The translations under genes and the position numbers were made by a program. The notes beneath the pieces are model-generated. The model was not told where the DNA came from. It saw only the letters and a program-made list of their open reading frames with translations, and did not search any database. Source: a virus (lineage: Duplodnaviria; Caudoviricetes). From it: a stretch of DNA of 56,378 bases. Below, one piece after another: positions 1 to 56,378 of the stretch. Location: the IMG/VR virus record IMGVR_UViG_3300027816_000119, positions 1 through 56,378 of that record; one strand, 5' to 3'. Each line of letters begins with the position of its first letter. Within the stretch, counting starts at the first letter, position 1.

Positions 1-1
1 T

Positions 2-3000
2 ACCTACATTATTGATTGCCATATCACTCTTACCATCTTTAACTTCTAGATAATCAGGAATACCATTATTATCAGCATCAGCTGCAAAGTTATTTGCTTG
101 AGGTCCAACAAAATCTGGATTAGGCCCAACTACAGTACTACCACCATTATCATAGTATCCACCATATCCATAATCAGGCATGTAACCACCATAAGCCATA
201 TATGTAGGAACATATCCCCCATATGCCATTGGTAATTGATCTAAGTAATCTTCATTACCTTGAGGTACAACTGAAGAAGGCTGATTACCTCCTGTAGATC
301 CTGCTGGTGGACTAGAAAAATTAAAATCTTCTGCTGTAGGTATGTATTTTGGATCTGAAGTTGGATTTTCTACACCAGGTTTTGGAAAAGGCCCTTTAAA
401 ATTATTGTCAGAAATTCTTGGATTACCTCTTCTTTCATTTATAGCACCACTATCTAAAGGCATATCCCAGAGATCATTTTTCATAAAGTCTCTTCTCATC
501 TTTCTTTTACCAAAGAAACCTTTGCTTTCATATTCATTAGCAAGTTCACTTCTAGTACCTCCTTTAGTATCTCCAAACAAAGCAGGACCTTGTTTTTTAA
601 AGTCTTTCTTAGAAAAACCAGATACATCAAAAGCATCATTCAACCTATCTTTATCAGTATAAGTCTCATACATTTTTTCACCATCAATATCAGTACCTGT
701 ATATCTTTGACTATTTCTTTCATTATAAAATTGAGGAGTGTTAATAACCTCACCTTTGTTACCAATACCAACTATTTCTCCTTGATCATTAACATTAGTG
801 GCTAACATTTCATTTCTTCCAATCTTTCCAGTAGCATCTCTAGCTTGATCATCTTGTACATCTTCTTGAGATCCCTCAGTTGTTGATATATCTTGATTAT
901 TTATATTAGTTGTAGGTTGATTTTTATTTTCATCACCTGGTAAAGCATATGGATAACCTTTCCATCCTGGAATTGTATTATCTGTTTTGTTATCAGTATT
1001 AGAAGTAGTATTAGTCTTAGCATTAGGATCATTATTTGCAGCATTTCCAGCAGCATTCATTACTTCCCACTTAGTAATTCTTTTATCTTTATCAAATGGA
1101 TTAAACCACTTACCTTCTTTGTATTTAGTTTTAACAAGAGTCTTGGTAGGATCTTTCATCATTTGAGCAATCATAGCCTGATCAATTTGACCATCCGGAC
1201 TTGTATAATAATCAAAGTCTCTACTAAAACCAAACATGTTACCAATCATAGAACCAAAGTTTTGTTTAGCTGGACCAAAACCAATTACAGGATTTCCGTC
1301 ACTGTTGGTATAATTAAAAGTACCTTTGTTCTTTAAATCCTGTCCAGTAGGCAAACCTTGACTTCTTAAATATTCTTCAAAACCTTTTTTAGCATTAGGG
1401 TCTGATTGAAATAACTTACTAAAGTAATCTTGATTATAAGGATTAGTTGAAGTATTTGAGTTAGTAGTATTATTTGTAGTAGTAGTGTTAGTAGTACTAG
1501 TATTAGTAGTAGATGCATTTGGATTTTTTTCAGCTTCTTGTTCTGCTTTCCATTCTGCCCAACTTTGAGGTGCTGCTGTACTATAAGCTCCAGTATAAGT
1601 TGAATTTGGACTATTCTTAACTTGTTTACCAGCCAACTCACTATGTCTATCAATATAGTCTTGATAATTCATACCGCGTGCATCTCTATAGTTAGGATCA
1701 ATTTGCTCACCACCAGGATTAAATTGTCTAAGAGATCCACCATAAGCATACTCATCACCACCATAAATAAACTTTTGTAAGTTACCATACTGATCTGGTT
1801 GTAAATTATTTATTGAACCACCAAAAGCTTTTTGATAATCTTCAAAATCTAAAGCTGGTGTTGCACCAAAAATATCATATGGATTTTGAGCACCTGCTTT
1901 GCCAGATACATTTAACCAATCAGCATACTTAGGACTATCTCCACTAAAGTCATAATCATATAGATCAACAGTATTAGTAGTACCGTATGCTTTTTGATTT
2001 TCTTTTTGAAACTTAAGCCATTTATCTATGTATTCATCTAAATTTTTCATTCTTGGTAAATCTTGTTTTGGAATTCTTGATTTAATTGCCTCTATAGCTT
2101 CTTTCTTTGTTACTTTTGATAAGTCAAGTTTTGTTTCATTAAATTTTTCAGCATCAGTAAACCAATCAGACTTATTAGCTGCTCCATAAGCAGTAAGTGC
2201 TTCAGGTAAGTCATTAAATATATTTCTATCCCAACTTTGATCATCAGATAAAGTATAACAACTTTGTCCAGGATAACAAAACTCTTCTGTTTGTGATCCT
2301 GTTTGCTTTGATGTTAATGAATAAGGTGAACTATTAACTGTTGTTGAACTTGATGAAGCTGGTGAATTATTCCCTTCAGTATTCATCATGTATGAATTAT
2401 CTTGAGGATACATTAAACTTTCATCTAGATTTTCAGATGAGAACCTATCAGAATTTAAAAAGTCCATATCTTCATTTCTAGGAACTGGAGTATTAAATGG
2501 ACTTATAGGTTTATTTGTAATTGGCGAATATGGTGTAGGTATAACTTCATTTGAGATAGCTCTATCTTCACTTTCTGATGAAAAATTATTATAGTTTAAT
2601 AATTGTTCATCTGTAAGATTTGGTTGAGATGCTCTTGTTGACATTGTTGTACCAGGTGATCTTTTTACCCAGTGGTCATATTCACTTAATCCATCAGCAT
2701 CTTTTGCAATAAACTGATTAATACTGATAGGAGCTGCTTTACCTCTACCAGAAGCAGCTGGTCCTAAAGATGTCCACCAATCAATATAGTCTTGATATTT
2801 TTTTGTTTGATCAGCTGATACAGGATTATTATTAATTTTAACTTCATTATTTTTAGTTGGATCTGCTGCATTATTAACACTCTCAGTAAACCATTTTAAT
2901 TTAGTTATAGGAGCTGATCTAACAGTTCTAGTTGTTGAATAAGATTGATTAAAATTAAAACCTGGAGCATCTGATGTCCACCAATTCCATAACCCTCTAC

Positions 3001-4240
3001 CTTTTGGCATACTATCACTTACCTGTGACATATAATCTTTTAGTAAGTTAGGATTTGCTTTTAGCATCTCAGACATTTTAGACATGTCATAAGTAGCTTT
3101 TGCTTTTCTTACACCACCAAATGGTCCAAATTCATAATCAGTATCTACAAATGGAGGAGCTATAGGTACACCAAACATACCTCTATTAGCTCTTCTTATT
3201 CTTCTACTAGTTCCTCCAAAAGACATTTGTTGACCATTAAAATCAGTATTAAGCCCTGTAGTACTCATGTCTGGCATTTCATGTGAAAGAGCTTCTCCAT
3301 AGTTATGTAAGTTAGTAGCCCAATCATTTGCGCCACCATTCTCAAATTGTTGATTATACATGCTTTCTGCTTCTTGTTTATATCTTTGTTCATCTGCAAA
3401 ATTTTGAGCTGTACCCTTTATTGCAGACACTAAAGATTTATTAGGAGTAAGATTTATTCCTAAAGGATTATCTAATGTTCCATATGGATTTGGTTGTTTC
3501 TTTATAGATGGGTCTTTTTGCATACCCATTTCTGCTTTTCTAAGTTGTTTAACTGTTGAGTTAATAAACTTCTTTTTATTTGGAATACCACCTTTACGCA
3601 TTGTATTTAAATCCATCTGCATACCAGGCCATTGTATGTTATATCTATCATCTTGCATTTCCATACCATATTGTGCTGTTGCTAATTTTAAAGCATCTTC
3701 AGAAACTTGATTAGGATCATCCATGAGTATTTCATCATCTTCATCAAAGTCTTCTTGAAGATCTTGATCAGACTCATCATTCTCATCTTCTTCAGTTTCA
3801 TAACTTTCATCAATATCTCTAACAGCATCTTCTGATAAAGCTTTACTTTTTTTATTACGTTCTTCAGTTAACCTATCTTCTTCTTCTCTTTTTCTTTCTC
3901 TTCTTTCATCTTCAGTTTCAATAAGTTCAGAATCCATCATAGATTGTTTCTTCTTACTTCTTCTTCTTTTTGAAGAATAGTAATCATCTTCTATTTCATC
4001 CATTACTGAATCAACAAGTTTTTTAGAATAGTCATATGTATAACCTGCATTTTGTAATTGCTGTATAACTATTCTATCAGAAAGATTGTTTTTATCAATA
4101 AGATCTGCAATTTGTGATTTTAATTCTCTTTCTGAATCAACTTGCATACCTGGAGCTGCTGTAGGTAGTGATGTAAATTTATCTAATCTACTAATAAATT
4201 TACCTGTTGTACCTCCAGACTTATATATTCTAACTTTCAT
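2..4240 (-). CDS. Giant low-complexity putative virion cargo/ejection polyprotein, 3' end beyond window (>1400 aa; absent from ORF track)
   Basis: ATG at 4240 (MKVRIYKSGGTTGKFISRLDKF...). Same frame is open in the segments translated by hand and at the window edge (...FAADADNNGIPDYLEVKDGKSDMAINNVG). Acidic tract, N/T-rich tracts and many xxGG motifs. Not every codon checked. Confidence 0.8.
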   Translation of the reverse strand, partial: MKVRIYKSGGTTGKFISRLDKFTSLPTAAPGMQVDSERELKSQIADLIDKNNLSDRIVIQQLQNAGYTYDYSKKLVDSVMDEIEDDYYSSKRRRSKKKQSMMDSELIETEDERRERKREEEDRLTEERNKKSKALSEDAVRDIDESYETEEDENDESDQDLQEDFDEDDEILMDDPNQVSEDALKLATAQYGMEMQDDRYNIQWPGMQMDLNTMRKGGIPNKKKFINSTVKQLRKAEMGMQKDPSIKKQPNPYGTLDNPLGINLTPNKSLVSAIKGTAQNFADEQRYKQEAESMYNQQFENGGANDWATNLHNYGEALSHEMPDMSTTGLNTDFNGQQMSFGGTSRRIRRANRGMFGVPIAPPFVDTDYEFGPFGGVRKAKATYDMSKMSEMLKANPNLLKDYMSQVSDSMPKGRGLWNWWTSDAPGFNFNQSYSTTRTVRSAPITKLKWFTESVNNAADPTKNNEVKINNNPVSADQTKKYQDYIDWWTSLGPAASGRGKAAPISINQFIAKDADGLSEYDHWVKRSPGTTMSTRASQPNLTDEQLLNYNNFSSESEDRAISNEVIPTPYSPITNKPISPFNTPVPRNEDMDFLNSDRFSSENLDESLMYPQDNSYMMNTEGNNSPASSSSTTVNSSPYSLTSKQTGSQTEEFCYPGQSCYTLSDDQSWDRNIFNDLPEALTAYGAANKSDWFTDAEKFNETKLDLSKVTKKEAIEAIKSRIPKQDLPRMKNLDEYIDKWLKFQKENQKAYGTTNTVDLYDYDFSGDSPKYADWLNVSGKAGAQNPYDIFGATPALDFEDYQKAFGGSINNLQPDQYGNLQKFIYGGDEYAYGGSLRQFNPGGEQIDPNYRDARGMNYQDYIDRHSELAGKQVKNSPNSTYTGAYSTAAPQSWAEWKAEQEAEKNPNASTTNTSTTNTTTTNNTTNSNTSTNPYNQDYFSKLFQSDPNAKKGFEEYLRSQGLPTGQDLKNKGTFNYTNSDGNPVIGFGPAKQNFGSMIGNMFGFSRDFDYYTSPDGQIDQAMIAQMMKDPTKTLVKTKYKEGKWFNPFDKDKRITKWEVMNAAGNAANNDPNAKTNTTSNTDNKTDNTIPGWKGYPYALPGDENKNQPTTNINNQDISTTEGSQEDVQDDQARDATGKIGRNEMLATNVNDQGEIVGIGNKGEVINTPQFYNERNSQRYTGTDIDGEKMYETYTDKDRLNDAFDVSGFSKKDFKKQGPALFGDTKGGTRSELANEYESKGFFGKRKMRRDFMKNDLWDMPLDSGAINERRGNPRISDNNFKGPFPKPGVENPTSDPKYIPTAEDFNFSSPPAGSTGGNQPSSVVPQGNEDYLDQLPMAYGGYVPTYMAYGGYMPDYGYGGYYDNGGSTVVGPNPDFVGPQANNFAADADNNGIPDYLEVKDGKSDMAINNVG

Positions 4241-4305
4241 GAGTGGCTATTATATATTAAATATACTAATTTTTAAATTAATCATTAAACTTTATAAGTT
4301 TAGAT

Positions 4306-7300
4306 TTAGTTATTAAATGGGTTTCTAACATCATCTCCTGTTAAAGCATATGGTTTTCTATTTTTATCCAGTTTCCATGATGCGGCATTATGATCATAAG
4401 CTGCATTGTTTATATTACCTATTTTTGACCAACTAGTCTCACCTGCAGGTTTGTACCATATCATATTGTTATATACATAAGTTACATTCTTATTCTTTAA
4501 TTTTTTTGCAATGTTATAAAAATGTTCTTTTGTTTGTGCTACAGTCATTAACAAGTCAATACTATTAGCTGCCCTTAAATATACATCCTTTGTATTTGTT
4601 AGATTTTTAGATTTTAAAATATTATCTATAGGAGTGTTAAATGTCATAGGTACTTCAGCATAATCTATGTTATAAGCTTTTTTATTCTTAGCATGTTCTT
4701 TAAATGATTTTACTTGATCTGGAATATCAGTAGCAATCACTTTAATTTTCTTTTGTTTTATTTTTGGGTTTTGTGTTAACTCCCATACAGATACACCAGC
4801 AAGTTTTGGATCAGAATTTCCTAATGCAGATCCTATATCAATAATAACAGAGTTAGGTTTAGCCATATCAGCAAAGAATTTTTCTGAGTCAACATTTCTT
4901 TGAACATCCGTTCTATTAGCAATGTCTCTACCCCTACTCATAAATTTACTATAGCGTTCATAATCTTTTTGTTGTCTACCTAGCCATTCTTGATCAACTA
5001 ATTGTGAACTAATACTATTGTCAAAAACAGGAGGTTTTTCTTCAACAGTTTCTTTTGAAGATATATCTTTAGTTAATTTACTCATTGCATCCCAAAGAGA
5101 TAGTTCAGGATCTGGTTTTAAATCAAGAGATGTATTTTCAATACCTTGACCTCTTTGACCATATTCTGCAAATTGAGCAGCACTATTATTACCTAATGGT
5201 TGTTGAGAAGGTTGTCTTGTTAATGATGGTGGAGCACCTGCCATATTTGATTGTGTTAATTGAGCTCTTAGAGCTTCCATATCATATGGCTCTATAACTT
5301 GTTTTTGTTGTACTTCAGGTTTTGCAAACTTTTTAAGTTGATCCATTTTATTTGGAAATAACTTATTCATATCAATTGTAGGTGCCGAAGGTGTTTGTTT
5401 CGCACTATATGGAGAATAACTAACATCTGCTTCTTTTAAAAAGTCTACTACACCTAAGTTATTTAGATTATTAACTTTAGTTTTTGCTTCTTGTTCTGAA
5501 ATTTTTGACATCCTATTAATCCAAGAGTCATAAGCAGTAGACACAGCATCTCCTACTTTATCAATATAAGGAGATGCAAACTTAGATAATGCATCAAATT
5601 GTTCCATTATTGTAGTTCCTTTCTTAGGTTTAGGACCTGGTTTTTTAGGAGCACTTACATTCTTTTTATTAGCAAATAATTCTGGATACTTAAATATTAA
5701 TCCTTCTCTAGTACCTACTTTTTGTTTTACTAAGTCATCTAAGCTATTACCTTGTTTTACTAAAGCAAATACCATTTGATCATATGGAGTAACTGTAGGA
5801 GTAGATTTTGTATCTACTATTTTAGGTTCTCCAAATTCACCAGCCTGAAGTCTTTTAACAAGAGCTAAGTTTTGTTCCATAGTTCCATCAGTAAGACCTT
5901 TAGCTTTTGCTTCAGACCAAGGGGTTCCTGTATATTGATACCATATATCAGATGGTGTACCACCATTAGCCATCATAGGAACAGATACTTCTTCAACATT
6001 ATATCCGTTATTTAAATAGTGTTGAATTTTATCTTCTGGAATATCTAATTCTATATAATCATTTGTAGCTCCACCTTGTTTATAAGGATTATGAACATCA
6101 AAAATAAATCTTGGTGACTCACTTCCAAAACCTTTTGTATTAACTCCAGATACTTTGTAACCTAACTTAGATGGTAATAATAATTCTTGTTCATCAACAT
6201 ATTGTGATCCTGTATACATATTAGGCCTAAAAGCACTTTGTCCTTCAGGAACATTTATAATAGCTACTTTAGATGTAGGATCACCACTTCCCCAAACATT
6301 GCCTGTCATATCAGTAGTTGTACTCCAATTATGTTCTGGATATATTACATCTCCTTCAAGTAAATCATCATAATTTAACATAAGTTCCTGATCACCTCTC
6401 ATTGTTTTAACAGGTCTATTAAAACTAGATGTTCTTCTAACTTGAGCCGGTGCTTTAAGTTTATTAGCCCCTATGACTGGTTCAATTTGATTAGATAAAT
6501 ATTCTGCAAACTGTTTATTACCACCATAACCAGGATTCTTATTAAAGTAACCAGAGTATTCTAACTGATAAGTATCACCTAAAAACTTTTGTTGATTAGT
6601 TAAATCATTTTCTAAACCAGTTGATTTAGCAAATTCATCATCAACTAAAAATCCTTCATTAGACTTTAATTTTCCTACATCATCATGTGCACCAAATACT
6701 AATATTTCATCATCCTTTCCTTTACCAAATTGTTTTTCAAACTTTGGTTTATATTCTTTCAATAATGCATTTGCTTCATTTTTAGCTTGCATAAAAGATT
6801 CTTCAGTTGGAAATAATTCTGGATAAGCTTCATTAGCAGCCTTAAAATTTTTATAACCTTTAGCATGTCTTAACTCTTCAATATTTCTATACTTACTAAG
6901 TATACTACCTTGCGGCTTACCTTTGGTCAATGTTTTAAATCCTTTACCTACATCACTAACTAAATCACCAGCTTTAGCAAAAGTTCCTGCAGTTCTTAGT
7001 CCGCTTAAACCAGGTGCTATTAAACCAGCAACACCAATTGCATCCATTGTTTCATCAAAACCCTCCCCATAGTTAGAACCCGTAAGAGGATTAACACCCA
7101 TGTCAAATTTTCCAGTATTAGCATAGTTATATACACCTTGTCCTAAACCAAGAGGTAGTGTAGTTATATCTCCCATACTTTGACCAACACCTTTTAATGT
7201 GCCTAACGGATCTTCATATACTCTATGTGCTGATGCTATACCAGAAAGTTCAGCAGCAGCATCTCTTACTAAATTAAAGTTTTCAGTTTTTCTAGCGTTA

Positions 7301-9939
7301 GCCTCATCTACTGCATCTTGAAATTGTCCTTTGTAACCTTCCTTCATTAGATTAGAATCAAATTTATCCCAACCTTTTTTCTCATATTCCATTCTAAATT
7401 TAGTACTGGCACTTGGATCTTTACTGTTTTGTGCTTTTTCTCTAGCTTTTTCATACTCAGCTCTATCAGCTGCTTCTTGTTTTCTTTTTTTCTCAGCATC
7501 TTTAAGCTCTGTATTAAAATCACCTTTAAGTCTTTTAACTTCTGATTTAAACTTTTTAATACCTTCTCTATTATAAACAGCGGGTTCTATGTCTCCTTGA
7601 ACACCTGCAATATAACCAACACCCTTACCCAACTCTTCAGCTTCTTTAGTAAGTTTACCAATGTCTTTTCTAAAGAAATCTTGTACTTTTCTTTTAAAAC
7701 CTTTTTTACCAGCCTTAACATCAACGTCACCAAAATCTTTGTAAATTAATCCAGTTGTTGGATCAACATTACTACTACCACTATATCTTTGTGCTGGTGC
7801 AATCCATTGACTCTTAGGAGATCCCCCATTATTAAATCTATTTAAATTAGATGGATAAAAATTATCAAGTTGTTCTACAATATATCCACCATTTATATAT
7901 TTATAAATTTCACTTTCTGGTATGTCTAATTCTATATAATCATTTATTACACCACCTCTTCTATGTATATCTAATGGTACATTACGATCATGATCTCTTA
8001 ATAATTGAGGAATAGATACCTTTTGGTTTTTATCCAGCATCCTAATACCTTGATTACTTACTATATTATAATTTGATCTTATTTCGTGTGGTAGTCTATT
8101 AGACATATAGTGTCCTGAAGTATTTAAATCATATATATTAAATTTACCTGTTCGTGGATTAAATAGAATATTATCTGTATTTTGAAAATCTACATATAAA
8201 CCACTATCTTGTAAATCTTTAATATCTTGAACTAGTTGTTCATAACTACCTCTTCCAACACCCTGCGTAGTATATTGTCCTTTATTACTAATGTCTAATG
8301 TATTACCTGCTTCTTCTTTAAGTATGTTATACCTTGTACCTGTATCATCAACTTTATTCATTACAGTAGCATATTGTTCAGGGTTCTCCCAACTGACATT
8401 ACCCGTTGATAACTTTTGATATCTGATTGGAATTGCAATATTACTTCTATCTCTAAGAGATTTACCTTTTTCAATTAATTCATCTAAGTTTTCATCTCCC
8501 GGAATTCTACCTATTTTTACAACTTTATTAGATCCTGGTATGCTAAATACTTTGCCAAAACTTCCTGAACCTAATTCTTCTTCAAAAGGTGAATACTTTT
8601 TAATTCTATAAGCATCTATTTTTGCATCAACTGTATTCAAATCCATTATAAACTTATCTGCTTTTAAGGAGTGCTCTTTTTGTAATTGTTGTCCAAGTTC
8701 ATAATCTCCTTTAGCTTCAGCTTCTTTTATTTTTTTATTAATCTCTATTGTCTCTTTATTTCTGTTTTTGACTATAAGTTCTTTTTCTTTTCTAAATTGC
8801 CTTGGTATTTTTGTTTTATTTGAATATATTTTCTGAAACTCAGTTAACTGATCTAAGTCAGCAACTTCTGGATCCCATACTTCTTGATATCCTTTTTTCC
8901 AATGAGGAACTTCTCCTGGATTATGAAACTTACTATTATTTCCTAGTACCTTATAAGTATGTTTTAAAGGTGTTTTTGTAGTAAGAAATTTACCAGCATC
9001 AATAGCTAAGTCTGTATTTTTAGTAAACTTTGCTAGTTTACCAGCTGCACCAATTCCTGGTATTACACCAAGAGCATCAAATGTTTCACTTGCACCTTCA
9101 CCATAATTTGCACCAGTAAGTGGATTGATACCCATATCAAAATCACCTTTAGTTGCATAGTTATAAATACCTTCTCCTAAACCTACAGGTAAAGTAGCTA
9201 CATCACCAACAGTTTGTGCAACACCTTTAGCTGTACCAAGAGGATCTGTTAATACTCTATAACCAGCACCTCCACCTAAAAATTCTAACGCAGTATTAGT
9301 AACACCCATGTTAGCTTCTTTTCTAGCATTGGCTTCATCTACTGCATCTTGGAATTGACCTTCATATCCTTCTTTCATTGTAGCAGGATCATAGTTAGCC
9401 CAACCTTTTTCATTATACTGTTGAGCAAACTTATCAGTAGACATCTTTCCAGACTCTTTTTTCTTTAAAGCTTTTTCATATTCTTTTCTATTTCTTTCTT
9501 CAGCTTCATAACCTTTTTCAGCATTCTTGACATCTTTTGTAAACTTATCAAGACCTGCTTTAGTAAAGTTAACAGGTTCAAGGGCTTCACCCGGCATACC
9601 AAAATAAGCACCAGCATTCTTTCCTAAATTTCTTGCTACATCAGCTCTAGTCTTACCGCCTCTTAAAATATAGTCAGAAAACTTTTTACCTTTCTTAGCT
9701 GATGCTTGAACTTGAGGAAGATTTTTAGTACCACTACTATCATAACCACCATACATTCCTGTATAAGAATCTGCAGCTTGCACATTACCTGTGCCCCAAT
9801 TATATTGTACGCATTTTCCAGAAGCATCTCTTATCTGTCCTCTAGGACATGGAGCACCACCTGGAGCAAACTTATTTAATACACCACCTGTTCTATATGT
9901 AGGAGCCTGAGGTAAGCCTACTATTCTAAACTTTTTCAT
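4306..9939 (-). CDS. Multidomain effector polyprotein: carrier module + kinase-like, carrier module + ADP-ribosyltransferase, C-terminal SAM methyltransferase
   Basis: GSGSFGKV/VVKI/DFQNTDNIL/IYDL kinase motifs; R..STT..EQE ART motifs; IIDIGSALG/IATDI/RAANSI MTase motifs; internal ~250-aa duplication; lies downstream of muzzle gene. Confidence 0.75.
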   Translation of the reverse strand: MKKFRIVGLPQAPTYRTGGVLNKFAPGGAPCPRGQIRDASGKCVQYNWGTGNVQAADSYTGMYGGYDSSGTKNLPQVQASAKKGKKFSDYILRGGKTRADVARNLGKNAGAYFGMPGEALEPVNFTKAGLDKFTKDVKNAEKGYEAEERNRKEYEKALKKKESGKMSTDKFAQQYNEKGWANYDPATMKEGYEGQFQDAVDEANARKEANMGVTNTALEFLGGGAGYRVLTDPLGTAKGVAQTVGDVATLPVGLGEGIYNYATKGDFDMGINPLTGANYGEGASETFDALGVIPGIGAAGKLAKFTKNTDLAIDAGKFLTTKTPLKHTYKVLGNNSKFHNPGEVPHWKKGYQEVWDPEVADLDQLTEFQKIYSNKTKIPRQFRKEKELIVKNRNKETIEINKKIKEAEAKGDYELGQQLQKEHSLKADKFIMDLNTVDAKIDAYRIKKYSPFEEELGSGSFGKVFSIPGSNKVVKIGRIPGDENLDELIEKGKSLRDRSNIAIPIRYQKLSTGNVSWENPEQYATVMNKVDDTGTRYNILKEEAGNTLDISNKGQYTTQGVGRGSYEQLVQDIKDLQDSGLYVDFQNTDNILFNPRTGKFNIYDLNTSGHYMSNRLPHEIRSNYNIVSNQGIRMLDKNQKVSIPQLLRDHDRNVPLDIHRRGGVINDYIELDIPESEIYKYINGGYIVEQLDNFYPSNLNRFNNGGSPKSQWIAPAQRYSGSSNVDPTTGLIYKDFGDVDVKAGKKGFKRKVQDFFRKDIGKLTKEAEELGKGVGYIAGVQGDIEPAVYNREGIKKFKSEVKRLKGDFNTELKDAEKKRKQEAADRAEYEKAREKAQNSKDPSASTKFRMEYEKKGWDKFDSNLMKEGYKGQFQDAVDEANARKTENFNLVRDAAAELSGIASAHRVYEDPLGTLKGVGQSMGDITTLPLGLGQGVYNYANTGKFDMGVNPLTGSNYGEGFDETMDAIGVAGLIAPGLSGLRTAGTFAKAGDLVSDVGKGFKTLTKGKPQGSILSKYRNIEELRHAKGYKNFKAANEAYPELFPTEESFMQAKNEANALLKEYKPKFEKQFGKGKDDEILVFGAHDDVGKLKSNEGFLVDDEFAKSTGLENDLTNQQKFLGDTYQLEYSGYFNKNPGYGGNKQFAEYLSNQIEPVIGANKLKAPAQVRRTSSFNRPVKTMRGDQELMLNYDDLLEGDVIYPEHNWSTTTDMTGNVWGSGDPTSKVAIINVPEGQSAFRPNMYTGSQYVDEQELLLPSKLGYKVSGVNTKGFGSESPRFIFDVHNPYKQGGATNDYIELDIPEDKIQHYLNNGYNVEEVSVPMMANGGTPSDIWYQYTGTPWSEAKAKGLTDGTMEQNLALVKRLQAGEFGEPKIVDTKSTPTVTPYDQMVFALVKQGNSLDDLVKQKVGTREGLIFKYPELFANKKNVSAPKKPGPKPKKGTTIMEQFDALSKFASPYIDKVGDAVSTAYDSWINRMSKISEQEAKTKVNNLNNLGVVDFLKEADVSYSPYSAKQTPSAPTIDMNKLFPNKMDQLKKFAKPEVQQKQVIEPYDMEALRAQLTQSNMAGAPPSLTRQPSQQPLGNNSAAQFAEYGQRGQGIENTSLDLKPDPELSLWDAMSKLTKDISSKETVEEKPPVFDNSISSQLVDQEWLGRQQKDYERYSKFMSRGRDIANRTDVQRNVDSEKFFADMAKPNSVIIDIGSALGNSDPKLAGVSVWELTQNPKIKQKKIKVIATDIPDQVKSFKEHAKNKKAYNIDYAEVPMTFNTPIDNILKSKNLTNTKDVYLRAANSIDLLMTVAQTKEHFYNIAKKLKNKNVTYVYNNMIWYKPAGETSWSKIGNINNAAYDHNAASWKLDKNRKPYALTGDDVRNPFNN

Positions 9940-9941
9940 AT

Positions 9942-12900
9942 TTAAATTTCTTCAAATGTATAACCTAAACCTAAACTTTCTAAATATCCTTTAGTATCTT
10001 CATCTACTTCATCACCTAATTGGTAATCAGTCTCACCACCTTCTTCTTTAATTATTAAATTATAACCTGGTGTACCTTCTCTTCCTAAATCTTGATGATA
10101 ATAACTTTCAAAATCTTGTTTAGTAAGACCACCTGGATTTAATCCATAGTACTCATATCTACCATTATCTAAATGAATATATTGAGCATCTTTATTTTTC
10201 TTCAAAAAGTCATTTACTAAATCTACACCTTTTTTACCAGATGTTATATAAGCAAATTCAGCTTTCTTAGTTGATGGTGAATACAATATAAACTTACCTG
10301 TGTTAGGTGTATTCTGATAAATAGGATCTCCGTTTTTATCCAAGAGTCTCATTTCATTACCATTCATTATTGCTTTATCTATATTCTTAGCTCCAAATCT
10401 TCTTGGTACTATTTCAGTATCTGGATCAAATTCATTTGCTTTACCTACTTTAAATTTACCATCTTCTATTCCATAGAAAGATTCAATTTTATTAGATGGA
10501 TACTTTTTATCTGAATATGTATCTGTAGCAGTTAACCAATCTTTAGCCTTTCTAACTGTATTATTAGCATCCTCTATAAACTCACCACCGATTATAATTT
10601 TACCATCTTTTGTTTCATTAACTTTAGCAAAATCCATAGGGGTATTAGTTATATCAATAAGTGTATCTTTAGAACTTAAACCTCCAGGTACACCTGTAAC
10701 TCCAACATTTTTTAAAATTTTATTTTTAATCGGGGGTGGTGAAAAAGCTGTTCCAAAAACAGCAGCGGCTCCAGGATAAGCTGATCCTACTAAACCAGCT
10801 ATTGTGTAATCAGTAGCATTCCAGTTTCTTCCTCCATAAAGTATTGGGTTTACTCTACTTCTATTACCTGTAGTAATAGCTTCATTTAAATGTTCATCCA
10901 TGTAGTTAGGTAAAGTCCAATCACTTCCATATTTATTTATTAAATCCGCATGTTCTTGAGAAAACTTTTGATATTCAGGTGAATTTTTATAAGCTAATAT
11001 TTCTTCTTCTGTTAAAGGTCCTTTTGGATATCTTTGAAATGCTCCTTTAAGATTTATAGAGTAGCCACTTTTTACTGGAGGAGGTGTACCACCTTCAATA
11101 GGAGCTTTTGGTTCTACTTGTAGTAATGATTCTTTATTATAACCTCTTTTACCAAAATCAAAATTACTATTCTTAAGTCTGTCTAATTCTCTTAACTGAG
11201 CTTCAGTAAGCATATCCCCTTGTTTCCTACCTGTTTCAATAAGATCATTATAAAACTTTCTATTAGCAAATGACATTTTTTTAGAATCATAACTATCTAA
11301 CAGTTGCTTATAGTAATTTAAATTTTTCTTAACCATATTACTACCACTACCACTTGGTCCTAGTAACATCATAGGTCCAGGAGGTCTATTAAAAAATTTA
11401 TTTACCATGTTTGATACAGGTGAATTAGGAGAGCCAGGTAATTGCTTAGACCATGTTTTACCTCCATCTAAACTATACTCTATATCTTTACCTTTAACAG
11501 CCGGATACTGACCCATAAAACCTAGATCCTTTTTACCTTTATTAGCAAATCTTAATAATACAGGTTTACCACCAGTTGCTTCTGCTGAGTAACCTGCAAA
11601 ATTTAAAGCATATCCACTATCTCCTGCAGCAGTTGTAAAACCTTTTCCTAATTTATCAGGCATCATACCACCTGTATTTACGGCATCACCTAAACTATTA
11701 TCCAATTCAGATGATAAAATATTTTTTAATCTAGCATCAGATGTACCGTGATATAAGTATTTAGGCACAGGAAGTTTTAAATCATTTTTTATTACTTCTG
11801 CAGCAGCTATAAGATTAGAATTTGAAAAACCAAATCCTTTATTACTATAAGTATTAAGTACCTCATTAACTGTTTTATTAGAACTTTTTGCAACTTCTTT
11901 TAAAAAGTCTGCTGCTTCTTGCTCTGTTTTAAAACTTGAGTTAGCTACAATATCATCTATATGTTTTTGTAGTGTAATGTCAGAAGCTCCTGAAGAATTT
12001 ATTTTACCTGTATTTTGAAAAGTTGATTTAACACCTTTACCTAAATCAGTTACAAGATCTCCTGCTTTAGTAAATTTTGATAATTTACTAATAGCATTTA
12101 TACCAGGTATAGCTCCAAGAACATCAAAGGTTTGATTAATACCACTACCATAGTTTTCACCTGTAAGTACATTTGTACCCATATCAAAATTTCCGGTATT
12201 AGAATAATTTACTGCACCTTCAACTAAACCTTGAGGTAATGTTGCAACATCAGCAACAGTTTTAGCTACACCTTCAGCAGTACCAACAGGATCGGCAACT
12301 ATTCTATATGCTCCGCCACCAAGTAGTTCTAATGCTGTATTAGTAACTCCCATATTGGCTTCTTTTCTTTTGTTAGCTTCATCAACAGCTTCTTGAAATT
12401 GACCTTTGTAAGCTTCATTCATTACATTGGGATCAAATCTATCCCAGCCTTTTTCTTCATACTCCATTCGGAATTTAGTTCCTGCACTTAAATCTTTACT
12501 ACTCTGTGCTTTTTTTCTTGCCTTTTCATATTCTTTTCTTTCTTTCTCTTCATTTTTATAATACTTGTTTTGTTCAGAAACTATATTATTTATATAACTT
12601 TTAAATCTTTTAATTCCTTCTTTAGTTGTATTTGTAGAAATTAACGGTTCATTAGCACCTATACCAAACTCTGAAGAATATTTTTTACCAAAGTCTTTCA
12701 TTTGTTCTAACCTGGTTTTACCACCTCTGAGAATCCAATCAGAAAGTTTCTTTCCTTTTTTAGCTTGAATATTAATACCACTTTTATTTTTAATCCATTC
12801 TTTTGAATTTCTATCATACTCCCATCCTTCTGCTTGTGGACCGATATGGTAATCCCAATCAACATCCACAAGATTCCAATCTAAGGGAACACATTCTCCT

Positions 12901-15473
12901 TTAGAATTTCTATAATATCCTCTACCACATGGAGAACCACCTTCTATAAATTTATCTAATGATCCACCATACTTTCCATACTGAATATCATCTTTATTAG
13001 AATCCTTCTTAGCAATAAGATTAAATAACCTCATTAAGCTTTCATCATCTTTTGCTGTTCTAAATAATAAGTAAATATCTTGATTAAAGTTTTTATTATC
13101 TTTATCAAGCATTCCTTTTTTCTCAGCCTCCTCTCTCATCTGATTCAATCTCTCTGGAGTAATTACCTCATCAGGTTTAAGATTAAATTTCTTTCTAGCC
13201 ACATTAAGATATGATTGAATATTCTGTTCTTCTGGATTTATTATGTAATCATAAAATTGTTGTTTTTCTTTTGGCCAAGTTTTATCAAAAGGAATTATAT
13301 TTTCTTTTACAATTTTGTCATACATAGGATACAACTTGTCTCTCACAGGTTCCATAAGATAATTAGTTAACTCATGTCTTTCTGTATCAGACTTTTGTTC
13401 AGGTGTAAGTTCTGGACTAAAATATATTTTTGGAACTTTTCCACTTGTGTCATACATTCCAACTGCTCGGAAACCTCCTATATTTTCTTGCGTATATTCC
13501 TCTGGCATTGTTTCATATACTGGGAATGATTGCATTTGTTTAAGCATAGGTGATTCAGGATTGTATGCTGGTAATGCTTTTTCTACAACCTTTTTAAAAC
13601 TAGGTTGATCTTCTGGAAAATCTATTTTTCTATTCTTATACCATTCAACCATCCATCTTTGATCTTCTGTCATATTCTCTTCAGACAGAGGAATACAACC
13701 AAGTTTTGGATCATAAGTATAACCATCATCACATGGAGAACCACCTGCTATAAATTTATGTAATGACCCACCAAGTTCTTGCTTATATGGACTCATAAAT
13801 TGACCTGGATCATTTGGTCCTTTTTTTAAATATACATTATTAGCAGGATTTTTATTTACAATACCATCAGGTAACATGTTTTGATTAGAGAGTTCTAATA
13901 AAGCATTTGTCTTATCTCTTGAGCTCATAGGTAATATACCTACACCAGCACCAACAGCATTATTTAGTATATCTTCACCAGACTCTGTAAATTTAACCAA
14001 CCATGGTCTATCATCATTAAATATAGTTTCTAACTCATGACCTACACCCATTGCATTAGCACCTAAAAAACCAGCAGCTTGCGGTATACCTGTGTATTGT
14101 GCCCAGTCTGGAAAATAATCCATAATTGCTTCAGCTGCATATCTACCACCTTGAGGATGTCTAAAATTATCTATAGGATCATCATCTTCTTTTGCAGCAC
14201 CATAAGCAGACATAGCTGCTTTGTCCATAGGATTATCTAAAGCACTATTTATTTTATCCTCAAAGCTATTACCTCTATATAAAATTTCTTGAGTTGAACC
14301 AGGATCATATAGTTCTATTTCTTTTATTTCTCTTAGCAATCCTGCTGCTGTTTCTTGATCAGCAAGTAAAGGTGAATTTTTTAATTTCTCATATTGCTCA
14401 ACTAACTTTTGATAATAAGAACTAAATGTATCAGTTTTTTTGTTAGCTTTTTTAGCTGCAGCTTTAGCTTTTTTAGATGCTTTTATTGTAACTTCTTTAA
14501 GATTTTGTATATATGTAGGATTGTATGATCTTTTAGGAATAGTCTTGTCTAAATATTTTTTAAATTCTTCATCTGAATTATTTTCTAATATTCTTCTTTT
14601 TTCATCCTGTAATAAATACAATGGAGTATAATCAACTAATGCATTTTCACATCTTTTAGTATATGGATTCCATACTTGACCTTTCCCACATGGTTTATTT
14701 GAACCACCTCTATCATAATCAACTAAGCCACCATCTTCATAATATTTTGCATTAGGATCATAAATTCTATTCTTTACTTTCTTAGGTTTAAATAATTTAT
14801 TTTTTACAAACAGTTTATTCTTACCAAAAATACTTTTTGTGTACTTCATAGAATTTAAACTACCACCCTTACGGAACTGCTCTCCTACAGATCCTAATGC
14901 AGCTATTACTTCAGGCTTATCATCAAAATGCTTTTCTACTCCAAGTTGTTTTACTTTACGTACCTTAGCTTCATCTGAACCAGTAGCTATAATATTTTCA
15001 ACTGGAATGCCTGCTTGTCTAGCTCGGGCAATCATATCTGGTGTTACTTTATCTCTGGCAGATACAATAAAAAGATTATAGCCATCTCTAAACATTTTCT
15101 TAGCTTTAGCTAAACCTTCAGGTGTTGCAATAGTTTTATCAAAGTCAAAAGATGCATATTTACCTTTACCAAAATCTTCTGGCTGCTCCATCTCTGAATG
15201 CTCTCTATAATTAGCTGTAAGTTCTGAACCAGCGGGGATATTTTTTAAAGCTCTTAGGTATCTTTTATCTCCTATTACTTCATTACTAGTATTAAAGTTT
15301 TTTTCATCATGATTATAGAACTTACCAAACTGATTTGGTACAAATCTTATTCTATCATTATCTATAGGAATGCCAGAGTGTACGGGTAATATTAGTTCAC
15401 CCTTTTTAATTAGTTCTTGAGTAAATAAACCTTTACCATGTATCTTGGACTTTCCAACTTTTACTTTCTTCAT
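9942..15473 (-). CDS. Multidomain effector polyprotein: SET, HAD-like, DNFRH/DILNN domain, degenerate zincin, carrier module, HGT-type ART-like, C-terminal unknown domain
   Basis: SKIHGKGLF..NH..GSELTANY (SET); FDFDKT..VSAR..FDD (HAD); HELTN; LYHGTS; third copy of carrier module. Confidence 0.75.
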   Translation of the reverse strand: MKKVKVGKSKIHGKGLFTQELIKKGELILPVHSGIPIDNDRIRFVPNQFGKFYNHDEKNFNTSNEVIGDKRYLRALKNIPAGSELTANYREHSEMEQPEDFGKGKYASFDFDKTIATPEGLAKAKKMFRDGYNLFIVSARDKVTPDMIARARQAGIPVENIIATGSDEAKVRKVKQLGVEKHFDDKPEVIAALGSVGEQFRKGGSLNSMKYTKSIFGKNKLFVKNKLFKPKKVKNRIYDPNAKYYEDGGLVDYDRGGSNKPCGKGQVWNPYTKRCENALVDYTPLYLLQDEKRRILENNSDEEFKKYLDKTIPKRSYNPTYIQNLKEVTIKASKKAKAAAKKANKKTDTFSSYYQKLVEQYEKLKNSPLLADQETAAGLLREIKEIELYDPGSTQEILYRGNSFEDKINSALDNPMDKAAMSAYGAAKEDDDPIDNFRHPQGGRYAAEAIMDYFPDWAQYTGIPQAAGFLGANAMGVGHELETIFNDDRPWLVKFTESGEDILNNAVGAGVGILPMSSRDKTNALLELSNQNMLPDGIVNKNPANNVYLKKGPNDPGQFMSPYKQELGGSLHKFIAGGSPCDDGYTYDPKLGCIPLSEENMTEDQRWMVEWYKNRKIDFPEDQPSFKKVVEKALPAYNPESPMLKQMQSFPVYETMPEEYTQENIGGFRAVGMYDTSGKVPKIYFSPELTPEQKSDTERHELTNYLMEPVRDKLYPMYDKIVKENIIPFDKTWPKEKQQFYDYIINPEEQNIQSYLNVARKKFNLKPDEVITPERLNQMREEAEKKGMLDKDNKNFNQDIYLLFRTAKDDESLMRLFNLIAKKDSNKDDIQYGKYGGSLDKFIEGGSPCGRGYYRNSKGECVPLDWNLVDVDWDYHIGPQAEGWEYDRNSKEWIKNKSGINIQAKKGKKLSDWILRGGKTRLEQMKDFGKKYSSEFGIGANEPLISTNTTKEGIKRFKSYINNIVSEQNKYYKNEEKERKEYEKARKKAQSSKDLSAGTKFRMEYEEKGWDRFDPNVMNEAYKGQFQEAVDEANKRKEANMGVTNTALELLGGGAYRIVADPVGTAEGVAKTVADVATLPQGLVEGAVNYSNTGNFDMGTNVLTGENYGSGINQTFDVLGAIPGINAISKLSKFTKAGDLVTDLGKGVKSTFQNTGKINSSGASDITLQKHIDDIVANSSFKTEQEAADFLKEVAKSSNKTVNEVLNTYSNKGFGFSNSNLIAAAEVIKNDLKLPVPKYLYHGTSDARLKNILSSELDNSLGDAVNTGGMMPDKLGKGFTTAAGDSGYALNFAGYSAEATGGKPVLLRFANKGKKDLGFMGQYPAVKGKDIEYSLDGGKTWSKQLPGSPNSPVSNMVNKFFNRPPGPMMLLGPSGSGSNMVKKNLNYYKQLLDSYDSKKMSFANRKFYNDLIETGRKQGDMLTEAQLRELDRLKNSNFDFGKRGYNKESLLQVEPKAPIEGGTPPPVKSGYSINLKGAFQRYPKGPLTEEEILAYKNSPEYQKFSQEHADLINKYGSDWTLPNYMDEHLNEAITTGNRSRVNPILYGGRNWNATDYTIAGLVGSAYPGAAAVFGTAFSPPPIKNKILKNVGVTGVPGGLSSKDTLIDITNTPMDFAKVNETKDGKIIIGGEFIEDANNTVRKAKDWLTATDTYSDKKYPSNKIESFYGIEDGKFKVGKANEFDPDTEIVPRRFGAKNIDKAIMNGNEMRLLDKNGDPIYQNTPNTGKFILYSPSTKKAEFAYITSGKKGVDLVNDFLKKNKDAQYIHLDNGRYEYYGLNPGGLTKQDFESYYHQDLGREGTPGYNLIIKEEGGETDYQLGDEVDEDTKGYLESLGLGYTFEEI

Positions 15474-18400
15474 TACCTTGGAGAATATTGATTTTTAGTA
15501 TTAAATATTTTCAAGATCATATTAGTATCTCTTGAATTTACTTTAGCTAACTTAATAAAATTTAAGTAATGTCTAAACTTTTTTCTCTGTAATTGATTTT
15601 TATTTATATCAATATTCTGATAGTTGATAGTTTTAATATAACCATTAGGTGCAGTTATCCATAAATTTTCTTGTCTATAAGAACCAGATAAAATTGTTGT
15701 CCCAGGTATTACAGGATTTGTAGGAGGATAGTCTGGTAACTGTTGAGGAGAAGGATAAGGAAATTCTCCACGGTCTTTTACTGAATCCCAGAATTGATTA
15801 AATCTATATTTGTTTTCTTCTTTAGAAAATAAAATATCAAATCCAGCTTTTGGTGTAATTGTAGGATCAATAAAAATTGAATTGTTAACTTTTGGATATT
15901 GTAAGTTTAGTGGTGGATTATTCTTAGCATAAATATTTAATTTCAAATATGGTGATATTTGTTCTGTATTATGAATTACAGCATAATCAAAATTATAATC
16001 TAGTACATGAAATTGATCTACACAGTTTTCTTGGTTTCTTTTATAACATTCTAAAACATATTCTACACTTTTTAAAGTAGTAACAGTTTGACCAGTTACT
16101 ATTGGAAACTCAACTTCAAATGGATACTGCGTCCCATAAAAATTACAATAGTCATTACATTCAATATTATGAGCCCAAAATTCATCAGCTCTTGTACTTA
16201 CAATTGTACTCTTAGTAGGTAAAGTAAGATCTGGATGCCAGTCATGAAATGAAATCCAAAATCTATTTTTAGGGTCATAACTTGCTGTCCATGAAGCATC
16301 TTCAAATATTGCAGGATCTCCTAAAATATAAATTTTATTTCCTTGTAAAGGATCCATAGTATCTAGAAAATAACTTTCAGTAGGTGTACTTATATATTGA
16401 ATTCTATTTGGATTTTGTGGTGTATTAAAACCATCTATCAATTTATAATCTTTTTTACAGAAATATAATACTGAATTTTCATTATCATAAATAGCTTGAC
16501 ATCCAATACCGGCTACAGGATTATCAGCATAATCATATTCTGGAAAATCTTCTAATAACTTAGATGGTAAAAATTCATCAAACCACCATTTCATTCCTGA
16601 TTGTGATATCTCTGTTATACCTTCATTATAAGTAAATATTTTACCTTGATTTTGTGATATATAATAAATACCAGCCGGTGTAGATATAACAGCCAATCTA
16701 CTTTGAGATGAACCATACTGATATGGTTTATCTGTAACAACTAGATTTTGAGCTTCTCTTGCAAATAACCCACCATCTCCTACAGTTACTTTAACACCTG
16801 AACCATCAAGTTGTAATTGATCAACTCCTTGAAATACTTGAGGGCCATCATTTTTAAATGTAATAAGAGCTCCGGTTCTAGCAAAGTTTTTAACTGAACT
16901 AATTTGACTAATAAAATCTTTACGGTTATTAGGTAGAAAAATAAACCATGCATCTTCTACAGAGCCTTGAACAAAAGGTAAAGAATAAGTAATAACATTA
17001 GGAAAATATGTATAACATAAACTTGCTACCTTAGGATCATAGTATCTATTTTGTAATGCACCAAATGTTAAAAATTTACTTGGTAATCTTGATGCACTTA
17101 AAGATAAATCATAAATATAAAAATTACCTCTTGTAATAATTATAGGATCCATTTTAAATAACTGTTGTAAATCAGTGTATCTATATGGATGATAACATTT
17201 TTCAAAATCAAATGTACCTACTTCTCTAAAGTCAAGAAGTATATCTGTTTCTACATAAAAGTCTCTTACTCCAGACACAGAAGTATAAAAGTATGAATTT
17301 CTAGGAATCCAAAATCCAGGATAAGGTGTAGCATCATCAGTAGAATGATCATAATTTATACTTTCTAGATTATAAAAATCTGTAGGAAATAGCCCAGTAC
17401 CCGGAGCAGCTGCTGTTGTTATTCCTAAAAAGTCAGATAAGTTTTCTACAGATATATTAGAAAAATCATAGTGTGTACTATTCATCCAGTATCTTGCTTG
17501 AGGAAGCATTTGATTTACAAAATAGTTATATTCAAAATCATCTGCTACTCCATACAACCAGTTATAAAACATCAACATTATATTCTTTTCTGTAAATCTA
17601 CATATGTATGTATCACCTCCAAAAAAGATATCTGTTTGAGCAATTAGTTTGTAGTAATAAGTTTGAGGAGTTGGTATAGGATCATTTAGTGTTGCTACAC
17701 TAGGTTGTATAAAATTACCTAAAAGTGCTGGACTATAGTCTTTTATCAAAGTACCAAAAGCATCTCTCTTTTGTTCACAAGGAGTAATTACTTGTTGCTT
17801 TATAGAATCTAACTGGCCGTATTGATTTTTTAAAGTTACTTTTATAGCACCATAGTGACTAGCTATTTTTGTTTGAAACCCAATTGTCTTTTTATCTTCC
17901 TCATCAATTTTAGGACCTAATCCTCCTACGTCTGCATGATACAGTGTAATTGAAGATTGATCCTGAGCATTACTAATTTGTTGAGCTAATGTAGTACCTG
18001 AAGTTAAAAAGCTTGGTCCTGTTGTAGCACCAGTATTTGCTTGAGCTGTTCTTAATACAACCAACTTGGGTCTAAAAATATTTTGTATTGTATATTTTTT
18101 AATTGTGCTTGTAGTAGTATCAATATAATCTGGAATTTCTTGATTGGTATCATTAATAACATATAGTGAATCTTCTACTTTAAATCTATATAGTTCACCT
18201 GGTTTTCTAGGATCAAATCTATCATAGTAACCATGACCAATTTGTTGTAATGCATATTGCTTTAATGGAGCAATAGCATATAAAAATTCATTAGCTGTTT
18301 TTAATCCTTGTGCAAAGAAAAAAGCAAAATTTTGTAGACCACCTAAAAATGCTAACCAAGGTGGTAACATCTGAGATTGAGAAAGTTCATTTGTATAAGT

Positions 18401-20875
18401 TATACCATTGTATGTTGCACCTGCAGTTTTATATGCAGCATTATGCGCTCTAAATATATTATCTAATGTATCTATACCTGATATACCATTACCAATAAAA
18501 CCTAAACCATTATAATAAGCAAGTAATGCTGCATTAAATGTATTATTAGCTCCTGTAGTTGCTAAAGGTGTTAGTGGTTGTAAATTTTGAGATAAAGGTG
18601 AAGAGGTTCCTGACACAAATGGAAGTTGTCTAATTTGTGTATAACTACCTTGAGGATAGTTAATTTGTTTTTTACCACCATTAGCTAATATACTGTAACC
18701 AAGAGCATACATCAACATTGCCCAAAAAGATGCATCACTAAGTAATTTATTTTTAGGATGTCCTGCTGGTTCAATAAATTGTTGTTGAGCCAATCCTGAA
18801 ACATGACCATATATTTTTAATTCACTTATTGCTAAGTAAGGATTTCTAAAACTTGTTTCTGGTGAATGAAATGATATAATCTCTTTTGGAATATCTTGAT
18901 TTTGATAAACTAAGTTTGTATCTACTTTCTTTATATAGGGATCATTATATTTAAAATTACGTCCTCCACTTGGACTATTCCCATAAGGATAAATAGAATT
19001 AAATGGAAAGTTTGCATACAAACCAGTTCTTGTGTTTGCAGCAACTCCTTGAATAACATAATCTCTAAAGTTATTAATCATTCCTTTAGCAATTATAGTT
19101 CTATTACCTTCTCTTGAGCCTACAAGAATTTCATAACCTACAATATTTGTAATTATGTTACCTTCATTATCAACAGGAGTTTGGATATTTTTAAATCTTA
19201 CTCCCATCAATCTTATTTTCATAGCATCTGTTAAAGGATCTCTTTTAAAATGATATGTTCTATCTGATAAATTATTGTCAGGAAACTTATGATGTCTTAT
19301 AGGTAGGCCACATAAATCATAATCAATACTTGGTGTCTGATATTTATTTGTCCATGGATGATAACTTGCATTCCAAATATCAGGTCTGTTATCAGGATAC
19401 TTTTCAGTTTCTGCTTGCCAATAACCCATATCACCATAAGCAATTACTTTTCCACCATCAGGTAATAGTTGTGTAGCTGCACTTAATTGTGAAGCTGTAT
19501 TTATTGTTTCAAATAAAAAAGTATCTCCTGGTAAAGTATTATCATCTGAATATGCTACTAAATCTGGACCTTTAGGGGGTCTTCCTGGAATATGATATGA
19601 AGCTGATTTATCTCCTGTATCATATACCCATCTGATAAAAAATGCATAAACTTCATCTCTTAAATAACTTGTTTTACTACCTCCTTTAAAATAATAATCT
19701 GAAGGATATTCAACAGAGACCCACTCAGCTCTAATTAAGTTAGCAAGAGGTTGATAATTAAAATCAAATTTAGAAGTCGGACCTATTCTAAGTAAATAAT
19801 TATTTAACTGAACTATTTGATCAGATTTTTCAAATACTGGTGTTTGTCTTACAATATCAAAATCATCTACATCAACTGCACTTACTTTTATTTGATCAAT
19901 ATATATTGATGTTGTTCTTGTAGAATATAATCCAATTTGTTTAGCTATAATACCTTCATTTACAAAAGCTATTACAATTAGAACAAACTCATCAAAGTTT
20001 TCAGAATCTGCTGTTAGGTTTAATTGTAAAGAACCCTGACCATTATCAGGAGTATACACTGCTTGAACATTACTTGGAGCAAAATAGTCTGTTACTTTTT
20101 GTCCTTTTATAGTATATGCAATAGCTGCATAATAAGAACCATTACTTAATGAACCAGAACTATCTCCTCTAAATAATTCTAAACAAGGAGTTTCCATTAG
20201 TCTTGCAAGTCTAATATTATCACAGTCTAAAAAAGGTGTATCAAAACAAAACTCACAAGCTCCTGTAGTACAATCTTGTATCCAAGTTACTCCTGGCCAT
20301 TGAGTACTTTGAGAAGGATCTGCTGTAAAAAAATATTTATTAGGATTTGCTGCTCCTCCCCATGTATAACCTTTTATAGGCCATGTTTCAGGATCTCCTA
20401 CATTTAAGAATCTATCTGGATTTTTTCCATCTGCCCAGTATACTTGCCAAGTACAATCTTCTTTTTCTCTTGAAGCTCCTGAAATTAAATTAAATCTACT
20501 AAAGTTTAAACATGCATCTACAACAATTGGAAAGTATTGACAAGAACTTTCTATAAATAAACCTATCTCAGAATTTGATGATCTCTTAGTTTTTTTTGTT
20601 TGATGAGCTGCAGTAAATACAATCCAATAATCAGAATATAAATTTATAAGACCTATTATGTATTTATAACCAACCATTGTTTGACCGGCTTTAGTACATA
20701 AGGTATTTGATCTTTCATTAGATAATGTACCTAAGTCACCTTCTGCCGTATTGTTTACAACATTACGGGCATGTGTCCACATACCTTCTTGTACAAATGA
20801 AGGATCAGAATCTTTATTAAGACCCTTGACAAAGGTGTTTGTTTGATTTTGTGCTTGATCTTGACTTTTTGCCAT
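15473..20875 (-). CDS. Tail muzzle/stabilization protein (P22 gp10-like, crAss-type)
   Basis: 1800 aa; N-terminal FVKGLNKD, YLRDEVYAFFIRW, PIRHHKFPD, FFGGDTYI, C-terminal WISFHDWHP; follows ring genes as in crAss-like phages. Confidence 0.75.
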   Translation of the reverse strand: MAKSQDQAQNQTNTFVKGLNKDSDPSFVQEGMWTHARNVVNNTAEGDLGTLSNERSNTLCTKAGQTMVGYKYIIGLINLYSDYWIVFTAAHQTKKTKRSSNSEIGLFIESSCQYFPIVVDACLNFSRFNLISGASREKEDCTWQVYWADGKNPDRFLNVGDPETWPIKGYTWGGAANPNKYFFTADPSQSTQWPGVTWIQDCTTGACEFCFDTPFLDCDNIRLARLMETPCLELFRGDSSGSLSNGSYYAAIAYTIKGQKVTDYFAPSNVQAVYTPDNGQGSLQLNLTADSENFDEFVLIVIAFVNEGIIAKQIGLYSTRTTSIYIDQIKVSAVDVDDFDIVRQTPVFEKSDQIVQLNNYLLRIGPTSKFDFNYQPLANLIRAEWVSVEYPSDYYFKGGSKTSYLRDEVYAFFIRWVYDTGDKSASYHIPGRPPKGPDLVAYSDDNTLPGDTFLFETINTASQLSAATQLLPDGGKVIAYGDMGYWQAETEKYPDNRPDIWNASYHPWTNKYQTPSIDYDLCGLPIRHHKFPDNNLSDRTYHFKRDPLTDAMKIRLMGVRFKNIQTPVDNEGNIITNIVGYEILVGSREGNRTIIAKGMINNFRDYVIQGVAANTRTGLYANFPFNSIYPYGNSPSGGRNFKYNDPYIKKVDTNLVYQNQDIPKEIISFHSPETSFRNPYLAISELKIYGHVSGLAQQQFIEPAGHPKNKLLSDASFWAMLMYALGYSILANGGKKQINYPQGSYTQIRQLPFVSGTSSPLSQNLQPLTPLATTGANNTFNAALLAYYNGLGFIGNGISGIDTLDNIFRAHNAAYKTAGATYNGITYTNELSQSQMLPPWLAFLGGLQNFAFFFAQGLKTANEFLYAIAPLKQYALQQIGHGYYDRFDPRKPGELYRFKVEDSLYVINDTNQEIPDYIDTTTSTIKKYTIQNIFRPKLVVLRTAQANTGATTGPSFLTSGTTLAQQISNAQDQSSITLYHADVGGLGPKIDEEDKKTIGFQTKIASHYGAIKVTLKNQYGQLDSIKQQVITPCEQKRDAFGTLIKDYSPALLGNFIQPSVATLNDPIPTPQTYYYKLIAQTDIFFGGDTYICRFTEKNIMLMFYNWLYGVADDFEYNYFVNQMLPQARYWMNSTHYDFSNISVENLSDFLGITTAAAPGTGLFPTDFYNLESINYDHSTDDATPYPGFWIPRNSYFYTSVSGVRDFYVETDILLDFREVGTFDFEKCYHPYRYTDLQQLFKMDPIIITRGNFYIYDLSLSASRLPSKFLTFGALQNRYYDPKVASLCYTYFPNVITYSLPFVQGSVEDAWFIFLPNNRKDFISQISSVKNFARTGALITFKNDGPQVFQGVDQLQLDGSGVKVTVGDGGLFAREAQNLVVTDKPYQYGSSQSRLAVISTPAGIYYISQNQGKIFTYNEGITEISQSGMKWWFDEFLPSKLLEDFPEYDYADNPVAGIGCQAIYDNENSVLYFCKKDYKLIDGFNTPQNPNRIQYISTPTESYFLDTMDPLQGNKIYILGDPAIFEDASWTASYDPKNRFWISFHDWHPDLTLPTKSTIVSTRADEFWAHNIECNDYCNFYGTQYPFEVEFPIVTGQTVTTLKSVEYVLECYKRNQENCVDQFHVLDYNFDYAVIHNTEQISPYLKLNIYAKNNPPLNLQYPKVNNSIFIDPTITPKAGFDILFSKEENKYRFNQFWDSVKDRGEFPYPSPQQLPDYPPTNPVIPGTTILSGSYRQENLWITAPNGYIKTINYQNIDINKNQLQRKKFRHYLNFIKLAKVNSRDTNMILKIFNTKNQYSPR

Positions 20876-20876
20876 G

Positions 20877-21899
20877 TTACATTATTCTTGATCTCCAAAA
20901 AGGTTGATTATAAAAAGGACTTGATGGTGAATATGATTTAAACATATCATAGTATTTACTATACTGAGCTTTTCTATTTGTCCACCAAAGTTTTTCTAAT
21001 TCTTTAAAGTTAGGAGTATTAACCAAACTCATTGCATTGTTTCTTGCTGATCTTAATCTTTGTTCTATGATCTGAATTCTTGCACCTACATCTTCACCAT
21101 TCATAAGTAAGTTTTCAAGAATTCTTTGTTTAAAGGCATACTCATAGTATTCATTTAAAAGATCATGATCTGGAACAAGTAAGTTTCCATCATCATCCTC
21201 AAGAGTACCTTGATAGTTTAAATAAACAGTACCTGTATTAAATGTAGTATAGAGATATCCATACTTTATCCAACCTTGGTTAGCTGTATTAAAATATAAG
21301 TTTGGACAGTTACAATCAATCTCTTGACTTGCTTTCATCCTAAGAGGTACCAGAGACTTATATATTCTAGTTTGAGAAGGATTAATATACTGAACTAACT
21401 CATATGCTTCTCCTTTACAGTTTAAGAAAACTCTTGGTTGTACTACTCTAGGAGGGATACATGTATCACCATATGGTTGTTCTGGATTATGTGTAACACA
21501 TATACCTTCTTTACCATTAAAACAACAAGGCTGATCTATAGGAGCCTCACAGCAATTAAGTGTTGTCTTTGCCGGAAATTCTCTATAAGGAACTTCTGCA
21601 ATATGAGTACCACTTGCATGACCATCATACCCTACAACAGTTTTATAATCTCCACAAATAAATGCAAAATTAAATGTATTAAAATCATCTGGTAGTTTAA
21701 CCTTACCATGATTAACTTCTAATAAAACTTCTTTAGTTTGATTTAACCTTAGACCTAATTCATAATTAAGTTTCTTAGCAAGTTTGATTAACTGCTGAGG
21801 CTCAATCATATTTTCTAAAGCAAAAGTATTAAGATCAATACTTACATCTTCCAGCAACTGGTCAAATGTTCTATATCTAAGTGTATAATTAAAATCCAT
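20877..21899 (-). CDS. Tail tubular/ring protein
   Basis: 340 aa, KVKLPDDF..G.VYLNY.G..DDDGNLLVPD pattern; directly upstream of muzzle gene. Confidence 0.6.
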   Translation of the reverse strand: MDFNYTLRYRTFDQLLEDVSIDLNTFALENMIEPQQLIKLAKKLNYELGLRLNQTKEVLLEVNHGKVKLPDDFNTFNFAFICGDYKTVVGYDGHASGTHIAEVPYREFPAKTTLNCCEAPIDQPCCFNGKEGICVTHNPEQPYGDTCIPPRVVQPRVFLNCKGEAYELVQYINPSQTRIYKSLVPLRMKASQEIDCNCPNLYFNTANQGWIKYGYLYTTFNTGTVYLNYQGTLEDDDGNLLVPDHDLLNEYYEYAFKQRILENLLMNGEDVGARIQIIEQRLRSARNNAMSLVNTPNFKELEKLWWTNRKAQYSKYYDMFKSYSPSSPFYNQPFWRSRIM

Positions 21900-22561
21900 T
21901 ATCTAAGTACATTTTGACTATCATCACCTGAATCAGGCGGCATTTGAGTAGTCATGGTTAATTCTTTTAATACAAAGTTTTCTGCTTCAGTAAATAAATA
22001 TTCTGGAATATTTAAAAGTTGTTGTTGCATTGTCATACATTCTTCTGTATTACAATCATCAACATCATTTTCAAATATAGCTTCTATTCTTACAGCATCC
22101 CAATCAATATTAGGAGCATATAGATAACCATTAAGATACCAGAAGTATGGTCTCTTATTATATTTAAAAGTTGTAGATTTACTTATAGAAATCCAAGTAC
22201 CTGGATCTGTTCTAAACATTTCTATACCCCCATCTATAGAAGATACAGTACGGATAATAGGACCAAACATACCGTCAAGTATTGTTGGAAGTTTATCTTT
22301 AGATCTTTTAAAATAGCAGTAAGAGTACACTCCTACACATCCTGCTTCAACTTTATCAACATCAATAAGTTCAACATAAGGTAGTACCTTAAATATTGAA
22401 CTCATCTTCATTAATCTAAATTGATTATCTTCTCTTTTAATAAGTGTCTTTGCATACTTACTTAATAGAAAATATATTTGTCTATCAGTTAAGAACGGAT
22501 CTTCCTTAACTGCTTTTAGAGTATTTCTAACTCTTGATATTGCTTCAGCTATTGTGGTCAT
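21899..22561 (-). CDS. Tail ring/adaptor protein
   Basis: 220 aa, crAss-like synteny between IHF-like gene and tubular gene; RSKDKLP..YFWYLNGYLY..IEAIFE. Confidence 0.55.
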   Translation of the reverse strand: MTTIAEAISRVRNTLKAVKEDPFLTDRQIYFLLSKYAKTLIKREDNQFRLMKMSSIFKVLPYVELIDVDKVEAGCVGVYSYCYFKRSKDKLPTILDGMFGPIIRTVSSIDGGIEMFRTDPGTWISISKSTTFKYNKRPYFWYLNGYLYAPNIDWDAVRIEAIFENDVDDCNTEECMTMQQQLLNIPEYLFTEAENFVLKELTMTTQMPPDSGDDSQNVLR

Positions 22562-23139
22562 AAATCAAATTCATTATATTTTTCTAAAGCATGCTCAGTA
22601 TCCTTAAGCTTCTTATCTTTATATAAAGTTTTGCTGTATGCAAGTCTTATCTTTGTTTTTGGATCCACTACAACGTACATGTTCCAATTTTCAGGATAAG
22701 TCTTGGCAACATTTCTTTTAAACTCTCTACAAGCTACAAAAGACCAAAACTCTCTATTTTTCATTTTATGTTTAAGAGCATAGTTTGTAAAAAATATCTT
22801 AGCCAGTTTTCCATCTGAGGCCCAATTTTTATTTTCTACACTTACTCCATATGTTCGGGATTTTGCAAAGTCTACATTTCTTTTCTTACTAGCTTGACAA
22901 GTCCCTATAAATAACCAACCAATCTGTTCAGGTAACTGAACTCCATCTCTAGAATCTACTACCAATTGAGCTACCGTTTTATTAAAAGTCTTAATAATGT
23001 TTCTAAGAACTTCATCCTCTACATGTCTATACTTAGGATGTTTCTTTTTAAAATTATTTATAAACTCTTTATTTAAAACATTATAAACCTCGGGTCTAAA
23101 CCTAGGAGCTTTTACATCAGGTAGTTTAAATTCCTTCAT
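22558..23139 (-). CDS. HU/IHF-like DNA-binding protein
   Basis: Basic; helical N-part then GVQLPEQIGWLFI beta element; position typical of crAss IHF-like genes. Confidence 0.45.
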   Translation of the reverse strand: MKEFKLPDVKAPRFRPEVYNVLNKEFINNFKKKHPKYRHVEDEVLRNIIKTFNKTVAQLVVDSRDGVQLPEQIGWLFIGTCQASKKRNVDFAKSRTYGVSVENKNWASDGKLAKIFFTNYALKHKMKNREFWSFVACREFKRNVAKTYPENWNMYVVVDPKTKIRLAYSKTLYKDKKLKDTEHALEKYNEFDL

Positions 23140-23179
23140 ATTAATATACTAAAAATATTTGACATTAACAAATGTAACT

Positions 23180-23209
23180 AAAAAACAAAACCCCCACAAG
23201 TGTGAGGGT
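23180..23209 (-). terminator. Hairpin/intrinsic terminator after fibre gene
   Basis: accc-ccac-aagt-gtg-a-gggt imperfect stem with A-run on left (U-tail on minus strand). Confidence 0.5.
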
Positions 23210-23254
23210 AATGCCTTGTTGTCACAGAAACCAACAACCTGTAACTTCTTTTTT

Positions 23255-24502
23255 TTAAACTATAGCAATTCTTCTTACTGCACGTACTCTGTTAGAGGTG
23301 GACTTACTGATAGTGCCAGCACCTCCACCATTGAAGTAGTAGATATAGGAGTTAGCACTACCTGCCTCTGTACTACTCCAATAGGCTAACAAGTCCATAG
23401 GAACAAATCCAGGTGTTACACCTTGATTTAAGTTTATTAAAAATCTATTTTGCCATATCATAGATAGTTCATCTATAGATGGTAGATACCAGTCACTTTG
23501 ACCGCCATTAGTACTTGTATCACATATACTAGCTGCAAATCCACCAGATCCAGGAGTTGAAACAATTGCTGCTGTATTAGTAAATCCATCCCATGTACTT
23601 TCAGCATTTGTAACATCTGTTCCATTTAATCCCCATTGAGCAGTTGATAAATCTGCTAAATCCATTATAATATAATTTTGTACTGGGGTAGTTATGTTAA
23701 TAGAAGGTGTACCAAATGTACTAATACTAGCCCATCTATGTACAACTATTCCTCCAAAAGTAGGTACATACTGTCCTATCTCAAAAGCAAAAGTACCTCT
23801 TATTGATAAAGTATCAGGAGTACTATTAGAAATACTAGTACTGATTCCATTAGCTCCAGTAATTGCTAAATTGTCATTAGGAATTGATGCTTGAGCATTT
23901 CCAAGATTACCAGAAATTTGACCATAACCAGGTGAAGCAGAACCAGGTGTTCCAGGAATTCCTTGAATACCTTGAGGGCCTTGGGGTCCAGTTGCTCCTT
24001 GAGCAGCTAATAAAGCCCAGTTAGTAGTATCAGTAGCTGGATCAGAAACTGATGGACCTACAGAATTAATACAAAAATAAGATGCTCCACCATATCCTAC
24101 AGCATCATCTACAACATATGTGCTAGTAGGAGACCATGTACCTTGCCAGTTTAATCCTGCTGGACCTACTGGACCAGGTATTCCTTGAGGACCTTGAGGA
24201 CCTTGAGAACCTGTTGCACCAGTTTGACCTTGAATTCCTTGAGGTCCTGCAATACCTTGTGGTCCTGCTGGTCCTGCTGGTCCTGCTGGTCCTTGAGTAC
24301 CTTGACCACCATTAGTACAAAAATAATCTACTAGTTTAGTAATGACAGTATCTAAGTAGTCATATCTTTTTATAACAATGTCATTTGTACATGTAAGATC
24401 TCTTCCTGTATATACAATACACTCTGCTGAAAATACCTCAGCGCATGCCGGTGGGCATGGAGGTACAACAGTAAAACTATTTGAGCAACTATTATCTGCC
24501 AT
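23255..24502 (-). CDS. Collagen-like tail fibre with C-terminal DUF1566/CLec-like receptor-binding domain
   Basis: Gly-X-Y tracts; [21 protein letters not shown] signature. Confidence 0.8.
24158..24309 (-). repeat. Collagen (Gly-X-Y)n repeat
   Basis: [51 protein letters not shown]; tandem tgctggtcc. Confidence 0.9.
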
Positions 24503-24516
24503 GATTATTATTTTAA

Positions 24517-24945
24517 TTATCCTATAATAACAATTCTAGTATTACCAGAACCAGCTATTCTTGTTACAACAAGTGTATTTAACGCATATGCAGTAACAGT
24601 ATAGTTATCTGGATTAATAAGTGAGTTAGTTGTAATATCAATCAATTGAATTTGTACGGCTACATTACCTAAATTATGTGTAACAGTAACTGGAGTACCT
24701 GTTGCAAGTACTTCTTCTACTACATATTTTTTAGGTGTTGCACAAACAAATGCAGTTAGTTTTGCAACAATTGCATCTAAGTAATCATATCTACTAATTA
24801 TTGTTTGATCATTACATAAAATATCAGTACCTGTATAAACTACACATTGTGCATTATAAGTCTCAGGACATGTTGGTGGACATGGAGGAGCTACTACATA
24901 AGTATCAGTACATCCGCAAGGTTTTCCACAGTTATTAGTTGCCAT
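24517..24945 (-). CDS. Short fibre/adaptor protein with Cys-rich N-terminal domain
   Basis: N-terminus paralogous to that of 23255..24502; C-terminal VTHNLG motif common in fibre proteins. Confidence 0.6.
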
Positions 24946-24978
24946 CTTTTTTATTTTAAATTAAACATATATACATTT

Positions 24979-26664
24979 TTATTTACAGACATAAGTTTTT
25001 ATATCTGTAGTACAAGGATCTACATAAGCAATTAAACCATCAATTCTAAATGCAAAACCACCAATTTGATTTTCATCACCTGCATCACAATCAAAAGGAT
25101 AATCAAAAGTTCCTATGTTATAATCTACTTTTAAATTATTTAAAGTTTCATATTGAGTATCTGGAGCTAGGGGTGCAGGTAATGGAATTGTTGTAGTTGT
25201 TGTTGTACCGGAAGTTATTGAGCTATGTACTGTTGAAAAAGGACTAATAAAATTTGGTACTTTTTCAGTTCTTCTTACATTACTAACAATATATCTTAAA
25301 TGTGATGATCCAATTTGTGCTATATCATTTCTTGTATTTGTAAGTTCTAAATCTTTAAGTACTGAAATATATAATTTTTTATCAAATGTAATTCCAACAC
25401 CAAATAAAGAAGATAATGCTGTTCCGTATGTAGCATCAACATCAATTTGTCTTGTTGCAATTATATAACCCATACCGTATGTATTATCTAAATTAGTCCC
25501 TGTATTTGAAGGACTAATATAAGGATCAAGAACAGATGATGGAATAACAGATGTACCATTATTAAATTGTATACTACCATTAGTATTAACAGAAACACCT
25601 CCTCCACCTGTAAATACTTGACATCCTGCAACAGAATTATAAGAAGTACTTGTATAACTTACAACATTTCCAGGAGAAACAGGATTATCTAAAGGAACTA
25701 CAACAACTCCTCTAAAATGAATTTGATTTCCCATTCTTCTACACTCAGGTCTATCTACACCTGGTGCATAATGATTAAAACCATTTAGTGGTTGCCAACC
25801 AGTATCTTGAATATTTGCAGTAAGTACTCCAGATGTAAAATTTAAATCAACACTATTTGTATCTGAAACAGTTAGTCCTATGTCAGAAATAAGATCATAA
25901 ACTCTACATAACACAATCCAAATATTAGTAACACTATCAGCAAGTGTTGTTGGAGATGCATCCCAGTTTGGATTACTTGTTATATCTGTTCCAAAAGAAC
26001 ATGGTATTTGTATTGCATCTGATATTTCTGATGGTGTACCTAATACTTCTGTTAAAGGACATATCAAACTATTTACTAAAGTTTGTAAGGCATTATCTAC
26101 AGGATATGGTGTGCCGGCATTTAATGAACCAATTGGACAGAGAAAAGTAACTGGTGGAATAGAAAATGTAGGAGGTGGAGTATCTTCTAAAATCTGTACT
26201 CTTATAGTTAGATTATCAATCTCTGTTTGTAATTCACCTATTTGATCTATTAAATTACATACTCTACTTCCAATCATTTGGACATAATCTGCCAATTGCA
26301 TTGTAGTTTGTCCTTCAACAATAAAACAAGAAGCTACTTGTACAGGACAATCAGGACATGCAGTTTCTGTTCTTGTACCATCTGTTGGAAGATCATATAA
26401 ATCACAAATTTTATCAATAAGTAATTGAATAAGAGCTTGAAAATCTTTGGGTCCACAAGCAGTTATTCCAAGACATGCAAGATCATAGTTTGTTACATTA
26501 GTTTGATCTAGTAGAGTACATAACTCTTCAGCCAATTTTGCTACTACATCAGATATAGTATCTCCAGTACATAGATCTATACATTCTAATGTAGGTCCTT
26601 GCCACACCACACAGTTTGATGATATTGGTGAACATGGTCTGTTATCTAAATTTAAAGGCTTCAT
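24979..26664 (-). CDS. Cys-rich fibre-like structural protein
   Basis: N-terminal CVVWQG..C domain, coiled coil, DTGW..RRMGNQIHFRG fibre-type motif. Confidence 0.6.
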   Translation of the reverse strand: MKPLNLDNRPCSPISSNCVVWQGPTLECIDLCTGDTISDVVAKLAEELCTLLDQTNVTNYDLACLGITACGPKDFQALIQLLIDKICDLYDLPTDGTRTETACPDCPVQVASCFIVEGQTTMQLADYVQMIGSRVCNLIDQIGELQTEIDNLTIRVQILEDTPPPTFSIPPVTFLCPIGSLNAGTPYPVDNALQTLVNSLICPLTEVLGTPSEISDAIQIPCSFGTDITSNPNWDASPTTLADSVTNIWIVLCRVYDLISDIGLTVSDTNSVDLNFTSGVLTANIQDTGWQPLNGFNHYAPGVDRPECRRMGNQIHFRGVVVVPLDNPVSPGNVVSYTSTSYNSVAGCQVFTGGGGVSVNTNGSIQFNNGTSVIPSSVLDPYISPSNTGTNLDNTYGMGYIIATRQIDVDATYGTALSSLFGVGITFDKKLYISVLKDLELTNTRNDIAQIGSSHLRYIVSNVRRTEKVPNFISPFSTVHSSITSGTTTTTTIPLPAPLAPDTQYETLNNLKVDYNIGTFDYPFDCDAGDENQIGGFAFRIDGLIAYVDPCTTDIKTYVCK

Positions 26665-26690
26665 ATCTTTATCTTATTATAATATACAAA

Positions 26691-28838
26691 TTAATTTTTA
26701 CAATTGCAAGTAGAACCTGTATTTACTGAATCACAACTGCAGGAACACTCAGAACAATTATAGTTTGGATCTTTCAAAGCTTGAAGATCTATTAGTTCTT
26801 TTTTAATTAACCATTTGTCATCTTCATCAGGACAACAGTTTGTTATACCATATCTTTTTTCCAAAGCTATTTTATAAAGTATATCAGCAAATTTACATGT
26901 TATCTCATCATATTTTGCTGGAGTACAGATAGGTGTATTATATCCTGGTCTTACAGTTCTATTATTTTTAAATATTGGTGGAGGACATACTCCATTTTGA
27001 CAATTACCAAAGTATTCTGGATACAATAGTTCATTTGGTGGTAATGGTTGTGGTGTGTCAAGTATCCATTTTTTTAAACAGATTTTTTCAGATGTTTCTC
27101 CTGGTAGTAATTTTATTTCTTCTGTTCCATCTTCACAATCAATATAATATATTGTTTGTTCAGTTGAAGTAATATTTGTTATTTTAGAACATACACAGGG
27201 TAAATCAATACCACATTCCTTACAACTAGCATAACTACTTACAACAACTACACTTGATAATTCAGTAAATGTTCTTGTTTCAAATACTTCCCAACAAGTA
27301 TCACAGTTTTCTATTTTAATTACTTGTCCTAAATATTCAGATAGATTTGTTTTAGTAACAATATCACCAACTTCACCAGCACAATCTACAAGTCTATAAT
27401 ATGTAGATAAACACTCATTACATGTTTTAAATACATTATCAATAACAACTAAGGTTATAGATGGTGGTAGTACATCTATTTGTGTTACCGTCCAGCATCC
27501 ACAATCAGTTTCAATTACTTGCCCTACATACTGAGACAAGTCTTGAGTAGTGTATTGTACTTCATAAATCTTTTCACAATTCTGAAGTTTATAAGCTATT
27601 ACTGGTAAACAGTCTTCACATTTATCAAATGATTCTAACACAGTGATATCTACAGGACATTCACAAGGACCAGGACATCTTTCTGTTTGAACATTTATCC
27701 ATGGAATTTCTGGCTGAATTACCCAACCAGTTAGTGTACCATCACTAATTGCTTCTGGACATTCTCTATCTAATTTGCTTTCCGCATATGATGTTCCTGG
27801 AATTGGACCTGAACTATCTTTTGATATAATCCAGTTTGATGCAGGATTAACTGATAAATTCCAAATAAAATAATTATCGGTGCCTATTGTAAATGTCCAA
27901 CGGTTCCATCCATTGTATGGTGTAATTAAAGATGCAGTATATTCATTTACTCCTGATCTATCTTCTATAGTTACAGTAATACATTCACAATCAGCTGATG
28001 TACTTGTATCAACTTCCCAACATCCTTCATAACCAGCTAACCTAACTATTTTTCCTATATATTGAAATAAACTTTGTAATGTTGAATAGATTACTTCTTT
28101 TGTTTCACAATTAGTAAGTTCATAACATATTTCAGGACATTCACCATCAACACATAAACCAACCTCAGCTACCTGAGTTGTATTTACATTACCAGTAACT
28201 ATTGGATCTATAAGTGAACAAAATTTTGTATTACCTAAAGTATTTTGAATATTACCTTCACAGTCAATATACTTAATTGTTGTAGCTCCTATTACTTGAA
28301 AACATCTACAGTCACATGGTGGAGGCGCAACATCTTCAACAGCAAATTCATTATTAATGTCAGGACATGGTCCATCATTAATATAAACATACCATGTTCC
28401 AGATATTACACCAGCTTCATTATATATTGTAATGGGTTGCCCAGAAGTAGCATATACTTCTAAATCATTAGTACTATTAAAAGATTGACCTTCACAATTA
28501 TAAAGAGTATAACATTGAGGATTACATTCTGGACAAAAATTTGGAAAAATATAATCTGAACACTTAGCTTCTTTTTCCTGAACTTTATTAAAAAAAGTTG
28601 GAGGATAAGAACTAATATTTGGTAATAAAGACCAATCATTAAGATCTGTAAGAGATATTTGTACCGTATAACAAGTATTCTTAAAGCCAACTGCTGATAA
28701 ACCTGGTAAATATGCAGGATTAGGATAAACTAAAGGGCCGTAATTACCACTAGTATATTTAAATTCTAATATATCATTTTCATCACAACAACTTGTGAAT
28801 GTTATTTTTCTAAATTGAAGTGATGGTACGCTAGCCAT
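26691..28838 (-). CDS. Cys-rich repeat protein, probably structural
   Basis: Repeats Y-x-L-x-[ND]-C ... L-x-x-Y-x-G-x-[VI] ... CW-x-V. Confidence 0.6.
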   Translation of the reverse strand: MASVPSLQFRKITFTSCCDENDILEFKYTSGNYGPLVYPNPAYLPGLSAVGFKNTCYTVQISLTDLNDWSLLPNISSYPPTFFNKVQEKEAKCSDYIFPNFCPECNPQCYTLYNCEGQSFNSTNDLEVYATSGQPITIYNEAGVISGTWYVYINDGPCPDINNEFAVEDVAPPPCDCRCFQVIGATTIKYIDCEGNIQNTLGNTKFCSLIDPIVTGNVNTTQVAEVGLCVDGECPEICYELTNCETKEVIYSTLQSLFQYIGKIVRLAGYEGCWEVDTSTSADCECITVTIEDRSGVNEYTASLITPYNGWNRWTFTIGTDNYFIWNLSVNPASNWIISKDSSGPIPGTSYAESKLDRECPEAISDGTLTGWVIQPEIPWINVQTERCPGPCECPVDITVLESFDKCEDCLPVIAYKLQNCEKIYEVQYTTQDLSQYVGQVIETDCGCWTVTQIDVLPPSITLVVIDNVFKTCNECLSTYYRLVDCAGEVGDIVTKTNLSEYLGQVIKIENCDTCWEVFETRTFTELSSVVVVSSYASCKECGIDLPCVCSKITNITSTEQTIYYIDCEDGTEEIKLLPGETSEKICLKKWILDTPQPLPPNELLYPEYFGNCQNGVCPPPIFKNNRTVRPGYNTPICTPAKYDEITCKFADILYKIALEKRYGITNCCPDEDDKWLIKKELIDLQALKDPNYNCSECSCSCDSVNTGSTCNCKN

Positions 28839-28842
28839 TAGA

Positions 28843-29052
28843 TTATACCTTAATAAATTTATCTAAATTTTTATATCTATCTTTTCCCCAAACAACTGGT
28901 TCTGATTGAACTACATTTTGTTTTGGTTTATTAGTTTTTAATTTTTCTTCATATGCAATTACACATGATGAACATACAGATGTTCCGTCAGATGCTGTTC
29001 TTCTTTGACAGGAACAACCTATTTTAATTCCACAGTTTGGACATGCACTCAT
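28843..29052 (-). CDS. Small Cys-rich (Zn-binding) protein
   Basis: CPNC..GCSC..CSSC; AAAACCAACAA leader. Confidence 0.65.
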   Translation of the reverse strand: MSACPNCGIKIGCSCQRRTASDGTSVCSSCVIAYEEKLKTNKPKQNVVQSEPVVWGKDRYKNLDKFIKV

Positions 29053-29071
29053 TTTTGTTGGTTTTTATGGG

Positions 29072-29614
29072 TTAACAATTTCTACATTCAAATTTATTTA
29101 AAAGTTTGACAGCATAGTTAAATAATGTCATACCTTCTTGGTTTTCATGACAAGTTTCTACTTTAGCTTGCGCAGCTTCTAAATACATTTTAATTAAATG
29201 AAGATCTCTCAGCTTCTGTTTAATCTTAGCTGGGGGATCACAATCTGAGATACTCAATGTACAAAGTATTTTTTCATATCTATTCAATGCACATGTCATT
29301 CTAAGATGATTGTATTGTACATATACTTTGCATTCAGGATCTACTGAATATTTTATATTATATATTCCGTCTGGCAAATTAACATAACTTGATCCACAAT
29401 CTTCTGTTTGTAAACCTAAGTCACATGCAGTAAGAGTAGGACTTGAATCTGGTATAAATGCCAATTCAGCAGTATATGTAAAACCAGGAATAACTACTTC
29501 CAACCTAGGTCTAAATATACTCACTAATGGAGAATATACACTTGTATCAAATATTTTTAATACACAAGGATTTGATACAGTAGGGATCTCTAAACTTAAG
29601 ACATGATTTGCCAT
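29072..29614 (-). CDS. Putative structural protein (tail/fibre hub)
   Basis: 180 aa, LPDGIYNIKYSV beta-sandwich then helical C-terminus; in structural operon. Confidence 0.5.
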   Translation of the reverse strand: MANHVLSLEIPTVSNPCVLKIFDTSVYSPLVSIFRPRLEVVIPGFTYTAELAFIPDSSPTLTACDLGLQTEDCGSSYVNLPDGIYNIKYSVDPECKVYVQYNHLRMTCALNRYEKILCTLSISDCDPPAKIKQKLRDLHLIKMYLEAAQAKVETCHENQEGMTLFNYAVKLLNKFECRNC

Positions 29615-29625
29615 AACTATATAAT

Positions 29626-29664
29626 AAAAAAAGGAGAGGAGAGATTTACTCTCACTCTCCTTTT
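29626..29664 (-). terminator. Intrinsic terminator
   Basis: aaaaggagag-gagag-attta-ctctc-a-ctctcctttt inverted repeat with flanking A/T runs. Confidence 0.8.
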
Positions 29665-29682
29665 ATGAGTTTTTACAATTAA

Positions 29683-31083
29683 TTAGAATAATGTAATTAT
29701 TGGATCTGGGTTATTAGGTAGTGGAACCGCAGGAGTTGAAGCACCACAAGCAGCACCTAAGAATGGACCAGGTTCAACAACACATCTAGACTCACATGCT
29801 ATTAACCAGTTATTCAATACATTGAATATTTGTGTTGTTATTGCACTTGGAACACCTGTAGCTCCAGCTACAGCAGGTGTAATAATTTCAACTAAATACT
29901 GATCATTGTCAAATGTAGCAGTTGGATTATAGAATCTTGGAACTGAATGTTGAATAAAGATTCTATCATAGAAGTTATTTCTAACTAAACCAGCACCATC
30001 CAATAAGTCATTTCCTTGAGTAATCTCTCGGATCCTTAAATCAGAGTGGAAGAAGTTTTGTCTGTAAGCTTCAGAAAGAATAACATCTCTTACTACAGTT
30101 TCACCAATTCCATTTGCTTGTCTACCATAACATTGTACACCAACACATAATCCATTAAACTCACATGGAGAACCTGTTAAATCTACTTCAGAAGCATAGA
30201 TTCTTACTGGCTCTAATGTATAGTTGTCAGTTAATTGGAATGTACAGTTTTCAAATCTGTTTTCTGTATAAGCTCCGATAAGAACCATACCAGCACACAT
30301 ACCATTTACATAGGCTTGTTCAGTCCAATCTCTGTATCTTAATACAGTTACACCAGCAATTACAGGTAATACTGCAATATCATCTGGATAGTAATATGTC
30401 CAAGCACCAGCACCAATTCTAAATGTAATAACTGGGAATGCAAATTGATTTAACAATTTGTTTCTTCTCAATTGTTGACCCCATTGAATAAATACTCTAC
30501 GTGGATCTACTGGAGTAGGTACAACAGCATCATCAGCACAACAACCTGTATAAGCCTCAAGAGTTTGGTACCCATTGTGGTTTAAAGTTTGCATAACTGG
30601 ATAACCTTTAACATCTACACGTAAGTAGTAAGTTTCTCCACATAAAAATTGTTTACAACAATCTCCAGCAGTTTCTCCAGGGTTTCCTGTTACTGGTGGA
30701 ACAGCTACTGTCCAAGGAGTAGTACCAACATGTGTAATATAATTTTGAGCAGCATTTGCAGGAACTACATAAAGTTTACTTGCATATTTTGCTTTGATAG
30801 TTTTAGTCTTATTAGACTCTAAATAACCTCCGTGAGCAGGTCCTATTCTATCATTTGCCATTAATGAACCTGAAGCAAGAATTAACTCACAGCAAGACTC
30901 ATCTAATGGAGCTGGTAAATTTGGATTAGGCTCTTGAATTTGCCAGTTATTTGGGTTAATGAATGCCAATTGCCCAGCACCCAAACTAACACCATTTACA
31001 CCTAATACAGTTCCTGTATCAAGTGGAGAAATACCATTAGTAGCAACTAATGTTTTTCTAAATGCATGATTAAAATAACTCAT
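29683..31083 (-). CDS. Probable auxiliary capsid/major structural protein
   Basis: 466 aa, own promoter-like motif and terminator (high expression); position as crAss auxiliary capsid gene. Confidence 0.5.
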   Translation of the reverse strand: MSYFNHAFRKTLVATNGISPLDTGTVLGVNGVSLGAGQLAFINPNNWQIQEPNPNLPAPLDESCCELILASGSLMANDRIGPAHGGYLESNKTKTIKAKYASKLYVVPANAAQNYITHVGTTPWTVAVPPVTGNPGETAGDCCKQFLCGETYYLRVDVKGYPVMQTLNHNGYQTLEAYTGCCADDAVVPTPVDPRRVFIQWGQQLRRNKLLNQFAFPVITFRIGAGAWTYYYPDDIAVLPVIAGVTVLRYRDWTEQAYVNGMCAGMVLIGAYTENRFENCTFQLTDNYTLEPVRIYASEVDLTGSPCEFNGLCVGVQCYGRQANGIGETVVRDVILSEAYRQNFFHSDLRIREITQGNDLLDGAGLVRNNFYDRIFIQHSVPRFYNPTATFDNDQYLVEIITPAVAGATGVPSAITTQIFNVLNNWLIACESRCVVEPGPFLGAACGASTPAVPLPNNPDPIITLF

Positions 31084-31148
31084 TGTTTTTTGTTTTTGTT
31101 AATAAATAAATATACTATAATATACTAAAAGTTTTTTAAACTTCCAAA

Positions 31149-31667
31149 TTATTTTAAAAAAAGTAACTTGTACTTAGTTGAATTAATTGAATCCTTAACT
31201 AAATCTAAGTTATTTACTATTTCTGAATAAGGCAACATACCTTGTAGTTTATTAATTGAATTATACAGATCTCTTAAATATCCTACACCATCTGCTACAG
31301 TATCTAATGTTCTAATTGGCATATCAGTATACTTTATAAGTTTTTCTGCTACACCTTGATAACCTTCTACAAGAGTATCAGCATGGCCATGTAATCCTTC
31401 ATAAAAACCACCTAATGCATTATGAGCTGCATAAGATCCATCACCAGTAATTTTTAAATGTAATTTATGAAAACTAATAGCAGCATTCATCATTTCTGTT
31501 GCACAGGCAGCTACCATATTATCTAATGAACTACCTCCTACACCTGTATCAGGAGTTGGTTGTGGTTTAGCAGGTTCTTCTTTAGGTTGAGTAACAACTG
31601 GCTGAGGTCTGCTAATTGTTCTAGCAGGTTCAGGATTTCTTTTTAAAAGTCTTGCTTTTTGTTCCAT
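31149..31667 (-). CDS. Ferritin/Dps-like four-helix protein (DUF5856-like) with Pro-rich N-extension
   Basis: FHKLHL..SYAAHNALGGFYE..DTLVEGYQG..KYKL. Confidence 0.7.
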   Translation of the reverse strand: MEQKARLLKRNPEPARTISRPQPVVTQPKEEPAKPQPTPDTGVGGSSLDNMVAACATEMMNAAISFHKLHLKITGDGSYAAHNALGGFYEGLHGHADTLVEGYQGVAEKLIKYTDMPIRTLDTVADGVGYLRDLYNSINKLQGMLPYSEIVNNLDLVKDSINSTKYKLLFLK

Positions 31668-31669
31668 GG

Positions 31670-32368
31670 TTAATTGTTTCTTTCAGCACCTTGTGTACCT
31701 CTAGAGAATTGATTTGTTGATTCAATATCTCCAGCTAAAATACTAGCGGCCTCATCTATTATTAATTCTATTATATCATCTTTAAACTCACATTCTACAT
31801 TAGCCGTAGAAGCTACATTAGTATATGGATCTACACAGTTTAAAACTTGAATTTTTATAGGCTGTCTATAGTAAATAAGATCAGCTGTTTGTATAGTAAA
31901 TTCTTTATTTGTATAGATATTAACATTACCACCTTTTAGAGTAGCAAATGTTTCTCCCCACTCAAAGTTTGGTTGTTTTGATTTATCTCTAAGAAGTTCC
32001 CGGAGATTCCCTTCTTCTGCAAGATATACCATCATAGGTCTTTTCTTGCAGCAGTCTTTATTTGCAAAAACATCTACTCTTTTCCATTGCAAGTAATCTT
32101 CAGGTAATAATCCAGAATAATAGTAATCTTTATCAGATATAGTTATAGGAAATGTTTCTAGTAAAATTTGCAAGTCATCTTTTCTTCTAGTAGATTGCTC
32201 ATCACCTTCTTTAACCACATTAATTCCATGTAGCTGTCTTCTTACCCATTCTACTTGAGCTTTATTAAAAGCCTCAACTACTTGCCAGCATTCTATATTG
32301 TCATAGTCTTGACTGTCAAGCTTATTGAGTCTTTGTTTAATCTTTATGGTAAGTGTACTATTAAGCAT
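31670..32368 (-). CDS. Head-tail ring/adaptor protein
   Basis: FNKAQ..DDLQIL..LPEDYL..YYRQP..ELIIDEA pattern; crAss-like synteny. Confidence 0.6.
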   Translation of the reverse strand: MLNSTLTIKIKQRLNKLDSQDYDNIECWQVVEAFNKAQVEWVRRQLHGINVVKEGDEQSTRRKDDLQILLETFPITISDKDYYYSGLLPEDYLQWKRVDVFANKDCCKKRPMMVYLAEEGNLRELLRDKSKQPNFEWGETFATLKGGNVNIYTNKEFTIQTADLIYYRQPIKIQVLNCVDPYTNVASTANVECEFKDDIIELIIDEAASILAGDIESTNQFSRGTQGAERNN

Positions 32369-32371
32369 GAT

Positions 32372-32662
32372 TTATTTTTTTCTTCTTACAGATCCACCTT
32401 TTTTCTTAATAGGTGCATATGGTGCAACTGTTCCAGTAGTCCATTGCTTACCAGCTGCAACATTAGAATAACCTTTTGTTTTACTTTGGTTATCAAGATC
32501 ATAAGCTTCTTGAGCTTTTTGTTCTTTAGGACCAAAGTCTCCAGTTGCACTATAAGGATCAGCTTCATTTCCAGGTCCTCCCATAAATTTCTTAACCAAT
32601 TTTGTTCTAGCTTCATTAGCTTCTCTAAAGAAAGTTAATGGATGTTTATTTGTCTTTTTCAT
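32372..32662 (-). CDS. Small basic protein with xxGG motifs (start revised to 32662)
   Basis: ATG at 32662 lies just after upstream stop; MKKTNKHPL..KFMGG..KKKGG. Confidence 0.7.
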   Translation of the reverse strand: MKKTNKHPLTFFREANEARTKLVKKFMGGPGNEADPYSATGDFGPKEQKAQEAYDLDNQSKTKGYSNVAAGKQWTTGTVAPYAPIKKKGGSVRRKK

Positions 32663-32663
32663 G

Positions 32664-33068
32664 TTATCTGTTTTTAGCCATTTTTTTAAAAGTTCTAGCA
32701 AGAGCCTTTCTCTTAGGTGTACATGTAGGTTTAGACATAGGAGTGCAGTAACCTTTATGTTTAGGATTAACTGCTTTTTGTATCCATTTTTTATCTACGG
32801 TTCCACCTTTTTTCTTCATAGTTAACTCATTACTTGGTTGTACTGGTGTCAACAATTCTTCAAGTTTATCAGGACTCATCTGTGGTCTTGATAATGGATT
32901 CTTTTTTGGGACCCCTTTAAGTACACCTCTAATAGTTCTAGTTTCTTTAGATTTTTCTGAGCCATCATCATAACCCGTATATTTTCTTTTGTAATTACGG
33001 TCAGGAGAAATAAATACTTGCTTGTATATTTTTTTCTTTTTAGGTTTATCAGAATCTTTTAAACTCAT
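32664..33068 (-). CDS. Small Lys-rich protein
   Basis: MKKKGG then KWIQKAV..RKALARTFKKM module. Confidence 0.7.
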   Translation of the reverse strand: MSLKDSDKPKKKKIYKQVFISPDRNYKRKYTGYDDGSEKSKETRTIRGVLKGVPKKNPLSRPQMSPDKLEELLTPVQPSNELTMKKKGGTVDKKWIQKAVNPKHKGYCTPMSKPTCTPKRKALARTFKKMAKNR

Positions 33069-33070
33069 AA

Positions 33071-33430
33071 CTATTTTTTCTTTCTTTTATTTTTTAATGC
33101 ACCTGCTATAATATCAGCACGAGTAATTTTATTTTTAGGTGGAGCTAATGCAGCTAGTTTAGCATTTTTTACAGAACCACCTTTCTTATAGGCACCTCCA
33201 TTTTTTGCTGTAAGTATTCTACTATTATTATAACCAGATTTTGGAGCTGTAGGAGAATCTATACCTTTACTAGCATCACCAGTATCTCCACCTGTAAAAT
33301 ATTTTTTAACACCACCTTTTCTCATAGTTGTTGGTCTAGTACTAGCATTATAGATAGGAGAAACAATTGTTCCGTTAGGTTGTCCTCCATTTTTCATTTT
33401 GGGGCCACCACATTTCATACATTTTTTCAT
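33071..33430 (-). CDS. Small Lys/Gly-rich protein with six xxGG motifs
   Basis: MKCGG, MKNGG, MRKGG, YFTGG, AKNGG, YKKGG. Confidence 0.75.
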   Translation of the reverse strand: MKKCMKCGGPKMKNGGQPNGTIVSPIYNASTRPTTMRKGGVKKYFTGGDTGDASKGIDSPTAPKSGYNNSRILTAKNGGAYKKGGSVKNAKLAALAPPKNKITRADIIAGALKNKRKKK

Positions 33431-33442
33431 GACTATATTAAT

Positions 33443-33724
33443 TTAACAGTTCCACTTTCTTAAAGACTTATTGATCCTTGAGTTAGGATCATTAGCTGTC
33501 TTAGAGCTTGTTAGTTTTTTCTTCATTCCTGACATTCTAGCACAGAAAGACTTTCTTCTTTTAGCAGATTTACTATCTGGATCAAGTTTAGAAGGTTTGG
33601 TAGTTACAGCTGTCTTAAGTTTACTACCAGGGTTTTCTCTTCTATAAGATGCAACACCTTTAGCATTAAGACCTCCTTCAGGATTCTTACCTTCTTTTCT
33701 TTGCCATGCTGGAGACTTTGCCAT
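33443..33724 (-). CDS. Small basic phage protein (DUF6321-like); start probably MAKSPAW at 33724
   Basis: GGLNAKGVASYRRENPGSKLK..RRKSFCARM..SLRKWNC. Confidence 0.7.
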   Translation of the reverse strand: MAKSPAWQRKEGKNPEGGLNAKGVASYRRENPGSKLKTAVTTKPSKLDPDSKSAKRRKSFCARMSGMKKKLTSSKTANDPNSRINKSLRKWNC

Positions 33725-34007
33725 TTTTCTTATCTTTTTTGTGTGCACTATTTTTCATAATCTTACCATCAGGCATCATATGATAACCTCTAGGTATCAT
33801 AGGATTTTCTTTATGCCATTTTTTAGTAGCTGCAATTCCTTGCTTAATGGTTTTTGCTCCTGCCTTTTGTGTTAAGTTAATTGTATCCCACTTACCTTTA
33901 TCTTTTGTAGGATGATTAACCATTATATCACCAGGTTTACCTTCACCAATTTTATTAGTTTTTTTGTAAATCTTGTGTTTTTCACCACCAGCAGTAAGTC
34001 TTGCCAT
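33687..34007 (-). CDS. Small basic protein
   Basis: Lys-rich, GYHMMPDGKIM motif. Confidence 0.65.
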   Translation of the reverse strand: MARLTAGGEKHKIYKKTNKIGEGKPGDIMVNHPTKDKGKWDTINLTQKAGAKTIKQGIAATKKWHKENPMIPRGYHMMPDGKIMKNSAHKKDKKNGKVSSMAKKRR

Positions 34008-34009
34008 GA

Positions 34010-34234
34010 CTATTTACTAAAATTTTTAAGAACTTTCATTTGCTCTTCAGCAAGTTTTGAAATATCTCTCATCATATTTTTATCCTTACGGATATCCTCT
34101 GCTCTTTTTAGACAACTTAATGCAGATTCAACTTCCCATTTTCTCATTTCTGCTTTAGGAGTTGCAGAGATAGTCATACCTACAGAAGCTTTCTTTGCAG
34201 GTGCTTTTTTAGTTGTTGTTTTTTTAATTGCCAT
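34010..34234 (-). CDS. Small basic protein with H1-like N-tail
   Basis: MAIKKTTTKKAPAKKAS then helix. Confidence 0.65.
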   Translation of the reverse strand: MAIKKTTTKKAPAKKASVGMTISATPKAEMRKWEVESALSCLKRAEDIRKDKNMMRDISKLAEEQMKVLKNFSK

Positions 34235-34236
34235 AA

Positions 34237-34575
34237 CTATACTTTTTTAACCCTTCTTCCCATACCTACTCTAGACTTCTCAGCTTTCTTAGCAGCTAGT
34301 TTAGAAGGACTTAGTTCATATTTGGTTTTAGGAGTATCCTTTGATACTCTTTTTGTAGGCCGGCAGTACTCATTAGAACCACCGGCACCACAAGGTTTTC
34401 CTGATTTAGTATCTTGCCATTTCTCTGCTTGCCATCTTTTAAGCTCTGCTCCTTTCTCAGTCTTTCTAACAGTGCCTTTACCTTTACGGCATTTGGCAAT
34501 AGCTTGAGAAGCCCTTGCTGAAGGAAACACAGCATATCTTGCTTTTACACTATGATAACAAGAATCCTTTGGCAT
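34237..34575 (-). CDS. Small basic protein (DUF5872-like)
   Basis: FPSARASQAIAKCRK..LKRWQAEKW..PCG..YCRPTKRVS. Confidence 0.65.
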   Translation of the reverse strand: MPKDSCYHSVKARYAVFPSARASQAIAKCRKGKGTVRKTEKGAELKRWQAEKWQDTKSGKPCGAGGSNEYCRPTKRVSKDTPKTKYELSPSKLAAKKAEKSRVGMGRRVKKV

Positions 34576-34577
34576 GA

Positions 34578-34901
34578 TTAACAGCTTTTTTTAGAGCCAC
34601 CTTTTCTCATCATTCCAGGTTTCATTGCCATACCATACATAGCTTTAGGCTTAGCTTTTGAAGCTCTTGTTTGCTTACCTTTGGTTGCAGTAACATTAAC
34701 TTCAGGTAAATTTCTAACATATGGTTCTTCAGTATCAGTAATGCCACCAGCATAATATTTACCTTTTACAGCCATTCCTAATTTTGCTTTTGGTAGTGCA
34801 GTTTTAGGAGCTTTAGAAGTACCACCAACTTTTCCACCTGGAGTTTTGTCAGCTCCTGTAAGTTTTTTAGACTTTGTTTTAGTTACGCATGCCTTTTTCA
34901 T
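34578..34901 (-). CDS. Small Lys-rich protein with xxGG/xxGM motifs
   Basis: AKLGM, YYAGG, AMYGM, MRKGG; NLPEVNVTA. Confidence 0.7.
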   Translation of the reverse strand: MKKACVTKTKSKKLTGADKTPGGKVGGTSKAPKTALPKAKLGMAVKGKYYAGGITDTEEPYVRNLPEVNVTATKGKQTRASKAKPKAMYGMAMKPGMMRKGGSKKSC

Positions 34902-34912
34902 TTTATTTTAAT

Positions 34913-35935
34913 TTAAGTGTTCCAATACTTTTCACAAGACTGATTAAGATCTTTTAAAATGTCTTCATGTAATGGGTTTTTTAAATGCTCAATTACATCA
35001 GAAACATTTCTACCAAGTAAACTATTTGTCTTAGCATGGTATATATATCCATCTGCCTTATGTATAATATACTTAAAAAAACTGGAATCACGAACAATTG
35101 ATTTAATTTTTAGTGTTTCCATGTCTAAATTAACTGCATCAATAAATGTTTTTGCTGCTCTTTCTTTGTTATTTTCAGCACCTTCTCCAGAAATATATTT
35201 ATCCATATTTTCATAGATAACATCTAATGGAGTTGATTTTCTATACTGAGAACTTACAGCATCCACAACTTTAGCAATGTAGAATAATTTAGTACTATTT
35301 TTATCATATAATTTTTGTAACTCTGAGTAAGCTTTGTTACGGAGTTTTTTGTACTCTGTTCTTACCATTACAGTTTCTTCCTCTTTATCTAGATAGAATT
35401 TAGGTGGTACTGCTTTTGATCTTGCATCATCATAACTTTTTGCAATCATTGCAAATCCTCCTGCTTCAATTGCATGAAGTTTAATTCTATCAAAAGGTTT
35501 ATTTGGATCAAGATATACTGGTTCATTACCACATGACATTTCTATCTTATTCCAAAATTCTTTATTATCAGGTTTAAGAAGTTTTACTTGATTCCAGAAA
35601 TCTTTATCTGTAGGATCAATAACATTTGCAGCCAATTCTCTTTCTAATTCAGCTACTGAACTTCTTATCTCTTTAATTCTTGCTTCTTTAACTTCAGGGT
35701 CTAATAGTTTAATTTCAGGAGCAAATTCATTTAATCCTGTAACATATCTTATTACACCATTATTTTCTAAACAAGCAAGTTGCTCATTATGAGTTACTCC
35801 GTCAAATAAACTCATTCCATAATCCTCTAACCCCATGTTAGTGGCTTGTTTGTCAAAGTAAGGTCTAACAGCAATATTTGTTTTTTTAATGCTGCCTACT
35901 CCTACTTCAACCATTGTAAAATCTGTTGTTTCCAT
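34913..35935 (-). CDS. Conserved crAss-like protein downstream of major capsid gene
   Basis: 340 aa; synteny; doubled ACCAACAA leader. Confidence 0.55.
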   Translation of the reverse strand: METTDFTMVEVGVGSIKKTNIAVRPYFDKQATNMGLEDYGMSLFDGVTHNEQLACLENNGVIRYVTGLNEFAPEIKLLDPEVKEARIKEIRSSVAELERELAANVIDPTDKDFWNQVKLLKPDNKEFWNKIEMSCGNEPVYLDPNKPFDRIKLHAIEAGGFAMIAKSYDDARSKAVPPKFYLDKEEETVMVRTEYKKLRNKAYSELQKLYDKNSTKLFYIAKVVDAVSSQYRKSTPLDVIYENMDKYISGEGAENNKERAAKTFIDAVNLDMETLKIKSIVRDSSFFKYIIHKADGYIYHAKTNSLLGRNVSDVIEHLKNPLHEDILKDLNQSCEKYWNT

Positions 35936-35968
35936 TTTTGTTGGTTTTTTTGTTGGTTATTAAAATTT

Positions 35969-35997
35969 AAAAAAAAGGGAGGAGTTACCCCCTCCCC
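35969..35997 (-). terminator. Intrinsic terminator after major capsid gene
   Basis: gggagg...cctccc stem with A-run on left. Confidence 0.8.
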
Positions 35998-36014
35998 ATA
36001 TATATAGAGTCAGA

Positions 36015-37631
36015 TTAGAATGATCCGCCAGTTACTGGGTTTCTCATAACAATCTTCAATACCTTAGTTGGATCTTTTACCCAAATTGCAGGCATAGTTT
36101 GAGACATCATTACTCGGTATCCATTGAACTGTCCAGAAGACTGGAATCCTTGGGTACGACCCATGTAGTCCATAGTACCATTTTGATACCACCACTTCAA
36201 TTGATTATCCCAAGACAATTTCAATAAGTAGATATTGTCATTAGTGTTATCAGTGATATCAAAGATAATGAATGAGTAAGAAGATAATGGGAAACCATCA
36301 ATGATTGGGTTCTCAATATCATTTGTATGAATGTTGTCAAATGCAGGGTTCAATACAAACTTAACATTTGCCAAGAATGGAATTACATATGAAGTATAAG
36401 CAAATCCAAAGTTCAAGTCCATACCTTTACCAGTGATTGCACCAATATCAGCAGCCTGAATCAATAGACCAGAAGCAACTGCTTCTCTTTTGATAGCTTC
36501 ATTTACCATTCTCATTCCACCCATACCTGTTTGTACAACTAGTGAACGCTTAGGATCTGGACCTTGGAACTCAACTTTACCATTGAAGAAGTTATAGATT
36601 TCTCCACGGAATAAATCAAGAGTAAAGTTATTTTTGTTGTATACTCTTTTGAATGAGTTATCCAACTGTCTCCAAAGACCTACTGATAATCTAATATCAT
36701 CTGGACCATCTTGACGTACTCTACCTCCTTGTCCCCACATTAAGTAAGTCTCAATGTCAGTTGCAATTTTAGAAAGGTGAGCTGCTTCCATTTGAGTTAA
36801 GAAAGTTCTAGAAAGATCTCCATTATCAAATGCTTTTTTCACTTTGTCTTTACCCATAACTTTGATCATATCTTCTAATGAAGAGATAGAAGGATCATTG
36901 TTAGCACTAAAGTTTCTCCAGATCTCAGTTACAGGAACTGTACCATCTGCATTCATTCCACCTTTAATCATCAAGTCAGCACGAGATGAGATAGAATAAT
37001 GTACATGAGCTTCAGCACCACCAACAAAGTTATAGAACTCACGGAATGAAGTTCTTGTAGTGATGTCAGAGAATCTTTCACCATATTCACCTCTAGCAGA
37101 ACCTTTTCTGAATAGTTTAGTACCATTCTCTAAGAATCTGTTATCAAGGAATCTGAAGTTGTCATTGTTTACCAACTGAACTGTATAAACAAATCCATCT
37201 CCTAAAGGTAAGATATCTTCATCAGTAATGTACATCTCAACACCATTGTATTTGTCATAAGTGATGATATCACCATGTCCAAATTCTCTTCTGTTGATTT
37301 TAATACGGAAAGTATTACCATCTGTACCTTTAAAGGTATTGTTTGGTTCAATGTCTTCAATAATGTATGGAAGGTCTGTAGATACAGGAGTCTGCCATCT
37401 GTACTCTCCACGAGCATTATCAACATTGATTACATTTTTACCTCCAAATGATGACATTTGATAAAGAGGCATTTCAACTTTTTGAGCCATAGCCCAAAGG
37501 TCTACTGGACCTAAATCCATAGGTTCAGCATCTTTTAACATATTCACTAAGTGATAAGAGTCTACATGCGATGAAGCTTGGTAGGCTGTGTCTCTTAGGA
37601 ATATCCCATTGTTTAAAACTGGAGTTGCCAT
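36015..37631 (-). CDS. Major capsid protein (crAss-like)
   Basis: 538 aa; after portal and scaffold-like genes; TGMGGM motif; C-ending codon bias typical of high expression; downstream terminator. Confidence 0.85.
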   Translation of the reverse strand: MATPVLNNGIFLRDTAYQASSHVDSYHLVNMLKDAEPMDLGPVDLWAMAQKVEMPLYQMSSFGGKNVINVDNARGEYRWQTPVSTDLPYIIEDIEPNNTFKGTDGNTFRIKINRREFGHGDIITYDKYNGVEMYITDEDILPLGDGFVYTVQLVNNDNFRFLDNRFLENGTKLFRKGSARGEYGERFSDITTRTSFREFYNFVGGAEAHVHYSISSRADLMIKGGMNADGTVPVTEIWRNFSANNDPSISSLEDMIKVMGKDKVKKAFDNGDLSRTFLTQMEAAHLSKIATDIETYLMWGQGGRVRQDGPDDIRLSVGLWRQLDNSFKRVYNKNNFTLDLFRGEIYNFFNGKVEFQGPDPKRSLVVQTGMGGMRMVNEAIKREAVASGLLIQAADIGAITGKGMDLNFGFAYTSYVIPFLANVKFVLNPAFDNIHTNDIENPIIDGFPLSSYSFIIFDITDNTNDNIYLLKLSWDNQLKWWYQNGTMDYMGRTQGFQSSGQFNGYRVMMSQTMPAIWVKDPTKVLKIVMRNPVTGGSF

Positions 37632-37661
37632 TTTTTATTTGTTTTTGTTTGTTACTATTTA

Positions 37662-38933
37662 TTAAAATCTCTTGAACATATTATTTCTAGAGACGGTTCT
37701 TTGTACTGGTCTAGAAGCAACAGCAGATCTTCTTTCTGCTTCTTCATCTTGATTTGTATTAGATGAAGCAATTTTTCTAGACTGTTCAGTTTTTAATTGC
37801 CTTACTACTTTTTCTGTAGCTTGTTTTCCACCTTGGTCTCTTACTTTGTTTTTGTATCCATTTGGATCAGCAAGTAACCATAAAGCTTCTGCAATTAAAT
37901 CATGTCTTGGTTCTACAAACTGATACTTTTCTAATAAGTGTCCAAGTAAGTTTGTAGGTTTACCTGAAATTGACGGGTAGTTAGGTTGAACTAATCCAGA
38001 GTAAAGTAAACCCTGTGTCTTTCTGTCTAACTTAATACCACCTAATTCTCCTACAGATAATGTATTATACACATTGTCAGTATACAGTCTTGCTTGCTGT
38101 GTCTGTTGTTGTTTCTTATACTCTTGCTCTTGTAGTTGTCTTGCAATAATTTCTTCTTGCATTCTATCCAACTTAGGTTTAAACTGATTAGCTTTTTGAG
38201 CTAATCTATCTAAATCTTGCCAATCTTGAATTTCTGCTTCTATTTCTTCAGCTGTTCCAAAATTAGTTGCCCAAAGATATTGTCTTGCAATCTCAGCTTG
38301 ATCTCTTTCATCATCTGGGTCAAGTTCTCTTATTTCTTCTACTTGAGCTAAAGTTCTAAATAGACCTTTAAGATCTTGTCCACCATCAGCTACATATTTA
38401 GCAGCATATTGAAGTTCTTCTGGTAAAGCTTGAAAAAATTCTCTTGGAGTATTCTCTCTAATTCTAGCTTCTCTATCTTGAAAGTTTGCTTCAAATAATT
38501 CTCTAAAGTCTTTTGTTGTATATTCTTCTAGAGGCTTATCATCATCAAATGGCATCAAGGTACCTTCTTCAATCATTTTTTGTGCTAATTCAGCAAGACC
38601 TGATTTATCAATCTTTGGTCTTCCTTTATTACCAGCATCTTCTTCTTGAGTGATGAGTTCATTAAGTTCAGCAATAGTTTCTTCAACTTCTACTTTCTTC
38701 TCTTCATCTTCTTTCCTTTCTTCAGGAGTTTTAGTTTCAGGTTTGTCAAAGAACGTCATATCAGTTTTCTCTGCTGTGAAGACTGATTTTTTTTCAGGTT
38801 CTGATTTATCATTAGGAAGCATTACACTTTCTGCTCCTGGCATTCCAAATAATTCATCAATATTTACATCTACTTGTTCTACCGTTGTAGAATCCTGCAC
38901 CTGATCTTCAGGTTTGTTGTTGGTTGTTTCCAT
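37662..38933 (-). CDS. Acidic scaffold-like/capsid assembly protein
   Basis: Acidic N-terminus, helical; between portal and MCP. Confidence 0.6.
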   Translation of the reverse strand: METTNNKPEDQVQDSTTVEQVDVNIDELFGMPGAESVMLPNDKSEPEKKSVFTAEKTDMTFFDKPETKTPEERKEDEEKKVEVEETIAELNELITQEEDAGNKGRPKIDKSGLAELAQKMIEEGTLMPFDDDKPLEEYTTKDFRELFEANFQDREARIRENTPREFFQALPEELQYAAKYVADGGQDLKGLFRTLAQVEEIRELDPDDERDQAEIARQYLWATNFGTAEEIEAEIQDWQDLDRLAQKANQFKPKLDRMQEEIIARQLQEQEYKKQQQTQQARLYTDNVYNTLSVGELGGIKLDRKTQGLLYSGLVQPNYPSISGKPTNLLGHLLEKYQFVEPRHDLIAEALWLLADPNGYKNKVRDQGGKQATEKVVRQLKTEQSRKIASSNTNQDEEAERRSAVASRPVQRTVSRNNMFKRF

Positions 38934-39020
38934 ATTGTTGGTTTTATGTTATATATCAATATACAAAATAAACTTGGAAAATTTAAAAGCTTACAATACT
39001 TTTTTAGCACTATATAGCTA

Positions 39021-41765
39021 CTAGTCTTTTTTTCCTTTATCTACATCATATTTGTTTTTATTTTCTTGAGCAATTTGAAGTTGTTTATTTGCTATTTCTC
39101 TTTGTACTTGAAGCTTTTCTCTTTCAATGTCATTCTTTCTAGCTTGTTGAACATTTCTATTTGTTTCTTTTTCTCTTTGTAAATTTGTTTGTTCTTTGTA
39201 TTGCTCTGTATCTCTTATATCTTTCATAGCATCTCTAAAGTCTGACATTTGATTTTTGTCAAGATCTACAGTAGAACCATAGCCTGCAGCTCTAATTTCA
39301 GCTACAGTAATATCTTTCTGAATCATCTTATCATCTCTAGCAGCAGCTGCTTGAATCTCCATTTGTTTTTGTTTTTCAGCTGATGCAAGTTGTTCTTGTT
39401 GCATTTGTTGTTGCTGTTGCATTTCTTGTTGTTTCATCTCTTGCTGTTTTTGTTCTGATGATTTCAGAGCATTATTAAGTTCAGCAATTGACTCAGATTG
39501 AATAACTTTTCCTAGATCATATATACTAGCACCTGTAGTATTATTCTGCATAGCCATTTGTTTAAGTTGTTCTAGAACAGCTCTATGGTTAGCACTTGTA
39601 GTTGCAAATATATTTAAGTCTCTCATTAAAAGATCTGTACCTTCAATTTCAAAGTTTACTTTTTCATCTGCAGTAGTTATATATGATAATCTTACAGAAG
39701 GATTTGATGAATGATAATACTGAGCTAAGTCAGTTCTCATTTGATGAACTCTAGGCATTAGATAATCACAGTGTTGCATAAAGAACATTTCTGTTTGAGC
39801 ATATGATGCAGCAACAGCTTGTTCTACTCCAGTAGCAGTTTGTTGAGATAATTGCTGACCCATTCTTTGAGGATTAACACCTATAACTTCATAAGCTTGT
39901 TGCTTAAAGTGATTAGCTAATTGTATCCTAGTCATTAATCTTTCTGTCTGAGATAGATCAAGTTTTTGAAAATGAGAGAAGTTTAATGCATTCTCAGTGT
40001 TTGTAATAGAAGTATCCAATGGTAACATCTGGAAATTCTTCATTGCTACATATGCTTTTGCTAAGTTTCCTTTACCCCAATCTTCTCCTAATGAATGTCT
40101 TGGTAATGAATTTTGATCAAGCATGATGATAGTACCAAGCTCATCTACTAGTATATCTGCTATCTGATTATTGACAATGTTATATCCAATCTGGTATGGC
40201 TTCATTAAGTCAATAAGTGCTGTAGACTTTGTATTTCTATCTGAGAATACAGAACCTTCTACCGGAAGTTTGCAACCATATAAACTAGAATCACCTTTAA
40301 ATTGAAACTTAATAGGACATATTTTATTTTGGTTTATTCCTAAATATATTGGAGAAAATCCTCCAGGATTATTCATTCCCCAATATGAAGGAATATTAGG
40401 ACCTATCTTAACACCACCCCAAACTTCATTAATCCAAATCCAATCTATATGTTCTCCAAATACCAGATTATCTTTAGTTTTATTTTTAAATAATCTATTA
40501 TCATAAATTGGTTTCTCAGTAACCTTATAATCTTCAGTTACTATATCTGTAATAACTTCACCATTTTCTTCAATCTTAGTAAGATGGCCAAGTTTCTTTT
40601 GAGATTTCCAGTATATTGTACTTACTCTTAGTAAGAATACTGTACCTTGATCATAGTAATCTTCACCTTCCATAAGGATTTGATTAATAATATCAATGCT
40701 ATCCATAACAGTACCATTCATTGCAGTAGTGTACTGTCTATAAGCTAAAGATGGTGAATTAACATTCCATTCATGAGTTTTTGTAGCATCATAGAAAGAT
40801 CCATCATTTTGTATTCCTCCTGTTGTATAACCTGCAGATCTAATTGGATATACTGCTTCTAAAGCATCCATTTGCTCTTCAGTCATTAACCAACCATACT
40901 TATCAATAACATCTGATATACTTAACATATCAGTTTTACCTACCCAGTTTGCTTGTGATATATATCTTGCATCAGGTGATTTATGATAGAAAGTAATTAC
41001 TGGATTCCATAGTTCTACTTCATAATCATCTTCCATCATGCGGAAATGCCAGAATTCTCTATCTGTAATAAGCATGTCACGGAAACCTCTTTCTTCTAAC
41101 TCATCCATTTTAAATCTCTCAACATCAACTTTATGTTGATGCATAGCCCACTGTTCTATCATAGATCTATAATCTTTCTTAAAAAAAGATTCAATCTCAG
41201 AAAGAGTTTTTAGTTTATCAGGATTAGTTTGTTCTTGAGCCTCTGGTGAATTTGGATCTAATCCTTGTTCAATTAATGCACTGAGTATTTTAAATCTAGC
41301 ATTATCTAAAAGAGTGTCTTCTACCATTTTTCTTTTTTCTTCTAAAAGCTCATTGTATGATATATCATCAACAGCTCTATAAACAAGTTTGGTAGATCTC
41401 TTTGCAAATTCAGCTACTAAAACATTAATGACATTTGGAATAATAGGATAGAATTTTAATTCTAATGCTGACTGATCTTCTTTAGTTAATATTTCAACTA
41501 TATCTCTGTACTCATTATCTTCTTCAACAATATAGTCTGACTTATCTATAATACCTTTTGCAAGCTTATAGTTTTTCATAAGTCTTCTAGCATTTCTTCG
41601 GATTTGTTTAAGACCTTGCCATTCAACCCAGTCTAAATTCCAAGCAGCCCATTGGTCATCTTTTTCTTTTTTAGGAATAAACTGTAATGGTTGAGTTACA
41701 GTACCCATACGGTTAGTATCTGCCTTAGCTCCGTTTTTTAATTGAAGTGCATTATATATTTGCAT
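39021..41765 (-). CDS. Portal protein
   Basis: 914 aa after terminase; YPIIPNVINVL, WINEVWGG, CKLPVEG, MKPYQI.YNI; Q-rich coiled-coil C-terminus. Confidence 0.85.
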   Translation of the reverse strand: MQIYNALQLKNGAKADTNRMGTVTQPLQFIPKKEKDDQWAAWNLDWVEWQGLKQIRRNARRLMKNYKLAKGIIDKSDYIVEEDNEYRDIVEILTKEDQSALELKFYPIIPNVINVLVAEFAKRSTKLVYRAVDDISYNELLEEKRKMVEDTLLDNARFKILSALIEQGLDPNSPEAQEQTNPDKLKTLSEIESFFKKDYRSMIEQWAMHQHKVDVERFKMDELEERGFRDMLITDREFWHFRMMEDDYEVELWNPVITFYHKSPDARYISQANWVGKTDMLSISDVIDKYGWLMTEEQMDALEAVYPIRSAGYTTGGIQNDGSFYDATKTHEWNVNSPSLAYRQYTTAMNGTVMDSIDIINQILMEGEDYYDQGTVFLLRVSTIYWKSQKKLGHLTKIEENGEVITDIVTEDYKVTEKPIYDNRLFKNKTKDNLVFGEHIDWIWINEVWGGVKIGPNIPSYWGMNNPGGFSPIYLGINQNKICPIKFQFKGDSSLYGCKLPVEGSVFSDRNTKSTALIDLMKPYQIGYNIVNNQIADILVDELGTIIMLDQNSLPRHSLGEDWGKGNLAKAYVAMKNFQMLPLDTSITNTENALNFSHFQKLDLSQTERLMTRIQLANHFKQQAYEVIGVNPQRMGQQLSQQTATGVEQAVAASYAQTEMFFMQHCDYLMPRVHQMRTDLAQYYHSSNPSVRLSYITTADEKVNFEIEGTDLLMRDLNIFATTSANHRAVLEQLKQMAMQNNTTGASIYDLGKVIQSESIAELNNALKSSEQKQQEMKQQEMQQQQQMQQEQLASAEKQKQMEIQAAAARDDKMIQKDITVAEIRAAGYGSTVDLDKNQMSDFRDAMKDIRDTEQYKEQTNLQREKETNRNVQQARKNDIEREKLQVQREIANKQLQIAQENKNKYDVDKGKKD

Positions 41766-41770
41766 ATTAA

Positions 41771-43978
41771 TTATTTAAAGTTTTTAAAGGGTGATCTTTT
41801 CATTGTCTGCCCATTACCAAGTTGCCCCCTTCCAACATGACGAAAGGGACTCCTATTTAATTTAAACAAATTTTCTGACTTTTGCAAGTTTTTAGCTGCA
41901 TCATCCATGATTGTTCTTTTAGAATAACCTCTATTAGACTGTTGTATTTTCATAAAAGCTACAAGAGCAGCAAAAGAAACTAGTCTATCCACATTGACTC
42001 CATCTGCATATTCTCTCATTTCTTTAATCAACATTGGATCTGGTATGCGTTCAATACCATAAGTTGTTCTGACAACAGTTCCATCTGGTTTAAGTTCCTG
42101 ATCTAATTCTTCTTTAGTATATTCTATAGCATAACTAAGAAGATGTGCTTTGAAAAGAGTACCTGTATTTTTCCAACCATATTCCTGAAATACATTATTA
42201 TTTGCACCAAGATCTTTTAAAAACATAATTTGGTTTTTAGGTACCAAATATCTTTGTTTTCTTCTTGATATCATATGCTGGATAAAATAAGAAATGTTGT
42301 TTTCTACAAGTGCCCATGCATTATACCATTCAATGATTAGTTCTAATTGCTTATGAGTTTGATTAATATCATCATATCTACCACACCATGCTGCTACAAT
42401 TTTACCTTGTTCTATATAAGTTTCTGTTTCTTCACCAGTTACCTTAGTAACTTCTACTGGTGCTTTCATTACATATATAGAACAGAGTGATTCTGAAGTA
42501 GTTGTTTTACCTTCACCTACAGGGTCAATAGAAGCATAGTATTGTCCAAATATAGGTTTATCTACCGGTCTTTCCCATACAACAATACATCCAGTTTTAT
42601 CTTCTGTTTTTTTATTTATAGGAAATTCCATTATTGGCCTCTTGTTGCTTTTAGTAACAACGGGATTTCCATCTGCATCTGTAGATATATCTAGATATTC
42701 ATAACCATATTCTTTTTCTTCTATTCTTCTTTCCTGTGCAGCAAGAAGATGTGGAGGGAATACAGATACTGTTCTGTAAGCAAATGCTTCTTTAATATTT
42801 CTAGGATGCTGAGATATACGGAGCTGATAATCTTCAGGAGATAACTCATCCTTCCATTGTTTAAATTGTTTCTCTAGAGCTTCTACAGCATCTTCTACAA
42901 GTGAGTTACCATACACATCAATATGTGGGGGCATTGACCATTGTTCAGGAATAAATAATCCTGTCATGCCTACAGTACCTTTATCATCAATAAGATCTGT
43001 TTCTACTGCATAAATATCTTTTGATGTAGGATTAAGTATCATATCCTTCAAAGGATTACATTGTGATAAGTCTCCTACAGATCCTGCCGCAATGAACATA
43101 CCTGTAGTAATAAGTCCAGATCTCATGGCCGGGCGCATGTACTCATATGTCTGATCCATCTTAGGAGCAATCCCAGCCTCTTCATGAAAGAAGTACTTAA
43201 CTGGACCCCCTACACCATTTGTTGGATCTTTCTCAAATGACATACCTTGTATAGTACCTTTGAGACCAACTTCTGTTTTTCTATCACCTTTTCTTACCTC
43301 AATCTTCTGTTGCCACATCATTACTTTATCCGGAGACATAGGACGGTACCATGCTGTATGTTCATTTAAGAATGCAGCATATTCCTGTAAGAACTTCCAA
43401 GATCCTTTCTCATTGATATAGTCCTTAAGACTTGCACCCATCTTAAGAGTAACCCCAGCCTCAAACCATTGCTGATTTATAAACTTACCCATATGGTAAT
43501 AGGATGAAGCTATCTGTCTTTTCTTAAGAATGGCGGCATGTTTATAATTAAGTTCTGCTAATAATTCATAAAGAGCTAAGTGATATTGAGCATCCCTGAT
43601 TTTAGCAAAACCAAATTTTTGTTCTTCTTTATCAAAGATTGGAAGAAAGTTTAACCACATGTAATACTCTCTACAAACAAACCAAGTTAAATCTCCATCT
43701 TTTACTATTATACCTTTACGGCATTTTGTCTTTTGATCATCCCAATAACTTATGTAGTCTCTAGATTTGAATGGAGAAGTACAATATACTCCATCTTTTT
43801 TAAATCTTTCTGACTCTGAAATAAATATGTCATTGGTAATTTGATTGAACTTATACTTTCCAGGTTCTTTAAAAATATCATTGAGGATAAAGTTTTTGAA
43901 GTCCTCTCTGGATTCAAAACTTGTAGTTGTCCACTTTCCGTTTTCATAGGTTGGTATGTCTTGATAAATTTCACTCAT
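41771..43978 (-). CDS. terL: Terminase large subunit
   Basis: Walker A-like LKKRQIASSY, Walker B FFHEEAG, nuclease ASIDPV, VENN, C-terminal NVDRLVS. Confidence 0.9.
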   Translation of the reverse strand: MSEIYQDIPTYENGKWTTTSFESREDFKNFILNDIFKEPGKYKFNQITNDIFISESERFKKDGVYCTSPFKSRDYISYWDDQKTKCRKGIIVKDGDLTWFVCREYYMWLNFLPIFDKEEQKFGFAKIRDAQYHLALYELLAELNYKHAAILKKRQIASSYYHMGKFINQQWFEAGVTLKMGASLKDYINEKGSWKFLQEYAAFLNEHTAWYRPMSPDKVMMWQQKIEVRKGDRKTEVGLKGTIQGMSFEKDPTNGVGGPVKYFFHEEAGIAPKMDQTYEYMRPAMRSGLITTGMFIAAGSVGDLSQCNPLKDMILNPTSKDIYAVETDLIDDKGTVGMTGLFIPEQWSMPPHIDVYGNSLVEDAVEALEKQFKQWKDELSPEDYQLRISQHPRNIKEAFAYRTVSVFPPHLLAAQERRIEEKEYGYEYLDISTDADGNPVVTKSNKRPIMEFPINKKTEDKTGCIVVWERPVDKPIFGQYYASIDPVGEGKTTTSESLCSIYVMKAPVEVTKVTGEETETYIEQGKIVAAWCGRYDDINQTHKQLELIIEWYNAWALVENNISYFIQHMISRRKQRYLVPKNQIMFLKDLGANNNVFQEYGWKNTGTLFKAHLLSYAIEYTKEELDQELKPDGTVVRTTYGIERIPDPMLIKEMREYADGVNVDRLVSFAALVAFMKIQQSNRGYSKRTIMDDAAKNLQKSENLFKLNRSPFRHVGRGQLGNGQTMKRSPFKNFK

Positions 43979-44496
43979 TACATGTCATATGCTAGTCCTT
44001 GGCCACCTCTTACTTTACTTGACTGTTCTTCTTGAAGATCTTTATAGGCTCCTTTAAAAGACTGCCTAATTGCCTCATAGTTTTTGGCCGCAGCTATTAA
44101 GGAATTAATATTACCATCTCTACCAGCAGTAATGGTTGTAGTTTCCATATATCTGGCTAATCTATCTAACATAGATGCAATACCCTTATAAGCTCTGGAT
44201 GTAGGTGTTTCATACATTCTCTCACAGAACCTTAATGCAGTAAATATTGTATCATCTTCAGTAGAAAATTCTGCTTCAATTTGATCCAAGATTAGCTGTT
44301 CTTTATCTATATCTGGTGTAAAGAAAAATGGATTAAGATCTGGATTAGGGCAAGACATATAGAATAAATACAAGTATATTTTAAGATAATCATCAGGATA
44401 TTCATCCATTACATCCTTAAGAGCTTTTAATGTATAACAATGTTCTGTAGGAATTACTACTCCATTCTGAACATCAAATAGTTTAGTAAACATCAT
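43978..44496 (-). CDS. Conserved protein upstream of terminase (possible small subunit)
   Basis: 172 aa helical, coupled to terL, C-terminal KVRGG. Confidence 0.45.
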   Translation of the reverse strand: MMFTKLFDVQNGVVIPTEHCYTLKALKDVMDEYPDDYLKIYLYLFYMSCPNPDLNPFFFTPDIDKEQLILDQIEAEFSTEDDTIFTALRFCERMYETPTSRAYKGIASMLDRLARYMETTTITAGRDGNINSLIAAAKNYEAIRQSFKGAYKDLQEEQSSKVRGGQGLAYDM

Positions 44497-45323
44497 TTCT
44501 TTTTAATTTTATGTCTATTATCAGCAAGATAATGTATAACTGCAATTACTTCATCTACAAGATACGGTACACTGATTGGATTTACTTGTTTTACAATAGG
44601 ATCTCCATTCTCATCTAACTTACTAATTGGATATCCCCAGTTATCTTCACGGTCAACTTCAAATGTAATATGATGTATAAATATCTTTCCTGGTTTTAAT
44701 CTTGGGTTATGCTTTAGTATAATATACATATAAATACTCAATTGTAAAGCATAATGATAGAAATGACAGTCATCTAAAGTATCTATAGGAGGCAGCATTT
44801 TTTCTGATTTGCCTTCCCAATCTACATATGACTCCATTTTTATTTCTTTATTAGTCTTGTAGTCAATAATATTTACTTTACCATTGACTACTTCAACTAA
44901 GTCTGACTGGCCACAAATACCTACTGAACGTAGATAGACCATATGTTCTGGATACACGCCTGGTTCTAGTTTTTGAGAAGGTGCTGTTTTAACACCTTCT
45001 TTAAGTTCAGTAGGTTTAAATATAGGGATTGTAATACCTTCTCTTTCTATAGAAGATAGAGAACAGATATCATCTTCTCTTTGGTTATGATACCATGTAC
45101 CTAAAGTAGTAGATCTATCTGCTTCATTATTCCATATTTGTTGAATAATAACAGGATCAATACCAAACCATTTAGACCTCTTGCTTTTACTTACTTTCTC
45201 TGCTACTTTTTTAGCATCAAAAGGTTTTTTAAAATGGGAAACAAGTGTTGTTACACTTATCCAATCAATGTTACTGTCATCAAGACTTTTGTAACTATGA
45301 TCATTTGCATTAAATACTATCAT
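44493..45323 (-). CDS. PD-(D/E)xK nuclease
   Basis: SVTT, GTWYH, GQSDLV, IIDYKTN, YALQLSIY. Confidence 0.85.
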   Translation of the reverse strand: MIVFNANDHSYKSLDDSNIDWISVTTLVSHFKKPFDAKKVAEKVSKSKRSKWFGIDPVIIQQIWNNEADRSTTLGTWYHNQREDDICSLSSIEREGITIPIFKPTELKEGVKTAPSQKLEPGVYPEHMVYLRSVGICGQSDLVEVVNGKVNIIDYKTNKEIKMESYVDWEGKSEKMLPPIDTLDDCHFYHYALQLSIYMYIILKHNPRLKPGKIFIHHITFEVDREDNWGYPISKLDENGDPIVKQVNPISVPYLVDEVIAVIHYLADNRHKIKKK

Positions 45324-45583
45324 TTTTTTAATTGTTCTATAGCAAGTATTGCTATGTTAAAATTATCTATGTCTTCTGATCTCAACATAGTGATCAGATT
45401 TTCTGCAGTTTCAGAATCTATTTTCTTTTTTTCTTCCATCCATTCCACAAAGCCAACAGAATTTTCTATAGCCATTGCATGTGCAAGATAGTCTGCTCCT
45501 GCTTGTCCAGTATACAAACTAATCTGTCTTCCTTGAGAAGCAATACCATCTGTTAGAAAAGATTCTAATTCTGTCCAATTCAT
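45320..45583 (-). CDS. Hypothetical protein
   Basis: Coupled ORF with 4-nt overlaps on both sides. Confidence 0.6.
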   Translation of the reverse strand: MNWTELESFLTDGIASQGRQISLYTGQAGADYLAHAMAIENSVGFVEWMEEKKKIDSETAENLITMLRSEDIDNFNIAILAIEQLKK

Positions 45584-45873
45584 AACTTTTCTAATTGATC
45601 TTCTTCATCTTCAGTAGCAATAGCATCCCATTTACCTAGCGGACATTCTGATGATAAGGATCTTGTTTTAAAGTTAAGAGAGCAACCACACTCATTACAG
45701 CAAGGAGCAGTACCTTTAACAGCACACTTTCTACCTTTGTGTTCACACTCATCACAGATAGAGTATCTTAATCTTGCTATTTCTTCTACAGTTTCATCTC
45801 TGATAACTGAATTAGTTATACCTTCAATTATCTGTTTTCGGTTGTCCCAGATTAGTTTTAGTGTATTTTTCAT
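45580..45873 (-). CDS. Small Zn-finger protein
   Basis: R..ICDEC..C..CNECGC..K..CPLGKW. Confidence 0.7.
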   Translation of the reverse strand: MKNTLKLIWDNRKQIIEGITNSVIRDETVEEIARLRYSICDECEHKGRKCAVKGTAPCCNECGCSLNFKTRSLSSECPLGKWDAIATEDEEDQLEKL

Positions 45874-46228
45874 TTTTTTCTTTTTTAAAAGTATCTTTTT
45901 TATTTTCCTGAATAGTTATTTTTTGTTCAATATCTATAAGAGCTTCAAGTTTACTTTCAATCATCTTCTTATTATAGTATGCACTAAAAGTAGAAGTATC
46001 ATGATTTTCTAATGCTTTTTGATATTTAGGAATTGATTTTCTTACAGCTCCAGGTCTTGCTACAAAATGCCCCAGACCTTCTACATTAAGTCTGGGGTGT
46101 GTTAATCCACTTAGATTTTGTCTTATTTCTTTATAAAAATCTTCTAAAAGATCTTCTACTAAACTTGCATCTACTCCTAATTCTTCAGCTAGTTGTTTGT
46201 ATAATTTAGTTGCTTTCTTCGGTGTCAT
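45824..46228 (-). CDS. HU/IHF-like protein
   Basis: LAEELGVD..VEDLL..RLNVEGLGHF. Confidence 0.6.
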   Translation of the reverse strand: MTPKKATKLYKQLAEELGVDASLVEDLLEDFYKEIRQNLSGLTHPRLNVEGLGHFVARPGAVRKSIPKYQKALENHDTSTFSAYYNKKMIESKLEALIDIEQKITIQENKKDTFKKEKNEKYTKTNLGQPKTDN

Positions 46229-46586
46229 TTCCTAAGAATTTATAGTCTAACAAAATTGTACCAACTGTTTGAACTTTTAATTTAGGATTTATTTTAATGA
46301 GTTTTTTATTAGATGGATCTTTAATTACTAATCCATTTTTCTCAGCTTTATTAATTGAGTTTCTTACTGTCTGTGGAGATTTAAATATCCAATCCTCCTC
46401 AGCAGATGCATCTAAACAAAAATTAGTAAGCTCAATAGGCTCATTAAAACTAAGCAATGTAAGACAGTTAAAATCAGCTTCACTCATAACTATCCTATTG
46501 ATATAACAGTGAGTTAAGATCTGAAACTTAACAACATCCCATTTTGACATTTTAACCCTTTTCTGTACTTGGTTTACAAGTGCCAT
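46206..46586 (-). CDS. Winged-helix DNA-binding protein
   Basis: SPQTVRNSINKAEKNGLV..IKINP. Confidence 0.6.
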   Translation of the reverse strand: MALVNQVQKRVKMSKWDVVKFQILTHCYINRIVMSEADFNCLTLLSFNEPIELTNFCLDASAEEDWIFKSPQTVRNSINKAEKNGLVIKDPSNKKLIKINPKLKVQTVGTILLDYKFLGNDTEESN

Positions 46587-46589
46587 GGT

Positions 46590-46883
46590 CTATTGTTTTT
46601 TAAGCTTTCTTTCTTTTGGTGTAGATACTTCGTGTTGAATAAGATCTTCTCTCTCAGTTTCTTCTTCAATTTCTTGTGACATTTCAGGATTCATCATCAT
46701 TGCCATTTGAATTTGAATTTGAGTTCTTTTAAATCTTACTTCATCTAGCTCCATTAGTTTTTTTTCATACTCAAACTGAGCATTAATGTAAGGCATAGAA
46801 TCTGTGTAAAATTTAAGTAATTCTTCCTTTCTTTCAGCTAGTTGTTCAGCAGACAACTGCTCTTCATTGTGTTGGTTTTCCAT
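46590..46883 (-). CDS. Hypothetical coiled-coil protein
   Basis: 97 aa ORF preceded by promoter-like motifs. Confidence 0.65.
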   Translation of the reverse strand: MENQHNEEQLSAEQLAERKEELLKFYTDSMPYINAQFEYEKKLMELDEVRFKRTQIQIQMAMMMNPEMSQEIEEETEREDLIQHEVSTPKERKLKKQ

Positions 46884-46944
46884 AATATATTAATTAAAGT
46901 TTAGACAAATATACAATAAAAGTTTAAACAAGATATATTTAAAC

Positions 46945-46976
46945 AAAAAAATCCAGGTATAGAAAGTACCTGGATT
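46945..46976 (-). terminator. Intrinsic terminator after lysis cassette
   Basis: aatccaggta-tagaaag-tacctggatt perfect 10-bp stem, A-run on left. Confidence 0.85.
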
Positions 46977-46994
46977 ATAGTAGTTAGGATGTGT

Positions 46995-47153
46995 TTATCT
47001 ATTTTTAATTGTAAAATTTAAAATAGTAAGTAGGTAAAATTCTCTTGATAAATCTAGTTCTAGTGAAAATAAGTCTAAACTAGATACTCTCAATCTTATC
47101 ATCAACTTATCCCACTGCTTTTTTGAGGTATTCCAGTTATTCCTAAATTTCAT
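46995..47153 (-). CDS. 52-aa protein coupled to endolysin (not in ORF track)
   Basis: ATGA overlap with amidase stop; MKFRNNWNTSKKQWDKLMIRLRVSSLDLFSLELDLSREFYLLTILNFTIKNR; ends just before terminator. Confidence 0.65.
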   Translation of the reverse strand: MKFRNNWNTSKKQWDKLMIRLRVSSLDLFSLELDLSREFYLLTILNFTIKNR

Positions 47154-47836
47154 TTTACAAGAGATTTAAGCATTGCTATCATTTTTGGTTGTGGAGATAT
47201 ATCACTTTTATCTCTTCTATATGAGTTATGAGTATATACTCCTGGTACTGCAGACAATGCATTTTTAGAAACTTCCCACATATCTTTATCATTATATGTA
47301 AGAGGAATGCCATGTATCTTATTCCAGTAAACAAGTAATTGTCTTACTGATTCAATCTGTGCATCTGTATACGCATGATAATGTGTATAACCTTTGTAAG
47401 GTTTGTCTAATGTACATACTTGATCTGCAGGAACTTCTCTATTAACATAGTTATAGAACTTGTTACCTTTTTTTGTTAAAGGTCCCCAGTTGCAAATTTC
47501 AATACCAATTGCAAGTGGATCTAATAATCTATAAGGTAATGCATTAGCTCTAAACACATCTGGTTTAATACCTAAATGATATGCCCATTTCTTAGATGAG
47601 AATGCTTGAGCAATTTGTCCATCAAAAGTATCTTGTGATAATCCTTTACCAGATATAACTACACATGTGGCAATTCTTCCTCTATCATCAGCATCCCACA
47701 TTTTAATTGTTGCTGGTGCAGATGAATTACCTGCAGTATGATGCAGTACTATTTGTAGTTTTTTGGTCTCCTCATTTACATACTGTCCTTCAGAAAGAGG
47801 TACCTGTTTAATCTTTGATAAATCTAAGATACTCAT
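47150..47836 (-). CDS. N-acetylmuramoyl-L-alanine amidase (endolysin)
   Basis: IVLHHTAG, AYHLG, IGIEI, YTDAQIES, YTHN..KSD amidase_2 motifs. Confidence 0.9.
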   Translation of the reverse strand: MSILDLSKIKQVPLSEGQYVNEETKKLQIVLHHTAGNSSAPATIKMWDADDRGRIATCVVISGKGLSQDTFDGQIAQAFSSKKWAYHLGIKPDVFRANALPYRLLDPLAIGIEICNWGPLTKKGNKFYNYVNREVPADQVCTLDKPYKGYTHYHAYTDAQIESVRQLLVYWNKIHGIPLTYNDKDMWEVSKNALSAVPGVYTHNSYRRDKSDISPQPKMIAMLKSLVK

Positions 47837-48138
47837 TTTTTCTTATTAAATTTTTTAGCATAAAATTTTGCAAGCCATGTTCCAACTCTTTTAAGTGCTG
47901 AAGTTTCTGCATCAACAGTAATTTCAGTTCCTTTATCTGTCTTTACAACATTAACATCTAGTTTTTTACTGTCAAGTACAAACTCTTTTTTCTCTTCATC
48001 TTTGTTGAGTTCAACATCTACTTTAGGTGTGTCAACTGATACGTTAACTTTCTTACCTTCTTTTTTTGCTTTGACTTTTACTTTTTTAGTCTTTACTTCT
48101 ACTTCAAAGTCTTCTACTTTTTTAGCTTTCTTTGCCAT
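47833..48138 (-). CDS. Lys/Val-rich beta-repeat protein in lysis cassette
   Basis: Repeats V-[DK]-T-x-K-V-x-V. Confidence 0.6.
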   Translation of the reverse strand: MAKKAKKVEDFEVEVKTKKVKVKAKKEGKKVNVSVDTPKVDVELNKDEEKKEFVLDSKKLDVNVVKTDKGTEITVDAETSALKRVGTWLAKFYAKKFNKKK

Positions 48139-48141
48139 TGG

Positions 48142-48378
48142 TTATATATTAGGGGTTTCTACTTTTTTAACTTCAGCATCATCTACTGTAAGTTGTGCTA
48201 ATGTAGCAGCTACTGTGCCAGCTGTTACTACATATGTTGCTGCTGTAACTACTGCAGCTGGTAATGCAATTGGAGCAGCAATAATAACTCCTGCTACAGC
48301 TCCTGCTGCAATTGCAATCTTTTGCACCTTTTTCCAAAACTTTGGAGTTTGAGCATTCCATCTTTTCTTTAGTGACAT
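48142..48378 (-). CDS. Putative holin
   Basis: 78 aa, TPKFWKK followed by two Ala/Val hydrophobic segments; next to endolysin. Confidence 0.6.
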   Translation of the reverse strand: MSLKKRWNAQTPKFWKKVQKIAIAAGAVAGVIIAAPIALPAAVVTAATYVVTAGTVAATLAQLTVDDAEVKKVETPNI

Positions 48379-48381
48379 AAT

Positions 48382-48717
48382 TTAATTATTAGTATTTCTT
48401 CTTCTAGTTGTTCCATTCATTTGAATCCTTACTAACTCTCCTACAGTATCAGATAAATCACCTATTTTAGTAGCCATTACTCTGATTTCATGTTGAGTGT
48501 TTTCTTCAATATGTTGGAGTTTCAATCTATTCTCTTGTTCTAACAACTCAAACTTACCTTTTAACTTTCCTTGATCCTCAATTCTTTTTTGATTCTCCAA
48601 AGTTAATATTTCTATTTGTTTATTGATTGTACTATAAGCACTTCTTAAAAAGAATCCTATAATTGTTAGAATTGTTCCTGTTACAAAAAGTATTACTGTA
48701 AGCATCCAAGTCTCCAT
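48382..48717 (-). CDS. Membrane-anchored coiled-coil protein (holin/antiholin-like)
   Basis: N-terminal TM helix, coiled coil. Confidence 0.5.
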   Translation of the reverse strand: METWMLTVILFVTGTILTIIGFFLRSAYSTINKQIEILTLENQKRIEDQGKLKGKFELLEQENRLKLQHIEENTQHEIRVMATKIGDLSDTVGELVRIQMNGTTRRRNTNN

Positions 48718-48721
48718 TTTC

Positions 48722-48913
48722 TTATTTTTTAGCTGATCTAATTCCTGTAAATTCTTCTATAATTTCTGGCTCATCTAACTGAGTTACAGTACCACCGTTT
48801 TCAAGAAACTGTACATATGCAATATATGTAGGATCATTTTCTTGCATTACCACAACAGTTGTGTCATTAAGAACAATTTGTCCATTGTGATCTATTGTAT
48901 AAATATCTTCCAT
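48722..48913 (-). CDS. Small fibre-associated protein
   Basis: DPTYIAYVQFLENGG motif; coupled to fibre gene. Confidence 0.55.
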   Translation of the reverse strand: MEDIYTIDHNGQIVLNDTTVVVMQENDPTYIAYVQFLENGGTVTQLDEPEIIEEFTGIRSAKK

Positions 48914-51591
48914 TATGCTGTTATTATATTACGTTTAGTCATTGTACAACCATAGTCTTTATAAGAAACTGCACCAGTTGAGGTTGTTGAGTTACCCATC
49001 CATGCTACAGGAAAATAATTTACTCCTGTATTATAGTCAGATGTGATTGTTGTTGAAAATATAGTTGTTGCACCAGTACTGTTTGTTATTTGAGTTAACT
49101 CAATTGTTACTGATGCAACACCAAAAGTTTTAAATATTCTCAAAGTGTATGTAAATGAATTACTAATTCCAGTAAATCCTGTATCTAAACTTGATGCTGT
49201 ACCAGTTGCATCATTCCACATTAAAAATAAATTATTACTAGTTGATGTTTTACACACACCAATACTATTAATTTGAGAAATAGGATCTATATTAGTAGGT
49301 GTAGCAGCACTATATAAAGATGATATTCCAATAAATAGTCTTTGAGCTGGATTTGCTGTATTTATTCTAAACCTTCTATATGTTTCAAATTGAAAATTTA
49401 CTCCTAAAATACTTCCTCCAAATGTATTTCCAAATAGTGCAGCTACAGAACTAACAGCAGTAGGTGTAGTAAATAATACACCCATTGGATTTTCTGTAAG
49501 AGAAGATGTTGTACCAACAGATGTTAAACTACCACCAGCTCTTAGAGTATCAAACAATGCTGAGTTATCAGATGGTAAAAAATAAGAATATTGATTTACC
49601 ATAAACTGATCAAAGAAAGACTTAGTAGTAACAGGAAAAGTCCATTCTACAGTTCCTGCACCGTTAGTAATTAATGTTTGACCTACTAAACCATCACCTA
49701 ATGGAAATTCAAAACTATTATTAAATATAACATTTCCATTTCTGTTAATACCAAATCTTTGAGTTCCTGTAAAAGTATCTTCAATTTTAAAAATTCTAGT
49801 AAGAAGAGAACCAGACATTCCATTGGTATCAACATTAATTGTATATCCGTTTATACCACCACCAGGTACTAAATTTACTCCAAATAATCTTAATGCATCA
49901 AAAAGAAGATCAAAGTTCCCTCCTGTTAAAGTTCTATTTGCTGTTAATGCACCATCTGAATTATAAATATTAGCTGCTGTAGCTGAATCAATTTTAACAT
50001 CAATCCTATTGTTTGCTATATCTTGTGTAACAACTGCTGTTGTATTTGTACCATCAATAAAGTTAAGTTTTGCTGTTGGACCAACAACTACTCCACTATC
50101 TAATATATCTATAGTAGCTACTGATGTTTGTCCTCCATATCCTGATTGGAACTTGATATCATCAAATGCAAATACATCGCGACCTACACCAAATGTATTA
50201 AGTGTAGCACCAGTAAACCAAAACTCAACTCTTGTTATATTTAACTGAGCTGGATTTCCAAATACTGATACTGGTATTACTACTAATTGCCAAGATCCAG
50301 CAGATGATGGATTAAATCCATAAGATGAAGCATATGTTAAACCAATATAACTGGTTCCATTAAATAATCTAACAATTATATTTCTTGAAGGTAATGCTAC
50401 AGGTAAATTAACTCTAAATGATAAAAATGGAAAAGCTGCTCTTGATATTGAACCGCTTGGTTTTGTTAAATAGATATACTTACTTGCATATGTTGGTGCT
50501 TTTACTGAAGCACATGTTAGACCTAAAAATGGAACTGGTGACGTACTTGAATAATCTACTTGAAGTGGGTAAGTTCCACCACCAGCCACAAAAAGTTGAG
50601 TCCAGTCAGGAGTTGCTCCTTCTCTATAAACAAACTCATTTGTTATTGAAGGTGTAGTAGCTCCAGCTGCAACAAGTACATATTGTACTAATACCTGTGT
50701 ACCTGGTATACTTGGTACAATTGGATTAGCAGAAGGTGCTCCTGTAATTACAGAAACAGTTCCAGTAGCATCAACAACAATAGCATCAAATCTTGGATTA
50801 CTAGGATCTCCTGCAGCTAATGTAACATTTTGTGGAGCAGAAGAATAATAATCTCCATCAATAGTATATGTAAGAGCTGATACATTAAATATCATTCCTG
50901 TATCTGACCAAGATGCACCACCACTTAAAAGTTGTGTACCACCACTTGAAACTCCAGGTATTGGTTTAGATTCCCATAATCCAGTAACTGAATTAAAAGT
51001 AAGCACATCAGCATTTTGAGGAGGAGTTGAAATTAAATCAACATCGTGAATCTCTTTAAGTTCAAAACCATTTTGTACTTTGACAAAAATTTCTCCTACT
51101 GTTGGATTAGATTCTACAACAATACCAAGAAATACAAGATGATTTGGTGCATATGGTTTATTAGCAAGACCATAGATCAAATTACCATCATCTCCTAACC
51201 ATACAGGATCACCTGCTCCAGCAGCACTTGTATCTAATGGAGCTGAACCAGTACCTTTTAAAATACCATTTGCAATAACTTGTCCGAATGCATTATCTGC
51301 ACCTGAAGCAACAAGAAGACCTAATGTCTTAGATGATGTTGCTTCTGTTGAATAATCTGCTTTACTAACAAGTATATTAGTACCATTTGCTCCACTGACA
51401 TAAACTGCTTGACCTTTATTAATACCACCAATTTGACTGATTTTTACATTAAAAATTAATCTTTCTGCATCACCAGTACCAGCTAAAATATCAGCCATTG
51501 TGGCAAAGACATTTGCACTTGAAGGGTTATTAGCACCAACTGCTGCTTGGTATTCATCATTTGGTAAGTCTCTATTTATAAATGTGCTCAT
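48913..51591 (-). CDS. Tail fibre/spike-like protein with carbohydrate-binding-like domain
   Basis: G/S/T-rich; GQAVYVSG..GDPVWL, NPRFDAIVV, WQLVVIPVSVF..FDDIKF. Confidence 0.65.
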   Translation of the reverse strand: MSTFINRDLPNDEYQAAVGANNPSSANVFATMADILAGTGDAERLIFNVKISQIGGINKGQAVYVSGANGTNILVSKADYSTEATSSKTLGLLVASGADNAFGQVIANGILKGTGSAPLDTSAAGAGDPVWLGDDGNLIYGLANKPYAPNHLVFLGIVVESNPTVGEIFVKVQNGFELKEIHDVDLISTPPQNADVLTFNSVTGLWESKPIPGVSSGGTQLLSGGASWSDTGMIFNVSALTYTIDGDYYSSAPQNVTLAAGDPSNPRFDAIVVDATGTVSVITGAPSANPIVPSIPGTQVLVQYVLVAAGATTPSITNEFVYREGATPDWTQLFVAGGGTYPLQVDYSSTSPVPFLGLTCASVKAPTYASKYIYLTKPSGSISRAAFPFLSFRVNLPVALPSRNIIVRLFNGTSYIGLTYASSYGFNPSSAGSWQLVVIPVSVFGNPAQLNITRVEFWFTGATLNTFGVGRDVFAFDDIKFQSGYGGQTSVATIDILDSGVVVGPTAKLNFIDGTNTTAVVTQDIANNRIDVKIDSATAANIYNSDGALTANRTLTGGNFDLLFDALRLFGVNLVPGGGINGYTINVDTNGMSGSLLTRIFKIEDTFTGTQRFGINRNGNVIFNNSFEFPLGDGLVGQTLITNGAGTVEWTFPVTTKSFFDQFMVNQYSYFLPSDNSALFDTLRAGGSLTSVGTTSSLTENPMGVLFTTPTAVSSVAALFGNTFGGSILGVNFQFETYRRFRINTANPAQRLFIGISSLYSAATPTNIDPISQINSIGVCKTSTSNNLFLMWNDATGTASSLDTGFTGISNSFTYTLRIFKTFGVASVTIELTQITNSTGATTIFSTTITSDYNTGVNYFPVAWMGNSTTSTGAVSYKDYGCTMTKRNIITA

Positions 51592-51594
51592 TTC

Positions 51595-53121
51595 TTAAGA
51601 GTTATATGTTACTATTAATGAACCTGAAGGATCTACAGTAACTGTATCATAATAAAAAGTATTTGCTGGATATTGATTATTAATACCACCAGCATCCATA
51701 CTAATAGATGTTCCAGCAGGAATGTTTACATATGTACCTACACCTCCACCACTAAACGATACTAATACATCTACAGAACCATTATTAAAAAATGTTACTG
51801 AGTATATTGCTATTGCAATGGGTGTAGCAGCATCTCCACTTGATATTTGAATGTTTGGAGTAATTGTAGTTATTGGTTGTACAGCAGTCTTAATATCTGC
51901 TAAATTATTGGCTTGATCAGTACATAAAGCTACACTAACTGATGTAGTACATGCTTGACTACCTATTGGACCTACAATAGTAGCATTTGTAGTAACATGT
52001 CCATTACTATCTACTTCAACTGCATTCCAGTTAACACCATCTTCTGTTCCAAATATTCCTACACCATCAGTATTAGCTGCTAATGTTCCTTGTACAGCAG
52101 TTTTTATGTCTGTAAGAATATTTTCTTGTGTTTGACATAAAGCTGTAGATATTGCATCTGCACAATTTGCTTGTACTCCTCTAGGTCCTTGAAGATAAAC
52201 ATCTAATGCATTAGCTGTACCTAAACCTGTAAGTGTTACAAATGTTGGTACTCCACTTAATGAATCTATTGCATATAAATTAGAATTGATACTACCATAA
52301 GAATCAATTGCTAATGCATTACCTGCACCATCACATATTGCAACATTATCTGTAGTACAATCTAAACGAGTTGTTAGATTAACATCTAATGCATGAGTTC
52401 CGGGTGATGTTTCAGTTGTAGTTAAAGCTTCATTTACTCCTGAAGTAATATCAAATGCAAACAAAGCTGTATCTAATGCACTTGGTACTGTTACTATTGC
52501 ATTTACAGGAAGTGGATTAGTATCACTTACTTGTGTAGGAGTTCCTGCATTATCAAAACATAATGATACTACATCAGTACACGTCAATGGTCTAATGTTT
52601 ACTGCACCACCAGATGTAACAGATATTGGTTGATTAGCTGCACCATCAAAACCATAAACAAGAATACTATCATTTGCTTGATTAATAAGTACTTCTAATG
52701 GAATTGGATTTACAACATTAACATTAAGAGCACTATTACCTAATATAGTGGTAAATGATGTACCACATACTGTAATTTCATCAGTACATGTTAAAGGTCT
52801 AATGTTAGATGCATCAACATATTCTAAAGTACAACCTGGTGCAGGTACTGGTGCTGGAACCGGTGTGTTACTTCCAGGTACATAATATCTAATTGTTCCC
52901 CAAGTATTTGTAACAGTATCCCATATTCTAACCTCAAGTAAAACTCTTTCAGTTGGAGGTGGTCCAGGACATTTTTCAACCACATAAGCAGTTTCAATGT
53001 CTTCACCGTTGTTATTTAAGGCATTGATGATACCATCAAGTCCTAGTAGGACTTTATATTGCCATGGCCAGTTATTACCTTGTAGGCCACTATTTCTTAA
53101 ATCACCTATACTATTTGACAT
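51595..53121 (-). CDS. Fibre-like structural protein with internal repeats
   Basis: NIRPLTCTD x2, ALDV/ALNV repeats, ALC..L.DIKTAVQ x2. Confidence 0.6.
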   Translation of the reverse strand: MSNSIGDLRNSGLQGNNWPWQYKVLLGLDGIINALNNNGEDIETAYVVEKCPGPPPTERVLLEVRIWDTVTNTWGTIRYYVPGSNTPVPAPVPAPGCTLEYVDASNIRPLTCTDEITVCGTSFTTILGNSALNVNVVNPIPLEVLINQANDSILVYGFDGAANQPISVTSGGAVNIRPLTCTDVVSLCFDNAGTPTQVSDTNPLPVNAIVTVPSALDTALFAFDITSGVNEALTTTETSPGTHALDVNLTTRLDCTTDNVAICDGAGNALAIDSYGSINSNLYAIDSLSGVPTFVTLTGLGTANALDVYLQGPRGVQANCADAISTALCQTQENILTDIKTAVQGTLAANTDGVGIFGTEDGVNWNAVEVDSNGHVTTNATIVGPIGSQACTTSVSVALCTDQANNLADIKTAVQPITTITPNIQISSGDAATPIAIAIYSVTFFNNGSVDVLVSFSGGGVGTYVNIPAGTSISMDAGGINNQYPANTFYYDTVTVDPSGSLIVTYNS

Positions 53122-53134
53122 AGTTTTAATTTTT

Positions 53135-53158
53135 AAAAGTACAGCCCTCTAGGGGCTG
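53135..53158 (-). terminator. Possible terminator hairpin
   Basis: cagccct-ctag-gggctg in intergenic gap. Confidence 0.5.
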
Positions 53159-53171
53159 CACAAATTAATAC

Positions 53172-53525
53172 TTATACAGAAGGATCAGCTTTAAATTGAG
53201 CGTTTTTTTCTGCTTCAAGTTTTTTTAGATATTCAGCTTCTTCTCTTTTAAGTTCTTCTGAATCTACAACATATGGAGGAATCATTTCAATAACAAATTC
53301 TCTTATGTCAGTATTAGGATCATCTATAATTATGAATGTTCCAGCAGGAACTCTATTTGAAATAGCTTCATCTAATGATTCATAAATACCAACACTAATT
53401 AATTTTTGTAATAGGTTAGTTAATTCTCTAGCTTTAACATTTCCGTCATTTAAAGCTAATCTAGACGTTCTATAAACTGCACCAGATACATTGGTTATTG
53501 TTAAGCCACTTGTTAAATCTGCCAT
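53172..53525 (-). CDS. Hypothetical protein
   Basis: 117 aa ORF in operon. Confidence 0.6.
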   Translation of the reverse strand: MADLTSGLTITNVSGAVYRTSRLALNDGNVKARELTNLLQKLISVGIYESLDEAISNRVPAGTFIIIDDPNTDIREFVIEMIPPYVVDSEELKREEAEYLKKLEAEKNAQFKADPSV

Positions 53526-53541
53526 GATTTCTAGGTTTTAA

Positions 53542-53793
53542 TTATTGAACAATCTTTACAAATAAGTCACCACCCGAGTTAGTAACATACCAATCTCCTT
53601 GTTTCAATCCTGCAGCAATTGCAGCAGCATTATTGGCATATACTCTCTGTGTTGCAAGTTTGTAACCCCAATCAAAGAAAAACTTATTTACCGACCTGTT
53701 TAGGTACTGGTACATCTGAGTAAGTTTAGATTTATACTCAGGCATCGTAGATCTAGCATTATCTACATTTTCAAATTCTGGTAAAGCTCCCAT
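53542..53793 (-). CDS. Small putative structural protein
   Basis: YANNAAAIAAGLKQGDWY motif; promoter-like motif upstream. Confidence 0.6.
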   Translation of the reverse strand: MGALPEFENVDNARSTMPEYKSKLTQMYQYLNRSVNKFFFDWGYKLATQRVYANNAAAIAAGLKQGDWYVTNSGGDLFVKIVQ

Positions 53794-53839
53794 GATATAA
53801 AATTTTAATTACACTATAATATACAAAAAATATTTGAAT

Positions 53840-53876
53840 AAAAAAAATCCTCAGATAAATTTCTGAGGATCTTTTT
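53840..53876. terminator. Intrinsic terminator, possibly bidirectional
   Basis: atcctcaga..tctgaggat stem with A-run left and T-run right. Confidence 0.8.
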
Positions 53877-53897
53877 GTTTGATTGGAGAGTTGTATG

Positions 53898-54095
53898 TTA
53901 AAACATTATCCCTAGGAGGAATGATATCAATAGCATAAACACAAGGGTTATGTTAGCATATTTTTTTCCTTCCGGATCTTCTTCCCAGACATTGTGCATT
54001 TTATTATATAAAGGTCTACTCATAGCATTATTAACTAGGAATAAGAATCCTAATACTAATATACCAACTATAAACAATAATCCTTTAAGTATCAT
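53898..54095 (-). CDS. Small two-TM membrane protein
   Basis: Two hydrophobic helices. Confidence 0.65.
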   Translation of the reverse strand: MILKGLLFIVGILVLGFLFLVNNAMSRPLYNKMHNVWEEDPEGKKYANITLVFMLLISFLLGIMF

Positions 54096-54463
54096 AATGA
54101 GTTAATTCTTTTTTGTAAATATACTAAAGCTTTTTTTAAATCTTCCTTTTGGGTTAATTTATTTTTCTTACCAGCTCTAGCTACATACTTAATTACATTA
54201 CCTAGATAGAAATCTTTATCAAGTCCCCAAGCTTCTAATACTTGGAATACTTCATATGTATTATCCTTACCACCATAATAGTCAGGCCTTGGCCCTTCAT
54301 CTAAGTTTACAACTCTTTTCTGCCAGTCTATTTCTGTTGCTAAAGGAGAAGCTGGTCTATTAATATAAGTATCTTTTCCATAAACTCCATCCACCATATC
54401 TTTATATGGAGAGTATGTATCACCTGGACTTGGTTTATATGTGTTATAATTTCTTTCAGCCAT
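54092..54463 (-). CDS. DUF3310 family protein
   Basis: P.YY..E..FYLGNVIKYVARAGKK..EDLKKA..YL. Confidence 0.8.
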   Translation of the reverse strand: MAERNYNTYKPSPGDTYSPYKDMVDGVYGKDTYINRPASPLATEIDWQKRVVNLDEGPRPDYYGGKDNTYEVFQVLEAWGLDKDFYLGNVIKYVARAGKKNKLTQKEDLKKALVYLQKRINSL

Positions 54464-54466
54464 GAC

Positions 54467-54760
54467 TTACCATACTATAATTACATCACCTTCATTAAGA
54501 ACTAACTTGATCTCACCATCAATGTCAATTCTTTCTACTGTCTCCATATTAAGTGCAGAGGTTCTTACATATACTTCATCACCTACAGACACATCTTCTA
54601 CTTTATCTCCTATGGCATAAACACTAAGTCTACTCCATAGCTTAGCAGCTTCTTGCATTATTGCTTGTTCATCTTTAGCAGATAATTCTAGACCTGACTT
54701 TTTTCTTTCAGGTACACTTAGTAGAATAGTTCTACCTCTTAATTGTTTAAATGGTTTCAT
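54467..54760 (-). CDS. groES: GroES-like co-chaperonin
   Basis: 97 aa; KSGLEL mobile loop, VYAIGDKVEDVSVGDEV, LNEGDVI. Confidence 0.7.
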   Translation of the reverse strand: MKPFKQLRGRTILLSVPERKKSGLELSAKDEQAIMQEAAKLWSRLSVYAIGDKVEDVSVGDEVYVRTSALNMETVERIDIDGEIKLVLNEGDVIIVW

Positions 54761-54778
54761 ATTGTTGGTTTTAAAAAT

Positions 54779-55081
54779 TTACGCATCATACTTTTGAGAA
54801 CTTTCTTTCCCCTTAGTTCTAAGATCCTGAATAGGTAGTTCTGGTCTATTCAACAAGTCCAACTTAATCCTTTCAATCAATCCAATAACTGCAAAGTTAT
54901 CATAAGCTTTTTCACTCACATGAACTTCTATCCCATTCTCCGTTTCCATAAGGGACAAAATAACTGTTTCTTCTGACATATTTAATTTTTTAATTAGTTC
55001 ATCATAAATTATCCTAGCCTCTAAGTTAGACTCTGCTTTTTCTGCAACAAGTAGCCATAACTTTTTTTGTTGGTAGGTCAT
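54779..55081 (-). CDS. Hypothetical protein (start likely 55081 or 54979, not 55171)
   Basis: Listed N-extension overlaps a promoter box and terminator hairpin. Confidence 0.55.
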   Translation of the reverse strand: MTYQQKKLWLLVAEKAESNLEARIIYDELIKKLNMSEETVILSLMETENGIEVHVSEKAYDNFAVIGLIERIKLDLLNRPELPIQDLRTKGKESSQKYDA

Positions 55082-55104
55082 CTCATATAATAAACTTAGT
55101 GAGC

Positions 55105-55170
55105 AACAAATATAAAAACTTTTTTTGTTTAAACTAAAAACCCCGGAAAAAAATTCCAGGGTTTCTAGCA
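55105..55170 (-). promoter_or_regulatory. Terminator hairpin followed by Bacteroidota-type -7 box TATATTTG
   Basis: caaatata 55107-55114; hairpin 55135-55168; similar to 55671-55733. Confidence 0.65.
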
Positions 55171-55224
55171 ATCAATCAAGTAAGTTAATTTTTAATTGTA
55201 AAAATGAACACTACAAATATAAAA

Positions 55225-55668
55225 CTATTTTTTAAAAAATCCTTTTTTTGGTTCTTCTTTTTTATTAAATCCTAATTTCTCTATAATCTTATTAGCTTCA
55301 TCTTCAGCAAAGCCAATCACCTCTTCTTCCTTATCAGTAATCTTCCAGTTGTTAAGTAGAATACTCATGTGCATAGTCTCATGCATAACTGCAGTACATT
55401 TCTCAGTCAAGCTATACTTTTTAAATGCACCTAGATTTATAAATAGGAAAGGTTTTAATGGAGCCTTTGCAGTCAACTTCTTATCTGCCGGGTCATAGTT
55501 AGTCCACCCATAAATATAAACCCCATTACCTACAGTCTTATCAACCTCTTCTGCCTTGGCATCCTTTAGATTCAACCCGTGCATCTCATCCACATCATAG
55601 TAATCAAAGATCTCTGTAGCATTATCACCTACTAAGAGAACATACTTATCCATGTCAAACTTTTTCAT
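55225..55668 (-). CDS. Zincin-like metallopeptidase-motif protein
   Basis: HETMH followed by EE. Confidence 0.6.
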   Translation of the reverse strand: MKKFDMDKYVLLVGDNATEIFDYYDVDEMHGLNLKDAKAEEVDKTVGNGVYIYGWTNYDPADKKLTAKAPLKPFLFINLGAFKKYSLTEKCTAVMHETMHMSILLNNWKITDKEEEVIGFAEDEANKIIEKLGFNKKEEPKKGFFKK

Positions 55669-55670
55669 GG

Positions 55671-55733
55671 AACAAATATAAAATTTTTTGGCTAAACTAA
55701 AAAGCCCAAGAATTTTTTCTGGGGCTTTTTAGC
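55671..55733 (-). promoter_or_regulatory. Terminator hairpin followed by TATATTTG -7 box
   Basis: caaatata 55673-55680; ctaaaaagccc...gggctttttag stem. Confidence 0.65.
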
Positions 55734-55849
55734 ATAATTTAAAAAAACATTCTTATGAACAAAGAAGAATCCTAACAAAGGTATACAAAATTTTTTTTCT
55801 ACCAAATTTTTTTTGAACTATATTAGAGGTTGTGATGGGGTATGTACTA

Positions 55850-55960
55850 CAGCCACCCCGGCCCGCAGCTGCAAAGGGGGTACCCCCTGGTCTTTGCAGC
55901 TCTTGCCTTTGCACACATCCACCACACAAAAACTTTTTTTCAGCCAAAAAAAAGTTTTTC
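55850..55960. other. GC-rich palindromic element at strand switch
   Basis: agctgcaaag/ctttgcagct arms around gggggtaccccc; second inverted repeat 55928-55959. Confidence 0.55.
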
Positions 55961-56017
55961 TTACATGCTGTAGCTACCAACCCTAGAATTCCATTGAATC
56001 ATTAAAAATAATTAACA

Positions 56018-56296
56018 ATGGAAACTATTGCAATTTTCGTACAAGAGTACTCAAATCCCAAACAGTCTGACTATGTACGCTGTAAAGTAATAAAGTCTAA
56101 ATCTCCGATTGAGACTTTCTCACTTCACAAAGCATACATAAGCAGCTTTACTGTAAAACTCAAATATGACACAGGGTACATAATTGACTATTACAGTAAA
56201 CCGTCAAAGTGCGGCAAGTTCACCGACCACAAAGTGGCCGCTGTACTTGACACATTGACTAAGCAGGAAGTCAGAGACATGCTCCTAGGATACTAG
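56018..56296 (+). CDS. Hypothetical protein, first gene of divergent arm
   Basis: 92 aa, A-rich leader, followed by hairpin plus T-run. Confidence 0.65.
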   Translation: METIAIFVQEYSNPKQSDYVRCKVIKSKSPIETFSLHKAYISSFTVKLKYDTGYIIDYYSKPSKCGKFTDHKVAAVLDTLTKQEVRDMLLGY

Positions 56297-56300
56297 CGTA

Positions 56301-56325
56301 TCCAAGGGGCATTGCCTCTTTTTTT
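56301..56325 (+). terminator. Intrinsic terminator
   Basis: aaggggca-t-tgcctctt followed by T-run. Confidence 0.55.
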
Positions 56326-56378
56326 CCTGCAACTAAGTTACTAATTAACAAAAGGAACTATTGATAACAAGGGACTAT

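Follow-up and report, generated by a model that had tools for sequence, protein, structure and literature searches.

Recurrent aromatic-x-x-Gly-Gly junctions in the giant cargo-position proteins of an uncultured crAss-like phage: candidate tags for cargo units

The locus and its giant ORFs

The window analysed here is an entire viral contig of 56,378 nt, about 47% complete, in which no tRNAs were found. Pfam scans of its ORFs returned matches to the muzzle, ring 1 and ring 2 proteins (rings at 20877–22561) and to the crass capsid protein (36015–37631), which is HK97-like. Judged by this gene content the source is an uncultured crAss-like phage, and the contig represents about half of its genome. 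Three giant ORFs, termed C, B and A, lie directly after the muzzle gene (Table 1), which from the Pfam scans and gene order is the crassvirus position for cargo genes. The TAA of ORF C is followed by 2 nt and then the ATG of ORF B. In related contigs, the position of ORF A is occupied by orthologues of 1313–1475 aa. A single-protein search for such loci in viral contigs found none; six related loci were recovered with a tightened alignment of the M module described below, on contigs that are 54–84% complete. The order of muzzle gene followed by giant ORFs is kept in all six loci and in crAss001, where the genes after the muzzle encode the cargo proteins gp45–gp50 (PMC10172136). From this position next to the muzzle gene, A, B and C can be presumed to be carried in the virion and then ejected into host cells, and would be delivered together with the DNA.

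The domain content of these proteins is mixed. ORF C contains a SET domain (PF00856, E 3.2e-6), and both B and C carry copies of a shared module, the M module. The proteins that share this module vary widely in domain order, and its homologues carry ART-PolyVal, Pkinase, GNAT, NlpC/P60 and glucosaminidase domains (each in 1–2 of 47), with SET also among the domains of family members. By eye, B and C may further include kinase-, HAD-, methyltransferase- and ART-like stretches. Searches of A, B and C against PHROGs, NCBIfam and PDB sequences gave nothing useful, with weak hints of an RNA 2'-phosphotransferase (E 0.076) and a GCG_CRPN repeat (E 0.012). Whole ORF B had no tblastn match at E 1e-5 among 50,697 named phage records, and PHROGs was uninformative for the five giant ORFs of one relative (G002). 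With a model of C190–900, no Foldseek match reached E 0.001, and a wide VIA-align search found helical-hairpin matches only (Z ≤5.9), which barely covered C579–819. This domain of ORF C is well predicted and holds a conserved HELTN[YH] ... EQNIQSYLNVAR. The Atlas gave a lead to LPD23 at 0.86.

Table 1. Features of the giant-ORF locus, with positions in each protein and in the window
Feature	Protein positions	Window positions	Strand	Remarks
Muzzle protein gene		15473..20875	-	crAss_MUZ PF25731, E 4.2e-27; context anchor outside the motif system
ORF C	1843 aa	9942..15473	-	Nearest of the cargo-position ORFs to the muzzle gene; holds a SET domain, three junctions of GG pair and Cys hairpin, a single M module and a mini-domain at the C-terminus
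FRKGG seam	C 200-204	14862..14876	-	Divides the SET-plus-following N-terminal part from the remainder of ORF C
GG pair and Cys hairpin (YEDGG..YDRGG..C-x12-C)	C 245-275	14649..14741	-	
GG pair and Cys hairpin (QELGGSLHKFIAGGSPC..C)	C 565-593	13695..13781	-	
GG pair and Cys hairpin (GKYGGSLDKFIEGGSPC..C)	C 833-861	12891..12977	-	Opens M module copy 3
M module copy 3	C 895-1204	11862..12791	-	C836-1158 51% identical to B18-331, E 1.6e-85
KEEGG and mini-domain	C 1809-1843	9945..10049	-	Natural C-terminus; profile E 2.9e-8
ORF B	1877 aa	4306..9939	-	Fusion of three units: 1-692, about 700-1319, 1323-1877
GG pair and C-x11-C hairpin (YRTGGVLNKFAPGGAPC...C)	B 15-43	9811..9897	-	Model strands E35-37, E43-45; DNA repeat family D3
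M module copy 1	B 95-331	8947..9657	-	Helical, ~300 aa, common to 57 proteins
Internal junction 1: HRRGG, mini-domain (DYIELDIPESEIYKYINGGYIVEQLD), linker, FNNGG	B 659-709	7813..7965	-	Profile E 1.8e-15
M module copy 2	B 734-1055	6775..7740	-	42% identity to C895-1204, E 5e-63
Internal junction 2: YKQGG, mini-domain, VP, MANGG	B 1286-1330	5950..6084	-	Profile E 2.4e-17
ORF A	at least 1413 aa	2..4240	-	Runs off the contig end; motif density highest
Cluster KAFGG..FIYGG..YAYGG..FNPGG	A 804-847	1700..1831	-	Conserved in A-type orthologues
Tandem MAYGGY/YGYGG/YDNGG array	A 1338-1370	131..229	-	Without alignment in orthologues

Enrichment and forms of the Gly-Gly junction

The original prediction held that a (F/Y/M/A)-x-x-Gly-Gly motif punctuates these ORFs, and every instance it listed is present in the translations. 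ORF B contains YRTGG, FAPGG, HRRGG, FNNGG, YKQGG and MANGG; ORF C contains FRKGG, YEDGG, YDRGG, QELGG, FIAGG, GKYGG, FIEGG and KEEGG; and ORF A contains all eleven listed instances together with the variants AQYGM and AEMGM. The motif is strongly enriched in, and specific to, the giant cargo ORFs. Against expectations from 1000 within-protein, composition-preserving shuffles, [FYM]xxGG occurs 23 times in A, B and C where 4.2 are expected (11 vs 1.0 in A, 7 vs 1.6 in B, 5 vs 1.6 in C), a count that none of the shuffles reached. Widening the residue class by Ala adds no matches (23 observed, 6.7 expected), and plain GG is in mild excess (48 vs 38.0). The comparison with the rest of the proteome, suggested as a check in the original prediction, gives 4.48 vs 0.97 motifs per 1000 aa, the latter for 21 further ORFs of the window, each 150 aa or longer (10,320 aa in total, with 10 motifs where 5.5 are expected); the muzzle protein has 2 against 1.0. 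Among 78 homologues (92,003 aa) the motif is found 286 times with 72.5 expected (sd 7.4), an excess of about 29 standard deviations.

In the relative G002, three cargo ORFs hold 2.28 motifs per 1000 aa vs 0.67 in 80 other ORFs. Two further giant ORFs of this relative, in which no RNA polymerase family was detected, have 0 and 0.38 per 1000 aa; if both are packaged, tags built on the motif are no universal packaging signal. Across 727 GG contexts, F (3.7-fold), Y (3.6-fold) and M (2.0-fold) are enriched at position -3 before GG, L, I and M about 2-fold at position -6, and residue preferences span about 10 positions. GG is also in modest excess in the first 30 aa of homologues (23/76 vs about 19%).

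The motif belongs to a composite junction that takes two forms. The first is Phi-x-x-Phi-x-x-GG, typically L-x-K-F-x-x-GG, and is often paired as GG-x-L-x-K-F-x-x-GG followed by a C-x11-13-C beta-hairpin. The pairing about 9 aa apart noticed originally is real, at B18/27, C568/577, C836/845 and A834/843, with C248/256 spaced by 8 residues; in the 78 homologues, 66 GG..GG pairs are spaced 8–10 where 15.8 are expected. All ten Cys of A, B and C fall in five hairpin pairs, and 44 of the 64 C-x9-14-C hairpins in homologues have a GG at most 8 aa upstream. In the second form, GGs flank and lie inside a ~30-residue mini-domain (GG-x2-DYIELD..E.I..Y...GY.VEE), which is internal twice in ORF B. AlphaFold predicts the Cys hairpins as beta-hairpins and the mini-domain as beta-alpha-beta, with elements E668–672, H675–683 and E687–690 in internal junction 1. 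The hairpin within C 565–593 has pLDDT block means of 90–91 (model residues 392–404) and is packed against the following domain, and its GG pair lies in blocks of 24–45.

The mini-domain is a conserved C-terminal element on otherwise unrelated cargo proteins. Its signature G[YFH]x[VILF][EDVI] is found in the last 12 aa of 37 of the 78 homologues against 0.26 expected, and about ten more, their ends read by eye, terminate in the mini-domain plus ..LKKFIS/G. A mini-domain profile gave 14 matches, all in giant cargo frames, on four of five contigs. Against PDB sequences the profile found chance-level matches (E ≥0.66), as did a 66-aa junction in a tblastn search of the same 50,697 named phage records (E ≥0.7). 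An Atlas search with the junction gave no usable match, and a literature word search, which cannot detect sequence motifs, found no description of it. Head-to-tail docking of the C-terminal tag of ORF C (residues 1770–1843) with the conserved N-terminal strand of the next ORF (B residues 1–60) was scored at 0.14 (mark 0.32) by complex prediction, a value that speaks neither for nor against such docking.

Conservation of the junction was compared at the protein and DNA levels. A-type orthologues are 15–21% identical overall and keep the GG..LxKF..GG cluster, with G807 of ORF A one of five invariant columns. Junction copies share 67–76% DNA identity and M modules 60–78%. As junction DNA is no more conserved than its flanks, the junctions are not recent recombination scars, and this origin was rejected. 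The persistence of the cluster at such low identity, with junction DNA no more conserved than the M modules, points to protein-level selection keeping the junction.

Seams between units and the question of cleavage

Stand-alone relatives end or start close to the junctions. P0003 (762 aa) is collinear with B1–692 and ends at B692, and nine homologues, including P0024 (E 2.6e-159) and P0009 (E 9e-125), end at B1318/1319. The start of P0095, MQSGGSPS, aligns to MANGGTPS at B1323, at the Met of MANGG, and five homologues (P0008, P0064, P0065, P0072, P0073) start at C197 with MxxFKKGG or MxxYKKGG. Hence the giant ORFs are fusions of units that other phages encode as separate genes. Since the same elements form natural N- and C-termini of stand-alone homologues, what is joined in one phage can be split in another. 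The six loci draw on four further contigs, and on these an ORF that ends in the mini-domain has as its immediate successor an ORF starting M-[KR]-[KR]-x-[KR]-I.

The motif had been placed mostly at domain boundaries, and this holds in that natural termini adjoin four sites and that every motif site lies in a block of pLDDT 24–58 in two AlphaFold models. BLAST breakpoints agree weakly, with a modest excess within 25 aa of a site over random positions (18% vs 13% in B, 25% vs 11% in C) in which the ends of M-module HSPs dominate. Both models are of low confidence overall (mean pLDDT 53.8 and 58.4; below 50 in 414/760 and 333/711 residues), so the appearance of a flexible linker may partly reflect shallow alignments.

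The original prediction interpreted the ORFs as polyproteins matured by a Gly-Gly-specific protease. The concatenation of separable units with the motif at their seams agrees with the first half of this proposal, and the motif itself is real and marks those seams, but maturation by such cutting is unsupported. If a phage or host protease did cut at or beside aromatic-x-x-GG, freeing effectors and trimming used terminal tags, the motif would be expected in predicted flexible seams, as is seen. The same units also occur as separate proteins in relatives, which makes their covalent linkage dispensable, and the motif lies near natural N-termini (MxxFKKGG), compatible with removal of a short propeptide as happens to T4 capsid-targeting sequences. 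A DUF2201-type metallopeptidase with a VWA domain is present in three of five contigs searched (of the four relatives in this set, two have almost the same cargo locus), and the Foldseek list for the C190–900 model includes several zincins at E 0.5–2.2. Sites in crAss001 C1/gp45 (FDTGG, FAEGG and FAYGG at residues 17, 260 and 559) flank its two structured segments, although three [FYM]xxGG against 1.2 expected is not significant for gp45 alone (p 0.12). Full-length gp45 would be about 91 kDa; the published crAss001 experiment used digestion of one excised gel band rather than intact masses (PMC10172136). Processing by built-in zincin-like peptidases has also been proposed for polyvalent proteins (PMC5512222). 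However, the search for a protease found no Peptidase_C48 in five of five related contigs, and none of Peptidase_C5/adenain, C39, the prohead proteases S77 and S78, or ClpP in the window and four relatives (5/5 records); at 47–84% completeness of these records, a dedicated protease could be encoded in the missing DNA. Among the 24 window ORFs that reach 150 aa, a cell-wall amidase was the sole peptidase family detected by Pfam. Nor does the spacing resemble adenain or double-glycine leader sites: the adenain consensus has a hydrophobic residue at P4 before Gly-Gly, as in the suggested (M/L/I)xGG, whereas here F/Y/M are enriched at P5, with a second hydrophobic at P8. No C-terminus among the 78 homologues ends in GG; the natural ends lie either just ahead of a GG or behind the mini-domain, and at the N-terminal side the natural starts precede the motif and do not follow it. 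Tandem arrays such as MAYGGYVPTYMAYGGYMPDYGYGGYYDNGG would yield fragments of 6–10 residues. Furthermore, YVNGG and FNAGG of the relative P0033 align with GG434 and GG447 of gp45, which are intact within residues 425–552, a segment modelled by cryo-EM as a compact domain in mature virions (PMC10172136). Maturation by cleavage is thus neither demonstrated nor refuted, and is rated as unlikely. A narrower variant, in which an as yet unnamed phage or host protease cuts Phi-x-x-Gly-Gly seams and the mini-domain and L-x-K-F peptides are removable capsid-targeting signals, would be more doubtful still.

It is also conceivable that an ancestral flexible linker spread together with the M module and hairpin through repeated duplication and shuffling, and persisted because it does no harm and tolerates the fusion and splitting of genes, without a specific binding or signalling role. 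Such an origin would fit the location of junctions within duplicated blocks (DNA families D3 and D4; M modules D1, D2 and D5; protein repeats) and the varied domain orders of M-module proteins. It sits poorly with a motif that flanks unrelated domains and is retained where its surroundings have diverged in the A-type orthologues, with preferences reaching over so many positions, and with the frequency of the mini-domain at the extreme C-terminus; the DNA identities also speak against a recently copied scar. A generic linker is thus considered quite improbable. That a Gly- and Tyr-rich composition simply makes the pattern could appeal to the mild excess of plain GG, but this is refuted by the shuffle test and the family-wide excess and retains next to no probability.

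Candidate cargo tags and known systems

The reading put forward here, held at about an even chance, is that the aromatic-x-x-GG junctions are uncleaved boundary and terminal tags for cargo loading and ejection. A, B and C would be modular ('polyvalent') cargo proteins, chains of enzyme-like units plus three M modules, in which one recurring composite junction joins the units and aromatic-x-x-Gly-Gly forms the junction core. The Gly-Gly dipeptides would act as hinges or turns presenting three kinds of short tag: L-x-K-F peptide, mini-domain and hairpin. Such tags would load cargo units into the particle and aid their unit-by-unit threading via portal and tail. As they would work alike whether the end of a unit is free or fused to its neighbour, cleavage would be unneeded.

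Crassviruses have to choose, pack and eject cargo protein amounting to several megadaltons. The crAss001 atlas maps cargo locations, and the available part of that account describes no loading signal (PMC10172136). A short, conserved tag system would be a specific candidate for this signal, and one that lends itself to testing. If tags mark the ends of cargo units, at which units can be fused or split, this would account for the way in which further effector domains join the cargo repertoire. The junctions may also provide a practical rule by which the giant hypothetical proteins of uncultured phages of Bacteroidota can be divided into their functional units. Were the cleaved-polyprotein variant true instead, the effectors injected by a clade of crAss-like phages would be made as genuine polyproteins, a tailed-phage counterpart of the strategy of eukaryotic viruses.

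Among known systems, polyvalent proteins of phages and conjugative elements resemble A, B and C in being giant chains of many unrelated enzymatic or effector domains; they enter the host with the DNA (PMC5512222), as A, B and C presumably would. Multiple unrelated domains are likewise found here, with SET in C and ART-PolyVal, Pkinase, GNAT and NlpC/P60 in homologues. By contrast, the processing theme proposed for polyvalent proteins rests on built-in zincin-like peptidases, and the recurrent Gly-Gly junction, C-terminal mini-domain and Cys hairpin do not feature in the available part of the polyvalent-protein account (PMC5512222). A, B and C share with crassvirus cargo proteins a place in the structural module immediately after the muzzle gene. 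One M-module relative, P0033, has crAss_CARG1, the domain by which C1 binds the portal; this domain gave one match among the five contigs, inside an M-module protein of G005, and no match in the window ORFs. The latter are 2–3 times longer than gp45, carry enzyme domains and have no significant similarity to it (best E 0.74).

Gly-Gly sites also recur in virion core proteins processed by the adenovirus protease and ASFV pS273R. The hydrophobic residue lies at P4 in these systems and at P5 here, the natural termini here do not coincide with a GG-X cut, and a CE-clan protease was not found in the searched records (47–84% complete). In double-glycine leader/C39 systems an N-terminal leader ends in GG, whereas the motif here is mostly internal or C-proximal and differently spaced. 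T4 capsid-targeting sequences and the trimmed ejection proteins of giant phages (PMC9026906, PMC7411985, PMC5694885) are comparable in that short terminal peptides are shared by diverse internal or ejected proteins. Their trimming depends on an S77-type prohead protease, of which none was detected in the records here (47–84% complete), and the most conserved tag here is C-terminal. Encapsulin cargo-loading peptides are short conserved extensions on unrelated cargo that bind a pocket inside an HK97-fold shell (PMC8802124). The candidate tags here are likewise short conserved extensions on otherwise unrelated cargo, but they are also internal and N-terminal and have no sequence relationship to these peptides.

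Motif enrichment in the cargo locus

The window, 56,378 nt long, takes in the whole of a viral contig whose estimated completeness is about 47%, and every large ORF is carried on the minus strand. The muzzle gene is followed by three giant cargo ORFs, and an order of muzzle gene then two to four giant ORFs is kept in all six related IMG/VR loci. ORF B has no match among 50,697 named phage records, and the window is therefore placed in an uncultured lineage. The TAA of ORF C is separated by 2 nt from the ATG of ORF B (window 9937-9944), a spacing that would fit translational coupling; cargo ORF boundaries in related loci show equally tight spacing or overlap.

Elsewhere, a 415-aa ORF (window 23255-24502) with collagen triple-helix repeats, an Lcl C-terminal domain and a weak CBM_5_12 match is probably a tail fibre or receptor-binding protein. 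ORFs for Amidase_2 (N-acetylmuramoyl-L-alanine amidase; 47150-47836) and a PD-(D/E)XK nuclease (44493-45323) are embedded in a single-strand gene block that is structural apart from them. The related 100-kb contig G002 (L009-L014) encodes ferritin-like, spore photoproduct lyase, arginine-tRNA-protein transferase C-terminal and DUF2201 metallopeptidase/VWA domains. Downstream of its cargo ORFs lie two more giant ORFs (1105 and 2599 aa), in which no RNA polymerase family was detected.

Features of the cargo locus, its junctions and its homologues
Feature	Position or members	Strand	Basis or description
Crassvirus major capsid protein	36015-37631	minus	Pfam
Tail ring protein 2	21899-22561	minus	Pfam
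Tail ring protein 1	20877-21899	minus	Pfam
Muzzle protein	15473-20875	minus	Pfam
ORF C	9942-15473	minus	1843 aa; first after muzzle gene in transcription order
ORF B	4306-9939	minus	1877 aa; second after muzzle gene
ORF A	2-4240	minus	at least 1413 aa, runs off contig; third after muzzle gene
Cysteine pairs	A655/661, B31/43, C262/275, C581/593, C849/861	minus	residues; window 2-15473
ORF B motif-site block pLDDT	B18 34, B27 35, B223 40, B684 58, B705 31		AlphaFold
ORF C motif-site block pLDDT	C203 31, C248 31, C256 31, C577 45, C845 43		AlphaFold
Sister-tag homologues	P0084-P0087, P0089, P0053, P0040, P0047		more distant relatives with a second terminal tag
crAss001 gp45	record 41987-44515		L021

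All motif instances listed in the original prediction are present in the translations of ORFs A, B and C. Against 1000 shuffles preserving the composition of each protein, [FYM]xxGG occurs 11 times in ORF A (1.0 expected), seven times in ORF B (1.6) and five times in ORF C (1.6), and the combined 23 versus 4.2 expected was reached by no shuffle. Alanine, formerly included in the residue class, makes no contribution. Plain GG is only mildly enriched in the three ORFs (48 versus 38.0), and the remaining 21 window ORFs of 150 aa or more hold ten motifs versus 5.5 expected. The motif is a property of the whole protein family, occurring 286 times versus 72.5 expected (sd 7.4) in a set of 78 homologues (92,003 aa). 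Residue preferences around the family GGs span about ten positions (-6 L/I/M; -3 F/Y/M; -2 Q/K/R; +1 Y/S). In G002, the most complete relative (84%), the motif reaches 2.28 per 1000 aa in the three cargo ORFs versus 0.67 in 80 other ORFs, with 0 and 0.38 in the two further giant ORFs.

Composite junctions as gene-fusion seams

The motif observation is real and richer than first described; the motif is part of a composite three-element junction rather than a free-standing pentapeptide. The first element is a GG pair, GG-x-L-x-K-F-x-x-GG (B18/27, C568/577, C836/845, A834/843); across the family, pairs with 8-10-residue spacing number 66 versus 15.8 expected. Immediately after many pairs comes a two-cysteine hairpin. 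Across A, B and C (5,133 residues together) there are ten cysteines, all of them in five C-x5-13-C pairs; the four pairs in B and C each follow a GG pair, and in 44 of 64 family C-x9-14-C pairs a GG lies no more than 8 residues upstream. AlphaFold predicts these elements as beta-hairpins, with C581-593 (blocks of mean pLDDT 90-91) packed against the next domain. They may be disulfide or metal-binding hairpins; disulfides stabilising the tail are listed for crAss001 in the available part of PMC10172136.

The third element is a mini-domain of ~30 residues, GG-x2-DYIELD-x3-E-x-I-x2-Y-x3-GY-x-VEE, predicted as beta-alpha-beta (E668-672, H675-683, E687-690 in the ORF B model) and usually followed by DPSIP-x-L-N-x-F-x-x-GG. 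Its profile has 14 matches in four of five contigs, every one within giant cargo frames. More distant relatives carry a sister terminal tag, GG-[ED]-I-x-W-L-x-K-Y-[KN] at the C-terminus and MxxGWLDKY at the N-terminus, which points to the L-x-K-[FY] peptide as the part that is retained, flanked by the glycines.

The junctions are gene-fusion seams. The mini-domain lies within the last 12 residues in 37 of 78 homologues (0.26 expected), in about ten others '..LKKFIS/G' follows the mini-domain at the end (printed ends read by eye), and it forms the C-terminus of ORF C; ORF B has two internal copies. When the mini-domain closes an ORF in related loci, the next ORF follows immediately and starts M-[KR]-[KR]-x-[KR]-I. 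The 762-aa homologue P0003 runs collinear with B1-692; its end reads '..GYIVEQLD', at which point ORF B goes on 'NFYPSNLNRFNNGG'. Nine homologues terminate at B1318/1319, where ORF B goes on 'VPMMANGG'; among them are P0024 (E 2.6e-159) and P0009 (E 9e-125). The start of P0095, MQSGGSPS, aligns with B1323 MANGGTPS, the M of 'MANGG' in ORF B corresponding to a start codon elsewhere. Five homologues start MxxFKKGG/MxxYKKGG at C197, lacking the SET-containing N-terminal part. Homologue ends away from motif sites (P0001 B573, P0014 B153, P0035 B95, P0057 B250, P0051 B118, P0016 C984, P0074 C720) may be contig-end fragments. The polyprotein-like architecture originally proposed is thus supported by stand-alone homologues that end or start at seams; the accompanying Gly-Gly-specific proteolysis is unsupported, with none of the protease families looked for in the incomplete records searched and no GG at natural homologue C-termini.

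Cleavage sites or uncleaved tags

The motif marks a conserved system of boundary and terminal tags carried by modular cargo proteins in a clade of uncultured crAss-like phages. There is about an even chance that these tags stay uncleaved and, flanked by hinges, would serve cargo loading, ejection and modularity. That a protease cuts the giant ORFs at the motif is unlikely. Cleavage would be consistent with the predicted flexible seams in which the sites lie (10-residue blocks of pLDDT 24-58) in two AlphaFold models of low overall confidence, B1-760 and C190-900 (mean pLDDT 53.8 and 58.4; 26-row alignment each), and covalent linkage of the units is dispensable. In crAss001 cargo protein gp45, FDTGG (17), FAEGG (260) and FAYGG (559) flank both cryo-EM-resolved segments, the tail-bound helix (214-245) and the portal-bound domain, and the crAss001 mass spectrometry used trypsin digestion of a band cut from a gel, the available methods text giving no intact masses (PMC10172136). 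However, GG is the end of none of the 78 natural homologue C-termini; these come after '..VEExD' or immediately before a pair's second GG. Natural N-termini start upstream of the motif. Cutting tandem arrays such as A1338-1370 would give 6-10-residue fragments, and the enriched hydrophobic residues are at P5 and P8, whereas the adenain consensus invoked originally has P4. In P0033, a homologue with the C1 portal-binding domain, YVNGG and FNAGG align with gp45 GG434 and GG447, which lie inside 425-552, a compact portal-bound domain modelled in mature virions in the available part of PMC10172136. The protease search called for by the cleavage proposal found a cell-wall amidase as the sole Pfam peptidase family among 24 ORFs, each 150 aa or longer, in the ~47% complete window. 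Peptidase_C48 is absent from all five related contigs, themselves incomplete records, and adenain (C5), C39, S78, S77 and ClpP from the window and four relatives (47-84% complete). Among the best 25 of 39 families in a Pfam scan of G002 (83 ORFs), the sole peptidases are a DUF2201 metallopeptidase with VWA and a weak PhageMetallopep, both in one ORF of the non-structural part; three of five contigs have the DUF2201/VWA ORF, the window being without one.

A functionless inherited linker is improbable and chance hardly conceivable. A-type orthologues of only 15-21% identity retain the cluster FGG..L-x-K-F-x-x-GG..YxxGG, with G807 of ORF A among their five invariant columns. Junction copies share 67-76% DNA identity, not above the 60-78% of the M modules, and junction conservation acts at the protein level.

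The M module and comparison with known systems

The helical M module of ~300 aa has three copies in the giant ORFs, with repeats between B18-331 and C836-1158 (51% identity) and between B734-1055 and C895-1204 (42%). ORF C 1-200 (window 15100-15473 and about 14880-15160) contains a Pfam SET domain and, after it, an FDFDKT-containing stretch judged by eye to resemble HAD phosphatases. C579-819 (window 12774-13736) is a well-predicted domain (pLDDT 80-95) with HELTN[YH] and EQNIQSYLNVAR motifs conserved over at least 12 homologues. No Foldseek match reached E 0.001; several weak zincin-type entries came at E 0.5-2.2, and VIA-align barely covered this part. Atlas gave LPD23 of polyvalent proteins as a lead, with a score of 0.86, under the 0.9 level.

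crAss001 gp45 contains 21 GG dipeptides, about ten with an aromatic residue 1-3 positions upstream (contexts read by eye). The M-module family comprises 57 proteins among 1.84 billion representatives. A Pfam scan of 47 of these, leaving out ORF C and P0049-P0057, found crAss_CARG1 (2), GNAT (2) and one each of ART-PolyVal, Pkinase, SET, NlpC/P60, glucosaminidase and others. This repertoire is that of the 'polyvalent proteins', as described in the available part of PMC5512222.

Follow-up and report, generated by a model that had tools for sequence, protein, structure and literature searches.

Two adjacent genes in a 56,378-nt stretch of Caudoviricetes DNA (the window) probably encode multi-effector, 'polyvalent' virion cargo of a divergent crAss-like phage, composed of cassettes whose syntax resembles that of polymorphic toxins. 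P0001 (9942..15473, minus strand) is a multi-domain ORF of 1843 aa and P0002 (4306..9939, minus strand) one of 1877 aa. From the N-terminus, P0001 comprises a SET domain, a HAD-like region, two further domains, a module of about 250 aa, an HGT/ART-like tip, a conserved block and a C-terminal region. P0002 begins with a GG-KF-Cys motif, followed by module, kinase-like tip, tag, a second module, R-S-E ART-like tip, a second tag, a further region and a C-terminal domain. When the whole proteins were scanned, Pfam returned the SET domain alone and PHROG nothing.

Both genes sit directly downstream of the crAss muzzle gene (15473..20875, minus strand, 1800 aa), which was identified by Pfam crAss_MUZ (E 4.2e-27) and also matches PHROG 37948, a virion structural protein (E 3e-42). 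Crass_capsid was matched at 36015-37631 on the minus strand (Pfam, E 5e-29); P0001 and P0002 are flanked on the same strand by genes for the muzzle, the capsid and virion structural proteins recognised by PHROG. Only 2 bases separate the two genes, and a gap of 65 nt lies between P0002 and the next giant ORF (2..4240, minus strand, at least 1413 aa), which leaves the window. The ORF list, which holds ORFs of at least 80 aa, contains none in the P0001-P0002 gap and no cognate immunity ORF between or after the two genes. The preliminary description of this DNA had reported that the ORFs abut without intervening immunity ORFs and follow the muzzle gene, and both statements hold. The muzzle gene and ORF 2-4240 form the conserved left and right borders of a variable slot. 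Ten related loci were fetched, and in all seven examined the module gene occupies the slot after the muzzle. In L001, L002, L005, L007, L009 and L010 the gene that precedes the module gene shares 48-54% identity with the muzzle gene; homologs of ORF 2-4240 (22-27% identity) come after the module gene in L001, L007, L009 and L010. Pfam, PHROG and PDB sequence searches with ORF 2-4240 gave no match. In five related phages the slot encodes as little as 669 aa and as much as about 4,200 aa.

The slot corresponds in position to that of crAss001 gp45 and gp46 (C1 and C2), encoded immediately after muzzle gp44 and reported to be virion cargo from mass spectrometry and cryo-EM (Bayfield et al. 2023, PMC10172136). 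Like C1 and C2, P0001 and P0002 are located directly after the muzzle and before giant conserved genes, and by this analogy they too would be packaged and ejected. The content of the slot differs: gp45 and gp46 have 842 and 534 aa with no annotated enzymatic domains, whereas the enzyme cassettes here amount to about 3,700 aa. Comparison of crAss001 gp45-gp50 with the module, P0001, P0002 and ORF 2-4240 detected no similarity (for gp45/gp46, hmmsearch and BLAST E 0.1 or worse), and BLAST found none between ORF 2-4240 and gp47.

The module, which we call the adaptor, is present in copy 1 at 12018..12764 (P0001 aa 904-1152), copy 2 at 8974..9705 (P0002 aa 79-322) and copy 3 at 6931..7719 (P0002 aa 741-1003), all on the minus strand and located by BLASTP, MAFFT and a six-frame HMM search. 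The latter, run over the window, found exactly three copies, in agreement with the threefold repeat first described and with its boundaries to within about 30 nt. Pairwise, the copies are 44-59% identical (BLASTP E 1e-53 to 1e-82), and 97 columns of the MAFFT alignment are invariant across all three. Each is basic at its N-terminus, continues in long helices and ends in a Gly-rich part with an 'NPLTG...P.GK' loop. The structural model is all-alpha and of moderate confidence (pLDDT 64.9); the long helices at module residues 48-110 are modelled confidently. Foldseek of this model against BFVD gave nothing usable (best E 0.62). Hydropathy peaks at 1.28 on the Kyte-Doolittle scale; we rejected the module as a classical membrane anchor because it has no hydrophobic segment of transmembrane grade.

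The module is rare, being carried by 56 of 1,835,955,588 protein representatives. Neither tblastn with the module nor megablast with the locus matched any of 50,697 phage records, and no cultured phage in that collection has the module. What follows it is highly diverse. The 56 module-adjacent downstream regions fall into at least 26 BLAST-distinct clusters, and tips among relatives include GNAT (P0022, L002) and ART-PolyVal (P0013, E 1e-6). Similarity to relatives stops no more than 30 aa from the module end in 39 of 47, 42 of 52 and 39 of 52 alignments. A module-HMM search for variation of the downstream domain had been proposed as a check on the earlier claim of a constant module with a variable tip; the same domain is not always carried, and the breakpoints at the module end likewise bear the claim out.

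The module might instead serve mainly in virion structure or as part of an ejectosome. In that case its helices and Gly-rich segment would line the tail barrel or join a trans-envelope channel, roles that have been proposed for crAss001 gp45 and T7 gp14-16, with the enzymes as passengers and the three copies reflecting stoichiometry or geometry. The all-alpha model and its confident long helices would suit such a role, as would the SLT or peptidoglycan-binding domains present in relatives and the positional equivalence to gp45, a protein with a helix bound to the tail barrel and a TM helix at its N-terminus (PMC10172136). We nevertheless regard this explanation as unlikely. The module has no TM-grade segment and no similarity to gp45/gp46. 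Loci whose muzzles are 48-54% identical carry from 1 to 3 copies, which fits a fixed role poorly. At least 100 aa follow the module in every case except P0048, where 21 aa follow, and two truncated proteins, P0037 and P0054.

Module copy 2 leads into a helical hairpin and a truncated protein-kinase-like tip (7945..8973, minus strand; P0002 aa 323-665, kinase part about aa 450-620). The key residues are G457-x-G459-x-x-G462, K475 and E483, with the motif GSGSFG...VVKIG. In an alignment of eight sequences G137, G140 and K153 are invariant, covering the GxGxxG loop and the ATP-binding Lys, K475. The AlphaFold2 model calculated on alignment A8 has a low mean pLDDT of 56, with 70-93 across model residues 40-210. 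Foldseek against the PDB gave 152 matches at E<=1e-3 with probability 1.00; protein kinases account for 40 of the 41 matches listed, OspG and NleH2 among them. VIA-align placed the model on NleH1 (4lrj_A) with Z 8.3 over 133 aligned residues. VIA-wide returned mostly helical-hairpin matches to model residues 40-129, the kinase part being matched at rank 39 alone (NleH1). There was no Pfam Pkinase match. As modelled, the tip has a kinase fold that is reduced, like that of the minimal effector kinases OspG/NleH, to an N-lobe and catalytic core (best target-normalised TM scores 0.43-0.50). Enteric bacteria secrete these kinases through type III systems; identity to them is 14-18%, and we claim no evolutionary link.

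Module copy 3 precedes a tip (6055..6927, minus strand; P0002 aa 1005-1295) with the features of R-S-E ADP-ribosyltransferases (Alt/VIP2/C3 type), whose Arg, Ser-Thr-Ser/Thr and Glu/Gln-x-Glu motifs are spaced about 40 residues apart. Here they correspond to R1169, S1206-T-T and E1250-Q-E1252-LLLP, with spacings of 37 and 44, and the R/STT/ExE residues are invariant in P0002, P0024 and P0052 (29-64% identical). Pfam ADPrib_exo_Tox scored 16.1 bits against a cut-off of 23.4 (E 0.0074), and the close homolog P0024 had no Pfam match at E<=0.05. tblastn against the 50,697 phage records gave no match; a homolog search among proteins of 160-510 aa found three close relatives only, without annotation. 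The motifs are suggestive of an ADP-ribosyltransferase-like domain.

The tip after module copy 1 (11439..11996, minus strand; P0001 aa 1160-1345) is weakly indicated by its sequence to be an H-Y-E-like ART-like domain. The H-Y-E/HYD clade (PARP, DT, Tox-ART-HYD, ART-PolyVal) is characterised by H-G-[ST], a Tyr and an acidic catalytic residue. The candidate residues for these positions are H1242-G-T (in YLYHGTS, aa 1239-1245), Y1288 and E1332, which are invariant, but solely among sequences about 65% identical (the homologs P0059-P0061). Pfam matches were below the cut-offs of about 26 bits (Tpt1 15.4 bits, E 0.019; PARP 13.7 bits, E 0.045). The language-model search (Atlas) gave PARP and Tox-ART-HYD1 as leads at 0.85. 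tblastn reached Acinetobacter T4-like phages at E 0.3-0.9, one of the proteins being annotated as a putative ADP-ribosyl transferase. PDB profile searching located a lytic transglycosylase in relatives that share this tip; such enzymes are typical of ejected internal virion proteins. No homolog of the HGT domain was found among the module-bearing representatives. A 14-member 'HGT cluster' obtained in a first single-linkage clustering was discarded, as its members were linked by the other conserved block (P0001 aa 1332-1472). For all three tips single-sequence PDB searches gave chance-level matches only, and PDB profile searches (A5, A6, A7) indicated neither kinase nor ART. Of the three different tips originally proposed, all motifs are as described and the kinase fold is reproduced by modelling; both ART assignments are suggestive, being founded on motifs and sub-threshold matches.

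P0001 and P0002 carry further domains, two of which had been missed in the preliminary description. P0001 opens with a SET lysine-methyltransferase-like domain (15189..15473, minus strand; aa 1-95; Pfam SET 28 bits, cut-off 22.4, E 3e-6), which recurs in L002 (E 1.5e-9) and P0005 (E 3.4e-7). Its 30 PDB sequence matches are weak; the titles of 29, PBCV-1 vSET among them, name a histone-lysine methyltransferase, and the highest score belongs to a chain without a title, 4rz0_A PFL0690c. Next comes a region with a HAD-like phosphatase motif (14874..15164, minus strand; aa 104-200), where FDFDKT... was read from the sequence as a DxDxT motif; Pfam Hydrolase reached just E 0.047 and the assignment is at motif level. 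The SET and HAD-like domains have no preceding module and nor do other P0001 domains, thus the adaptor is not required by every effector domain. The C-terminal domain of P0002 (4339..4983, minus strand; aa 1653-1867) possibly has a Rossmann or SAM-binding fold, judged from an 'IIDIGSALG...VIATD' motif. It has a 40% identical homolog in P0051 and no match in Pfam and PDB sequence searches.

A second conserved element, also missing from the preliminary description, is a junction or C-terminal tag of about 25 aa, "GG...ELTxEEIxxYxxxGYxVE". P0002 contains it as tag 1, GGVINDYIELDIPESEIYKYINGGYIVEQLD (7864..7953, minus strand; aa 663-692), and tag 2, GGATNDYIELDIPEDKIQHYLNNGYNVEEVS (5986..6075, minus strand; aa 1289-1318). 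Among 60 proteins it is terminal in 28 and internal in 29, and it delimits cassettes. Many relatives have separate proteins that genuinely end with the tag, and P0002 therefore looks like three fused cargo genes. Pfam scans of the three tags in the window, including a degenerate one in P0001, gave nothing. An identification with DUF7210 was rejected, there being a single match (E 0.019) at the C-terminus of P0053. Linkers of the form 'GGxLxKFxxGGSPCxxGx(6-9)C' were located by six-frame regex at 12891..12968, 14649-14708, 13695-13772 and 9811-9888 (minus strand); all four matches are in P0001 or P0002. The GG-KF-Cys motif is also N-terminal in P0007, P0008 and P0010.

The general concept of polyvalent proteins has already been published (Iyer, Burroughs, Anand, de Souza, Aravind 2017, PMC5512222). 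As described there, they are giant polypeptides that join disparate enzymes (ART, truncated kinase, GNAT and others) and are encoded with virion genes. P0001 and P0002 are phage-encoded beside virion genes and combine at least two disparate activities per polypeptide, as judged from the SET domain, kinase fold, R-S-E motif and HAD-like motif. Polyvalent proteins are predicted to enter the host with the DNA (PMC5512222); for P0001 and P0002 we infer this from synteny with crAss001. The same source reports a clade of truncated kinases in polyvalent proteins of Bacteroidetes (pro)phages, and the modelled fold of the kinase tip fits this clade. A zincin-like MPTase or other processing peptidase, according to PMC5512222 the commonest hub domain though not an obligatory one, was absent from Pfam scans of P0001 and P0002, in which two segments have no assignment. 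The main text of PMC5512222 makes no mention of crAss, SET, a pre-toxin or PT-TG domain, or a repeated pre-effector adaptor; the module or tag may be among the 40 novel domains in its supplements. T4 Alt offers a precedent for a single effector: it is an R-S-E ART encoded among late/structural genes, is injected with the DNA and modifies host RNA polymerase (PMC5512222). The ExE-LLP motif of the R-S-E tip aligns with Alt residues 572-595 (hhalign, P 0.035) in the pattern ExE-(V/L)(I/L)LP, a likeness at motif level only. Alt has its own targeting and processing, whereas the R-S-E tip is one cassette of a multi-effector protein.

P0001 and P0002 could alternatively be late-expressed, unpackaged cytoplasmic multi-enzyme proteins acting in the already infected cell, with module and tag as linkers or oligomerisation elements. 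The tag and the GG-KF-Cys motif do also occur between non-module domains, as such elements might. The setting of the genes speaks for virion cargo and makes a purely cytoplasmic role improbable in our judgement: they are co-oriented within the virion block, between the muzzle and the next giant conserved gene, and the equivalent crAss001 genes encode packaged proteins (PMC10172136). Takeover enzymes would also be most useful at DNA entry, for which T4 Alt is a precedent (PMC5512222).

The LTG end of the module had been said to recall the PT-TG pre-toxin domain (PF14449), and the resemblance, confined to the C-terminal part, is only weak. PT-TG is located immediately N-terminal to variable effector domains of polymorphic toxins (LXG/WXG, T6SS, CDI). 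A '(D/N)PxTG...P.GK' stretch is conserved in this domain, structure predictions of it are loop-like or low in confidence, and a role as linker or delivery aid has been suggested (PMC13483458). The module did not match the Pfam PT-TG HMM at E<=5 (cut-off 23.5 bits), nor did a six-frame PT-TG search of the record give a match at E<=0.01. As a control, the HMM recovered Bacillus PT-TG at 58-81 bits, Bacillus genomes being the source of the PT-TG sequences; Bacillus phage SPBc2 had no PT-TG. Alignment of 52 module with 12 PT-TG sequences by hhalign gave P 0.0016 (probability 16%, 39 columns), a score reached by 0 of 100 column shuffles. With 8 module and 9 PT-TG sequences the values were P 0.014 and 3%, and the Atlas search returned PT-TG as a lead for the module at 0.90. 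The weak profile signal and this lead keep the suggestion alive; the Pfam model does not. Both elements lie just N-terminal to a variable effector and contain a TG...P.GK stretch. PT-TG spans 68 positions and lacks the large helical region with which the module, at about 250 aa, begins. The module is also embedded among phage virion genes, has no immunity gene beside it and is repeated within one polypeptide. That the proteins are phage-borne interbacterial toxins, released to kill competitors like the MuF toxins of temperate phages and with immunity encoded elsewhere, is highly improbable: despite the conserved region with a variable C-terminal domain, the PT-TG-like motif and the frequency of ART domains as toxin tips, P0001 and P0002 abut with no immunity gene or other small ORF after either, the tips comprise enzymes that modify proteins, together with SET, GNAT and HAD-like domains, and not nucleases or pore formers, several occur per polypeptide, and a non-systematic look through the window revealed neither an integrase nor a lysogeny gene.

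We therefore return to virion cargo and propose the following mechanism. The slot between the muzzle and the next conserved giant gene is hypervariable and matches the position of crAss001 gp45/gp46. Three cassettes in it follow one syntax: a helical adaptor comes first, and the element after it differs between cassettes, being a domain like a truncated Ser/Thr kinase, a putative R-S-E ART of Alt/VIP2 type or a putative ART of H-Y-E-like type; in P0002 a short conserved tag then closes the cassette. The proteins would be packed in the capsid or tail and extruded, partly unfolded, before the DNA. Once inside, the tips may modify host proteins by phosphorylation, ADP-ribosylation and lysine methylation, leading to cell takeover or blunted defence; these activities and targets are putative. 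The adaptor, in a presumed carrier role, would provide a constant context for protein handling, while its C-terminal edge could supply homology for tip exchange by recombination between phages.

Crassvirales and related groups rank among the most abundant phages, and cryo-EM has shown their cargo space to be large. To our knowledge, little of its content beyond RNA polymerase subunits has been described. Judging by this locus, one environmental crAss-like lineage may use the cargo slot for a rapidly exchanged host-modifying arsenal (a kinase, ARTs of two types, SET, GNAT and others), whose tips are concrete candidates for injected takeover or anti-defence effectors. The adaptor and terminal tags offer a natural experiment on the sequence features for packing and ejection, and a possible functional handle on the PT-TG pre-toxin domain. 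More speculatively, and with rather little confidence, the adaptor might combine with the 'GG-KF-GGSPC' motif at the N-terminus and the 'ELTxEEIxxYxxxGYxVE' tag into a dedicated cargo code of the crAss-like lineage. Whatever enzyme lies between these elements would thereby be destined for packing into the tail or capsid and for ordered, unfolded ejection, possibly with cleavage at tag junctions. If so, effectors could be exchanged between phages in a plug-and-play manner, and PT-TG-type domains, present in bacterial T6SS, T7SS and CDI toxins, would be a general device for threading through narrow conduits, common to virions and secretion systems.

The tag of P0001 mentioned above is a degenerate C-terminal form, GGETDYQLGDEVDEDTKGYLESLGLGYTFEEI (9945..10043, minus strand), which is not significant against the tag HMM. 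Similar C-termini are present in P0005 and P0006.

Pfam matches to Crass_capsid (36015-37631, minus strand, E 5e-29) and crAss_MUZ (15473-20875, minus strand, E 4e-27, also matched by a PHROG of virion structural proteins) locate a capsid and a muzzle gene in the window. The closest cultured relatives of the muzzle protein, from Cellulophaga, Flavobacterium and Leptolyngbya phages, are only 24-27% identical, and these matches identify the source, as judged from its sequence, as a divergent, uncultured crAss-like phage. The record spans 56 kb with a CheckV completeness of about 47%; its G+C content is 30-35% and the minus strand carries nearly all long ORFs. P0001 (1843 aa; 9942-15473, minus strand) is encoded directly downstream of the muzzle gene and P0002 (1877 aa; 4306-9939, minus strand) lies 2 nt from it.

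BLASTP between the two proteins followed by MAFFT located three copies of one module, at residues 904-1150 of P0001 and at 80-322 and 742-1003 of P0002. The copies are mutually 44-59% identical (E 1e-53 to 1e-82) with 97 invariant columns. This bears out the threefold repeat claimed in the preliminary description, whose coordinates were off by about 30 nt or less; a six-frame HMM scan of the window found no fourth copy. The AlphaFold2 model of the module (26 sequences, mean pLDDT 64.9) is all-helical and non-globular, with confident long helices over residues 48-110 and a low-confidence glycine-rich C-terminal third. It has no match in BFVD, and no hydrophobic stretch of transmembrane grade was found in the module. 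Conservation is widest in the final ~100 residues, 'E.TG.p..R...DP.GT.kGv..T..D...NPLTG..Y..G...T.Dv....P..G..GK'.

A module-profile search, suggested at the outset as a way to look for C-terminal variation, was run against 1.84 billion representatives and returned only 56 proteins at E<=1e-3, 27 of them at E<=1e-30, P0001 included. The 300 residues following each module were then collected from P0001, P0002 and those representatives whose module is followed by 100 residues or more. The resulting 56 regions fall into 26 single-linkage BLAST clusters, 17 of them singletons, so the variation is indeed present. The largest cluster (14 members) is linked through a block equivalent to P0001 residues 1332-1472, not through the HGT domain. 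Annotated tips (the variable domains directly C-terminal to the module) in relatives include GNAT (P0022 and locus L002) and ART-PolyVal (P0013, E 1e-6). For the three copies, 39/47, 42/52 and 39/52 BLAST alignments to representatives stop no further than 30 residues from the C-terminal edge of the module, as an exchange of tips at that edge would predict.

The tip following P0002 residues 80-322 carries GSGSFGKVF...VVKIG; the GxGxxG glycines and the lysine are invariant in an alignment of eight sequences (22-80% identity). Pfam and PDB sequence searches gave nothing for this tip. An AlphaFold2 model from the same alignment (mean pLDDT 56; 70-93 over model residues 40-210) gave 152 Foldseek matches in the PDB at E<=1e-3; the 41 listed comprise 40 protein kinases and a chain from an axoneme map. 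OspG and NleH2, both minimal effector kinases, are among them (target-normalised TM 0.43-0.50), and VIA-align with NleH1 gave Z 8.3 over 133 residues. The kinase-like assignment made at first reading is therefore upheld as a predicted fold, that of a putative kinase. The predicted fold fits the truncated kinase clade that Iyer et al. (PMC5512222) report in polyvalent proteins of Bacteroidetes phages.

The two tips that had been described as ADP-ribosyltransferase (ART)-like fare less well. In the R-S-E tip, which follows P0002 residues 742-1003, R1169, S1206-T-T and E1250-Q-E1252-LLLP are invariant across the three available homologs (29-64% identity), and hhalign places the ExE-LLP motif on T4 Alt residues 572-595 (P 0.035). 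The motif thus stands, but the Pfam match to ADPrib_exo_Tox, spanning the STT-to-ExE part, is below the cut-off (E 0.0074), the close homolog P0024 has no Pfam match, a PDB profile search was empty and no match was found in the phage collection. Of the three tips, the HGT one after the P0001 module has the least secure assignment. Its YLYHGTS motif is confirmed, and a language-model search gave leads to PARP and Tox-ART-HYD1 (0.85), but the Pfam matches to Tpt1 (E 0.019) and PARP (E 0.045) miss their thresholds, and tblastn reaches genes of T4-like Acinetobacter phages only at E 0.3-0.9, one of them with the annotation putative ADP-ribosyl transferase. The module-adjacent region set contains no homolog of the HGT domain. 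Relatives of this tip (P0059-P0061) lack the full module, have a lytic transglycosylase and end in the tag described below. We note that these proteins and L002:5931-11204 carry a lytic transglycosylase (SLT E 3e-9; PDB 9udh E 3e-10) or a peptidoglycan-binding domain, which is consistent with proteins exiting the virion through the cell wall.

Two further regions, absent from the preliminary description, have no module in front of them. The N-terminus of P0001 is a SET domain (28 bits, above the Pfam cut-off); 29 of its 30 weak PDB matches are titled histone-lysine methyltransferases, the top-scoring one being an untitled chain. A HAD-like DxDxT region comes next. Between domains of P0001 and P0002 a two-cysteine linker, 'GGxLxKFxxGGSPCxxGx(6-9)C', occurs four times (9811-9888, 12891-12968, 13695-13772 and 14649-14708, minus strand); it also stands at the extreme N-terminus of P0002 and several relatives. 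A tag of about 25 residues, 'GG...(D/E)(L/I)(T/S/P)xxEIxxYxxxGYxVE' (also 'GG...ELTxEEIxxYxxxGYxVE'), follows the ART and kinase tips inside P0002 (5986-6075 and 7864-7953, minus strand), and a degenerate copy closes P0001 (9945-10043, minus strand). Of 60 related proteins scanned with a tag HMM, 28 carry it no more than 12 residues from their C-terminal end (such copies occur among P0004-P0060), and 29 have it internally, as a rule 50-100 residues ahead of a module. The arrangement in P0002 therefore resembles a fusion of three cargo genes, and where a tag meets an N-terminal motif either the genes would often split and join or the protein would be processed. The tag itself may serve as a signal for packaging or docking, or mark a junction where processing occurs; it has no Pfam identity, the sole trace being a weak DUF7210 match on P0053 (E 0.019). 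The block at P0001 residues 1332-1472 (11058-11480, minus strand; '...NRPPGPMMLLGPSGSGSN...') is 65-70% conserved and common to P0005, P0010, P0014, P0015 and P0016; it directly precedes the terminal tag in P0010 and P0014, and its P-loop-like string lacks the lysine.

Ten related loci were fetched from IMG/VR and metagenomes. Judging by contig names or coordinates, L004, L006 and L008 appear to duplicate the contigs of L001 and L005, and the other seven were examined (L001, L002, L003, L005, L007, L009 and L010). Each of these has the module gene as the first or second ORF downstream of a muzzle homolog (48-54% identity). A homolog of the third giant window ORF, which lies past P0002 and leaves the window (2-4240, minus strand), then follows in L001, L007, L009 and L010. 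The slot after the muzzle gene varies in size: 669 aa (L009), 759-766 aa (L001 and L007), 1212 aa (L010), 1757 + 1313 aa (L002), 1669 + 1086 + 1477 aa (L005) and 3720 aa (the window). Homologs of ORF 2-4240 (22-27% identity) are kept after the slot in relatives. A virion RNA polymerase subunit would be expected at that position, and this ORF may encode it; the ORF has no match in Pfam, PHROG or PDB and no BLAST similarity to crAss001 gp47. The ORF begins with 'SGGTTGKFISRLDKF', related to the two-cysteine GG-KF linker.

The resemblance of the module to PT-TG pre-toxin domains is suggestive, not established. PT-TG and LXG clusters are among its nearest named neighbours in a language-model search (0.85-0.90, a lead only). 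With PT-TG stretches taken from Bacillus genomes, hhalign of 52 module against 12 PT-TG sequences aligned NPLTG...P.GK..K with DPxTGE...P.GK.K over 39 columns (P 0.0016); none of 100 column shuffles reached the score (maximum 20.0 versus 29.2) and a reversed alignment gave 17.7. A smaller, tool-made alignment pair gave the identical register (P 0.014). The hhalign probabilities of the two alignments are 16% and 3%, and the Pfam PT-TG model does not match the module. PMC13483458 describes PT-TG as an uncharacterised, predicted disordered loop, in agreement with the low-confidence prediction for the module.

Iyer et al. 2017 (PMC5512222) defined polyvalent proteins as multi-domain effectors encoded by phages and conjugative elements; T4 Alt is their prototype, and entry into the host together with the DNA is predicted. 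In crAss001, gp45 and gp46, encoded right after the muzzle gene, were found in virions by mass spectrometry; it is proposed that they are extruded before the DNA in a partly unfolded state (PMC10172136). P0001 and P0002 share this gene position, although no sequence similarity to the crAss001 cargo was found. By this precedent and position we read both as probable virion cargo of polyvalent type, which would be packaged and ejected. Their cassettes would follow a polymorphic-toxin-like syntax of putative adaptor, variable predicted enzyme and tag. The general kind is already known from Iyer et al. What appears to be new, against the main texts of PMC5512222 and PMC10172136, is the crAss-like cargo-slot context, one adaptor repeated ahead of several effectors within a single polypeptide, the terminal and junction tags, and a putative Alt-type R-S-E ART and a SET domain within polyvalent-type proteins. 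Full-text literature searches returned no relevant paper joining crAss-like with polyvalent protein, and none on Crassvirales with ADP-ribosyltransferase and cargo.

Elsewhere in the window, seven small ORFs in a row (101-134 aa; 32372-34901, minus strand), downstream of the capsid gene and upstream of tail-fibre-like genes (23255-31083), are extremely basic with repeated 'KKGGS' or 'KNGG', and could be DNA-condensing or internal proteins. The region 23255-31083 (minus strand) encodes several Cys-rich proteins with N-terminal 'PPCPP' motifs, presumably receptor-binding proteins; one of 415 aa matches many PHROG tail-fibre families (best E 4e-31).

Follow-up and report, generated by a model that had tools for sequence, protein, structure and literature searches.

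Background

Group B colicins and pyocins are imported foreign proteins that have their TonB box close to the N-terminus, within a disordered region used for translocation. In phage T4, the internal proteins and Alt, which are packaged and injected and include ADP-ribosyltransferase-type enzymes, bear a short conserved N-terminal capsid-targeting peptide. It is an unsolved problem how podoviruses, and especially crassviruses, get packaged protein amounting to megadaltons out through a narrow tail and across a Gram-negative envelope. For crAss001, the published atlas describes two cargo proteins, gp45 and gp46, that are encoded after the muzzle gene, packaged in the virion and ejected; the N-terminal ~245 residues of gp45 lie in the tail barrel, poised to exit first, and the atlas proposes only partial unfolding and an ordered exit of the cargo (PMC10172136).

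The stretch analysed here (the window) comprises nucleotides 1 to 56,378 of the IMG/VR record IMGVR_UViG_3300027816_000119. An initial annotation had described five short peptides in it as TonB-box-like strands at the start of cargo modules, through which host TonB might pull processed cargo pieces across the envelope, or which might dock by beta-addition. We show here that a peptide made of a strand and lysines does recur before the repeated modules of two giant, probably injected proteins. It does not match true TonB boxes, and we think it more likely to be a signal for docking or threading.

Results and discussion

Gene order and carrier modules

The window represents ~47% of the genome of a crAss-like phage, and every gene in the region lies on the minus strand. 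Families matched in the window were the muzzle, ring 1, ring 2 and major capsid proteins in Pfam, and the portal and terminase in PHROGs. The genes and modules discussed below are the following:

15473-20875, minus strand: muzzle gene (PF25731, E 4.2e-27)
9942-15473, minus strand: P0002 gene, putative mosaic cargo protein of 1843 aa, the next gene downstream of the muzzle gene (translation)
4306-9939, minus strand: P0001 gene, putative mosaic cargo protein of 1877 aa, after P0002 (translation)
34578-34901, minus strand: P0003 gene, small basic protein of 107 aa (translation)
8980..9501, minus strand: core of carrier copy 1, P0001 residues 147-320 (profile match 1.3e-77)
6934..7482, minus strand: core of carrier copy 2, P0001 residues 820-1002 (profile match 1.2e-68)
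12027..12551, minus strand: core of carrier copy 3, P0002 residues 975-1149 (profile match 3.1e-78)

P0001 and P0002 share three copies, 46-51% identical, of a module of ~260 aa that we call the carrier. Its family comprises 51 representative proteins at E<=0.001, and the profile built from them disclosed 66 carrier domains among the proteins gathered. Nothing corresponding to the carrier was found in Pfam or PHROGs, a profile search of the Protein Data Bank returned only one coiled-coil chimera (E 0.7), and the Atlas search gave leads only (0.85-0.88). Seven loci in viral contigs matched the module alignment (A1, described below), all of subtypes already known, and the N-terminal 130 aa of P0001 had no match in those contigs and P0002 none in the phage collection. 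Weak ADP-ribosyltransferase-like matches were observed behind carrier copies 2 and 3.

Like C1 (gp45) of crAss001, P0002 is encoded immediately downstream of the muzzle gene and, by this analogy, P0001 and P0002 are probably injected cargo proteins. They differ from gp45 in being twice as long and mosaic, with three carrier copies. The analogy is one of gene position alone, because the carrier profile had no match in the crAss001 record and its comparison with a gp45 profile gave an hhalign probability of 0.2, and no homology was detected; the record of Leptolyngbya phage Lbo-JY46 also lacked a match. The polymorphic toxin modules PT-TG and MafB likewise precede variable enzymatic domains as a conserved module. 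They are weak leads here, with Atlas scores of 0.87 and 0.85 that fall below the Atlas lead level of 0.9. PT-TG (PF14449) matched neither P0001 nor P0002 at E<=0.01; among 21 module sequences a single one hit it, with E = 0.015 in a scan of that member by itself.

Five strands and their conservation

Translation of P0001, P0002 and P0003 on the minus strand confirmed the five peptides and their places, and a Lys-rich run follows all of them (KKGKK, GKKGFKRK, KKGKK, SKKAKAAAKKANKK and TKGKQTRASKAKPK), where the initial annotation had reported a Lys cluster after most. The strands and the neighbouring Cys hairpins are listed here, with bit scores from a matrix of non-window homologues:

9697..9723, minus strand: NLPQVQASA, P0001 residues 73-81, leader strand of carrier copy 1 (alignment; 17.4 bits)
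9682-9696, minus strand: KKGKK run after carrier strand 1 (translation)
7711..7737, minus strand: DFGDVDVKA, P0001 residues 735-743, leader strand of carrier copy 2, then GKKGFKRK (alignment)
12762..12788, minus strand: NKSGINIQA, P0002 residues 896-904, leader strand of carrier copy 3, then KKGKK (alignment position)
14478..14504, minus strand: NLKEVTIKA, P0002 residues 324-332, before a different domain, then SKKAKAAAKKANKK (14.0 bits)
34686..34712, minus strand: NLPEVNVTA, P0003 residues 64-72, then TKGKQTRASKAKPK (12.5 bits)
9811..9849, minus strand: Cys hairpin (C-x2-G-x8-C) ahead of strand 1 (sequence)
12891-12929, minus strand: equivalent Cys hairpin before strand 3 (sequence)
14649-14690, minus strand: equivalent Cys hairpin before NLKEVTIKA (sequence)
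13695-13733, minus strand: further equivalent Cys hairpin (sequence)

We aligned the three window modules with 18 from outside the window (alignment A1, 21 rows). The strand forms a 9-mer without gaps in all 21, with the consensus [NDQE]-[LI]-P-E-h-x-[AVI]-x-A (h, hydrophobic). Position 1 is N, D, Q or E in every row, position 7 is A, V or I in 20/21, and position 9 is A in 17/21 and D, V or G in the other four; the P and E of positions 3-4 occur in 11/21 and 12/21, respectively. The polar positions vary widely, and the stretch behind the motif, KKGKK-[FL]-SD-[YW]-[IV]-LRGG, is better conserved. The motif keeps a fixed distance from the carrier core within each subtype (59-61, 74-75, 85-90 or ~105 aa). 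The proposed position at the start of the modules does not hold literally: the strand stands 59-105 aa before the carrier core, and in window copies 1 and 3 it comes after a Cys hairpin. Counting from the chain ends, the copies at residue 73 of P0001 and residue 7 of the homologue P0047 are N-terminal and those at 324, 735 and 896 internal. In P0047 (2213 aa) the motif occupies residues 7-15 and therefore can be an extreme N-terminal element.

Among the 28 modules labelled test, 18 had a motif of at least 10 bits at a distance of 45-112 aa ahead of the core, versus 11 of 1000 control windows taken from the same proteins; the remaining 10/28 scored below 10 bits. A lack of conservation in homologues had been named as a refutation; the strand is conserved, so it may still act as a signal or in docking. 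When the 59 minus-strand open reading frames of the window (18,846 aa) were scanned with a matrix that used the 18 non-window rows of A1 alone, it ranked NLPQVQASA first, NLKEVTIKA third and NLPEVNVTA fourth, with one stray match of 14.7 bits in the terminase. Four matches reached at least 12 bits, versus a mean of 0.54 in shuffled sequences, and none of 100 shuffles reached four. The strand pattern is more than chance. The other two strands are weaker: DFGDVDVKA scored 12.2 bits with a matrix of all rows and below 8 with the non-window matrix, and NKSGINIQA 7.8 bits and below 8, respectively; it is by their place in the alignment only that these two are identified. The three carrier strands are not independent, because the module copies that hold them are paralogues and the strands fall at one and the same site of their alignment.

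Two copies lie outside the carriers. Relatives of P0002 read NLKEFTITA or PAITLAPKPKP at the NLKEVTIKA site. Unfiltered BLAST searches found P0003-like matches in 15 of 80 loci, and in five of these the alignment spanned 60 aa or more; NLPEVNVTA was absent from all five, so that the P0003 copy may be due to chance.

Predicted structure and possible roles of the strand

AlphaFold2 was run twice, for the N-terminal region with an alignment of 14 rows (A4). In both runs the strand had a pLDDT below 50, no regular structure and no pairing, and the coiled-coil part of the carrier reached 80-90. The motif is thus predicted to be disordered, although the term may mean only that it was not modelled, because both models are of low confidence (mean pLDDT 56.1 and 44.5). 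No strand partner was identified, and no structure prediction set the strand against anything.

We tentatively favour the reading, which could well be correct, that the strands are a short linear leader motif of the translocation module of mosaic cargo proteins, by which these would dock in, or thread through, the tail channel or the cell envelope. They would be copies of one linear motif, a beta-prone peptide of nine residues behind which come a basic patch and, further on, helices, placed in a leader predicted to be disordered on the N-terminal side of the conserved helical carrier. The exposed strand would pair with the edge of a partner's beta-sheet while the unfolded cargo is stored in the channel formed by portal, tail barrel and muzzle, leaves by it, or enters the envelope, and the basic patch would add an electrostatic contact. 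That the motif binds a partner, and which one, we infer. The passengers, on this reading, would be the variable, enzyme-like domains that come after each carrier. The T4 capsid-targeting peptide differs in that its sequence is unrelated and in that the motif described here is repeated internally. A leader of strand plus basic residues before the carrier modules offers a concrete short peptide to mutate, to cross-link or to seek in cryo-EM maps.

Alternatively, the strand might have no partner of its own. It could be one strand of a small beta mini-domain to which the Cys hairpin ahead of it also belongs, or it could serve the carrier simply as a conserved spacer; the copies at P0002 324-332 and in P0003 would then be chance look-alikes. 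The Cys hairpin does precede the strand in many subtypes, including window copies 1 and 3, and is only ~6 residues away in some homologues; moreover, AlphaFold2 drew a low-confidence beta-hairpin at residues 35-45, the Cys hairpin region, and, in the first model, isolated beta-bridges at residues 7 and 27. The lack of BLAST similarity between P0003 and the P0002 leader, and a stray terminase match as strong as the extra copies, also point this way. However, the strand itself was unpaired in both models, and subtypes of the APETFAYA type retain the motif with no Cys hairpin directly upstream. Chance look-alikes are moreover hard to reconcile with the shuffling result and with the Lys run common to both extra copies. 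On balance, we regard a strand without a partner as doubtful.

The residues at positions 7 and 9 also recall a proteolytic maturation site, at which a phage or host protease would cut after [AVI]-x-A and before a basic residue to free or trim the modules of a polyprotein. The motif resembles both the -3/-1 rule that signal peptidase I follows and the (V/L/I)-x-A|S sites cut by assemblin-type capsid proteases. The modules look like fused proteins, and linker motifs resembling N- and C-termini are also found at the real ends of homologues. In P0047, a cut would take off a propeptide of 15 residues, and phage T4 trims its packaged internal proteins by removing such propeptides. Against this, no protease was found with Pfam or PHROGs among the proteins of the window, which covers ~47% of the genome, no hydrophobic stretch lies ahead of the site as a signal peptidase would need, and four of the 21 rows have D, V or G at position 9. 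The strings "cleav" and "proteoly" do not occur in the crAss001 paper (PMC10172136). We found no evidence of the processing that had been assumed for the cargo pieces, and we consider a maturation site improbable.

Comparison with TonB boxes

According to the remaining explanation, the strands are functional TonB-box mimics, with which the C-terminal domain of host TonB would pair in the periplasm so that the proton-motive force helps to pull the cargo out of the virion. NLPEVNVTAT and NLKEVTIKAS, two of the five window strands, fit L-x-E-V-x-[VI]-x-A and by eye resemble single genuine boxes (LNEVVVTATK and LEEVTIRSKRKA). As in the TonB box of SusC-like proteins of Bacteroidota, the peptide is short, beta-prone and in a stretch predicted to be unstructured, and genuine boxes too are often followed by K or R. 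Its presence in regions predicted to be disordered, and at the extreme N-terminus in P0047 (residues 7-15), matches the placement of the TonB boxes of colicins and pyocins.

We built a TonB-box matrix from 29 of the 30 Plug-domain loci of one Flavobacteriaceae (Polaribacter) genome, chosen by us as a stand-in for a host genome, and obtained the consensus xL[DE]E[VI][VI][VI]x[AG]. With this stand-in matrix, scores ranged from 14.0 to 29.6 bits (median 25.3) for the genuine boxes and from -20.9 to +1.7 bits for the 18 homologue strands, and were -7.3, -6.8 and -6.3 bits for the three carrier strands. NLPEVNVTA (8.2 bits) and NLKEVTIKA (8.0 bits) ranked second and third in the whole window proteome, but matches of at least 7 bits were not enriched (five were observed; shuffles averaged 2.4, and 11 of 100 had five or more). 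The carrier strands do not follow the TonB-box consensus of the stand-in lineage: the family conserves P-E and A-x-A, and polar or aromatic residues replace the aliphatic run that defines the box. The motif thus differs from true TonB boxes and, judged by sequence, the likeness of the carrier strands to them is superficial; showing this averts a tempting mis-annotation. It differs from SusC-like proteins, too, in lying inside giant proteins with no plug or barrel, and from colicins and pyocins in that most copies are hundreds of residues into the chain and no receptor-binding domain is known.

Nor was the Bacteroidota host assumed in the initial annotation established; the closest cultured relative by portal infects a cyanobacterium and the carrier module had no relative in 185,579 bacterial species genomes. 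The phage record itself contained no match to TonB_C, and the P0003 copy, one of the two that best resemble a box, was not kept in the relatives retrieved. A complex prediction for the TonB C-terminal domain and P0002 290-370 (alignments A2, Flavobacteriaceae TonB, 29 rows, and A3, P0002, 4 rows) gave scores of 0.01 and 0.00, the mark being 0.32, with a stand-in TonB and no controls, an outcome that speaks neither for binding nor against it. Of the functions first proposed, a conserved signal for docking stays viable and TonB-box identity is unsupported, with every carrier strand far below the weakest genuine box. We judge functional mimicry very unlikely. The same holds for its fuller form, in which host TonB-ExbBD would help to pull the proteins in unfolded form, perhaps with the DNA that follows, from the virion across the periplasm. 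NLKEVTIKA and NLPEVNVTA would then be the boxes that work, and the carrier strands would be versions that have diverged. If true, it would amount to colicin-style TonB parasitism by a phage ejectosome.

Other signals were rejected: a signal peptidase I site for want of a hydrophobic stretch, the upstream residues being polar and Gly-rich (GMYGGYDSSGTK, NPTYIQ, EEPYVR), a sortase LPxTG or PEP-CTERM-like signal for want of a Gly and a membrane helix, and an outer-membrane-protein beta-signal, as the motif is not C-terminal. The lineage itself is abundant: relatives of the capsid protein were present in >602 IMG/VR stretches, and for the 80 that were retained the identity across the best segment was 89-96%.

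Gene neighbourhood

The IMG/VR record of the window is linear (56,378 bases; completeness estimate about 47%), and its long ORFs all lie on the minus strand (G+C 30-36%). Pfam and PHROGs matches identify in it a Crassvirales virion module, which is listed here together with the genes of the giant proteins P0001 and P0002:

41771-43978 (-), terminase (Pfam/PHROGs)
39021-41765 (-), portal (Pfam/PHROGs)
36015-37631 (-), crassvirus major capsid protein (Pfam/PHROGs)
20877-22561 (-), ring proteins 1 and 2 (Pfam/PHROGs)
15473-20875 (-), muzzle protein (Pfam/PHROGs)
9942-15473 (-), P0002 gene (1843 aa), directly downstream of the muzzle
4306-9939 (-), P0001 gene (1877 aa), after P0002
running off the window's end (-), third giant ORF, after P0001

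In crAss001, according to PMC10172136, the muzzle gene is followed by the genes of gp45 and gp46, cargo proteins that are packaged in the virion and ejected, and then by those of polymerase-related proteins; the N-terminal ~245 residues of gp45 are inside the tail barrel, ready to exit first. The closest cultured relatives of the portal were Leptolyngbya phage Lbo-JY46 (33% identity) and an epsilon-group crAss-like phage (28%). The capsid protein (36015-37631(-)) had more than 602 relatives in IMG/VR, and the 80 that were compared were 89-96% identical over the best segment; this lineage is abundant, yet without a close cultured relative.

Five strands and their conservation

The initial annotation described five TonB-box-like peptides, all of which were found where it had placed them, on the minus strand and with a Lys-rich run after each:

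9697-9723 (-), NLPQVQASA, strand of carrier copy 1
7711-7737 (-), strand of carrier copy 2
12762-12788 (-), strand of carrier copy 3
14478-14504 (-), NLKEVTIKA, before a different domain
34686-34712 (-), NLPEVNVTA, within the 107-aa basic protein P0003

The carrier is a module of ~260 aa common to P0001 (copies 1 and 2) and P0002 (copy 3), the three copies being 46-51% identical. Since their strands share one aligned position, they represent one observation seen three times. With a matrix built from 18 homologue modules outside the window, the window proteome gave four matches of at least 12 bits (shuffle mean 0.54; 0/100 shuffles reached four), namely NLPQVQASA, NLKEVTIKA, NLPEVNVTA and a stray one in the terminase. 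In a BLAST search with P0003, 15 of 80 capsid-related loci (of the more than 602) had matching ORFs, and the motif was absent from all five ORFs whose alignment covered 60 aa or more; the P0003 copy is less secure. This protein, in which KYYAGG is followed by the strand and a Lys run, resembles a linker in miniature. It is one of a series of small and very basic proteins encoded after the capsid genes (32372-34901(-)), two of which match DUF5872 and DUF6321 and many of which carry K-x-GG-S/T motifs, as do the linkers of the giant proteins.

When one module copy was compared with 1.84 billion representative proteins, 51 were found at E<=0.001, and 22 of these had E<=1e-30; a word-indexed search with the module found 15 proteins, and a carrier-core profile found 66 domains among the proteins collected for analysis. 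No relatives of the module were found among the 185,579 species genomes searched. In an alignment of the three window copies and 18 homologue modules (rows 28-80% identical to the first), the 9-mer was free of gaps in 21/21 rows. Position 1 was N/D/Q/E in 21/21, position 2 L/I/F/Y in 17/21, position 3 P in 11/21, position 4 E in 12/21, position 7 A/V/I in 20/21 and position 9 A in 17/21. The usual forms (NIPEVKVRA, QIPEVEASA, ELPTMYASA, EIPEAFVSA, DIPEMQAYA and EAPETFAYA) are each followed by a basic stretch and then a helix, and the distance from strand to core is constant per subtype (59-61, 74-75, 85-90 or about 105 aa). Using a matrix of all rows, a match of at least 10 bits was present 45-112 aa before the core in 18/28 test and 20/22 train modules (the homologue P0015 being mislabelled as train), as compared with 11/1000 equally long control windows of the same proteins. 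The ten test modules below 10 bits had mostly recognisable variants such as NLSESTHYD, and in the homologue P0047 the motif occupies residues 7-15 of the protein. The observation made in the initial annotation holds up, on firmer ground than could have been known from the sequence alone.

Strands 1 and 3 are also followed, at a distance of 11-14 residues, by an invariant LRGG (9655-9666(-) and 12720-12731(-)), within a stretch, KKGKK-[FL]-SD-[YW]-I-LRGG-K-T-R, that is more conserved than the strand. Ubiquitin-like-specific proteases and viral papain-like proteases have LRGG as their cleavage motif.

Mosaic architecture and possible role of the leader

P0001 and P0002 are mosaics with a different enzyme-like domain behind each carrier. 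Copy 1 is followed by a Gly-rich-loop, kinase-like segment recognised by eye (G.G.FG.V loop at 8548-8571(-)), copy 2 by a weak ADP-ribosyltransferase-type match (6040-6927(-); ADPrib_exo_Tox, E 0.0059, below the curated cut-off) and copy 3 by weak ADP-ribosyltransferase-fold matches (11439-11996(-); Tpt1/KptA 0.013 and PARP 0.03, below the curated cut-offs). The N-terminus of P0002 carries a SET domain at residues 49-89 (PF00856, E 3.2e-6, above cut-off) and then a weak HAD-hydrolase-like segment (E 0.046); these enzyme domains head a putative virion cargo protein.

Short motifs at the junctions of the giant proteins are shared with homologues, where they form the actual N- or C-terminus, and the modules look like fused proteins with a retained C-terminal signal. 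DYIELDIPE..I..Y...GY.VE(E), present twice inside P0001 (residues 668-689, 7873-7938(-); residues 1295-1316, 5992-6057(-)), is the extreme C-terminus of several homologues, and the end of P0002 is similar (...GYTFEEI). The linkers contain four Cys hairpins (GG.PC..G......G.C; 9811-9849, 12891-12929, 13695-13733 and 14649-14690, all (-)), three of them upstream of a strand motif; distant homologues carry either a hairpin that precedes the strand by only ~6 residues or, in its place, a CxxC...CxxC element resembling a zinc ribbon.

Judged from sequence, a carrier followed by an enzyme-like domain would correspond to a delivery module plus passenger. The pre-toxin modules of polymorphic toxins have a comparable layout, although these are weak leads only, and so do the packaged and injected proteins of T4, which have an N-terminal capsid-targeting peptide. 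In crAss001, the best match to the carrier-strand matrix was EYPSMFAYG (12.8 bits) in gp45 (16988-19516 of the crAss001 record), whose residues 554-562 it occupies, immediately behind the domain bound to the portal (425-552); a second match is at residue 358 (11.2 bits). The gp45 region had four matches of at least 10 bits (shuffle mean 1.33; 4/100 shuffles reached four), and aromatic-x-x-GG motifs are abundant in gp45 as well.

On the basis of this layout, and of the gp45 N-terminus poised in the crAss001 tail barrel, we tentatively suggest that the strand and its basic patch act as a docking or threading element. They would be the leader signal of the carrier, and the leader would pair with a candidate partner sheet, either in the channel through portal, barrel and muzzle or in the envelope. 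The docking signal that the initial annotation offered as one half of its inference is thus the leading but unproven reading. Such a motif would resemble the leader or targeting peptides known from proteins that phages package and from crassvirus cargo.

AlphaFold2 on the carrier alignment predicted a mainly helical module (mean pLDDT 56) with a confident long helix and blocks up to 90, and the first 43 residues, strand included, were below 50. When the N-terminus and the Cys hairpin were added (14-row alignment; mean pLDDT 44.5), a low-confidence hairpin was predicted at residues 35-45 and the strand was again without structure. As neither run gave structure over the strand, it is best described as a short linear motif whose leader is predicted to be disordered, although both models are poor.

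It is rather doubtful that the strand and the Cys hairpin together make a small fold, or that the strand is a plain spacer. Cleavage after [AVI]-x-A at a maturation site, to which the residues preferred at positions 7 and 9 conform, seems unlikely.

Comparison with genuine TonB boxes

Genuine boxes were taken from one low-G+C Flavobacteriaceae genome reached by a 16S probe scan, a stand-in and not the phage's host. There, xL[DE]E[VI][VI][VI]x[AG] was found just before the plug in 29/30 of the Plug-domain loci retrieved, which bears out the Bacteroidota consensus given in the initial annotation. By the matrix of these 29 boxes, the boxes themselves scored 14.0-29.6 bits (median 25.3). With the same matrix, which is not that of the host, NLPEVNVTAT scored 8.2 bits and NLKEVTIKAS 8.0; the scores were -7.3, -6.8 and -6.3 for the three carrier strands and between -20.9 and +1.7 for the 18 strands from homologues. 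Five matches of at least 7 bits occurred in the window, against a shuffle mean of 2.4 (11/100 shuffles reached five). The top one, ELSSVVVVSS (12.6 bits; 27234-27263(-)), in an unrelated and unannotated 715-aa virion-region protein (ORF 26691-28838), is probably due to chance, as 27/100 shuffles yielded a match of at least 11 bits.

The phage family keeps P-E and A-x-A, with polar or aromatic residues in place of the box-defining aliphatic run. By eye, two of the five strands are near the individual genuine boxes LNEVVVTATK and LEEVTIRSKRKA. Hence, the TonB-box label holds weakly for two copies, NLKEVTIKA and NLPEVNVTA, which are fair look-alikes, but not for the conserved family motif, which by these scores is a different one. 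The scores take away the sequence argument for TonB binding; nevertheless, binding could still occur, since strand addition to TonB tolerates varied sequences and colicin boxes are divergent as well. Among the papers listed in a literature search, judged by title and abstract opening, none linked crassvirus cargo proteins to TonB, and the word 'TonB' is absent from PMC10172136. A true TonB mimic is very improbable. One TonB-like gene of the stand-in genome is broken into two overlapping ORFs in different frames, of 168 and 88 aa, owing to either a frameshift or a sequencing error.
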